From assembly GCA_035624135.1 (NCBI GenBank), contig DASPSB010000163.1:1-32128 (forward strand): DNA of 32,128 bases. The letters are read 5' to 3'. Under the pieces are notes generated by a model. That model worked only from the letters and a program-made list of their open reading frames with translations. It searched no databases and had not been told where the DNA came from. This stretch comes from Candidatus Acidiferrales bacterium (GTDB taxonomy: Bacteria; Acidobacteriota; Terriglobia; Acidiferrales; UBA7541). A program made the position numbers and the translations under genes. This document shows, piece after piece, positions 1 through 32,128 of the stretch. Each line of letters opens with the position of its first letter. Position 1 is the first letter of the stretch.

Positions 1-64
1 GCGTTTCGTCCGTCTCCAAGGTTCGAGAGCGGCCAGGGCGCGGTACACTGGCACGAGCGGAGAA

Positions 65-1114
65 ATGATGGAGCCGGAGCAATACGAACGATACTCGCGG
101 CAGATTCTGTTTGCCCCGCTGGGAGAGGAAGGGCAGAAGCGCCTCGTGGAATCACGCGCCGTGGTGGTTGGATGCGGAGCGCTGGGCACGGTGTTGGCCG
201 GGCTGCTGGTACGCGCGGGGGTGGGACGGCTGCGCCTGGTGGACCGGGACTTCGTGGAGCTGTCGAACCTGCAGCGGCAGACGCTGTTTGAGGAAGGTGA
301 TGCGCGCGACGCCCTGCCGAAAGCGGTGGCGGCGGAGCGGCGGCTTCGCGCGATGAACAGCAGCGTCGCGGTGGAGGGCATGGTGGCGGATTTGACGCCG
401 GAAAACGCGGCGGATCTGCTGGGCGGGTTTCCGCTGATTCTGGACGGGACGGACAATTTTGAAACGCGCATGCTGATGAATGATTTCGCGGTGAGCGCGG
501 GCGTGCCGTGGATTTATGCCGCGGCGGTGGGCAGCTATGGAGTGACGTTCAGCGTGCGGCCGGGGGAGACGGCGTGCCTGGCGTGTCTCGTCGAGCCTCC
601 TGCCGAAGGAAATGGCGCGGCGCGCGCGCTGCCGCCGGAAGAGACGTGCGAAACGGCGGGAGTGTTGAATACGGCGGCCGGTGTGGTGGGGGCGCTGGAG
701 GCGGCGGAAGCGGTGAAGATACTGTCGGGGCATTCAGAAGCGCTTTCGGGACGGCTCGTCTCGTGCGACGTGTGGAAGGGCGAGTTCCGTTCGATTCGAG
801 TGGCGCGCGAGCCGGGATGCCGCGCATGCGGACGACGGGACTTCCGCTGGCTGGAGGGAGAAGCGCAGCCGCAGGTGACCCTGTGCGGGCGGGATTCGGT
901 GCAAATTCATGAGCGGCGGCGAAAATTGGATTTGGAGGAATTGGCGCGGCGGATCGCGGCGGTGGCCGGGGGAGTGCGAACGAATGGATTTCTGCTGCGA
1001 TTTGCGGCGGCGGGGTGCGAGGTGACTGTATTTCCGGACGGGCGCGCCGTGTTCAAAGGGACGAAGGACCCGGCGGTGGCGCGGTCGCTCTACGCCCGGT
1101 ATATTGGCGCGTGA
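65..1114 (+). CDS. ThiF/MoeB/HesA-family E1-like adenylyltransferase
   Basis: 349-aa ORF. It has an N-terminal YSRQ motif, a Rossmann GxGxxG (VVGCGALG) and DRDFVELSNLQRQ. Two CxxC pairs (CLAC, CRAC) are typical of the structural Zn site. A CETAGVL cysteine loop is present. The C-terminal ~90 aa end FPDGRAVFKGTKD...YARYIG. ThiF versus MoeB cannot be resolved from sequence alone. Confidence 0.85.
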   Translation: MMEPEQYERYSRQILFAPLGEEGQKRLVESRAVVVGCGALGTVLAGLLVRAGVGRLRLVDRDFVELSNLQRQTLFEEGDARDALPKAVAAERRLRAMNSSVAVEGMVADLTPENAADLLGGFPLILDGTDNFETRMLMNDFAVSAGVPWIYAAAVGSYGVTFSVRPGETACLACLVEPPAEGNGAARALPPEETCETAGVLNTAAGVVGALEAAEAVKILSGHSEALSGRLVSCDVWKGEFRSIRVAREPGCRACGRRDFRWLEGEAQPQVTLCGRDSVQIHERRRKLDLEELARRIAAVAGGVRTNGFLLRFAAAGCEVTVFPDGRAVFKGTKDPAVARSLYARYIGA

Positions 1115-1140
1115 ATTCCGCCCTGTCAGGAGGTTTCCCG

Positions 1141-2070
1141 ATGGATCGACGGTTGCTCGTGATTGGTGTGCTGGTTTGCGCGCTTGCAGGAGGGGAAATA
1201 GCGAGCGCCCAGACACAGGCGCCGCCGGATGCGCGGGCGGCGGAGCTGCGGGCGAAACTGGGACGCGAGCTGAACCAGGTGGCGGCGCAGTTCGACGGGG
1301 TGATGGCGATCGCGCTAAAGGATTTGGAGACGAATGACACGATAGCGATCAATGCGGACATGCTGATGCCGCAGGCCAGCTCAATCAAAACGGCCGTGCT
1401 CGTGGAGTTGCTGCGGCAGGCGCAGGCGGGAAAATTAAAACTGGAAGAGCGTGTGGAGATTCGGAAGTCGCAATTTGCCGGAGGCAGCGGGGTGCTGCAG
1501 GATTTCGGCGACGGAACGTCGGCCGTCTCGCTGCGCGACCTGGCCGCGCTGATGATTGTGGTGTCGGACAACACAGCGACGAACATCCTGATCGAGCGCG
1601 TGGGGCAGATGCAGGTGAACACGGCGATGCAGTCGCTGGGGTTCGAACGCACGCGGCTGATGCGGAAGATGATCCAGCCGGAAGAGGAGCGGCGGGGAGT
1701 AGAGAACGTGTCCACGGCGCGGGAGATGGCGGGGCTATACGAACAGCTCTATCGCGGGAAACTGCTCGATGCACAGCACACGGCGCTGGCAATCGAGCTG
1801 CTGAAGAACGAAAAATACGAGCCCACGCCAATGGGCCGGGGGCTGCCGGCAGGAGTGGCGCTGGCGAGCAAACCGGGAAGCCTGGGGGGTGTGCGCTGCG
1901 AGAGCGGGATTGTGCTGCTCGGGGGGCACCCGTACGTTCTGAGCGTGATGACGACGTATGCCGCCGACGACGCAGCGGCCGAGCGGGCGATTGCGGACGT
2001 TTCGCGGCGCGTGTATGCGTACGAGGAGCGGCTTGCACATTCCAATGCGCATGGAGTGAGAATTCCCTGA
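1141..2070 (+). CDS. class A beta-lactamase-related serine hydrolase, secreted
   Basis: The track ORF is 1015..2070. I prefer the ATG at 1141, which has AGGAGG upstream and lies 26 nt after the previous stop. That start gives the signal peptide MDRRLLVIGVLVCALAGGEIASAQ. Motifs are SxxK (SSIK), SDN (VSDNTATN) and KPG in place of KTG (SKPGS). Confidence 0.8.
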   Translation: MDRRLLVIGVLVCALAGGEIASAQTQAPPDARAAELRAKLGRELNQVAAQFDGVMAIALKDLETNDTIAINADMLMPQASSIKTAVLVELLRQAQAGKLKLEERVEIRKSQFAGGSGVLQDFGDGTSAVSLRDLAALMIVVSDNTATNILIERVGQMQVNTAMQSLGFERTRLMRKMIQPEEERRGVENVSTAREMAGLYEQLYRGKLLDAQHTALAIELLKNEKYEPTPMGRGLPAGVALASKPGSLGGVRCESGIVLLGGHPYVLSVMTTYAADDAAAERAIADVSRRVYAYEERLAHSNAHGVRIP

Positions 2071-2139
2071 GACGTTAATTCCGGGCACGTGGAATATCTG
2101 TGCGAGATGAAAGTGCGCCGCAGAGCAGGAGGATGCTCC

Positions 2140-2580
2140 ATGAAACGGGCCTTCGTGGAAGTCTTATTTGCGGCGGTGATTGTTTCCTATGCGGTGGAAG
2201 CAGCACGGGCAGATCGTCCGCAAACCGCCTACACGCTACCCGAGCAGGTTCAGTGGCAGGAAGATAAGGGAGCGGGAGTTCCCCCGGGTTCCTTTTTTGC
2301 GGTCTTGCATGGCAAGGAGAGCGATGCGTGCGGCCAGGTCTATTTGATCAAATTTCCTGACGGGTTCGTCTACCCCTGGCACGTGAACAATGTCGATGGA
2401 CTCTACACAGTGTTGAAAGGCACGCTGGTGATCGGTTTCGGCAAGAACCACGCAGAATCGGGCGAGCGCCTGCTGCCGACCGGATCGTTTGTGGACGGCC
2501 TGGCAACCGAGCCGCATTACGGTCGCGCCGTGGGAGAGACGATCTTTGAAGTTGTGATGCCTTGTCCTCCTCCGCGCTAG
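2140..2580 (+). CDS. secreted cupin-like protein
   Basis: The track ORF is 2089..2580. The ATG at 2140, preceded by GCAGGAGG, gives the signal peptide MKRAFVEVLFAAVIVSYAVEAARA. The remainder has a cupin-like strand pattern (VYLIKFPDGFVYPWH ... LPTGSF ... EPHYG). The family call is weak. Confidence 0.6.
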   Translation: MKRAFVEVLFAAVIVSYAVEAARADRPQTAYTLPEQVQWQEDKGAGVPPGSFFAVLHGKESDACGQVYLIKFPDGFVYPWHVNNVDGLYTVLKGTLVIGFGKNHAESGERLLPTGSFVDGLATEPHYGRAVGETIFEVVMPCPPPR

Positions 2581-2615
2581 GGAGCGAAGAGGAAAGGCGC
2601 GAACACGGCCTTGCT

Positions 2616-3494
2616 CTAGGGGAGCGGTTTTGCGGGTGAGCCGGCTTGGGCGGCAGGAGGGGGACGGCTGGCTGCGGTTTCCGTGGCGAGACGCTGGCCG
2701 GTCCAAGTTACCTCGACGTTTTCACGGAGGGTGCTGAACAGCTTGCGGCCTTCGAAGCTGGCGGTGAGTTTGAGCGGGAGATAGACGGCGTCGCCCATGC
2801 GGATCTGATCGAATCGCAAATCCGCCCTGTCGAGAGCGGCGAGCATGCCAAGCCAGACGCGGACGCGCTCGGTGAGTTGCGCTTCCACACGCACGATTTC
2901 CCAGTCCTGCTCGTCAATCCACACTTTGCCGGTGAGTTTGTTCAGCACGTAATCCTGGCGGCGGCGAACCGGCAAGTCGTTGGAGCGCGGCCAGAAGTGC
3001 AGGATGACGGCGGGACGGCCTGAAAACAATTCGCGGCCAACTACTTCGGACTTGAAGCGGTCGAAAAGCTCCTGGTCGAGCGGGACGCGGTCGGAATCGC
3101 CGCCGCCGAAATTCTGCGTGCTGCTGCGTTCGAAGAAGCGCTGCTGGCGCTGTTGCTCGTCGGCCAGATCGGAGGGAGCCAGGGATTTCCCGTTTTTCTC
3201 CACCAGGCGGGCGTAAACACCCCCGGCCAGCGGCCCGACGTCATAGACCCGGTCTTCGCGCTCGCGGAGGCGGCCCTTGTCGTCCAGCTTTTCGATGACG
3301 GTGTGTTGGACGGAGCGGAACTGGGCGCTGGCGTGGCGGATCTCGGGATTCTTAACCGCGGCGAGGACTTTGCGGAGAACCTCGTCGGCGGGAGGGAGCG
3401 GCGGATCATCGGCGGTGCCCGCGAGGCACGGAAAGGCGAGCGACGCCAGCGCGGCCAGCGCGAGCGGCAGAGCCGGCTTCGAAAACGCCCTCAC
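2616..3494 (-). CDS. secreted hypothetical protein (possibly LolA-fold lipoprotein-sorting-like)
   Basis: 292-aa ORF with signal peptide MRAFSKPALPLALAALASLAFPCLAG. Composition is coding-like and no catalytic motif is recognised. The fold suggestion rests only on size and beta-rich character. Confidence 0.6.
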   Translation of the reverse strand: MRAFSKPALPLALAALASLAFPCLAGTADDPPLPPADEVLRKVLAAVKNPEIRHASAQFRSVQHTVIEKLDDKGRLREREDRVYDVGPLAGGVYARLVEKNGKSLAPSDLADEQQRQQRFFERSSTQNFGGGDSDRVPLDQELFDRFKSEVVGRELFSGRPAVILHFWPRSNDLPVRRRQDYVLNKLTGKVWIDEQDWEIVRVEAQLTERVRVWLGMLAALDRADLRFDQIRMGDAVYLPLKLTASFEGRKLFSTLRENVEVTWTGQRLATETAASRPPPAAQAGSPAKPLP

Positions 3495-3572
3495 GGAACA
3501 GGTGATACCCCCCTCCGTTAGTGTACTGGAAAGCGGGCAGAAGTGCTGAGAGTTCGAGAGAGGGCGATGCGG

Positions 3573-3908
3573 TCAGGGGCTGGGGCGTGCTTTCGCGGCG
3601 CGTTCCATGGCGCGTTCGAGATTTTCGCGGAGGTTGATGAGGCTCAGGAATGCGTTGAGCACGCGGGCCTTCATATCGTCGGAGAGGCGATAGCCTCCCG
3701 TGGCGATGTGGCTGAGGCGCTCGCCATGTTCACGGAGGAAGGCGGCAATCTGGTCGTGGCGCTCGGTGGTGGCGCCGGCAGCGGTCTCGCGGCGCATGGC
3801 CGCGCAATTGCCGTCGAGCCAGACAAGGTAGTGATGCACGCACAACCCGCTATCCGCGAGCGCTGCGGGCACTTCGAGTTTGCAGCCTTGCAGCTGACAG
3901 GAAATCAT
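3573..3908 (-). CDS. small Cys-containing hypothetical protein
   Basis: The track ORF is 3573..3983. An internal ATG at 3908 gives MISCQLQGCKLEV...CVHHYL...C (possible metal site), followed by a helical, charged C-terminus. It is co-directional with its flanking genes. A same-phase + strand ORF (3543..3995) competes, so strand and start are uncertain. Confidence 0.45.
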   Translation of the reverse strand: MISCQLQGCKLEVPAALADSGLCVHHYLVWLDGNCAAMRRETAAGATTERHDQIAAFLREHGERLSHIATGGYRLSDDMKARVLNAFLSLINLRENLERAMERAAKARPSP

Positions 3909-4034
3909 GGGAACGGGGGCTCGGCTTGCCTGCGGCAAGCAGGCTCCTTCTGGATAGCACGGGCACCGGCTGGGCGCCAGCATGGAGCCGCGTGAATTTC
4001 CATGCGAGACATGGGGGAAGCACTACGCATTGCT

Positions 4035-5534
4035 TCAGCGGGAGGCGGAGGCGCTGGCGGTGCGCGCGGCGTTCAAATCAGATAGGACGTAGCGGAGGAG
4101 GGATTCGAGCAGCGTGGTGCGCGGAAAGTGATTGTGATTGACGAGTTTTCTGAGTTCGGGGTCGCTCGTGTTTTCGTAGGGAATGGCCACTGCGATGTGG
4201 TCGGCGTGCACGGCGCCGAGAATATGTCCGCCGGGATAGCGCGTATCGCTCTCCAACAACTGGCTATCCTCGGGCTGGCCGAAGATGGAGAGAAACATCC
4301 ATGCTTCGAGCAAAACCTTCGATGTTTCGTCTTTCGAGGAAAAGGCGGAAATCGAGTACACAGGAAATCCCGGATCGGGATGCTGGGCCAGAAATTTGCG
4401 GCGAACATCGCGGCGCAGGCTGCGAAAGGCGGAATACAGATCGCCCTTGCACTGGCCGAGGCTGATAGCTTGAATCCACTGCTGGGCCTGAACGGGCATG
4501 AGGTCGGCGATCGGCGAACCGCCGATGGCTCCGGCGACGGTGATGAGAGCGGCAACATCGCGGGCAGCTTCCGGATCGCCCGCCATTCCCTCGAGAATGT
4601 CGGGCGCGCCTTTGCTGTATCCAATCAGGATGAATTTGCGGCCGTCCTTGCGGTAGCTCGCTTTGATGAATTGGGCGATGGTCTTGCCGTTGACGGCGCT
4701 CGAGCCGTCGGGCGCAGGAATCAGGTCCACGGTGATGCCGTGGACGGCGCGCATATGTTCGCGGCCCTCGCGGAAGGCAGTGGAGTCGCCGCCGCAAACG
4801 GAGAGTACGCCGGAGACGATGGCCACGTGATAGTTGCGCGGGATGGCTTGCAGAGCGACGCGGTGCTCGACGGCGTCCTGGATGTAATCGGAGCACGTTC
4901 CCCACTGGCCCGCGTCAGGATGTTCGCGCTCCAGGACCGTGCAGAAGACGGCGGAGAAGGGCGCATCGGCGTGGGCAACGGACGGCGGGTTTGCGGCTGA
5001 GGCGGGGGCGCGGGAGAGAATCCTGATGGCGACGTGATAGGTGCCGTCGCCCCTGTCGCCAGGCGCTTGATTGATGCCGAGATAGAGCCGGCCGGTCGCG
5101 GGAGCCGGGAACTGGCTGCTCGTGCCCACGAAGAAGGGGCGGCTGGCCTCGCCCATGCCGATGCGAGCGATGAGGGCGCCGCGGCCTGCCGCACTGATGG
5201 GGAGAAAGCGGATCAAATCCTTCAAACCGCGAGTGAGGCCATCGGGGCCGGAGGGTTGCCTGGTACCGGCGTAAACGAGTTCACCATTGGTGATGACACG
5301 AACGGAGTCGCCTGTCTGGAGATCGAGACCGGTGTCCTGCCAGAGCGTGGAGCCGGGGAGATCGATGGTGAGTTCGGCCAGTGAGCCGTTCGCGGGCGCG
5401 GTGGGTTGATCCTGTTGCATAGTGCCAGTGACGGTGGGAACGGCGGGTTGGACTAGGAGCGCAATCGAAGCGAGCAGGGCGAGGCCGAGAGCGAGGCGCG
5501 CCCAGGAATGGAACTTCGAGTGCGACGCGGTCAT
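4035..5534 (-). CDS. membrane-anchored or secreted LecA/PA-IL-like lectin domain fused to an alpha/beta-hydrolase (lipase/esterase-like)
   Basis: 499 aa with an N-terminal hydrophobic anchor (WARLALGLALLASIALLV). Residues ~50-175 match the PA-IL/LecA pattern (TGDSVRVITNGELVYAG...GPDG...GALIARIG...GRLYLGINQ...GTYHVAI). The C-terminal half has the nucleophile elbow GYSKG (Ser ~307) and a late HADH motif. Confidence 0.75.
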   Translation of the reverse strand: MTASHSKFHSWARLALGLALLASIALLVQPAVPTVTGTMQQDQPTAPANGSLAELTIDLPGSTLWQDTGLDLQTGDSVRVITNGELVYAGTRQPSGPDGLTRGLKDLIRFLPISAAGRGALIARIGMGEASRPFFVGTSSQFPAPATGRLYLGINQAPGDRGDGTYHVAIRILSRAPASAANPPSVAHADAPFSAVFCTVLEREHPDAGQWGTCSDYIQDAVEHRVALQAIPRNYHVAIVSGVLSVCGGDSTAFREGREHMRAVHGITVDLIPAPDGSSAVNGKTIAQFIKASYRKDGRKFILIGYSKGAPDILEGMAGDPEAARDVAALITVAGAIGGSPIADLMPVQAQQWIQAISLGQCKGDLYSAFRSLRRDVRRKFLAQHPDPGFPVYSISAFSSKDETSKVLLEAWMFLSIFGQPEDSQLLESDTRYPGGHILGAVHADHIAVAIPYENTSDPELRKLVNHNHFPRTTLLESLLRYVLSDLNAARTASASASR

Positions 5535-5692
5535 GTCGTTGCGATGTTCGCTTTGGATGCGCGCACGGGCCGGGCAAAGTCAGGATAACGGGCGGGGAAA
5601 GCCGCCGCAAGGAAGGACGGCAAAAGAGGGGAACGGGGTTGCCCTGGCCGGGAAGAGCGCGGGCAGAATCAGAAGGGCAGCGACAAGCCGGA

Positions 5693-5713
5693 CACGACAT
5701 GTCGTGCCCCTAC
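5693..5713. repeat. palindromic repeat family A, copy 1 (CACGACATGTCGTGCCCCTAC)
   Basis: The 14-nt perfect palindrome CACGACATGTCGTG has a CCCCTAC flank and overlaps the stop codon of the acyl-CoA dehydrogenase gene (5710-5712). It matches the reverse complement of 19571-19591 over 21 of 21 nt. Confidence 0.7.
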
Positions 5714-7155
5714 GAGGAGAGATGAGATGCCGTGAAGAATGCGAGGCGGCGGAAAAGAGGTTCAGCCTGAACTTCCTTTTGGTCGGTGGGCAGGGTCAGC
5801 AGGCGCTGGATATCCGCCTCCAGTTCGCGCACCTCGTGTGAGGGCGCAGATCCGGCCAAATGCGCGAAGAGCAACTTGTGGGCCTGCTTGCGTTCCATGA
5901 CCTCCAGGCCGTCGAGAATCTGGCGGTGGGAGGTGCCTTCCCAGATGGCGAGAATCATGGCTTCGCGGAGCCAGCGTTCGACGCCGAATTCGGCGAGAGT
6001 GCCGAGGCCGCCGTGAACTTCCATGGTCCACTTGGCGGTGTCAATGGCGAATTCGGCGGTCCAATACTTGGCGAGATGCGCGACGAGGCGGAAGAGGTGG
6101 TAGCGATCGGAATAGGGCGGATGCTCGGTCCAGACCTGGTCGAGAAGGCGAACGGATTCCCAGGCGAGAGCGAAAGCGGAACGGAGCGAGTGCAGGCGGG
6201 CCTGGAACTGATGGTGAAGCAAGGGATGGTCGAGAATGCGCTTGCCGAAGGCGGCGCGGCATTCCGCGTAGGCGAGTGCGTCCGCCATGGCTCGCTGTGC
6301 GAGCGCGACGCTCACCACGCTGTTCGCGACGCGAGAGAGATTCAGGACTTCGAGGATCAGATAAATGCCGGAGTCCGCGGAGCCGAGAAGATAGGCTTCG
6401 CTCTCGCGCAGCTCGATTTCACCGGTGGGCACGGAGCGTGTGGCGATCTTGTCTTTCAGCCGGCGGATGGAAAGATTGAGTGAGCCGTCGCTGCGAAACC
6501 GGGGAACCAGAAAGAGCGCGAGGCCGCGAACGCCCGGGAGTGCGCCTTCCGGCCGGGCAGCGGCGACGGCCAGCTCGGCGTGGGCATTGCTGGCGAAATA
6601 CTTGTCGCCGGTGAGGAGCCAGCGGTCGCCGGCGGGCCGGGCGATGGTCTTGACGCCGGCGCCGAGGTCGGACCCTCCTTCGATTTCTGTCATCCAGGTG
6701 GCGCCCTGCCACACGGAATCGTCTTTGCTGAGGAGATGCGGGAGGAAACGCCCCTGCGTCTCGGCGCTGCCGTATTTTGAAAGGGGGAGAGCCGTGCCGA
6801 GCGAGACGGTGTAGGGGCAACAGATGCCGGGATCATAAAACGAAATTGCGTAGATGAGGAGATACGATGGGATGAGGGACTTTTCTTCCAGAGCGCGCCA
6901 GATGACTCCGGCGCGATAGCCGCGACGGAGCATGGTGTAGTACTCGGCGGGATAGAGGATTTCGTCGACGCGCTTTCCGGAGCGGTCGAACATGCGGACC
7001 CAGGGAATGCCGGCGCGGTCGATGGCGGAGGAGATGGGAAGGGCCGCGGTGCTCCACCAGTCCTGCTCGGATTCGAGGAGATCATGATGGGGGACGGTAG
7101 GAAGCGCAGTGCGCAGGAAGCCCAGCGGAGCGCGAATCGATTCCAGGGCGGACAT
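5710..7155 (-). CDS. acyl-CoA dehydrogenase family protein (AidB-like)
   Basis: 481 aa. The middle domain has WMTEIEGGSDLG and GDKYFASN. The C-terminal helical domain has EVHGGLG...ERWLREA...IWEGT, typical of the AidB-like ACAD subfamily. Confidence 0.85.
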   Translation of the reverse strand: MSALESIRAPLGFLRTALPTVPHHDLLESEQDWWSTAALPISSAIDRAGIPWVRMFDRSGKRVDEILYPAEYYTMLRRGYRAGVIWRALEEKSLIPSYLLIYAISFYDPGICCPYTVSLGTALPLSKYGSAETQGRFLPHLLSKDDSVWQGATWMTEIEGGSDLGAGVKTIARPAGDRWLLTGDKYFASNAHAELAVAAARPEGALPGVRGLALFLVPRFRSDGSLNLSIRRLKDKIATRSVPTGEIELRESEAYLLGSADSGIYLILEVLNLSRVANSVVSVALAQRAMADALAYAECRAAFGKRILDHPLLHHQFQARLHSLRSAFALAWESVRLLDQVWTEHPPYSDRYHLFRLVAHLAKYWTAEFAIDTAKWTMEVHGGLGTLAEFGVERWLREAMILAIWEGTSHRQILDGLEVMERKQAHKLLFAHLAGSAPSHEVRELEADIQRLLTLPTDQKEVQAEPLFRRLAFFTASHLSS

Positions 7156-7232
7156 CGAAAGGCATGTTAGGCGGGGGGTGAGGGGGCGTCAAGCCGAGCA
7201 GGCACGCAAGCCCGGATATGGGCGAAGCGGTT

Positions 7233-8006
7233 CTACGGTTGTTTCTGCATGTCGAAGGTCCTCGTGGTATTGCTTTCCTTATCCTCAAAAACGACGTGGA
7301 TCGAGTTCCCGTCGGGCACAACGGACATGTGCGCAATCCCGACTACTTTCCCGTTGCGTTTCGAGGTTATTTCAACTGAGGTTGGGCTAATTCGCTTCAC
7401 GGATACCACCGTGTGACCGGGGTCGTCCTCGACGGGGTAATCCTTACCATCGAATTTTGCGTCATACCTTTCGCCCAGAGGTGTCTCCGCACTAAATCCG
7501 TCCGCGGTGCACTTATATTTGATCAGCGAACCGTTCCTGGAACGATTGGATCCGTAGACGCGCCAGGAGCCGGAAATGGCGTGGGAGCCGGCGGGTCCTT
7601 TTTCGATCCGCCGGCTGCGCGTCTCAATCGTGACGGTCTCCGCTTCCGTCGTGTCTCGCACGAATTGGGTCAGCGTATTTCCGTCTGGAGAAATGGTATC
7701 GACCTCGGTGAACATCGTTTTCCCAGATTTCTTGGCGATGAGTTCGACTGTGCGCGCATCCACTACCCGAACACTGACGGTGTCCCAGTAGCTCGTTTCC
7801 GCAATTTTGTGGTCGTGCCCGTCGGCCTGGATTTCCCGGTTGGCCAGGCAATCCGAGCAGCGAAATTTGCCCTGGGCGAGTAGATACACCGCTGGCTTCT
7901 GCGATAGCTGCACCGTGTCGGAGTTGACCAGCCAAGTGCCGTCGAAAGGGCTTTGGGCGAATGCCGCTGCCGGCGACAAAAGTAAGAGAATGAGGAGCGC
8001 CTTCAT
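7233..8006 (-). CDS. secreted hypothetical protein with internally duplicated beta-rich domain
   Basis: 257 aa with signal peptide [18 protein letters not shown]. There are two related halves ([10 protein letters not shown]... and [10 protein letters not shown]...). GC content is visibly lower than in neighbouring genes. Confidence 0.7.
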
Positions 8007-8093
8007 GAGAGAGATTCTCCGGGCACGACTAGACAGATCTTAACGCCAAGATCCGGACAGGTGGCGAGACCCGCACCGCCGAAAGCCCTGCGG

Positions 8094-8109
8094 TCCCGAA
8101 GTTTCGGGA
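8094..8109. repeat. palindromic repeat family B, copy 1 (TCCCGAAGTTTCGGGA)
   Basis: Near-perfect 16-nt palindrome with one central mismatch, preceded by GCGG. It lies in the divergent intergenic region between the gene at 7233..8006 (-) and mscL (+). Confidence 0.65.
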
Positions 8110-8127
8110 GCCGGAGCTACCAAATCA

Positions 8128-8157
8128 TTGACAATTGGGACGGCAAAACGCAGCATC
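8128..8157 (+). promoter_or_regulatory. promoter-like motif TTGACA-N17-GCAGCATC upstream of mscL
   Basis: TTGACA lies at 8128-8133, a 17-nt spacer follows, and CAGCAT lies at 8151-8156 within the 8-mer GCAGCATC. It sits 18 nt downstream of palindrome B copy 1 and 33 nt upstream of the mscL ATG. The same arrangement recurs at 13057-13086. Confidence 0.35.
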
Positions 8158-8189
8158 GCGCGAGCAACGAGTTGCGGAGGGAGGAGAGA

Positions 8190-8633
8190 ATGTTCAAAGA
8201 GTTTAAAGAATTCGCGATGAAGGGGAGCGTGCTGGATATGGCGGTGGGCATTATCATCGGGGCGGCGTTCGGAAAGATTGTGGCGTCGTTTGTGGGCGAC
8301 GTGTTGATGCCGCCGCTGGGGCTGCTGATCGGGAAGGTGGACTTCAGCAATTTATTTCTGAGCCTCTCGGGAAAATCCTACGAGACGCTGGCGGCGGCGA
8401 AGGCCGCAGGCGCGCCGACGCTGAACTACGGCGTGTTCCTCGACGCGTGCATCAATTTCTTGATCGTGGCGTTCGCGATCTTCCTGCTGGTGAAGGCGGT
8501 GAACAAACTGAAGCGGGAAGAGAAGGCCCCGGAGCCGGCGCCGGCCACCAAGCCGTGCCCGCAGTGCCTGATGGATGTGCCCATCGCGGCGAAGCGGTGC
8601 GGACATTGCACGTCGCAACTCAGCCCGGCGTGA
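8190..8633 (+). CDS. mscL: large-conductance mechanosensitive channel MscL with C-terminal CxxC...CxxC tail
   Basis: The track ORF is 8061..8633. The ATG at 8190, preceded by GGAGGGAGGAGAG, gives [31 protein letters not shown]. That is the canonical MscL N-terminus and TM1. TM2 is [12 protein letters not shown]. The tail is [18 protein letters not shown]. Confidence 0.9.
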
Positions 8634-8684
8634 TTCGCTCCGATGGCCGGGACGCCCTTCACCTCCGCTCAGGACAGGCCGGCG

Positions 8685-10484
8685 CTACTTTGGGGATTCG
8701 AGAGTGACTTCTATCTCGGTACTGCCGGGCTCGTCTTTTGAGGGCTCTTTAGCGACGATCTTGAGCCTGCTCGTGTGATCGGGCTGGATGATTCCGGCGG
8801 TGTCGCCGTCCCAGACGTGCTTGCCATCTTTGCTCGCGATGTGGACGTGAATGGTGTGCTGGCCCACCGGGATGGCATTGTCTTTCTTCTCGAATTTTCC
8901 CTTGGTCGTAATTCCTGCGGTGAATACATTCCGCTTTTCTTCCAGCTTCTCCTGAAGAAATGCCTTGCCATCCACGGTGATGTCGAGCGTTCCATGGCTG
9001 AACGGGAAGTGGCATTCGACGTCCAGCTTGGAGAGAACAACCTCGGCAGGCGCCGTGGGAGCGGGCTTCGCGGCAGGGGCCGCTTGGTCCGGAGCAGGAG
9101 TCGCGTCAGCAGTTGCCGGCGGCGCGCTGCGCTGCGGAGCAGCGGGCGGAGGAGATTTTGCCGCGGCGGCATTGTCGCGCGCGCGCTTCTTGGGAGCGGC
9201 GGCCGCAGGCGCCGATTCGCCGGCCGGCTTGGATTCTTCGGTTACCTGCGCCGGAGCACTCTCCACTGCAGTGGATGAGGTTGCCTCCGGCGCAGCTTCA
9301 GTCGAAGGCGTTGCTGTCGTCGGGATCACGGCAGGAGCCACGACGGGAACAGGCGCGGGCGGCGGATTCTGCTCCGCCGTGGGATGCATGCGAATCCATA
9401 GGCCTACACCGATGATCAGAACGAGCAAGACTCCAACACCAGCGAAAATCTTGCCGGTATTGCGCTTGCCGGATGACGCGGCTTGCGCGCGCGAAGGACG
9501 GCGCGAGAGGAATTGATCGGTGGAGACGGCGCGCGTCTTGGCGTTGGGATCGACGGGGGCGGGTGCGGAGGCGGCTCCGCCGGTGCGCGTGGCCTCGATG
9601 CGGCGCGAGGGCAACGGGAAAGGTTCTGTGCTTTCCGGCTTGGAAGCCTGCTTGGTGGCCAGCGGACGACCGGCCTTGACGGCTTCCAGATCCGCGGCCA
9701 GCTCGCCGCAGGCGGGGTATCGGTTCTCGGGATTTTTGGCCAGACAGCGCATGAGGATTTCGTCGAGGTCTTTGGGCAGATCAGTCTTGGCGATGCTGGG
9801 CCGCACCGGATTTTCAAAGGCGACTTGGAACGAAGTGATGGTGACCGTGTCGCCGGGAAATGGTTTTTTGCCCGTGAGCATCCAGTAGAGGACGGCGCCG
9901 AGCGAAAAGATGTCGCTGCGGCCGTCGATAGCGCCCCCACGGAACTGTTCCGGCGACATATAGGAGGGAGTGCCGAGCGAGGTGCCCTCCTGGGTGAGCT
10001 CGGTGCCTTCCATACGCGCGATGCCAAAATCGGCGATTTTGGCCTGGCCGTCGGGAGTGACGAGGATATTGGGCGGCTTGATGTCGCGATGGACCACGCC
10101 GTTCTTGTGGGCGTATTCGAGGGCGCGGGCCACCTGGATGCCAATGTCGAGCAGGAGTTCGAGCGGAAGCTGAACGGTGGGTCCCAGGAGCAGATTGAGC
10201 GGGCGGCCCTCGACGAACTCCTGAACAATGTAGGGCTGGCCGTACTGGTCTTCGGCAATGTCGTGGATGGCGACGATGCCGGGATGGGAAAGGCGTCCGG
10301 CAGCCTGAGCTTCGCGATTGAAGCGCTGCTTGAACTTGGCGATATCCTGCGGAGAGGCATTGGTGGTGAGGATCATCTTGATGGCCACGACGCGGCCGAT
10401 CTGGGTGTCGCGGGCGCGGTAAACGACGCCCATAGCGCCGCGGCCCAATTCGTCGATGACCTCGTAGCGACCGATGTTCTGCAT
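8685..10484 (-). CDS. Hanks-type Ser/Thr protein kinase with one TM helix, Pro/Ala-rich linker and extracytoplasmic C-terminal domain
   Basis: The track ORF is 8685..10523, and the ATG at 10484 (MQNIGRYEV) is the preferred start. Kinase motifs are GRGAMGVVY, VAIK, HRDIKPPN, DFG and GTPSYMSPE. The TM helix is IFAGVGVLLVLIIGVGLWI. The PA-rich linker is encoded at about 9042-9383. A ~118-aa beta-rich C-terminal domain follows. Confidence 0.9.
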   Translation of the reverse strand: MQNIGRYEVIDELGRGAMGVVYRARDTQIGRVVAIKMILTTNASPQDIAKFKQRFNREAQAAGRLSHPGIVAIHDIAEDQYGQPYIVQEFVEGRPLNLLLGPTVQLPLELLLDIGIQVARALEYAHKNGVVHRDIKPPNILVTPDGQAKIADFGIARMEGTELTQEGTSLGTPSYMSPEQFRGGAIDGRSDIFSLGAVLYWMLTGKKPFPGDTVTITSFQVAFENPVRPSIAKTDLPKDLDEILMRCLAKNPENRYPACGELAADLEAVKAGRPLATKQASKPESTEPFPLPSRRIEATRTGGAASAPAPVDPNAKTRAVSTDQFLSRRPSRAQAASSGKRNTGKIFAGVGVLLVLIIGVGLWIRMHPTAEQNPPPAPVPVVAPAVIPTTATPSTEAAPEATSSTAVESAPAQVTEESKPAGESAPAAAAPKKRARDNAAAAKSPPPAAPQRSAPPATADATPAPDQAAPAAKPAPTAPAEVVLSKLDVECHFPFSHGTLDITVDGKAFLQEKLEEKRNVFTAGITTKGKFEKKDNAIPVGQHTIHVHIASKDGKHVWDGDTAGIIQPDHTSRLKIVAKEPSKDEPGSTEIEVTLESPK

Positions 10485-10689
10485 CGCTTCGGCTCCGGAG
10501 AAAAGCGCAGCATACTTTATCACCGCACGGCGGTGGTGGGGCAGGGCGTGCCCGGGCCAAGTGCGCCGACACAGGCACTACCGCCGGAGTGGCGGGCGAT
10601 CGAGCGCTACCAAGCGTGGCCGGGGTATGCTAGGCTGGATGGGCAAAGCTGGTCTTTCGCTTCCGAAACATTCAATTTGAGGCGCTACC

Positions 10690-11445
10690 ATGTCTGGGCA
10701 TTCCAAGTGGGCAACCATCAAGCACAAGAAGGCCGCGACCGACGCGAAGCGCGGCCGGATGTTTACGCGGTTCATCCGTGAAATCACGATTGCGGCGCGG
10801 CAGGGCGGTGGAGATCCGGACTCGAACCCGCGGCTTCGCACAGCAATCGCTGCGGCGAAGAACGAGAACATGCCGAGCGACAACATCGAACGCGCCATCC
10901 TGCGCGGCACCGGGCAGCTTGAGGGCGAGACGTACGAGGAAGTGACATTCGAGGGGTACGGTCCCGGGGGCGTGGGGATGCTGGTGCAGGCGGTGACGGC
11001 GAACCGGAACCGAGCGGTGGGCGAAATCCGGCACCTGATGAGCAAGAACGGGGGCAACCTGGCGGAGACGGGCAGCGTGGGCTGGCAATTCCACCGCAAG
11101 GGCGATATTTCCGTGCCGAAAGAAACAGCGGACGAAGAAAAGCTGATGAGCATCGTGCTGGACGCGGGAGCGGAAGACCTGCGCGACGACGGGTCGTCGT
11201 GGGAGATTATCACGCCGCCGGAAGCGTTCGAGACGGTGCGCGACGCGCTCGTGAAAGCGGGGATCAAACCGGCGTCGGCGGAACTTTCCATGATTCCGCA
11301 GAACTACGTGAAGCTGTCGGGCGCGCAGGCGCAGCAGATGCTGCGGCTGATGGAAGCTCTGGAAGAGCATGACGACGTGCAGCACGTCTATTCCAATTTC
11401 GACGTGGACGAAAAAGAGATTCAGGCCGCTGTGGGCGCCAACTAG
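10690..11445 (+). CDS. yebC: YebC/PmpR-family DNA-binding transcriptional regulator
   Basis: 251 aa starting MSGHSKWATIKHKKAATDAKRG, with NPRLRTAI and EGYGPGGV, all hallmark motifs of the YebC/TACO1 family. The conserved yebC-ruvC neighbourhood is present. Confidence 0.95.
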   Translation: MSGHSKWATIKHKKAATDAKRGRMFTRFIREITIAARQGGGDPDSNPRLRTAIAAAKNENMPSDNIERAILRGTGQLEGETYEEVTFEGYGPGGVGMLVQAVTANRNRAVGEIRHLMSKNGGNLAETGSVGWQFHRKGDISVPKETADEEKLMSIVLDAGAEDLRDDGSSWEIITPPEAFETVRDALVKAGIKPASAELSMIPQNYVKLSGAQAQQMLRLMEALEEHDDVQHVYSNFDVDEKEIQAAVGAN

Positions 11446-11499
11446 AGCGGCGCCCGGCTCACCAGAAGCCCGCCAACCTCGGAAATCGAGCCAAACGAT

Positions 11500-11518
11500 C
11501 CTGCCCGGCCAGGGCAGG
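11500..11518 (+). other. hairpin between yebC and ruvC
   Basis: CCTGCCC-GGCCA-GGGCAGG forms a 7-bp stem with a 5-nt loop, 55 nt after the yebC stop. No T-run follows. Confidence 0.25.
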
Positions 11519-11612
11519 AGGGCATCGTGTCGCTGTCACACATCGATGGCGGCTCGCTATTTGATGCCGGAGTGCCGCGCAGTACACTCCCCACATGGCA
11601 GGCGATGCGCGG

Positions 11613-12245
11613 ATGCGCGTGTTGGGGATTGATCCGGCAGCGGCGGGAGCTACGGGATACGCCATTGTGGAAACAGATGGACGCGCGTGCCGCGTCCTTC
11701 ACTATGGCGCGGCACGGCCGCCACGCGCAGCGAGCCCCGCAGCACGGCTGGAAGCTGTCCACCGCCTGGTAGCCGGGCTGCTCGATGAATATTCGCCGGG
11801 GGCAGTGGCCGTGGAGGCGCCGTTTGCGGCTCTGAACGTGAAGTCGGCAATGCTGCTCGCGGAAGTGAGGGGCGTAGTGCTGCTGGCTGCGGCGCAGGGG
11901 CGAGTGCCGGTGGAAAGCTATTCGCCGCGGGAAATCAAGGCGAGCGTGGCGGGCTGCGGGCAGGCGTCAAAGGAACAGGTGCAGGTGATGGTGCGCTCGC
12001 AACTGCGGCTGGCGGAACTTCCGGAGCCGCTCGACGCCGCGGACGCGCTGGCCGTGGCGCTCTGCCATATTCACAGCCGCCAGGCGCAGATGAGAATGGG
12101 CGCCGCCCTGCGCCAGCCAGCGCCAGGCGGAGCGGACAGTGTAATTGGGACACGGCGGCGGAGTCCTGCACCAACTGGTCCGTGGCGGAGCGCCAGCCTG
12201 AATGGACGGAAATACCAGAGGAATGGGAGCGGGCGCACACGCTGA
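11613..12245 (+). CDS. ruvC: crossover junction endodeoxyribonuclease RuvC (with ~40-aa basic C-terminal tail)
   Basis: The track ORF is 11595..12245. MRVLGIDP begins at 11613. Catalytic acidic residues are GIDP, VEAP and LDAADALAVALCH. The tail after ~12117 is Arg/Gly/Pro-rich and overlaps the next ORF. Confidence 0.9.
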   Translation: MRVLGIDPAAAGATGYAIVETDGRACRVLHYGAARPPRAASPAARLEAVHRLVAGLLDEYSPGAVAVEAPFAALNVKSAMLLAEVRGVVLLAAAQGRVPVESYSPREIKASVAGCGQASKEQVQVMVRSQLRLAELPEPLDAADALAVALCHIHSRQAQMRMGAALRQPAPGGADSVIGTRRRSPAPTGPWRSASLNGRKYQRNGSGRTR

Positions 12246-12972
12246 CGCTGAACGGAGATCAGCCATTCGGAGCGCATCCACGAGAGACCGCAACTATCAC
12301 CCGCCGCGCTTTTCCGGTATCGCCCTTCTGCTTTTCTTCGCACTCGTGCCACTGAGTGGCATGACGGCGCTGGGACAGTCCCACAGCGCACCTGCGAGCG
12401 GCGCTGTGGTCATCTTCCGAAAAATATTCAAATCCAGCTCGCCGGAGTTCACGGAAATTCGCGTCCCGGAGAGCGGGCCGGGCAGTTGCGAACTGCGCGG
12501 GCTGGATGAGGACCCCAATCCGCAGCCGGTGGAGATCGGAGCGGCGCTGCGGGAAAAGATCTTCGCGCTGGCGGGGGACCTGGATGATTTTCGCGGCCTT
12601 TCGCTGGACGTGAAGCGGCGAATTGCCAATCTGGGCGAGAAGACGTTCCGGTACGAAAAGGGCGGCGACGCGAACGAAGTGAAATTCAATTACACGATCA
12701 ACGCCAAAGCCGCCCAACTGCTGCAAATCTTTGAAGCGCTCGCACGGGAGCAGGAGGATTTTGAGGTGCTCGCGCGGCGCATGAAATACGACCGCCTGGG
12801 AGTGAATGAGGTGCTGATGCAGGTGGACCAGGACGTGCGGCATCAGGCGGTGGCGCAGCCGGAGCGGTTTCTGCCGCTGCTCGAACAGATTTCCGGAGAT
12901 TCGCGGTTTCTGGAGATTGCGCGGCAGCGCTCGCGCGCATTGATTGATTTCATTCGGGTCGGGGGGAAGTGA
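12202..12972 (+). CDS. hypothetical secreted protein
   Basis: 256-aa ORF with coding-like composition and a hydrophobic signal-like segment (GIALLLFFALVPLSGMTALGQS). The only in-frame starts upstream of that segment are the ATGs at 12202 and 12223, so it overlaps the ruvC 3' end by 23-44 nt. No family is recognised. Confidence 0.6.
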   Translation: MDGNTRGMGAGAHADAERRSAIRSASTRDRNYHPPRFSGIALLLFFALVPLSGMTALGQSHSAPASGAVVIFRKIFKSSSPEFTEIRVPESGPGSCELRGLDEDPNPQPVEIGAALREKIFALAGDLDDFRGLSLDVKRRIANLGEKTFRYEKGGDANEVKFNYTINAKAAQLLQIFEALAREQEDFEVLARRMKYDRLGVNEVLMQVDQDVRHQAVAQPERFLPLLEQISGDSRFLEIARQRSRALIDFIRVGGK

Positions 12973-13018
12973 GCCGCGTCGGGGTTCCCCTGCGTGGCCC
13001 GGAACTGAAGGGCGGCGG

Positions 13019-13034
13019 TCCCGAAGCTTCGGGA
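13019..13034. repeat. palindromic repeat family B, copy 2 (TCCCGAAGCTTCGGGA)
   Basis: Perfect 16-nt palindrome preceded by GCGG. It lies 47 nt after the stop at 12972 and 121 nt before the FecR-like gene start. Confidence 0.65.
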
Positions 13035-13056
13035 TAGGGTGCGGGCGCTACGGTGC

Positions 13057-13086
13057 TTGACGCGCAGGCGGCTGAGGAGCAGCATC
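13057..13086 (+). promoter_or_regulatory. promoter-like motif TTGACG-N17-GCAGCATC upstream of the FecR-like gene
   Basis: TTGACG lies at 13057-13062, a 17-nt spacer follows, and CAGCAT lies at 13080-13085 within GCAGCATC. It sits 22 nt downstream of palindrome B copy 2 and 69 nt upstream of the ATG at 13155. Confidence 0.35.
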
Positions 13087-13154
13087 TCTCAATAGGCAGC
13101 CGGCCGGCCACTGAGGCTGCCTTCGCGACGTTCGAGTTAGTCTGGGAGGTGCCT

Positions 13155-14630
13155 ATGTCCCGCCGGGTGGTTTCGTTTCTCGCGGTTCTTTCTGCGATTG
13201 CCTGCCTGATTCTGATTCCGGCCGCGCACGCCGGCGAGGTGAGCCATGCGCGGATCGTCCGGCTCAGCTACGCCTTGGGTGACGTGCAGATGAGCGCGGA
13301 CGGCGCGGCGGGCTGGCACAAGGCGATTGCCAACACTCCGGTGCGGGAAGGAAACAGCCTGGCGACGGGCGACGGGCGCGCGGAGGTGGAGTTCGAAACC
13401 GGCGCGATGGCCTGGGTCGCATCGAACACGGTGCTCGAATTCCCGCAGCTCATTTTGGAGGACGGCGCGAAGAACACGCAGCTCGCCGTGAAGCAGGGCA
13501 CTGCGACGTTTTATGTGCAGCCGGGGCGGCACGATTCGTTTGCGGTCGAGGCCGGCCCGTTGTGGATCGTGACAACGGAGAGTGCGCGGTTCCGCGTGGA
13601 TGTTTTTGATGACGGCGCGGCCGTGAGCGTGTTGCGCGGGGCCGTGAGTGTGACGGGGAACGGTGTGACGCAACACCTGAACGGTCATTCGACGCTGGCC
13701 CTGCGCTCCGAAGCACAGGGCAGCGGCGTTGTGAGCGCAAATCCCCGGAGCGACGCGTGGGACCGCTGGGTTTCCGACCGCTTCACGTCGGTCGATGAGG
13801 CGCGGTTGAATTCGACGGACAACCTGAAAGCGCCGTTCGGCTACGGAATGGCGGACCTCAGCTTCTACGGCGGCTGGGTGATGGTGCCGGGATACGGCCT
13901 AGGGTGGCAGCCGTTTGGAGTAGGGGCGGGTTGGTCGCCGTTTTTCAACGGGTATTGGGACAGCTTCGGGCTGTTGGGTGGCCCCACGTGGATCAGCTAC
14001 GACCCTTGGGGCTGGCTGCCGTATCACTACGGCGGATGGGTGTTTTCTCCGATTTACGGCTGGGTGTGGGCGCCAGGCAGCGCGGGCTTTGCCGTGTGGA
14101 GTCCGGCCACAGTGTTCTGGATGACGACGCCCTCGGGGATCGGCTGGGTGGCGCGGGCGCCGGGTGAAACTTTGAAAGGCACCGCGCAAAATCTCGCGCA
14201 GGGAGTGGTGACGAATACATCGGCCGGCATGCTGGCGGGTTCGCGCAACTCCATTCTGCGCGGAGCGGACGCCGCGAAAGTGCAGATGATCGGCGAATGG
14301 AAGGGCGAGGGCGAGCTGAGCCGAATCGTGCAGCAGGCGCAGGGCCGGCAAGCATCACAAGCGACAACCAAGGCGGCGCTGAATATTCGGAGCGCGCAGC
14401 GGATGCCGGCAAACGGAGCGCTGCGGATTGCCAGCGCCGGAATGTTCGCAGGACACGTACAAGTTTACGAGCCGCCGATCCCGCCGGGACATCTCGGGCA
14501 CAACGCAGCCGCCCGCGAGAATCAGGGGTCGGCGGCATTGCCGACGGGAACGCCAACCGGAACTCGTAGCGAGGGCGCTGCGGGTCGTCCACAGAGCGCA
14601 ACAGGCGACGCCGGCAAAGTAAAACCTTAG
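13155..14630 (+). CDS. secreted FecR-domain protein with DUF6600-like (YxWGxW) Trp/Gly-rich domain
   Basis: The track ORF is 13053..14630. The ATG at 13155, preceded by GGGAGG, gives the signal peptide MSRRVVSFLAVLSAIACLILIPAAHA. The FecR-like segment reads ARIVRLSYALGDVQ...GNSLATGDGRAEVEFETGAMAWVASNTVLEF. The Trp-rich segment reads PWGWLPYHYGGWVFSPIYGWVWAPG. Confidence 0.75.
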   Translation: MSRRVVSFLAVLSAIACLILIPAAHAGEVSHARIVRLSYALGDVQMSADGAAGWHKAIANTPVREGNSLATGDGRAEVEFETGAMAWVASNTVLEFPQLILEDGAKNTQLAVKQGTATFYVQPGRHDSFAVEAGPLWIVTTESARFRVDVFDDGAAVSVLRGAVSVTGNGVTQHLNGHSTLALRSEAQGSGVVSANPRSDAWDRWVSDRFTSVDEARLNSTDNLKAPFGYGMADLSFYGGWVMVPGYGLGWQPFGVGAGWSPFFNGYWDSFGLLGGPTWISYDPWGWLPYHYGGWVFSPIYGWVWAPGSAGFAVWSPATVFWMTTPSGIGWVARAPGETLKGTAQNLAQGVVTNTSAGMLAGSRNSILRGADAAKVQMIGEWKGEGELSRIVQQAQGRQASQATTKAALNIRSAQRMPANGALRIASAGMFAGHVQVYEPPIPPGHLGHNAAARENQGSAALPTGTPTGTRSEGAAGRPQSATGDAGKVKP

Positions 14631-14637
14631 CTCGAAC

Positions 14638-15447
14638 TCAAGCGACAACGATTCCGGCGTAGCCGACGCACCAACTGGTGTCGCCGCTGACGTCCGCAGA
14701 GGTGGCATAGCGAATCAGCTCGGCGCGGGTGGCACCGAGCTGTTTGGCGGCCACGAGCATCGTCGTCGCCGGGCCGTAGCCGCACATGGTGATGTTTTCC
14801 CGCCGGACAACGTCATAGAGGCCGCGTGGATCGAGTGCCAGGATGCGGTCGATGGCGCGCGCGTCCTTTTTGCGTGTGATCTCGTCGCTTTCGTAGTGGT
14901 TCATATCGGAGCTGGCGACAATGAGCACTGGCTCCGTTTGTGCGGCGACTACGGTGGCGATGGCGCGGCCCAAATCTTCAAAGGCCTGGAAGCGATCCGT
15001 GCCCAGGGCAATCGGGACAAAATGGAACTTGGGCGTCAGCTTCTGCAAGAACGGCAACTGGACCTCGATGGCATGCTCGGCGGCGTGGGCCAGTTCGTCT
15101 TCGTGCAGCAACGGGCAGGCGCGGGCGAGTGCCTCGGCGAGCGGGGCATCTATAGAAGCATCGCCCAGCGGCGTGCGCCAGGCTCCCTCGGAAAGAATGG
15201 CGAGCGGCGCGCCCTGCGGATAGTGCCGCGGACAAAGGATGATGTAGCGGCGCGGCAACGCGAGGCGCGCCAGCACGGCTCCGGCTACGGCGCCGGAGTA
15301 CATGTATCCGGCATGAGGCAGGATGCAGCCGATGGCGTGGAAAGGTGCGATATCTTTCGCGGGAACGAGAAACTTGCGCACATCGCGTTCGAGCTGCGCG
15401 GGACTCGAAGGATAAAAGCGTCCGGCGACGGCAGGTTCACGAATCAT
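14638..15447 (-). CDS. amrB: MEMO1-family protein (AmmeMemoRadiSam system protein B)
   Basis: The track ORF is 14638..15543. The ATG at 15447 gives MIREPAVAGRFYPSSPAQL, the canonical Memo N-terminus. Also present are PHAGYMYSG, SSDMNHYE and a C-terminal CGYGP motif. Confidence 0.85.
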   Translation of the reverse strand: MIREPAVAGRFYPSSPAQLERDVRKFLVPAKDIAPFHAIGCILPHAGYMYSGAVAGAVLARLALPRRYIILCPRHYPQGAPLAILSEGAWRTPLGDASIDAPLAEALARACPLLHEDELAHAAEHAIEVQLPFLQKLTPKFHFVPIALGTDRFQAFEDLGRAIATVVAAQTEPVLIVASSDMNHYESDEITRKKDARAIDRILALDPRGLYDVVRRENITMCGYGPATTMLVAAKQLGATRAELIRYATSADVSGDTSWCVGYAGIVVA

Positions 15448-15499
15448 AGGGCGCTCGGCTGGCCAGCGGAACGGCCCGGGCGGAGCCGGGACTGCGAGG

Positions 15500-15946
15500 T
15501 CAACTCGACTTCGAGGGCTTCCCTTTAAGTTTGACGGCAACACTGGTGCCGGGGTTGCAATACACCGTAATCATGTCGCCGGGCTGATAGCCGCCGGTGC
15601 CCAGCATGTCCGCAACCCTGTTATGCAGATCGGTGGAGTATTGGAAGGACCAGACCATGCGCGGATTGGCCATGCTTTGGACGATAACCGTTGCGATGTT
15701 AAAGGCGAGCACGCGGCCCTTGTATTTCACCATTTTGGGCTTGGCTACTTTGACGTTGGTGTTCGGTGTCGCGTTGACGGTGACCGTCGGCGAACTGCTG
15801 ACCGTCGGCGCCGGGGTCGCGGGCGTGGGAACCCGCTGGCCGTCGCTGGTCGGCGGCGCTGCTTGCGCCGCACACACGGAAGGGAAGGCCAGGGCGAGTG
15901 CCGCGGCGGAAGCTACGAGCGCGAAGATGCGGCTATTCTTCAACAT
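15500..15946 (-). CDS. secreted hypothetical protein
   Basis: 148 aa with signal peptide MLKNSRIFALVASAAALALAFPSVCAAQ, then a Pro/Thr-rich linker and a ~90-aa beta-rich domain. Its start overlaps the stop of the upstream gene by 14 nt. Confidence 0.6.
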   Translation of the reverse strand: MLKNSRIFALVASAAALALAFPSVCAAQAAPPTSDGQRVPTPATPAPTVSSSPTVTVNATPNTNVKVAKPKMVKYKGRVLAFNIATVIVQSMANPRMVWSFQYSTDLHNRVADMLGTGGYQPGDMITVYCNPGTSVAVKLKGKPSKSS

Positions 15947-16304
15947 TGTCCACGCTGATCTTCAGTGAGCGCAGGAATTTGACGTCCTGCGCGGTCATCT
16001 GCACCCTTTCCTCCTCCGTTTCATCCTCCAGGATTTCGTCGTCCACGCGGATGCGCAGGGAATCCAGGAAGCGGCGGTCCTGCACGGTCATGCGCACGGG
16101 CTTCGCTTCACGCGGGGCCAGGCCAATGGTGGCGTCGAGCTTCAGAACGATGTCGTACCCGGCGGAGCGGACTCCGGCGATGGCTTTCTGGATGCGCTCA
16201 GAATCGGATATGGCTTCGTTGATCGCGCGGCCGAGTTCACGGAGCACCTGCTTGAGATTGTCGTCGAGCTGCACGAGAGGCCTCCCAAGTGAGACAGGAC
16301 CCAT
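15933..16304 (-). CDS. small acidic hypothetical protein with tandem 20-aa motif
   Basis: The track ORF is 15933..16331, and the ATG at 16304 (MGPVSLGRPLVQL) is the preferred start. It has a helical N-terminal half. Two copies of V-x-M-T-x-Q-D-x-x-F-L-x-S-L-x-I-x-V-D follow (VRMTVQDRRFLDSLRIRVDD and VQMTAQDVKFLRSLKISVDN). The antisense + ORF (15898..16497) is Ser/Arg junk. Confidence 0.55.
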   Translation of the reverse strand: MGPVSLGRPLVQLDDNLKQVLRELGRAINEAISDSERIQKAIAGVRSAGYDIVLKLDATIGLAPREAKPVRMTVQDRRFLDSLRIRVDDEILEDETEEERVQMTAQDVKFLRSLKISVDNVEE

Positions 16305-16493
16305 TCTAGTGCTGCGCGGAAACAGGCACAAGAGCCGCGGCAGGAGGCGTTTACAGGGCGGTAACGCACTGGAGACCGTGCGGATGCAGCCGTTTGAGGG
16401 TCGGCGGGCCCGGCGCGCGCGGCGGCCCGGGTCCGTAACTTTTCATCTCGCCGCAACGCTTGCTGCATTACACTCCTGTGACGCTCAAGAACC

Positions 16494-17801
16494 GTGAGCC
16501 ACCTGGAACCCATCATTGAAGCGCGTGCCGTGGAGCAGTTCTACGTGCAGCAGGACGGCCATCGCACGCAGATCCTGGCGCCGACCACCATCAGCATCGC
16601 GCCGGGGAAAATCGTGGCGCTGCTGGGGGCATCCGGCTGCGGAAAATCCACGCTGCTGCGGATCCTGAGTGGCCTGGCGCGGCCCTCGGCCGGCGACGTG
16701 CTCTGGCACGGCCAGCCGCTCAACGGACGCAGCCCGAACGTAGCCATCGTTTTCCAAAGCTTCGCGCTGTTTCCCTGGCTGAGCGTGATTGAAAACGTGG
16801 AGGCGCCGCTGAAGGCGCGGGGGGTGGGCGCGTTCGAGCGGCGCAAGCGCGCGCTGCGGATTCTGGATACGGTGGGGTTAGACGGATTCGAGAAGGCCTA
16901 TCCGAAAGAGCTCTCGGGCGGCATGAAGCAGCGCGTGGGGTTCGCGCGCGGGCTGGTGGTCGAGCCGGAAGTGCTGTTCATGGACGAGCCGTTCTCGGCC
17001 CTGGACGTGCTGACGGCGGAAACCCTCCGTGGCGAACTGCTGGAATTGTGGACGAGCCGGAAAATCCCGACGAACGCAATCTTCATGGTTACGCACAACA
17101 TTGAGGAAGCTGTGGAGCTCGCGGACCGCATCATCGTGCTGGCCCACCGGCCCGCGCACATCCACGATGACTTTGACGTCGGCATGCCGCACCCGCGGGA
17201 TCGCAAATCGCCGCGCTTTCTCGAGTTGGTGGACCACGTGTACAAAGTGCTCACGCTGCCGGACGAGGCGCACCTGCTGCCCTCCGAGCGCCCCGAACGC
17301 GAAAAGCACGCACCGCTGCCGCACGCACGGCCCGGAGGAATCGCAGGCCTAGTGGAGATTCTGGGCGACCGGGGCGGGTCCGACGATCTCTATCATCTGG
17401 CCGAAGACCTGGTGATGGAGTTGGACGACCTGCTGCCCATCGTCGAGGCCGCGACGCTGCTGGGCATGGTCGAGGTGGCCGAAGGGGACGCGCGGCTCAC
17501 CGCGACCGGCCGGAAGTTCGCGGATGCCGGCATTGAGCAGCGCAAACAAATATTCCGCGAGGCGGCGCTCGATAGTGTCTCCTTGCTGCGGCAAGTCCAG
17601 AGCGCGCTGCGCTCAAAGGTGGATCACACCCTGCCTGCCGAGTTCTTCCGCGACATTCTGGACGAACGGTTCAGCACCGAAGAGGCGGAGCGGCAATTCC
17701 AGACGGCGCTGGACTGGGGCCGTTACGCCGAGATTTTCGAGTACGATCCCGGAACCGACCGCCTGACGCTGCAAGACGCGGCTCTGGCCGGCGCTGCCTA
17801 A
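16494..17801 (+). CDS. ABC transporter ATP-binding protein (NitT/TauT-like) with ~190-aa C-terminal accessory domain
   Basis: GTG start at 16494. Motifs are Walker A GASGCGKST, Q-loop, signature LSGGMKQR, Walker B LFMDEPFSALD and H-loop THN. The C-terminal extension (GGIAGLVEIL...DDLLPIVEAATLLGMVE...) resembles the AAA-associated C-terminal domain of this transporter class. Confidence 0.9.
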   Translation: MSHLEPIIEARAVEQFYVQQDGHRTQILAPTTISIAPGKIVALLGASGCGKSTLLRILSGLARPSAGDVLWHGQPLNGRSPNVAIVFQSFALFPWLSVIENVEAPLKARGVGAFERRKRALRILDTVGLDGFEKAYPKELSGGMKQRVGFARGLVVEPEVLFMDEPFSALDVLTAETLRGELLELWTSRKIPTNAIFMVTHNIEEAVELADRIIVLAHRPAHIHDDFDVGMPHPRDRKSPRFLELVDHVYKVLTLPDEAHLLPSERPEREKHAPLPHARPGGIAGLVEILGDRGGSDDLYHLAEDLVMELDDLLPIVEAATLLGMVEVAEGDARLTATGRKFADAGIEQRKQIFREAALDSVSLLRQVQSALRSKVDHTLPAEFFRDILDERFSTEEAERQFQTALDWGRYAEIFEYDPGTDRLTLQDAALAGAA

Positions 17802-17805
17802 TCGC

Positions 17806-19545
17806 ATGGCCGCATTGAGCACGCCGCAGCCCGCCGGCCGCTTCCAGTTCTACCGCGGGCGCGCTTCGCTGCTGACGGATGCGATCGTCTTCGCGGGCGC
17901 GCTGGCTGCGCTCTACGCGCTTTTCGGCGTAGGCCGCGTGTGGCTCGCCCCGTTCCAGCCGGCGGCGGAAATTTCCCGCAGTCCAAAGTCGCTGCCGCTC
18001 TATGCCATGTACTCGCTGGGGCGCATGGGGATCGCGTACCTTGCCAGCCTGGTTTTTGCGCTGGTCTATGCATACCTGGCGGCGCGAAACCGCGCGGCGG
18101 AGCGGCTGATGATTCCGCTGCTCGATATCCTGCAGTCCATCCCCGTGCTGAGTTTTTTGCCCGGCGTAATGCTGGCGATGGTCGCGCTGTTTCCGGGGCG
18201 GCAGATTGGGCTCGAACTGGGATCCATCCTCCTGATCTTCACCGGGCAAGTGTGGAACATGGCGTTCAGCTTTTACGCGTCCCTGAAGAGCCTGCCGCAG
18301 GAGCTGATCGAGGCGACGTGCACCTACCGCTTCGGACGCTGGCAGCGGTTCTACGAGCTCGAGCTGCCCTTCGGGGCTATCGGGCTGGTGTGGAATTCGC
18401 TGATGTCGGTGGCGGGCGGCTGGTTCTTCCTGATGGCGTGCGAAATGTTTCAGCTCGGCAACCGCGACTTCCGGCTGCCCGGCCTGGGCTCCTATCTGCA
18501 AAGTGCGGCGAACCACGGCGACACGGGCGCCATCCTGTGGGGCTTGGCGGCGATGATCCTGGTGATCCTGCTGCTGGATCTGGTGCTGTGGCGCCCGTTG
18601 ATCGCCTGGGCGGAAAAATTCAAGTTCGAGCAGGTGGAAAGCGCGAACACGCCGCAATCCGTCACGCTCTCTGCGCTGCGGCACTCGGCGATTCTTGCGT
18701 GGCTGAATCGCAAAGCGCTGGCGCCCGCGTGGGAAGCACTGACGCTGCGCGTAGCGCGGCATGAGGCTGCCGAGCCGCCCCAAGCTCCGCCGGCACCATG
18801 GCGCACACTCGCGGCCCGGGCCGTGGGAATTGCCGCATTGATCTTGATTCTTTACGGCTCGATGCGCGCGGGCCGCTCGTTGATGGAGCTGACGAGGAGC
18901 GATTTGGTGGCGCTCTTCCGCGGGGCCATGGCCACGTTCGGGCGCGTAATCCTCGCGTTGGCCATCGGCACGCTCTGGACGGTTCCGGTCGGAGTGGCCG
19001 TCGGATCGCGCCCGCGGCTCGCGGCGCTGGCGCAACCGGTGGCGCAGGTGGCGGCCTCGGTGCCGGCCACGGCCCTATTTCCCATCGTTCTGCTCGTCCT
19101 CCTCCGGTTCGGCGGAGGCATGGCAATTGCCGCCATCGTGCTGATGCTGCTGGGCACTCAGTGGTATCTGCTGTTCAACATTATTGCCGGAGCGCAGGCC
19201 CTGCCCACGGATTTGAAGGAGGTCGCTACGGTGTACCATTTCTCGGGATGGGACCGCTGGCGGCTGCTGATTTTGCCCGGAATTTTTCCCTATCTGGTCA
19301 CCGGCCTGGTCACCGCGGCAGGCGGGGCGTGGAACGCAAGCATCATTGCGGAGTACTTCCATTTTAAGGGGCGCGTCATGGCTACGACGGGATTGGGCGC
19401 GACGATCAGCCACGCCACCGATTCCGGAAACTTCCAGCTTCTGCTGGCCAGCACCGTAGTGATGGCCATCGTGGTGGTGACGATCAATCGTCTGCTGTGG
19501 AAGCGGATGTACCGGCTGGCCCAGACGAGATTCCAGTTGGGTTAG
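17806..19545 (+). CDS. ABC transporter permease, fused double-permease (NitT/TauT-like)
   Basis: 579 aa, beginning 4 nt after the ATPase stop. There are two hydrophobic halves, each with a multi-TM BPD-transporter-like core. No solute-binding protein gene is adjacent. Confidence 0.9.
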   Translation: MAALSTPQPAGRFQFYRGRASLLTDAIVFAGALAALYALFGVGRVWLAPFQPAAEISRSPKSLPLYAMYSLGRMGIAYLASLVFALVYAYLAARNRAAERLMIPLLDILQSIPVLSFLPGVMLAMVALFPGRQIGLELGSILLIFTGQVWNMAFSFYASLKSLPQELIEATCTYRFGRWQRFYELELPFGAIGLVWNSLMSVAGGWFFLMACEMFQLGNRDFRLPGLGSYLQSAANHGDTGAILWGLAAMILVILLLDLVLWRPLIAWAEKFKFEQVESANTPQSVTLSALRHSAILAWLNRKALAPAWEALTLRVARHEAAEPPQAPPAPWRTLAARAVGIAALILILYGSMRAGRSLMELTRSDLVALFRGAMATFGRVILALAIGTLWTVPVGVAVGSRPRLAALAQPVAQVAASVPATALFPIVLLVLLRFGGGMAIAAIVLMLLGTQWYLLFNIIAGAQALPTDLKEVATVYHFSGWDRWRLLILPGIFPYLVTGLVTAAGGAWNASIIAEYFHFKGRVMATTGLGATISHATDSGNFQLLLASTVVMAIVVVTINRLLWKRMYRLAQTRFQLG

Positions 19546-19570
19546 CGGTGAGCGTGACGGGGAGCGGATG

Positions 19571-19595
19571 GTAGGGGCACGACATGTCGTGCCCC
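19571..19595. repeat. palindromic repeat family A, copy 2 (GTAGGGGCACGACATGTCGTGCCCC)
   Basis: The 22-nt perfect palindrome GGGGCACGACATGTCGTGCCCC (19574-19595) lies in the 61-nt gap between the convergent permease and DUF1330 genes. It is a plausible bidirectional terminator or REP-like element. Confidence 0.7.
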
Positions 19596-19606
19596 CAGCA
19601 AGAAAG

Positions 19607-19903
19607 CTACCCGGAGAAGCCTTCGACGAAACGCACGTCGCGTTCTGCGGCGCCCGCGAGCACTTTGAGTGCGGCCTGATACGCGGGGCTGTTATAGGTA
19701 GCGATCGCTTTCTCCACGCTTTCAAACTCGATGACTACGGTGCGGTCGCTGATGCCCTTCTCAACGACTTGCGTGGGAACACCGCGCACGAGAAAACTGC
19801 CTCCGCCGGCTCCAATGGCCGGGCCGGCCAGCCGCGCGTATTCCATCAACGCCTCGGGTTTCGATACCGAGCGGTACAGCGTGATCCAGTATCCTTTCGC
19901 CAT
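19607..19903 (-). CDS. DUF1330 domain-containing protein
   Basis: The track ORF is 19607..20077. The ATG at 19903, preceded by GAGGAGG, gives MAKGYWITLYRSV...FLVRG...VVIEFESVEKAIATYNSPAYQAAL...VEG. This is the typical ~98-aa DUF1330 pattern. Confidence 0.85.
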   Translation of the reverse strand: MAKGYWITLYRSVSKPEALMEYARLAGPAIGAGGGSFLVRGVPTQVVEKGISDRTVVIEFESVEKAIATYNSPAYQAALKVLAGAAERDVRFVEGFSG

Positions 19904-19982
19904 TCGAGCCTCCTCGAGGGCGGAATGATAACAGGAGGGGGAGCCGGAGCGAGTGTGCAGGGAGCGGCGATGACAGGATGGC

Positions 19983-20684
19983 TCAGGAGTGCGGCTGCGG
20001 GGCGAACGCGGCTTGGACGGATTTCTGGATGGCCTTCTCGAGGCCTTCGGGATGCTTGAGAAAATCGCCGCCCACATACTTTTCCGAGAAAAACAGCAGT
20101 TCGCCGGTCTGGGCCCGAATCACTCCGAAATGAATCATCAATCCCTGCCCGCCCCCGCCCATCAGGCCGCCCATGGAAGACATCGCCTTCTCGCCTTTTG
20201 AAGTCAGCGTGCCATCCGCAGTCACCAGAATCAGGACGTCAACGTCCATCTTCTTCGTGATGGGCAGTTCCTCGACCAGGCGGAAACTTTCCAGCAGGTC
20301 GTTGCGGTGCCCGGGTTTGGACCACGCCGTCACCAGATCGCGGAAGCGCGCCTGAACGGCGAGAAGGGCGTCTTGCCGTTCCATCGTCGTCTCGCCTTCG
20401 CCGAGACACAGCGGATATTCGCTGACGAGCAGCTTCCGCTGCTCGAACAGATCGTCCATTTCGCCGCAGATGGTTCTGCGCAGATGGTCGGCGGTGCCAG
20501 TAGTTTCCGTACCGGTAGTGACGGTCCATTTCTCCACGTGCACTTCGGGAGGCACGAGCAACACGCGGGTGGCCCCGCCCAGCGCGTCCTCTTCCTTCGC
20601 GCGCCAGGGCAGTTTCTGCGCTGCAGCGGCAGAGAGCACCGCCAGCAGCGCACTCAGGATTGCCAATTGACGTGACTTGGTCAT
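19983..20684 (-). CDS. secreted hypothetical protein
   Basis: The track ORF is 19983..20708. The ATG at 20684 gives the signal peptide MTKSRQLAILSALLAVLSAAAAQ. It contains a Gly-rich loop (MGGLMGGGGQG). No family is recognised. Confidence 0.6.
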   Translation of the reverse strand: MTKSRQLAILSALLAVLSAAAAQKLPWRAKEEDALGGATRVLLVPPEVHVEKWTVTTGTETTGTADHLRRTICGEMDDLFEQRKLLVSEYPLCLGEGETTMERQDALLAVQARFRDLVTAWSKPGHRNDLLESFRLVEELPITKKMDVDVLILVTADGTLTSKGEKAMSSMGGLMGGGGQGLMIHFGVIRAQTGELLFFSEKYVGGDFLKHPEGLEKAIQKSVQAAFAPQPHS

Positions 20685-20724
20685 TTCTTGGGTATTACGC
20701 CGGGGCAATCTTATACCCGCCCGG

Positions 20725-20782
20725 CCCGGATGCTGTCGAGGTCACCCGCGGATGCCGTCCCGGATGCTCAGTTGTATATAAT
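20725..20782 (+). promoter_or_regulatory. gltA upstream region: three CGGATGC direct repeats plus a perfect TATAAT hexamer
   Basis: CGGATGC occurs at 20727-20733, 20749-20755 and 20761-20767. Two of the copies extend to CCCGGATGCT. TATAAT lies at 20777-20782, 62 nt upstream of the gltA ATG. No good -35 hexamer is present at 17-18 nt. Confidence 0.3.
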
Positions 20783-20844
20783 GTGGCACGAGGCCGGCGG
20801 GTGGGTTCTCCCTTCCTGCTCCCCGCTGGCAATGCAGGAGTCTG

Positions 20845-22212
<1,368 letters not shown>

Positions 22213-22311
22213 GCCGCCGGTGCGCACTCCCATCCAGCCATGCGCCCGACAGGCGAGCAAAGGCGTTGCAAACCCGGCGAATCTCTGGCACAAACGTCCC
22301 TTTTGGGGAAA

Positions 22312-22337
22312 CCCGCGCCTTGTGCTCGGGGCGCGGG
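22312..22337 (+). other. GC-rich hairpin between gltA and the RsbW-like gene
   Basis: CCCGCGCC (22312-22319) pairs with GGCGCGGG (22330-22337) around a 10-nt loop. It lies 100 nt after the gltA stop and has no downstream T-run. It may be a terminator or processing structure, or have no function. Confidence 0.3.
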
Positions 22338-22362
22338 CCCTCCCGGAGCGTGACCCGGTCTG

Positions 22363-22788
22363 ATGGACAACGCCGTAAAGCTGAATTTTCCGAGCGACCC
22401 GCGGTATCTCGGGGTGGTCCGCGGGGCCGTTGAGCGCTTCGCGGCCCTGGTCGGGTTCGACGAAGAGGATTGCCGGTGGATCACGCTGGCCGTGCACGAA
22501 GCGTTGACGAACGTGATTCGCCACGCGTATCACAACCAGTATGACCGGCCCGTCGAGGTGCGCCTTCGTGAGCGCGACGAAGGCATGGAGGTCGTCATGG
22601 TGGATCACGGCACCGGTGTGAAGCAGGAGCAGATGTGCGGGCGCCCGCTCGACGACGTCCGTCCCGGCGGCCTGGGTCTGCACATGATCCGCGAAATTAT
22701 GAGCGAAACGGACTACCTGCCCCTGGAGGGGCGGAATGAATTGCACCTGTTCAAGAAGAGGGGCTCGAAGACTTCGGTAGGAGAGTGA
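22363..22788 (+). CDS. RsbW/SpoIIAB-like anti-sigma-type serine protein kinase (GHKL ATPase)
   Basis: 141 aa. It has the N-box HEALTNVIRHAY, G1 box DHGTG and G2 box GGLGLH. Size and architecture match partner-switching kinases. The stop lies 3 nt before the STAS gene. Confidence 0.85.
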   Translation: MDNAVKLNFPSDPRYLGVVRGAVERFAALVGFDEEDCRWITLAVHEALTNVIRHAYHNQYDRPVEVRLRERDEGMEVVMVDHGTGVKQEQMCGRPLDDVRPGGLGLHMIREIMSETDYLPLEGRNELHLFKKRGSKTSVGE

Positions 22789-22791
22789 TCG

Positions 22792-23127
22792 ATGCAAATT
22801 GCTACGCGGCAGCAGGGCAACAGCACGCTGGTGGACGTACAGGGCGACATTGACCTGTATAATTCGCCCGAGGTGCGCAAAATCATTCTCGAGGAACTGA
22901 AGGAAAAGAAAGTGTCGCGCCTGATCGTCAACCTGACGGGCGTCCGTTACATCGACAGCTCGGGGGTCGCCTCGCTGGTGGAAGGGCTGAAGGTTTCCCG
23001 CAATATGTCCAGCCGCTTTATGCTCTACGGCCTCAGTCCGGCGGCGCGTGAAGTGCTCGAACTCTCGCGGCTGATTCGCGTTTTCGAGGTGTACGGCACT
23101 GAGCAGGAAGCGCTGCAGGCGAAATAA
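22792..23127 (+). CDS. STAS-domain protein (anti-sigma-factor antagonist / MlaB-like)
   Basis: 111 aa with the SpoIIAA/RsbV-like pattern VDVQGDIDLYNSPEVR...LTGVRYIDSSGVASLVEG. The conserved phosphorylatable Ser context (DSSG) is present. Confidence 0.85.
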   Translation: MQIATRQQGNSTLVDVQGDIDLYNSPEVRKIILEELKEKKVSRLIVNLTGVRYIDSSGVASLVEGLKVSRNMSSRFMLYGLSPAAREVLELSRLIRVFEVYGTEQEALQAK

Positions 23128-23157
23128 GGCCAAGTCGACGGGAGGGAATCCAGACGA

Positions 23158-23952
23158 ATGGCATTCTTCGAAAGCATCGGGCGCAACACCATCGGCGGTC
23201 TCGCCTATGTGGGCGGCCTCGCGCGGCTCAGCGGGCGCGCCGCGTACTACACGCTCATCGGTCCTTTTCGCGGCAAGGCCCTGCGCTGGAGCCGCGCATT
23301 CCACCAGGCCATGGCTGTCGGCGTGGAAGCGCTGCCGATTCTTTCGGTCATTACCTTCTTTGTGGGGCTGATTCTCGCGCTTCAGGGCGCTTATGAACTG
23401 CGCAAATTCGGCGCGCTGCAGTTTGTGGCCGCGGGCGTGGGCGTCTCCATGACGCGCGAACTCGGGCCGCTCATGACTGCCATCGTGGTGATCGGGCGTT
23501 CCGGTTCGGCATTCGCCGCCGAAATCGGGACGATGAAGGTGACGGAGGAAATCGACGCCCTCACGACGATGGCGCTCAATCCCGTGCAGTTTCTGGTGAC
23601 GCCGAAGTTTCTGGCCATGATCCTGATGCTTCCCTGCCTGACCACCTGGGCGGACTTCATGGGAGTGATGGGGGGCGCGGTGTTCGGAGTCACCGGGGCC
23701 AGCTTCACTTTCGGCGGATACGTCCAGGCCACGCTCGATGCGCTGCTGAAGCGCGACATCATCGGCGGGCTGATCAAAGCCGTCATGTTCGGCGCGGTGA
23801 TCACCGCGGTGGGATGTCATGAAGGGTTCGAGACGGGCGGAGGCGCGGAAGAGGTCGGCCGCTCGACGACTTCGGCCGTGGTGATGTCCATCTTCCTGGT
23901 GATTATCGTGGACCTGATTTTCACATCCCTCTTCTACGTTCTGGAACGATGA
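23158..23952 (+). CDS. mlaE: MlaE-family ABC transporter permease
   Basis: 264 aa with the MlaE/Ttg2B pattern (RELGPLMTAIVVIGRSGSAFAAEIGTMKVTEEIDAL, VVP/ITP-KFLA). GGGAGGG lies upstream. The stop overlaps the mlaF start (ATGA). Confidence 0.9.
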   Translation: MAFFESIGRNTIGGLAYVGGLARLSGRAAYYTLIGPFRGKALRWSRAFHQAMAVGVEALPILSVITFFVGLILALQGAYELRKFGALQFVAAGVGVSMTRELGPLMTAIVVIGRSGSAFAAEIGTMKVTEEIDALTTMALNPVQFLVTPKFLAMILMLPCLTTWADFMGVMGGAVFGVTGASFTFGGYVQATLDALLKRDIIGGLIKAVMFGAVITAVGCHEGFETGGGAEEVGRSTTSAVVMSIFLVIIVDLIFTSLFYVLER

Positions 23953-24770
23953 GCGCGCCTGCGGATAGCGACAAGGCGCTCTCGGTGCGCGACCTGCGCG
24001 TTCGCTACGGCGAACGCGAAATCCTGCACGGCATCAGCTTCGACGTCACGCGGGGTGAGACGCTCGTGATTCTGGGCGGTTCCGGCTCGGGCAAAAGCAC
24101 GCTGCTGCGCACCCTGGTGGGGCTGCAGCCGACCACCTCCGGCGAGGTGTGGATCCGCGGACAGGATATCGCCAAATTGAGCGAAGAGGAGCTGGACGAA
24201 ACGCGGAAGAAGATCGGCCTTTCCTTCCAGGGTGGCGCGCTCTTTGGCTCAATGACGGTCGGAGAAAACGTATGCCTGCCTCTCCGCGAGCATACCCAGC
24301 TCGAAGAAAGCACCATCCAGATCATCATGCGGCTCAAGCTCGAGCAGGTGGGCCTGGCCGGATTTGAGAACTACATGCCCTCGCAGTTGAGCGGAGGAAT
24401 GAAGAAGCGCGCCGCGGTGGCCCGGGCCATGGCCATGGACCCGGAAATCCTGTTCTTCGACGAACCCTCCGCGGGGCTCGATCCCATCATCGCTGCGGGA
24501 ATTGACAACCTGATTCTGAAGCTGAAAAAAGCGTTCCGCATGACCATCATCGTGGTGACGCACGAACTGGCCAGCGCCTTTCTGATTGCCGACAGCATGC
24601 TGCTGATCAACAAGGGCGACATCGTGGCCCACGGCACAAGAGAGGAGATGCAGAACAGCACGCATCCGCGCGTGCGCCAGTTCCTCGACCGCGTGCCCGA
24701 GCCGGAAGTCGCCGAGGAAATGGATTATCTGCAGATGCTCACGGGCGAAGCGCCGCCCCGGGCGCTCTAG
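23949..24770 (+). CDS. mlaF: MlaF-family ABC transporter ATP-binding protein
   Basis: 273 aa. Motifs are Walker A GGSGSGKST, signature LSGGMKKR, Walker B LFFDEPSAGLDP and H-loop THE. It is translationally coupled to mlaE. Confidence 0.9.
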   Translation: MSAPADSDKALSVRDLRVRYGEREILHGISFDVTRGETLVILGGSGSGKSTLLRTLVGLQPTTSGEVWIRGQDIAKLSEEELDETRKKIGLSFQGGALFGSMTVGENVCLPLREHTQLEESTIQIIMRLKLEQVGLAGFENYMPSQLSGGMKKRAAVARAMAMDPEILFFDEPSAGLDPIIAAGIDNLILKLKKAFRMTIIVVTHELASAFLIADSMLLINKGDIVAHGTREEMQNSTHPRVRQFLDRVPEPEVAEEMDYLQMLTGEAPPRAL

Positions 24771-24775
24771 CCGGC

Positions 24776-24800
24776 CGCGGTTCGCCGCGTTTTCCTTTCC
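24776..24800 (+). terminator. short intrinsic-terminator-like hairpin after mlaF
   Basis: CGCGG-TTCG-CCGCG (5-bp GC stem with a UUCG tetraloop, 24776-24789) is followed by TTTTCCTTTCC. It starts 6 nt after the mlaF stop. The stem is short, so function is uncertain. Confidence 0.4.
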
Positions 24801-24905
24801 AAGACTTAGAAGCCCGCAACTCTCAAGTAGCGCGCGTTCCAGCCGATAAGAGAACAGAGCGCATCCGAGCACTGGTGTCGGGGCAAATTTCCCCGCCGCG
24901 ATAGC

Positions 24906-26768
24906 ATGAAGACCTATCTCAAAATTGCCGTGCCCTGGGGGATCGGCCTCTCGCTGGCTCTCGTGATTGGGGCCGCCGCGCTCTCCTTCCGCAACCTGGA
25001 TGAATATCGCCAGAACGCCGAATGGGTGGCCCATACGCATGTGGTGATCGAACGCCTCGAGACGCTCCGCAGCGAGGTGCTGAAGGTGGAGAACGCGCGC
25101 CGGGGCTATGTGCTCACCGGCGATCCGCAATTTGCCACGCGCCTCTCGGCCGGGCGCGCCGAAATAGAGAAAACTCTGGGCTCCCTGCGCACCCTCACCG
25201 CGGACAATGCCTCCCAGCAAAAAGAGTTGGAGGGGCTTCAAGCGCTCGTTCAATCGCGGCTCGATCTTCTGGATCGCTCCCTGGCGATCCACCGCGCGGG
25301 CCAGCCGGATGACGCAGAGCAGTCCGCCCTGACTCTTCCCGGCGCGGAACTTACCAACCGCATCCTCACGGCCCTCGATCGCATGGGCAACCGGGAGCAG
25401 GATCTGCTGCGGGAGCGCAGCGAGCAGGCGCAACGCAGCGCACTGAAATCCCGCATCGCGCTGGCTTTGGCCATGTTCACCACGATTGCGCTGATTCTGG
25501 CGGCATTCTCGCTCCTGCGCCGGGAAGTCCGCGAACGCGTGCGGGCCGAAGGGGAACTCCGGGACCTGGCAACCACCCTGGAACAAAAGGTGGCCGAGCG
25601 CACCTCCATGTTGGAAACCCATACGAAGACCCTTCGGGAACAGGCCGCCCTCCTCGATCTCGCTCACGACTCCATTTTCGTGCGCGAAATGACCAACGCG
25701 ATCCGCTTCTGGAATCGCGGTGCCGAGGAGACCTACGGATGGTCGAGGGAGGAAGCGCTCGGAAAAGTTACCCACACCATGCTCCAGACCCAATTTCCCG
25801 AGCCACTCACGAAAATTGAGGAGACCCTGCTCGCCGAAGGCCATTGGGAAGGAGAATTGATCCACACGCGCCGCGACGGCTCCTGCATCGTCGTGGACAG
25901 CCGGTGGGCTCTGCAGCAGGGCGCCGATGGCATCCCCACAGGCGTCCTCGAGCTCAACCGGGACATCACCGAACGGAAGCGATCGGAGGACGAGATTCGC
26001 TCCCTCAACCAGGCCCTCGAACGGCGCGTCGCCGAGCGCACCGCTGAGCTCGAAGCGTTCACTTCCTCGGTGGCGCACGACCTCCGCGCTCCCTTGCGCC
26101 ACGTGGATGGGTTCAGCCGCATCCTGGAAGAAGAATACGCGCCGCAACTTGGCATCGAGGGCCAGAAGCTCGTCGCGCGTGTGCGCCGGGCCACGCAGCA
26201 TATGGGCGAGCTGGTCGATGACCTCTTGAACCTCTCCCGCGTTTCCCGCCGCGAACTCTCGCCGCTGGTGACGGACCTGAATCCGCTGGTTCGCGAGGTG
26301 ATCAACGGGCTGCAGCCCGCCTGCCAGGGCCGCCACGTGGACTTCCGCGTCGGCTTGCTTCCTTTCGCCGAATGCGACCCCGGCCTCATGCGCCAGGTGT
26401 TCGCCAATCTGCTGGGCAATGCTGTGAAGTTCACGCGTCCGCGCGATCCAGCCATCATCGAAGTCGGCCAATCGGACCACAACGGCAACCGGGCCATATT
26501 CATCCGCGACAACGGCGTGGGGTTCAGCATGAAGTACGCGGACAAACTGTTTGGAGTGTTCCAGCGCTTCCATCGCGTCGAGGATTTTGAAGGCACCGGC
26601 GTAGGTCTGGCCACCGTGCTGCGCATCGTCCAGAAGCACAACGGCCGCATTTGGGCCGAGGCGGAAGTGGATCGGGGCGCGGCATTTTATTTCACGCTGG
26701 AAGGCCTGGAAGATCGGAGATCCCCGGAATCTTCCCGGCCGGCAGGAGGGCTCCATGCCAGTGGGTGA
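24906..26768 (+). CDS. sensor histidine kinase with periplasmic CHASE3 domain, PAS domain, HisKA and HATPase_c
   Basis: 620 aa. TM1 is [17 protein letters not shown]. The CHASE3-like region reads [25 protein letters not shown]...[12 protein letters not shown]2 is [18 protein letters not shown]. The PAS region contains [12 protein letters not shown]. The H-box is [10 protein letters not shown]. The ATPase has N, G1 (DNGVGF) and G2 (GTGVGL) boxes. Confidence 0.9.
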
Positions 26769-27216
26769 CGTCGATATTCTGCTCGTCGAAGACAGCCCGG
26801 AGGACGCGGAGCTCACGCTGTACAGCTTGCGCCGCAACAACCTTGCCAATCGCATTCACTGGGCCAAGGACGGAGAAGAGGGCTTGGACTTTTTATTCTG
26901 CCGCGGGCCCTATGCGGATCGCTCCTTCCAGCATCCTCCCAAGGTGGTTCTGTTGGATCTCAAGCTGCCCAAAGTGGACGGGCTCGAGGTCCTCCGGCAG
27001 ATGAAGGAAGACCCGCGGACACGGCCCATTCCGGTGGTCGTGCTCACTTCCTCTAGGGAGGAGGCGGACGTCGTCCGCGGCTATCGCAACGGCGCCAACA
27101 GCTATGTGCAGAAACCGGTGGATTTCGACCAATTCCGTGAAGCTGTGCGTCAACTTGGCCTCTACTGGATGGTCACCAACGAGCCGCCCCCCGATGCCAC
27201 GTTCGCACGCAGGTAG
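26755..27216 (+). CDS. stand-alone response-regulator receiver protein (Rcp1-like)
   Basis: 153 aa with [26 protein letters not shown] (phospho-acceptor Asp), VVVLTSS and YVQKP. It has no output domain. GGCAGGAGGG lies upstream. It overlaps the histidine kinase 3' end by 14 nt. Confidence 0.9.
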
Positions 27217-27221
27217 TTGCT

Positions 27222-29945
27222 ATGCAAAGACCCACGGAAGCCGTCCAACAGACCCCGGAAACTGAGTCGCGCGTCTTCCGCCTCCTGTTTGTCGAGGACG
27301 ACCCTGCCGACCTCGAGCTGATTCAGCGCGAACTTTCCGGTCGAGGCGTGAAATTCGAGGGCGAAGTGGTGTGCCAGCCGCAATCCTTCCGCGAGCGCAT
27401 TCGTAATTCGTCCTTCGACGCGGTCCTGTCGGACTTCCGGCTGCCCGGCTGGAATGGCATGGATGTGCTGCGCGAACTCCGGGGCCTGGGCCTGGAAATC
27501 CCGTTTTTGCTCATCACCGGAACGCTGGGAGAAGAAAAAGCCGTCGAATGCATGCGGATGGGCGCCACAGATTGCATCCTCAAGGACCGTCTGGCCCGCC
27601 TGCCAATGGCCCTGCACAATGCCGTGGACGGCTGGGAAATGCGCGAGAGACAAAAGCGCATTGCCGAGGAGTTGTGGACCAGCGAGTCGAAGCTCGGCCT
27701 GCTGCTCTCCCAGTTGCCCGCGATCATTTGGACCTCGGACCGGGCACTGCGTCTCACTTCGCTCACCGGCGCCGGCTTGGCGGCACTGCCCGAAGGAGCT
27801 TGGCAGCGGCGCGCCCGGGACTTGAACACCGATGCATCGCATCCGGCGGCGGCCGCGCACCCGCGCGCACTGGCCGGCGAATCCGTGGAATTCGAAAACG
27901 AGATCGAGGGGCGCGCCTATTGGAGCCGCGTGGAACCGCTCCGCGACGTGGCCGGAGAGACGAGCGGCTGCCTCGGCTTCGCGCTCGATATCACCGAGAA
28001 GAAGCGCATCGAGATGGAATCCCAGCGCCGCGCCCGCGAGCTTTGGCGCGCAAATGAGACACTCGCCGCCATGGTGGCCAACGCTCCCGTCGCCATCGTG
28101 GCGATGGACCATGCAGGCCGCGTTCGCATCTGGAATCCGGCGGCGGAGCGCATGTTCGGCTGGACGGCGAACGAGGTGCTCGGCGGCCCGGTTCCCTATC
28201 TGCCTTCGGAGCGCCACGGCGAACATCAGGTGTTCCGCGAAATCCTCAAACAGGGCGGCAGCATTTCCAACGTGGAAACCCAGCGGATGAGAAAACACGG
28301 AACGCTTCTCGATGTGAGCTTGTCGGCAGCTTCCGTGGAGCTCGGAGCCGGCGCCGAAGACGCTTCCAGCGAACTGGAGATAATCGCCGTACTCACGGAC
28401 ATTACCGCGCGGAAGCTGGCGGAAGCGGAAATGCTCAGGCTGAGCACGGCCATCCAGCAATCTGCGGAAGCCGTGATGATCGCCGATACCGACGGCTTCA
28501 TCCGCTACGTCAATCCCGCCTTCAGCGCCATGAGCGGATATTCCCCGGCCGAAGCCGTGGGCAAACGCACCAATTTGCTGCGTTCCGGACGGCATGACAA
28601 GAGCTTCTACGAAAATTTGTGGAAGACGATTGTGAGCGGTCAGACCTGGCGCGGGGAATTCGAAAACATCCGCAAGGACGGTTCTCCGCTGCCCATGGAG
28701 GCTTCCATCACTCCGGTGCGCGGCCCACGCGGCGTGATTACCTCGTTCATCTGCATCGCGCAGGATATCTCCGAGCGGAAGACGCTCGAGCGCCAGCTCC
28801 TCCAGGCGCAGAAGTCTGAAGCCATCGGGCAACTGGCCGGCGGCATTGCTCACGACTTCAACAACGTACTGGCGGCTATCCTGGGAATGGCCGAGTTGGG
28901 CCAGCTCGAAGCGCCGGAAGGCACCCGCATCCGCGAACGGCTCCAGAAAATCTGCCATCATACTGGCCGCGCGGTGGCGCTCACGCGCCAGCTCCTGGCA
29001 TTTTCCCGCCGGCAGCAGCTCGAGCGGCGTCCCATCAACCTGAATCTCTCCGTCAACGAAGTCGCCAGCCTGCTCAGCGACTCGCTCGGCAAAGACGTGG
29101 AATTCGTGACCAACCTGGCTCCTGAACTGGCCAGCGTCTTCGCGGACCCGGCGCAGATCGAGCAGGTGCTCATGAATCTGTGCGTGAACGCCCGCGATGC
29201 CATGCCCTCCGGTGGCCGGCTGACCATCTCCACGGGCAAGGTGCAGTTCGATCAGGAGGCCTGCCGGACGCGTCCCGGGCTCGCGCCGGGCGAATTCGTG
29301 TGTCTGACGGTCACGGATACAGGGATGGGGATGGACGCGCAGACGCTGGGTCGCATCTTCGAGCCGTTTTTCACCACCAAGCCTCCCGGACGCGGGACCG
29401 GATTGGGATTGGCCACCGTCTACGGCGTGGTCAAACAGCACGGAGGTCATATTGACGTGATGAGTTCGCCGGGCGACGGCACTACCTTCCAGCTCTACTT
29501 TCCCGTTTCGCTGCCCGCCAAGCCGGGCGCGGAAGCGCCCGCCGACGGAGAGCCGGTCACGGGCGGCAGGGAAACCATCCTGCTGGCCGAAGACCACGAA
29601 GGATTGCGCGAACTGGTGTGCGAGTCGCTCGAATCGCTCGGATACTGTGTGTTGGCGGCCTGCGATGGCGAGGAGGCTGTCGAGATCTTCCGCCGGAATT
29701 CCGGCAAGGTGGATCTGCTGATCCTCGACGTGATTATGCCGCGGCTTCGCGGCCCCGACGCCTACAAACGAATTCGCGACCTCAGCGGCTCCATCCCCGT
29801 GCTCTTCTGTACGGGCTACAGTTCCGACTCGGCCCAGGTCGAAATCATTTCCGGCCACCCCGTACTCCAGAAACCCTACCAGACGCGGGAACTGGCGCGC
29901 ACCGTCCGCTTTCTCCTCGACCAGCGTTTGCAATCTCAAAGTTGA
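27222..29945 (+). CDS. hybrid sensor histidine kinase: REC - multiple PAS - HisKA - HATPase_c - REC
   Basis: 907 aa. The N-terminal receiver has LLFVEDDPADLEL...DAVLSDFRLPG. At least three PAS-like segments are visible (IWNPAAERMFGW, YVNPAFSAMSGY). The H-box is IAHDFNNVL. The N-box is NLCVNARDAM, G1 is DTGMGM and G2 is GTGLGL. The C-terminal receiver has ILLAEDHE...LLILDVIMP. It starts 5 nt after the receiver gene stop. Confidence 0.9.
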   Translation: MQRPTEAVQQTPETESRVFRLLFVEDDPADLELIQRELSGRGVKFEGEVVCQPQSFRERIRNSSFDAVLSDFRLPGWNGMDVLRELRGLGLEIPFLLITGTLGEEKAVECMRMGATDCILKDRLARLPMALHNAVDGWEMRERQKRIAEELWTSESKLGLLLSQLPAIIWTSDRALRLTSLTGAGLAALPEGAWQRRARDLNTDASHPAAAAHPRALAGESVEFENEIEGRAYWSRVEPLRDVAGETSGCLGFALDITEKKRIEMESQRRARELWRANETLAAMVANAPVAIVAMDHAGRVRIWNPAAERMFGWTANEVLGGPVPYLPSERHGEHQVFREILKQGGSISNVETQRMRKHGTLLDVSLSAASVELGAGAEDASSELEIIAVLTDITARKLAEAEMLRLSTAIQQSAEAVMIADTDGFIRYVNPAFSAMSGYSPAEAVGKRTNLLRSGRHDKSFYENLWKTIVSGQTWRGEFENIRKDGSPLPMEASITPVRGPRGVITSFICIAQDISERKTLERQLLQAQKSEAIGQLAGGIAHDFNNVLAAILGMAELGQLEAPEGTRIRERLQKICHHTGRAVALTRQLLAFSRRQQLERRPINLNLSVNEVASLLSDSLGKDVEFVTNLAPELASVFADPAQIEQVLMNLCVNARDAMPSGGRLTISTGKVQFDQEACRTRPGLAPGEFVCLTVTDTGMGMDAQTLGRIFEPFFTTKPPGRGTGLGLATVYGVVKQHGGHIDVMSSPGDGTTFQLYFPVSLPAKPGAEAPADGEPVTGGRETILLAEDHEGLRELVCESLESLGYCVLAACDGEEAVEIFRRNSGKVDLLILDVIMPRLRGPDAYKRIRDLSGSIPVLFCTGYSSDSAQVEIISGHPVLQKPYQTRELARTVRFLLDQRLQSQS

Positions 29946-30042
29946 GCAATCCTCCGCAAGCGATTTTCGGATGCCGTGGTATACTCCCGCATCCTGGCGG
30001 CGGCAGGGAGTGCAGGAGCGCCGCCACAGGCCGGGCGTAACT

Positions 30043-31014
30043 ATGGATGCGAGGAAAGAGCAGGCCTTCGTCGGCGTTTTTGTGATCATTGCCGCGGGCC
30101 TGCTGATTGCCACGATTTTTGCCATCGGCGGGGCTTTCGGACGCGCCGGGCAAACCTACCTGGTTTACTTCAAGAATGCGGGCGGGCTCGAGCCCGGCTC
30201 CATTGTGCGCTACGCCGGCATCCGCGTGGGCCGCGTGGACAAACTCCGGATCGATCCCAAAGATCCGTCGCGCGTCATCATGGAGATCGGCCTGGAGCCG
30301 GGAGTTCCCGTCAAGACGGACAGCCTCGCTAAGATTTCCAGCCTCTCCGCTCTCGGCGAAAATTTTCTCGAGATCTTGCCGGGCAAGCCGGATTCGCCGC
30401 CGGCCCGCTCCGGCTCCGTGCTGCCCTCCAAGGAATTTTTCGGCATCAACGACGTGGCGGACATCCTGAACGATCTGGGGCCAAAGGCCGAGGATCTGGT
30501 GAGCAACCTGAACGACCGCGTCGTGCAGCTCAAGCTGACCATCGACCGCGTGAACGACCTGCTCAACGACCAGAACCGCGCTCACGTCGCCGGCTCGCTC
30601 GACAACCTGAACGGCATGCTCGCCGAAAACCGCCCGCACATTAAGAGCGCTCTCGGCCACGTGGACGATGTGTCCGCCAAGCTCGGGCCCACCGTGGACC
30701 AGTTCAAACAGACCGCCAAGCAGGCAGACGACACGCTCAAGAAAATCGACGATATCCTCGGCGAGAACCGCAAGGATCTGCACGAGTCCATCGCCCAATT
30801 GCACAAAACCCTGAGCGACGCCACCACCCTGGTGGATCAGCTCAACCGCACGCTCAACACGAACGGCGAGAGCATCGACGAGACGCTCGACAACATCCGC
30901 CTGGCCACCGAAAACCTGCGCGAGTTTACTGATACCATCCGCACGCGGCCCTACACCCTCATCCGCACCGCGGAGCCGCCGGAGCACAAGCCGGGGGAGG
31001 GTTCCAAGCCGTGA
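30043..31014 (+). CDS. mlaD: MlaD/MCE-family protein with long C-terminal helical extension
   Basis: The track ORF is 29971..31014. The ATG at 30043 gives MDARKEQAFVGVFVIIAAGLLIATIFAIGG (TM anchor). The MCE core reads GLEPGSIVRYAGIRVGRVDKLRIDP. About 190 aa of heptad-like helical sequence follow (NDLLNDQNR...LDNLNGML...LKKIDDILGEN...). Confidence 0.85.
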   Translation: MDARKEQAFVGVFVIIAAGLLIATIFAIGGAFGRAGQTYLVYFKNAGGLEPGSIVRYAGIRVGRVDKLRIDPKDPSRVIMEIGLEPGVPVKTDSLAKISSLSALGENFLEILPGKPDSPPARSGSVLPSKEFFGINDVADILNDLGPKAEDLVSNLNDRVVQLKLTIDRVNDLLNDQNRAHVAGSLDNLNGMLAENRPHIKSALGHVDDVSAKLGPTVDQFKQTAKQADDTLKKIDDILGENRKDLHESIAQLHKTLSDATTLVDQLNRTLNTNGESIDETLDNIRLATENLREFTDTIRTRPYTLIRTAEPPEHKPGEGSKP

Positions 31015-31027
31015 GAGAGGTCCTGGC

Positions 31028-31657
31028 ATGAGCCTTCCTAAATCCGCCTGTGCGGCGGCAGCGCTCGCCGTAGGGGCAGTGCTGCTTCTGACCGGCTGCG
31101 GCGCGGCGCGCCCCATCAAATACTATTCGCTCGATCCGCCGGAGGTCGCCGCGGCGGGACAGCGGACGGACGCATCGTTGCTCATCGCCCATTTCCATGC
31201 TCCCACTCTTTACCGCGACACGCGCATTGTCTACCGCAACGGCGGGAACGAGATGGGCCTGTACGAGGAACATCGCTGGGTGGAAGCCCCGGCGTTGATG
31301 GTCGAAGAGATGGTGCTCCAATACCTGCGCCGCAGCGGCCGCTACAAGAGCGTGCAGAACATTTCTTCGAACGCGCAGGGGGATTACATCGTTCATGGCC
31401 GCGTCGAGCGCTTCGAACAGGTGGAGGGCAAGCCGCTTTCTGCGCGCGTCTGGCTGCGCCTGAGCCTCTACGACCCCAAGGCCGGCGCCACCGTTTGGGC
31501 GGAAAGTTACGAGCGCGACGAACAGGCGGCCGGAGACGATTTTGCCTCGATTGTCGCTGCGCTCGATAAGAATCTGCAGCAGGGTGTGATCCAGCTCGCC
31601 GGAGGCATCGATCAGTACATCACGGCGCACCCGCGCCCGGCAGAATCATCCAAGTAG
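31028..31657 (+). CDS. PqiC/YmbA-like (DUF330) ABC-transport auxiliary lipoprotein
   Basis: 209 aa. The signal peptide has a lipobox, LLLTGC. Also present are PIKYYSL, a WVEAP context and a size typical of DUF330 lipoproteins. GAGAGAGG lies upstream, and it starts 13 nt after the mlaD stop. Confidence 0.75.
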   Translation: MSLPKSACAAAALAVGAVLLLTGCGAARPIKYYSLDPPEVAAAGQRTDASLLIAHFHAPTLYRDTRIVYRNGGNEMGLYEEHRWVEAPALMVEEMVLQYLRRSGRYKSVQNISSNAQGDYIVHGRVERFEQVEGKPLSARVWLRLSLYDPKAGATVWAESYERDEQAAGDDFASIVAALDKNLQQGVIQLAGGIDQYITAHPRPAESSK

Positions 31658-31696
31658 CGCAAGAACCCGCTCCTCACAACCGAGGCGCCGGTCCCT

Positions 31697-32128
31697 TCAA
31701 CATTTGAGCGCGGCACGGCGGACCCGAAAGCCGTTCAGGTTCCCGAGCACGGCCAGCGCGATCTTCTCCGGCCGCAGCAGGTCCCGTGCGAGCTCCTGGA
31801 TTTCTTCCCGCGTCACTCGTTCGATCGCGCCCGTGATCTCTTCGGTCGGGCAGTAGCGGCCGAAATAGATTTCCTGGCGCGCCAGGTTGGACATGCGCGC
31901 CGCCGACGACTCGAGCGCCAGGAAGTGCGAGCCGATCAAGTGGTCCTTCGCCCGGCGCAGCTCCTCAGCGGTGATGGGCGCCGCCTTCATGCTCCGGAAC
32001 TCCTCGATCACGCAGCGAATCACCTTGTCGGCGTTTTGCCGCGCCGTGCCCGCATAGACGCACAGCATTCCCGCGTCGCGGTACGGATTCAGGTCGCTGA
32101 AGATCGTATAGGCCAGCCCCTGCTGCTC
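31697..32128 (-). CDS. M16 (pitrilysin/insulinase) family peptidase, C-terminal part; 5' end lies outside the window
   Basis: The reading frame stays open to the window edge (the track ORF starts at an internal Met, 32068). The sequence ...GLAYTIFSDLNPYRDAGMLCVYAGT...ITAEELRRAKDHLIG...LESSAARMSNLARQE is typical of the non-catalytic C-terminal M16 domain. Confidence 0.8.
   Translation of the reverse strand, partial: EQQGLAYTIFSDLNPYRDAGMLCVYAGTARQNADKVIRCVIEEFRSMKAAPITAEELRRAKDHLIGSHFLALESSAARMSNLARQEIYFGRYCPTEEITGAIERVTREEIQELARDLLRPEKIALAVLGNLNGFRVRRAALKC

Follow-up and report, generated by a model that had tools for sequence, protein, structure and literature searches.

Gene Content of the Locus

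The window analyzed here is a stretch of 32,128 nucleotides from a Candidatus Acidiferrales bacterium, and positions 22363-31657 contain nine consecutive open reading frames on the + strand, all at the coordinates first given for them in an earlier note on this DNA. Pfam and NCBIfam uphold the domain assignments that the note made for all nine genes, and the junctions that it described are also as claimed. The genes are as follows:

22363..22788, + strand: RsbW/SpoIIAB-type GHKL serine kinase, 141 aa (HATPase_c_2, PF13581, E = 8e-26)
22792..23127, + strand: single-domain STAS protein, 111 aa (PF01740, 3e-19; TIGR00377 above cut-off)
23158..23952, + strand: MlaE-family permease (PF02405, 7e-78; TIGR00056, 241 bits versus a cut-off of 212)
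23949..24770, + strand: MlaF-type ABC ATPase with a C-terminal extension (top NCBIfam match MlaF)
24906..26768, + strand: membrane histidine kinase (HK), CHASE3 (periplasmic)-PAS-HisKA-HATPase_c, H-box at H391
26755..27216, + strand: stand-alone receiver, 153 aa, REC only (PF00072, 1e-19)
27222..29945, + strand: hybrid kinase, REC-PAS-PAS-HisKA-HATPase_c-REC, 907 aa, H-box at H544
30043..31014, + strand: MCE/MlaD protein, 323 aa from its likely start (PF02470, 6e-22, above cut-off)
31028..31657, + strand: PqiC/MpcA-like outer-membrane lipoprotein, ABC_trans_aux (PF03886, 2e-19)

The kinase and STAS genes are separated by 3 nt, the STAS stop lies 30 nt from the mlaE start, mlaE and mlaF overlap through ATGA, the genes for the CHASE3 HK and the stand-alone receiver overlap by 14 nt, and a gap of 5 nt separates the receiver from the hybrid kinase gene. 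Of the proteins that define an Mla/MCE ABC lipid transporter, an MlaFE core plus an MCE protein, the MlaE permease and the MCE-domain protein are both encoded here. The ATPase scores 235 bits with the NCBIfam MlaF model, which is under the equivalog cut-off of 441, and its top PDB matches are all MlaF chains (A. baumannii, P. aeruginosa and E. coli), aligned to residue 267. The mlaD reading frame opens at 29971 but the start was picked by comparison with relatives, and this makes 30043 the most likely start, giving a protein of 323 aa as in those relatives. MlaD has a long helical C-terminal "needle" with Mce4_CUP1 and apolipoprotein-like helical matches, and it also matches TIGR00996, under the cut-off, while the lipoprotein has an N-terminal signal sequence with an LTGC lipobox. 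By sequence, the locus encodes an MCE lipid ABC transporter of the Mpc/Mla type, made up of MlaE, an MlaF-type ATPase, a long MlaD and a PqiC-like lipoprotein. Neither MlaC nor MlaA, both of which belong to the E. coli-type Mla pathway (MlaA-F), is among the window ORFs scanned with Pfam, and a Pfam scan of the remaining large ORFs bears out the claim that the window has no sigma factor.

Upstream of the kinase gene lies a conserved non-coding element:

22258..22294, + strand: conserved non-coding block, CAAAGGCGTTGCAAA...AATCTCTGGCACAAA

Across the window and six relatives the core of this block does not vary, in contrast to its flanks, and the kinase-STAS-mlaEF unit may have its promoter or operator here. 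The spacing does not fit a sigma-54 promoter, and a sigma-70 consensus scan gave no match.

The Kinase and STAS Proteins

The first two genes encode two of the proteins expected of a partner switch, a GHKL serine kinase with intact ATP-binding boxes and, as judged by sequence alignment, a STAS protein with a phosphorylatable serine at the Ser58 position of SpoIIAA. The N, G1 and G2 boxes of the kinase are invariant across 17 homologues, the invariant residues being E46, N50, R53-H54-A55, D81, G83 and P101-G105, and the nearest solved structures are RsbW (8e-13) and SpoIIAB. The kinase scores 65.6 bits (cut-off 145) and 57.9 bits (cut-off 155) with the NCBIfam RsbW models and 53 bits (cut-off 135) with SpoIIAB, and with all of these scores under the curated cut-offs it does not qualify as an equivalog of either. 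Hence the label "RsbW-like" given to it previously is appropriate at the superfamily level only.

The STAS protein contains a D55-S56-S57-G58 phospho-acceptor motif in which S56 aligns with the phosphoserine of SpoIIAA, and DSSG is retained in 85 of 86 STAS orthologues. The protein passes the cut-off of TIGR00377, the anti-sigma-antagonist superfamily. With a profile of the STAS family, SpoIIAA scores 70.8 bits, E. coli MlaB 23.2 bits and the STAS domains that are fused to MlaE in other organisms 2-12 bits, the NCBIfam MlaB model (NF033618) gives no match to the STAS protein, and a PDB search with it returns P. aeruginosa MlaB at E = 0.24 only, E. coli MlaB being absent. These results rule out membership in the MlaB family by sequence and identify the protein, at that level, as a SpoIIAA/RsbV-type antagonist. 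A hydroxyl residue at the phospho-site is not itself evidence of phosphorylation since MlaB and the fused STAS domains keep a Thr there with no kinase nearby.

Conservation of the Operon

Of the 75 species genomes that could be scored, 73 have the kinase, STAS and MlaE genes in this order, closely packed on the same strand; the count is 39/39 in the Acidobacteriota and 27/27 in the Planctomycetota, and identity of the kinase ranges from 94% down to ~35%. The survey was seeded from the kinase, and its counts thus give no fraction of Mla systems that have the module. A contiguous kinase-STAS-MlaE-MlaF-MlaD-lipoprotein operon is present in 35 of 38 Acidobacteriota, and such conservation indicates that this six-gene arrangement is the ancestral state in the phylum. 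The kinase-STAS-MlaE core is intact even where unrelated genes sit between mlaE and mlaF, and many loci in Planctomycetota have kinase-STAS-MlaE without an adjacent MlaF. The survey links the kinase and STAS genes to an Mla-type transporter across two phyla. None of the Pfam-annotated related loci contains a sigma factor gene, and we found no earlier description of a kinase/STAS-Mla operon in the searchable literature.

It had been stated that there is no PP2C phosphatase in the window, and the absence holds for the 32-kb window (tblastn, E ≤ 10) but not for its relatives, where a PP2C gene lies within 10 kb of the operon in 33 loci and in five arrangements. These operon-adjacent enzymes have no input domain, or a PAS or REC input. 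In the cultured species Edaphobacter aggregans the order is kinase-STAS-MlaE-MlaF-MlaD-lipoprotein-hybrid HK-REC_PP2C, with the REC-PP2C adjoining an Hpt-containing hybrid kinase, and in other lineages a hybrid HK(Hpt) and a REC-PP2C directly follow the transporter genes.

The Two-Component Cassette

Between mlaF and mlaD of the window lie the CHASE3 HK, the receiver and the hybrid kinase, in that order. The three genes had been described as a phosphorelay, and the HK, REC and hybrid-kinase genes are all present, but the relay (HK-REC-Hpt-terminal output REC) is incomplete within the window because it has no Hpt domain, in the hybrid kinase or elsewhere. The cassette has two kinases with H-boxes, three REC domains and no output domain. 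Two non-coding features precede it:

24776..24800, + strand: GC hairpin plus T-tract, 6 nt past the mlaF stop
24822..24852, + strand: motif CTCAAG-N17-GATAAGAG, within the spacer of 135 bp from mlaF to the HK gene

The hairpin is possibly a partial terminator at the left edge of an insertion; a version with compensatory changes is present in one related locus (L009), and over the region as a whole the count of hairpin/T-tract sites is at chance level. The motif occurs in the window and in four relatives (L003, L009, L010 and L011), the spacer is missing where mlaD directly follows mlaF, and the motif is possibly an internal promoter of the inserted cassette.

The distribution of these genes indicates that the 5.2 kb block is a generic Terriglobia cassette whose insertion here is specific to the lineage. 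Among the relatives, only those whose kinase identity is 77% or more have it and two others (L001 and L002) lack it, while the same HK-REC(153 aa)-(REC-HK) trio is found without Mla genes in L091 and L092, where it is followed by LuxR- and sigma-54-type regulators, and the stand-alone receiver belongs to a very large family. At least seven contigs from this lineage have kept the cassette (the window, L003, L009-L011, L093 and a contig common to P0008 and P0130). The separation of the two transporter halves by 5.2 kb of signaling genes, to which the earlier note drew attention, is not the conserved feature of the locus and occurs in close relatives only.

Comparison With Known Systems

The E. 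coli MlaFEDB complex (PDB 6XBD, 6XGY; Kolich et al., 2020, PMC7367683) and the window have in common MlaE, an MCE protein, an ATPase of the MlaF type that has a C-terminal extension, and an operon-encoded single-domain STAS protein with a hydroxyl residue at the SpoIIAA phospho-site. The E. coli STAS protein is MlaB of mlaFEDCB, an MlaF-binding protein on which MlaF association depends; residue Thr52 of MlaB is at the SpoIIAA phospho-site in the center of the MlaF interface and a T52E mutation weakens binding, yet no kinase is known for MlaB and its phosphoregulation was named an open question by the authors (PMC7367683). The earlier note counted the STAS protein of the window among separate signaling components and missed that the E. 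coli locus has a STAS protein of its own in MlaB and that STAS-MlaE fusions exist. In E. coli mlaB is the last gene of an operon that has no kinase or phosphatase, whereas in the window the STAS gene precedes mlaE and has a kinase ahead of it. The window STAS protein is also SpoIIAA-like and undetected as a member of the MlaB family, MlaD is long and needle-bearing, and a PqiC-like lipoprotein replaces MlaC and MlaA.

The transporter architecture of the window is the same as that of MpcEFDA, the chimeric Mla-Pqi system (Mpc) of Brucella abortus, in which STAS is fused to MlaE in MpcE (PMC12436622), and of the proteobacterial "type I MCE + DUF330" operons (PMC5561183). The common order is STAS, MlaE, ATPase, a needle MCE protein of ~320-330 aa and, as the last gene, a PqiC-like lipoprotein, with STAS N-terminal to MlaE in Mpc and a separate gene in the window. 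In eight plasmid loci of Proteobacteria, too, an operon of this type starts with a STAS-MlaE fusion, and when STAS and MlaE are concatenated into one query the natural fusions align with it as a single piece. The window STAS protein resembles the Mpc and other fused domains at the superfamily level only, and because its profile gives the fused domains such low scores, the fusions support analogy and position but not orthology. In Mpc and the eight plasmid loci the fused STAS has D-T-G/A-G with no kinase or PP2C nearby, unlike the separate SpoIIAA-like STAS protein of the window with its dedicated kinase.

Partner switches with two-component input and targets other than sigma factors include HptB-HsbR-HsbA of Pseudomonas, SypE-SypA of Vibrio (PMC10120452, PMC4517449) and BtrU/V/W of Bordetella. 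Like the operon family described here, they pair a serine kinase of the GHKL type with a STAS protein that can be phosphorylated and is the output element, and they include a PP2C for which a REC input, supplied by a hybrid kinase via Hpt, is common. They differ in that the proposed target here is an ABC lipid transporter of the same operon and in that the kinase, the phosphatase and the receiver each form a protein of their own here, the window being without the phosphatase. The nearest relatives of both window proteins in sequence and structure are those of the RsbV-RsbW-SigB and SpoIIAA-SpoIIAB-SigF systems of B. subtilis, with which they share the catalytic boxes and the phosphoserine motif. 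The classical operons have the order STAS-kinase-sigma with the sigma gene directly after the kinase, whereas in the window there is no sigma gene, the kinase precedes STAS, and both proteins are under the equivalog cut-offs.

Proposed Mechanism and Alternative Explanations

On the basis of comparative genomics we propose, with slightly more confidence than doubt, that the operon begins with a dedicated partner-switching module that controls the transporter via STAS, and the best reading of the STAS protein is as a phospho-switchable transporter subunit. By analogy with MlaB in E. coli, unphosphorylated STAS would bind the transporter at its cytoplasmic MlaF/MlaE portion, and this docking would license the assembly or activity of the ATPase. 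Phosphorylation by the kinase of Ser56 on the docking face would release STAS, and a PP2C, which in the lineage of the window would be encoded outside this window, would reset the switch. In several lineages sensory input would reach the phosphatase by two-component signaling, from a hybrid HK-Hpt to a REC-PP2C. In the window's own lineage the three-gene HK-REC-(REC-HK) cassette entered the operon between mlaF and mlaD. A promoter of its own probably came with it, so that transcription of mlaD and of the lipoprotein gene is now likely joined to that of the signaling genes.

That unrelated genes are juxtaposed by chance has next to no probability, as kinase-STAS-MlaE adjacency is held in 73 of the 75 genomes and PP2C was recruited in five independent arrangements; the synteny survey effectively refutes this explanation, in agreement with what was originally claimed. 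The module could also be a classical anti-sigma/anti-anti-sigma pair, in which a sigma factor with its gene at another locus is sequestered by the kinase, whose antagonist is STAS. The output would then be transcriptional rather than transporter control, and the Mla genes would be co-transcribed either as part of the same envelope-stress regulon or because the state of the transporter is an input. The closeness of the pair to RsbW/RsbV and SpoIIAB/SpoIIAA and the TIGR00377 score of STAS are in its favor, but we regard it as unlikely in view of the lack of a sigma gene in the window or any Pfam-annotated related locus, the kinase-STAS-mlaE order, the kinase scores under both equivalog cut-offs, and an adjacency to mlaE that two phyla share and that rearrangements have left intact. 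Alternatively, the kinase might itself be the inhibitor, binding MlaF (or MlaE) as an anti-sigma factor binds its target, with unphosphorylated STAS removing the kinase and never binding the transporter. This is formally identical to RsbW/SpoIIAB logic, is compatible with all of the synteny data, and explains why STAS is SpoIIAA-like and not MlaB-like; even so, direct binding of MlaF is the sole experimentally known role of STAS in this transporter family (PMC7367683) and the fusion partner of MlaE is STAS rather than the kinase, which makes a directly inhibiting kinase decidedly improbable.

A further question is whether the inserted cassette takes part in the switch or is a passenger, in which case it would be a paralogous, mobile module whose targets are unrelated response regulators and which plays no part in lipid transport. 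The latter falls only a little short of an even chance. The trio exists without Mla genes, its receiver family is very large, the insertion is confined to close relatives and missing from L001 and L002, and the spacer has its own conserved motif and hairpin. On the other hand, the cassette is retained in the lineage, other Acidobacteriota have independently put a hybrid HK and REC-PP2C beside the operon, and mlaD and the lipoprotein gene are now downstream of the cassette on the same strand. Post-translational control of the transporter, as suggested in the earlier note, is thus the most economical reading given the linkage of kinase/STAS to the transporter and the recurrence of two-component input, although the split that the note described is not the conserved feature, STAS proteins do occur as parts of such transporters, and the absence of a PP2C is true of the window only.

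Physiological Significance

We consider it evenly balanced whether a dedicated kinase/phosphatase pair directly gates an MCE lipid transporter by phosphorylation of its STAS subunit, in what would be the first partner switch with the assembly or activity of an ABC transporter as its output, ancestral and near-universal in Acidobacteriota, common in Planctomycetota, and with a periplasm-sensing relay that drives the phosphatase in several lineages. The operon family offers a natural candidate kinase, phosphatase and sensory input for the open question of Mla/MCE regulation. The genes for these candidates adjoin those of the transporter in soil phyla of high abundance, and at least one of the species concerned, Edaphobacter aggregans, is in culture, which is why the hypothesis is directly testable. 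If it is correct, envelope signals would tune lipid traffic within seconds, partner switching would extend from the control of transcription to the control of a membrane transporter, and the operon would reveal how signaling connects to the lipid homeostasis of the envelope in bacteria other than Proteobacteria.

Gene block and conservation of the kinase-STAS-MlaE core

The nine + strand ORFs described in the earlier note are present in the window at the coordinates that it gave, and both Pfam and NCBIfam uphold each of its assignments:

22363-22788, +, HATPase_c_2 kinase (RsbW/SpoIIAB-like)
22792-23127, +, STAS protein
23158-23952, +, MlaE
23949-24770, +, MlaF-like ATPase, with only MlaF chains as its top matches among solved structures
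24906-26768, +, CHASE3-PAS-HisKA-HATPase_c kinase
26755-27216, +, stand-alone receiver of 153 aa
27222-29945, +, REC-PAS-PAS-HisKA-HATPase_c-REC hybrid kinase
30043-31014 (most likely), +, MCE/MlaD protein with a long helical tail
31028-31657, +, PqiC-family lipoprotein with an LTGC lipobox

Neighbouring genes are packed tightly: kinase and STAS lie 3 nt apart, STAS and mlaE 30 nt, mlaE and mlaF share ATGA, the CHASE3 kinase and receiver genes overlap by 14 nt, and 5 nt separate the receiver from the hybrid kinase. The absence of a PP2C phosphatase and a sigma factor from the window, also noted earlier, was borne out, as tblastn with five PP2C variants (E ≤ 10) matched only REC domains and Pfam found neither a sigma factor nor an Hpt domain. 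The three two-component genes between mlaF and mlaD, termed here the inserted cassette, lack an Hpt or any output domain. An Rfam scan of the window returned no family. Judged by how its homologues are named, the organism falls within the Acidobacteriota, in the Acidoferrum/Acidoferrales group. Two other genes in the window have no evident tie to the operon, a Hanks-type Ser/Thr protein kinase of 612 aa (8685-10523, -) and a FecR/DUF6600 protein (13053-14630, +).

A survey of gene neighbourhoods, which the earlier note proposed to start from MlaE/MlaF, was run from the kinase. A kinase-homologue alignment was used to scan one genome per species, and the 80 loci returned (loci in other genomes or contigs are designated L001-L096) were annotated with the window's own proteins, 75 being scorable for core order. 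The order kinase, STAS, MlaE, on one strand and closely spaced, recurs across two phyla in 73 of these 75 loci, a count that describes kinase-bearing loci rather than all Mla systems and, since the loci are interrelated, exceeds the number of independent events, although this concern is lessened by the deep divergence of the two phyla and by the five PP2C arrangements described below. The core order is found in 39/39 Acidobacteriota and 27/27 Planctomycetota loci, at kinase identities to that of the window down to about 35%. The two exceptions, L084 and L088, are the weakest matches: L084 has kinase-STAS only, and L088 is a different protein, a single GAF-PP2C-HATPase_c_2 fusion (8720-10408, Methylacidiphilales) with no Mla genes nearby. 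HsbR and SypE similarly combine phosphatase and kinase in one chain.

In two lineages an unrelated gene has been inserted after mlaE and before mlaF without breaking the core, namely a GAF-PAS-GGDEF cyclase gene in L005 (7026-8987) and the gene of an 887-aa TPR/polysaccharide-deacetylase/caspase protein in L007 (11809-14472), which is followed by REC, REC-HD, and REC-PilZ genes. The operon appears to draw in signalling genes. Numerous Planctomycetota loci carry the kinase-STAS-MlaE core but no neighbouring genes for MlaF, MlaD, or the lipoprotein (L071 9929-11657; L050, L057, L060, L062-L064, L073, L076-L080, L083, L085-L087), and hence the tightest linkage is STAS-MlaE rather than STAS-MlaF. 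No genes downstream of mlaE are conserved in this subgroup, nor do they have Pfam matches.

Six loci (L015, L021, L026, L033, L036, L046) have operons that are 70-80% identical to Acidobacteriota ones but carry the bin labels Verrucomicrobiia, Limnocylindria (Chloroflexota), Cybelea, Dormiibacterota, and Eremiobacteraceae (Eremiobacterota). Two of the contigs share a bin, and all six are probably mis-binned Acidobacteriota contigs. In the window (20845-22212) and in all its close relatives (L001-L004, L009-L011, L093), the gene that immediately precedes the kinase gene encodes citrate synthase; some distant relatives (L007, L029, L031) have it nearby, and this is probably lineage synteny.

Recruitment of PP2C phosphatases

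In 33 loci the kinase has a SpoIIE/PP2C gene no more than 10 kb away, in five arrangements near the operon:

1, stand-alone, convergent, directly after the lipoprotein gene
2, stand-alone, just 5' of the kinase gene (Bryobacterales/Solibacteraceae)
3, PAS-PP2C after the lipoprotein gene
4, REC-PP2C past the lipoprotein gene, accompanied by an Hpt-containing hybrid kinase in convergent orientation
5, hybrid kinase (Hpt) then REC-PP2C on the same strand

In the cultured Edaphobacter aggregans the fifth arrangement forms part of one eight-gene array; the region concerned is 1,361,833-1,382,279 of RSDW01000001.1 in assembly GCA_003945235.1. Such repeated, independent recruitment of PP2C, the third component of a partner switch, to the operon, as read from gene order, is strong evidence for a functional link. 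The loci with a hybrid kinase (Hpt) and REC-PP2C also show two-component input to the proposed switch recurring among the relatives, even though the cassette in the window has no Hpt or output domain.

A lineage-specific insertion of a generic two-component cassette

The earlier note stressed the splitting of the transporter by signalling genes, but the kinase-STAS-MlaE-MlaF-MlaD-lipoprotein operon is contiguous in 35 of 38 scorable Acidobacteriota loci, with mlaD starting 25-50 bp past mlaF. The cassette occurs between mlaF and mlaD only in close relatives of the window (L003, L009-L011, L093; kinase identity 77% or higher), and the 135-bp mlaF-HK spacer is present only where the cassette is. 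The 153-aa receiver is one of a very large family and is unusually conserved, the best 120 of 8000 candidates scored being 66-100% identical. The same trio of HK, 153-aa REC, and REC-sensor-HK is found without Mla genes in L091 (6363-10493) and L092 (6436-10146), with response regulators of the LuxR and sigma-54 types after it; it is a recurrent, generic Terriglobia cassette that usually has such regulators downstream. With a generic cassette and a spacer limited to its carriers, the split of the transporter is derived and lineage-specific. The odds that the cassette in the window signals to the switch and that it is a passenger are about equal.

The nested relative L001/L002 (kinase 82% identical) lacks the cassette, mlaD, and the lipoprotein gene, and this whole five-gene block has been lost or moved. 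Its kinase-STAS-MlaE-MlaF genes run straight into an M16 peptidase gene (12409-13900 in L001/L002). In the window the M16 peptidase gene has the opposite orientation, and the change possibly arose by an inversion involving that gene.

Two non-coding regions stand out. Within the mlaF-HK spacer, 6 nt after the mlaF stop, window positions 24776-24852 contain a GC hairpin with a T-tract, of which the L009 version has compensatory changes, and the conserved motif CTCAAG-N17-GATAAGAG; the cassette, together with mlaD and the lipoprotein gene, may be under its own promoter. Upstream of the kinase gene, the block CGTTGCAAA...AATCTCTGGCAC (22258-22294) is invariant in seven sequences while the flanking intergenic DNA has diverged. 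It is a candidate promoter or operator that matches neither the sigma-54 nor the sigma-70 consensus. The TGGCAC motif that precedes the kinase gene was considered as a sigma-54 element and rejected on spacing and order. A scan for sigma-70 consensus promoters gave no sites, and a terminator scan was at chance level (8 found, 8.1 expected).

The STAS protein and STAS modules of Mla-type transporters

Profile scores for the STAS family are 70.8 bits for SpoIIAA, 23.2 bits for MlaB, and 2-12 bits for fused STAS domains. S56, the proposed phospho-acceptor, aligns with the SpoIIAA phosphoserine, its D-S-S-G motif is retained in 85/86 orthologues, and the ATP-binding boxes are invariant in the kinase-homologue alignment. 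The kinase-linked STAS protein is SpoIIAA-like in sequence. Its assignment to the MlaB family was considered and rejected, as the sequence argues against it and family-level detection is absent. Conservation of the Ser was also discarded as a marker of kinase presence, with the kinase-less MlaB and fused STAS domains keeping Thr there.

What the earlier note missed is that a STAS protein can itself be a transporter component, as in E. coli, where MlaF association depends on the STAS protein MlaB; Thr52 of MlaB has the same structural position, central to the MlaF interface, and the T52E change lowers binding (PMC7367683). No kinase for MlaB is known, and phosphoregulation was posed as an open question by those authors (PMC7367683). 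The Brucella Mpc permease has an N-terminal STAS domain, and its MpcF, 331-aa MpcD needle, and PqiC-like MpcA match the transporter of the window (PMC12436622). When STAS and MlaE were joined as one query, the alignment ran unbroken through proteobacterial plasmid proteins named 'MlaE family', two of which were checked in Pfam and are STAS_2+MlaE, and the fusion genes come first in operons with the same gene order as the window transporter. Neither a kinase nor PP2C was found at the eight plasmid fusion loci (0/8). Taken together, MlaB and the fusions place a STAS module in this transporter type at that position, with orthology to the kinase-linked STAS protein not implied, given the low profile scores. 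In L096, from a Methylocella tundrae plasmid, the next gene after the ATPase (7797-8921) encodes 374 aa and bears the annotation auxiliary lipoprotein, with no separate MlaD annotated; its product is possibly a fusion of MCE and lipoprotein such as Isom et al. (2017) mention.

A proposed phospho-switch on an Mla-type transporter

From evidence that is comparative throughout, we propose, with slightly better than even confidence, that the STAS protein is a phospho-switched licence of MlaF/MlaE on which kinase and PP2C act in opposition. Unphosphorylated STAS would bind the cytoplasmic MlaF/MlaE assembly and license the transporter, phosphorylation of Ser56 by the kinase would take STAS off it, and PP2C, controlled by PAS or REC, would reset the switch. 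In published structures one STAS face serves both the kinase (SpoIIAA-SpoIIAB) and MlaF (MlaFB), which makes mutually exclusive binding plausible. The SpoIIAA-like STAS protein would also suit a classical anti-sigma pair whose sigma factor is encoded far off, but with MlaE next to STAS in nearly all scorable loci we regard this as unlikely. That the kinase inhibits the transporter directly, with STAS as its antagonist, has a somewhat smaller chance of being correct; it would keep the conserved gene order, while in MlaB it is the STAS protein that contacts MlaF. Chance juxtaposition is scarcely credible given two phyla and the recurrent PP2C genes.

There is precedent for partner switches that take two-component inputs and have outputs other than sigma factors. 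The transporter type is likewise known, from Mla, Mpc (PMC12436622), and type I MCE + DUF330. A phylogenomic Mla survey does not mention a kinase (PMC10665443), a survey of MCE neighbourhoods covers Proteobacteria only, and Mla is absent from a review of STAS-only proteins. Searches of the openly searchable literature (subscription-only papers lie outside it) that paired MlaB with partner-switching, RsbW with MlaF, and similar terms gave no relevant paper and no description of a conserved coupling. Within that literature, the conserved coupling of a partner switch to an Mla-type transporter appears to be new.

Follow-up and report, generated by a model that had tools for sequence, protein, structure and literature searches.

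The MlaFEDB transporter of E. coli (PDB 6XBD, 6XGY; PMC5016091, PMC7367683) includes a small cytoplasmic STAS protein, MlaB, whose gene stands at the end of the operon encoding MlaE, MlaF and MlaD. Residues Y261 and L265 of MlaF dock in the MlaB-MlaF groove, and T52 of MlaB occupies the middle of its interface with MlaF; the T52E substitution weakens binding, while T52A abolishes ATPase activity with binding kept (PMC7367683). Phosphoregulation of MlaB has been proposed for E. coli, neither a kinase nor a phosphorylation event being known (PMC5016091, PMC7367683). The Mla-Pqi chimeric system of Brucella abortus, MpcEFDA, is encoded in the order STAS, MlaE, MlaF, long MlaD with a helical needle and PqiC-like lipoprotein, the last being MpcA (PMC12436622). 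Its STAS domain, which is MlaB-like (MDTAG), forms the N-terminal part of the permease polypeptide and has no adjoining kinase or phosphatase. The Mpc arrangement was confirmed in a Sinorhizobium homologue.

The SpoIIAA-SpoIIAB-SpoIIE (sigma F) and RsbV-RsbW-RsbU/P (sigma B) modules of Bacillus combine a STAS protein carrying a DSSG acceptor motif with a Bergerat-fold kinase and a SpoIIE-family phosphatase, the gene order being STAS-kinase-sigma. Kinases of the RsbW/SpoIIAB type bind sigma factors of the FliA/RpoS-like class (groups 1-3). Partner switches with non-sigma outputs are represented by SypA/SypE of Vibrio fischeri, BtrU/V/W of Bordetella and RbaV/W/Y of Rhodobacter; in the case of SypA, which is phosphorylatable at Ser56, the unphosphorylated STAS protein is the active output, controlled by an RsbW-like kinase together with a PP2C phosphatase (PMC8256260). 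The outputs of SypA, BtrV and RbaV are biofilm, type III secretion, gene transfer agent production or an unknown target. None is an ABC transporter and, unlike the gene pair described here, none of these switches lies within an mla/MCE operon.

The window, that is the whole stretch of DNA analyzed, comprises 32,128 nucleotides. The following features were identified in it, all on the forward (+) strand.

22363..22788, +, RsbW/SpoIIAB-type serine protein kinase, 141 aa (PF13581, phmmer against PDB, AF2 and Foldseek)
22498-22512, +, N-box of the kinase, E46-N50
22603-22617, +, G1 box of the kinase, D81-G85
22666-22677, +, G2 box of the kinase, G102-G105 (G102-G103-L104-G105)
22792..23127, +, SpoIIAA/RsbV-type single-domain STAS protein, 111 aa (PF01740, TIGR00377, AF2 and Foldseek)
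22957-22959, +, codon of Ser56, candidate phospho-acceptor within DSSG, N-terminal end of helix alpha2
23158..23952, +, MlaE-family ABC permease, 264 aa (PF02405, E 6.8e-78; TIGR00056, 241 bits against a cut-off of 212)
23949..24770, +, MlaF-like ABC ATPase with C-terminal extension, 273 aa (ABC_tran, E 2.4e-33)
24723-24743, +, C-terminal motif of MlaF, D259-YLQML-T265
24776..24789, +, terminator-like GC hairpin with T-rich tail just 3' of mlaF (sequence scan)
24906..26768, +, CHASE3-PAS-HisKA-HATPase_c sensor histidine kinase, first insertion gene (Pfam)
26755..27216, +, single-domain response regulator, insertion gene (PF00072, E 1.3e-19)
27222..29945, +, hybrid histidine kinase (REC-PAS-PAS-HisKA-HATPase_c-REC), insertion gene (Pfam)
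29971..31014, +, long MlaD/MCE-domain protein with C-terminal helical region, 347 aa (PF02470, E 6.4e-22; Apolipoprotein-like helical region)
31028..31657, +, ABC_trans_aux (PqiC/YmbA-like) lipoprotein, last gene of the operon (PF03886, E 1.6e-19)

The kinase and STAS reading frames are separated by 3 nt, the stop of the STAS gene (23127) precedes the start of mlaE (23158) by 30 nt, and mlaE and mlaF overlap by 4 nt. The original prediction, which placed a STAS gene 30 nt upstream of mlaE and a kinase gene immediately before it, therefore holds on the ORFs. The best NCBIfam match of the ATPase was MlaF (PRK11831) with 234.6 bits, under the equivalog cut-off of 441, and its best PDB matches were the MlaF proteins of P. 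aeruginosa and E. coli in entries 7d06/6z5u. The mla operon extends past mlaF: beyond three inserted two-component genes, mlaD and the PqiC-like lipoprotein gene lie on the same strand. With a permease, an ATPase, an MCE protein of the long MlaD type and a PqiC-like lipoprotein, the locus encodes an Mla/Mpc-type MCE ABC transporter. It differs from E. coli Mla in the long MlaD and the lipoprotein, and the scan of window ORFs revealed neither mlaC nor mlaA. The lipoprotein gene holds the position of MpcA in the Brucella system.

The product of the first gene matched Pfam HATPase_c_2 (PF13581; E 7.9e-26, 91 bits), and its nearest solved relatives in a phmmer search of the PDB were RsbW (6m36_A, 8e-13) followed by SpoIIAB. 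Its AF2 model (pLDDT 84) gave SpoIIAB, RsbW and UsfX as top Foldseek matches. The N, G1 and G2 boxes of a Bergerat ATP-binding fold are all there: E46 and N50 are present in the N-box and G1 reads D81-x-G83. Across 70 orthologues E46, N50, D81, G83 and G105 are invariant and G102-L104 is kept in at least 68; the second glycine of G1 is variable, and in one lineage D-N-A replaces D-x-G. The protein scored below the equivalog cut-offs for RsbW (NF003144, 65.6 against 145) and SpoIIAB (TIGR01925, 53 against 135), unlike the Bacillus members. The earlier description of a 141-aa kinase with all three boxes intact is supported by exact ORF coordinates and by this conservation.

The 111-aa STAS protein matched PF01740 (E 2.9e-19; 69.3 bits, cut-off 22.6) and the anti-sigma factor antagonist family TIGR00377 (82.8 bits, cut-off 53.45), and fell below the SpoIIAA equivalog cut-off (TIGR02886, 60.1 against 114.75). 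Its AF2 model (pLDDT 95) has the topology b1-b2-a1-b3-a2-b4-a3-b5-a4, with a fifth strand at residues 99-101 and a C-terminal helix at 104-109, and thus the full STAS fold. In Foldseek the TM-score was 0.87-0.90 to TM1442 and SpoIIAA and 0.82 to RsbV. By sequence and fold, it is a canonical protein of the anti-sigma antagonist type. Residues 53-62 read YIDSSGVASL, and in the alignment Ser56 stands opposite the phosphorylated Ser of SpoIIAA, in agreement with the phospho-acceptor context that had been predicted. Residues 53-64 show no variation in 82 orthologues, and DSSG was present in 172 of 172 motif matches across related loci. The closest relatives of both the kinase and the STAS protein, in sequence and structure, are thus those of the Bacillus modules, with which the locus and its relatives share the acceptor motif, the kinase fold and, in related loci, the SpoIIE-family phosphatase.

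The STAS protein had also been put forward as an analogue of MlaB. Like mlaB, the STAS gene is part of an MlaE/MlaF/MlaD transporter operon, at the operon head here and at the operon end in E. coli. No match to the MlaB model (NCBIfam NF033618) was obtained at E <= 0.01, MlaB of P. aeruginosa aligned with E 0.24, and hhalign gave probabilities of 4.7% against E. coli MlaB and 0.4% against the STAS domain of MpcE. As these profile alignments were not significant, homology to the MlaB or MpcE STAS domains beyond the shared fold was dropped. In Foldseek, MlaB (6xbd_K) ranked 47th for the STAS model with a TM of 0.54, and the model, having b5 and a4, departs from the minimal four-strand, three-helix fold of MlaB. 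The protein is not a member of the MlaB family by sequence or by fold. Ser56 falls opposite Thr52 of E. coli MlaB in an alignment that is not significant, and the two residues occupy structurally equivalent positions. Unlike E. coli MlaB, moreover, the STAS protein has a kinase of its own and, in the majority of lineages, a PP2C phosphatase; from Brucella Mpc the locus differs in that the STAS protein is a separate, SpoIIAA-like polypeptide encoded after a kinase.

On the transporter side, MlaF carries, as in E. coli, a C-terminal extension with an aromatic-x3-Leu motif. The motif DYLQML is at least 90% conserved and was aligned with Y261 and L265 of E. coli MlaF, L266 aligning with T265; MlaF proteins of other lineages have an aromatic-L-x-x-L version. 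Fused STAS-MlaE proteins are found in Brucella MpcE and in a Sinorhizobium homologue, with the same gene order in the operon. A representative search gave no such fusion in the 150 nearest STAS clusters, and the fusion argument therefore comes from the Alphaproteobacteria.

The linkage of the STAS gene to the transporter is strongly conserved. STAS was followed by mlaE within 450 nt in 80 of 80 species genomes and in 62 of 63 metagenome loci, and the kinase gene lay directly upstream of STAS in 70 of 79 and 56 of 71, respectively. The commonest operon is kinase-STAS-mlaE-mlaF-mlaD-pqiC-like lipoprotein, with small intergenic gaps or overlapping genes. In the loci that have no kinase gene (about one in eight), STAS is still found with mlaE and retains DSSG. 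One low-GC lineage has the rearranged order kinase-STAS-mlaF-mlaE-short mlaD. In KSB1, Calditrichota and Bacteroidota, the genes overlap and are ordered GAF-PP2C (SpoIIE), kinase, STAS, mlaE, mlaF, mlaD and lipoprotein, STAS and mlaE sharing 4 to 17 nt. The arrangement spans hundreds of Acidobacteriota species in addition to these three phyla; in all, at least four phyla are represented, with hundreds of soil bacteria in which an operon for a lipid ABC transporter begins with the kinase and STAS genes. No named cultured host of the module was present among the matches listed. When metagenomes were scanned with a diverse STAS alignment, all matches came from close Acidobacterial relatives, which provides replication with no extra breadth. 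The DNA sequencing runs considered were peat metagenomes. Chance adjacency or passive hitch-hiking of the pair with the mla genes was rejected because the linkage survives phylum-level divergence and changes in gene order.

Mean distances among orthologues were 0.27 for STAS, 0.21 for MlaE, 0.205 for MlaF and 0.65 for the kinase; STAS evolves at about the rate of MlaE and MlaF, and the kinase about three times faster than these. Mirror-tree partial correlations (STAS-MlaE 0.52, STAS-MlaF 0.48, STAS-kinase -0.04) are confounded by rate class. Since fast and slow proteins cluster in this way, rate covariation was set aside as evidence of linkage and only the plain comparison of rates was kept.

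A SpoIIE-family PP2C gene was present at 39 of the 63 genome loci with wide flanks, always alongside the kinase gene. This co-occurrence (39 versus 0) corresponds to a Fisher p of 6e-4, with loci treated without phylogenetic correction. In the KSB1, Bacteroidota and Calditrichota loci (three of three), the PP2C gene heads the operon. Its input domain varies by lineage, being GAF, PAS, receiver or none; the enzymes of related loci include a stand-alone PP2C of 270 aa. There would be no reason for a phosphatase to travel with the kinase unless some protein were cycled through phosphorylation. No PP2C gene was found in the 32-kb window.

From the domain identities, the conservation of catalytic and acceptor residues and the operon structure with its variants, we infer a contact between STAS and MlaF, phosphorylation of Ser56 and a direction of effect, as follows. 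The STAS protein would do, as a separate polypeptide, what MlaB does in E. coli and what the permease-fused STAS domain does in Brucella MpcE. While unphosphorylated, it would use its helical face, centred on Ser56 (N-terminus of alpha2), to bind the MlaF ATPase, and this binding would support assembly and ATPase activity. The RsbW-like kinase would compete for the same face and phosphorylate Ser56, which would release STAS from MlaF and turn the transporter down. The PP2C phosphatase, with the input domain of the respective lineage, would restore the active state. That the kinase and STAS genes head an Mpc/Mla-type operon for envelope lipid ABC transport as its regulatory part, their products gating the transporter in this manner, is judged slightly better than an even bet. 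The broader proposal, that at least four phyla have put a full partner switch (PP2C, RsbW-like kinase, SpoIIAA-like STAS) to use in the post-translational gating of MCE/Mla transporters by reversible STAS-MlaF binding, is given an even chance.

Both proteins belong to anti-sigma and anti-anti-sigma families, and the pair could in principle be a classical switch in which the kinase holds a sigma factor encoded elsewhere, for example that of an envelope stress regulon, with STAS as the antagonist and the mla genes merely co-transcribed. For sigma factor and PP2C genes, the view of the source genome is the 32 kb of the window, which leaves room for this reading; among the window ORFs scanned there was no sigma gene, nor did tblastn with FliA, RpoS and ECF sigma queries reveal one. 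The search was extended to 174 related loci (1.58 Mb), where tblastn detected no FliA/RpoS-like (group 1-3) sigma gene, and none was seen in the Pfam-labelled neighbourhoods. The prediction that no sigma gene lies nearby was in this respect confirmed. In one Acidobacterial sub-clade, an ECF sigma gene does lie upstream of the module at a distance of two to three genes, followed by a PAS-PP2C gene, and this would fit a classical switch, but it is limited to about 8 of some 160 Acidobacterial loci. The gene order also speaks against a sigma factor as target: in contrast to the sigB and sigF operons, the kinase precedes STAS, and the transporter genes occupy the place of the sigma gene, which is absent from operon and neighbourhood. 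Moreover, the mla linkage persists through E-F/F-E rearrangement, kinase loss and divergence between phyla, which simple co-transcription does not predict. A classical anti-sigma switch is thus considered unlikely. Every comparative test that was run favoured the predicted service of the pair to an Mla-type ABC transporter rather than a sigma factor and, given the lack of a matching sigma gene nearby and the position at the operon head, the pair probably switches the transporter on and off.

A transporter target could be reached by another route, in which the RsbW-like protein itself binds and inhibits MlaF or MlaE, unphosphorylated STAS removes the kinase and STAS phosphorylation resets the system. 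The SpoIIAB/SpoIIAA and RsbW/RsbV pairs, the closest relatives of the two proteins, follow this logic in its canonical form, and the conservation of the operon also supports it. It is, however, STAS and not the kinase that adjoins or overlaps the transporter genes and stays behind where the kinase is missing; the permease of Mpc systems carries a fused STAS domain, and the transporter-binding protein of E. coli is the STAS protein MlaB. The kinase, furthermore, diverges about threefold faster than its supposed target. Direct action of the kinase on the transporter accordingly seems improbable. A further possibility is that STAS, like MlaB, serves as a constitutive structural subunit free of phosphoregulation, with DSSG kept for the MlaF contact only and the kinase-like protein acting as a non-catalytic or unrelated regulator. 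The T52A variant of E. coli MlaB, inactive where no kinase is known, suggests that the acceptor residue may matter for reasons other than phosphorylation, which would also explain the DSSG motif of the kinase-less loci, and the variation within G1, including D-N-A in one lineage, points in the same direction. Set against this are the invariant catalytic residues of the kinase, with G102-L104 nearly so, and the PP2C gene that accompanies the kinase gene and stands first in the operon of three further phyla; a constitutive subunit is for these reasons regarded as very unlikely.

A kinase-STAS-mla arrangement was not found described in the literature. The original prediction spoke of a new output for partner switching. 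Outputs other than sigma factors are already known from SypA, BtrV and RbaV (PMC8256260), and the novelty of this form of partner switching lies in its likely output, a transporter. If gating through STAS-MlaF binding is correct, partner switching would have its first output in an ABC transporter, and the phosphoregulation hypothesis raised for MlaB in E. coli would find a natural realisation. Bacteria would then tune envelope lipid traffic to signals by reversible phosphorylation, and the GAF, PAS and receiver inputs would offer a handle on the signals. The module bears on the question of how Mla/MCE lipid transporters are regulated, and the hypothesis is directly testable because kinase, phosphorylatable STAS, transporter and, in most lineages, a sensor-linked phosphatase are encoded at one locus, mostly in one operon.

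In the lineage of the window, three two-component genes lie between mlaF and mlaD and the locus has no phosphatase gene. This insertion is limited to close relatives (loci L002-L008, L083 and L084); in most other related loci mlaD directly follows mlaF. The scan revealed no sigma-70-like promoter upstream of the kinase gene. Terminator-like sites were no more numerous in the region than in shuffled sequence, and the hairpin at 24776..24789 might, at most, be an attenuation point ahead of the inserted signalling genes.

Both genes of the proposed partner-switching pair were found where the original prediction had placed them, and that observation was borne out in every detail. The kinase stop codon is 3 nt from the STAS start, the computed spacing between the STAS gene and mlaE is the 30 nt that had been claimed, and mlaE and mlaF overlap by 4 nt. 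The operon exceeds what had been recognized, since more genes on the same strand were identified past mlaF:

22363-22788, kinase, 141 aa (HATPase_c_2, PF13581, E 7.9e-26)
22792-23127, STAS protein, 111 aa (PF01740, E 2.9e-19)
23158-23952, mlaE (PF02405, E 6.8e-78)
24906-26768, same strand as mlaF, CHASE3-PAS histidine kinase gene
26755-27216, same strand as mlaF, single-domain response regulator gene
27222-29945, same strand as mlaF, hybrid histidine kinase gene (REC-PAS-PAS-HK-REC)
29971-31014, same strand as mlaF, MlaD/MCE protein, 347 aa
31028-31657, same strand as mlaF, ABC_trans_aux (PqiC-like) lipoprotein gene

Because mlaD adjoins mlaF directly in most related genomes, the three signalling genes represent a lineage-specific insertion.

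The STAS protein scored 82.8 bits with TIGR00377 ("anti-sigma factor antagonist"), for which the cut-off is 53.45. In its structural model (pLDDT 95) the SpoIIAA topology is complete, with both the fifth strand and the C-terminal helix present, and the model superposed with TM scores of 0.87-0.90 on TM1442 and SpoIIAA and 0.82 on RsbV. In agreement with the phospho-acceptor context attributed to it, Ser56 (in Y-I-D-S-S-G) aligned with the SpoIIAA phosphoserine and lies at the N-terminal end of helix alpha2; residues 53-64 (YIDSSGVASLVE) were unchanged across 82 orthologues. Score, fold and acceptor site place the protein in the SpoIIAA/RsbV-type antagonist superfamily; the family feature of controlling a sigma factor from its own operon is lacking. 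Membership in the MlaB family was rejected, as the MlaB model was unmatched and the fold is different and fuller; E. coli MlaB ranked 47th among the structural matches (TM 0.54). The protein may still work in an MlaB-like manner.

The kinase matched the RsbW and SpoIIAB models, but under their equivalog cut-offs. The nearest solved structures were those of RsbW (6m36, E 8e-13) and SpoIIAB, and an AlphaFold2 model built from 22 homologues (pLDDT 84) most resembled SpoIIAB, RsbW and mycobacterial UsfX. Residues E46, N50, D81, G83 and G105 were unvarying in 70 orthologues, and G102-L104 were kept in at least 68 of the 70. The protein falls within the HATPase_c_2 anti-sigma kinase family, without being an orthologue of RsbW or SpoIIAB.

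The window belongs to a peat-derived genome assembly of the Acidobacteriota (Terriglobia/"Acidiferrales"). A scan of GTDB, using one genome per species, yielded 588 STAS relatives. Among the best 80 of the 588, mlaE was located within 450 nt after the STAS gene in every case (80/80), and a kinase gene lay directly upstream of STAS in 70 of 79 genome loci. The usual order was kinase-STAS-mlaE-mlaF-mlaD-lipoprotein, with short gaps or overlapping genes. The nine genome loci without a kinase gene still had STAS ahead of mlaE and retained DSSG. In a second, independent sample of 80 metagenome loci, mlaE followed STAS in 62 of 63 and the kinase gene was upstream in 56 of 71. One metagenome locus (L159, 1482-2959) carried the kinase, STAS and then the lipoprotein gene, with mlaE, mlaF and mlaD unmatched, which may reflect either a deletion or faulty assembly.

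The STAS protein was also searched against 1.84 billion cluster representatives. A tight family of 26 clusters was recovered below E 1e-30, outside which lay a continuum of stand-alone STAS proteins; no STAS fusions were found among the best 150 representatives. The second-nearest family belongs to KSB1, Calditrichota and Bacteroidota, and all three of its loci examined start with GAF-SpoIIE, kinase, STAS and mlaE; in two of them mlaF lies downstream, followed by mlaD and the lipoprotein gene. STAS and mlaE overlap there by 4 to 17 nt, and kinase and STAS overlap in two of the three. Other representatives showed STAS-mlaE-mlaF without a kinase, or kinase-STAS-mlaE, and a short contig carried PP2C-kinase-STAS. 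A locus from a 42% GC lineage (L178, 6532-9467) reads kinase-STAS-mlaF-mlaE-short mlaD (150 aa), an E. coli-like transporter gene order, and its kinase has D-N-A at G1 instead of D-x-G. A more distant STAS protein (E 1e-19, DSTG motif) was not beside mla genes and marks the edge of the mla-linked clade. As the linkage outlasts phylum-level divergence, change of gene order and loss of the kinase, the pair is tied to the transporter.

No PP2C gene was found within the 32-kb window. A stand-alone PP2C of the SpoIIE family, ~270 aa long (PF07228, E 2e-30) and without a sensory domain, is encoded convergently just past the lipoprotein gene in 36 of 80 genome loci, and upstream of the kinase in one more. 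The convergent gene sits 50-350 nt beyond the last operon gene (36/37 loci), and identity between loci is 62-98%. An example from one related locus is:

L023 9927-10739, (-) strand, stand-alone PP2C

Elsewhere the PP2C genes were of the PAS-SpoIIE or receiver-SpoIIE type, upstream or downstream. Wide flanks were available for 63 genome loci, of which 39 had kinase and PP2C, 17 the kinase alone, 7 neither and none PP2C alone (Fisher p 6e-4, with loci that are phylogenetically non-independent). The phosphatase is probably part of the kinase-STAS module, carried by most relatives and not by the window. The two-component insertion (24906-29945) between mlaF and mlaD is limited to the lineage of the window (loci L002-L008, L083 and L084), which also lacks the locus-encoded PP2C of most relatives; the insertion might provide regulatory input there.

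In E. coli, helices a1-a3 of MlaB bind the MlaF helical subdomain; T52 is central to this contact, and T52E makes binding weaker. The C-terminal extension of the adjacent MlaF contributes a short helix (Y261, L265, L266) that docks in the groove between MlaB and MlaF (PMC7367683). The window's MlaF has an extension of this kind, in which D-Y-L-Q-M-L-T (24723-24743) aligns with E. coli D-Y-H-A-D-L-L. A pattern centred on this motif matched 123 MlaF C-termini, 121 of them with D-Y-L-x-x-L, and other lineages have an aromatic-L-x-x-L version. The extra b5 and a4 of SpoIIAA-type STAS proteins lie on the side away from the helical face (PMC7367683) and, we infer, need not hinder MlaB-like binding of MlaF. 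Mean pairwise distance was 0.27 for STAS, versus 0.21 for MlaE, 0.205 for MlaF and 0.65 for the kinase; STAS keeps the pace of MlaE and MlaF and evolves far slower than the kinase. A frozen helix a2 would be unexpected were the fast-evolving kinase its sole partner, which is suggestive rather than proof; partial correlations of protein rates were confounded by rate class. The Brucella Mpc ("Mla-Pqi chimeric") system has the same transporter content and order (MlaE, MlaF, long MlaD, PqiC-like lipoprotein), and its permease MpcE bears an N-terminal STAS domain (PMC12436622). In the window, the separate STAS gene ahead of mlaE stands where the fused domain is in Mpc. A Sinorhizobium replicon likewise encodes a STAS-MlaE fusion, then a long MlaD and an ABC_trans_aux lipoprotein.

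Judging from sequence and analogy, we lean towards a mechanism in which unphosphorylated STAS supports MlaF and the kinase and PP2C switch it via Ser56. Unphosphorylated STAS would bind MlaF and, like MlaB, support assembly and ATPase activity; the kinase would take the same STAS face and phosphorylate Ser56, so that STAS is released and the transporter turned down, and PP2C with lineage-specific sensory domains would undo the phosphorylation. The support is comparative or by analogy throughout and covers 32 kb of the genome. SypA/SypE shares the logic of an unphosphorylated STAS as output (PMC8256260), whereas in the mla-linked switch the target would be identifiable. A switch acting on the transporter through the kinase is improbable, as it is STAS, rather than the kinase, that remains with the transporter. 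Less probable still is a constitutive, non-phosphorylated STAS subunit, against which stand the conserved catalytic residues of the kinase and a phosphatase that travels with it.

Likewise unlikely is the classical model, in which the switch would act on a sigma factor whose gene lies elsewhere in the genome. Profile scans of ORFs and tblastn found no sigma gene in the 32-kb window, as originally noted for the neighbourhood. With FliA and RpoS of E. coli as tblastn queries, 174 loci (1.58 Mb) yielded no group 1-3 sigma gene except for a fragment of 28 residues at the end of one contig, and the Pfam-labelled neighbourhoods of eleven loci contained no sigma genes. This absence and the persistent mla linkage argue against the classical model, which is kept alive by one Acidobacterial sub-clade (8 loci) where an ECF sigma gene (Sigma70_r2 + r4_2), then PAS-SpoIIE, is found two or three genes ahead of STAS:

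L130 835-2945, ECF sigma and PAS-SpoIIE pair
L148 2518-4531, ECF sigma and PAS-SpoIIE pair
L049, L113, L150, L156, L160 and L161, the same pair

We know of no ECF sigma factor that is a client of an RsbW-type kinase. The paired genes overlap by 4 nt in L130 and are 40 nt apart in L148, where a gene for a 322-aa secreted protein lies between PAS-SpoIIE and the kinase. No kinase ORF was found between PAS-SpoIIE and STAS in L130, and L113 gave no kinase match. In the window, a FecR + DUF6600 protein is encoded at 13053-14630 with no adjoining ECF sigma gene.

Partner switching itself is known; its proposed wiring to an ABC transporter is probably the new aspect. No kinase/phosphatase module in mla/MCE operons was found in the literature on MlaB, STAS, partner switching, SpoIIE and Mla/MCE, within partial journal coverage. 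A review from 2021 on stand-alone STAS proteins names neither MlaB nor ABC transporters among the outputs (PMC8256260), and a phylogenomic survey of the Mla components from 2023 presents MlaB simply as sparsely distributed.

A GC hairpin followed by TTTTCCTTTC (24776-24789), 6 nt past the mlaF stop, is a possible terminator or attenuator between kinase-STAS-mlaEF and the downstream genes; hairpin-type terminator sites were not enriched relative to shuffled sequence. In one relative (L001, 11335-13998) an 887-aa gene (TPR, caspase-like peptidase C14, polysaccharide deacetylase) lies between mlaE and mlaF, a further example of the operon tolerating inserted genes. The window also encodes a Hanks-type Ser/Thr protein kinase of 612 aa (8685-10523, (-) strand). 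Sizeable ORFs without a Pfam match were located at 19983-20708, 4035-5534 and 2616-3494 (all (-) strand), 12202-12972 and 15898-16497, some of which may not be real genes, the DNA being 63% GC. A citrate synthase gene (20845-22212) lies directly upstream of the kinase gene, and many relatives within Terriglobia retain this neighbourhood (L001-L008, L010, L012, L083-L086), a sign of local synteny rather than of a functional link.
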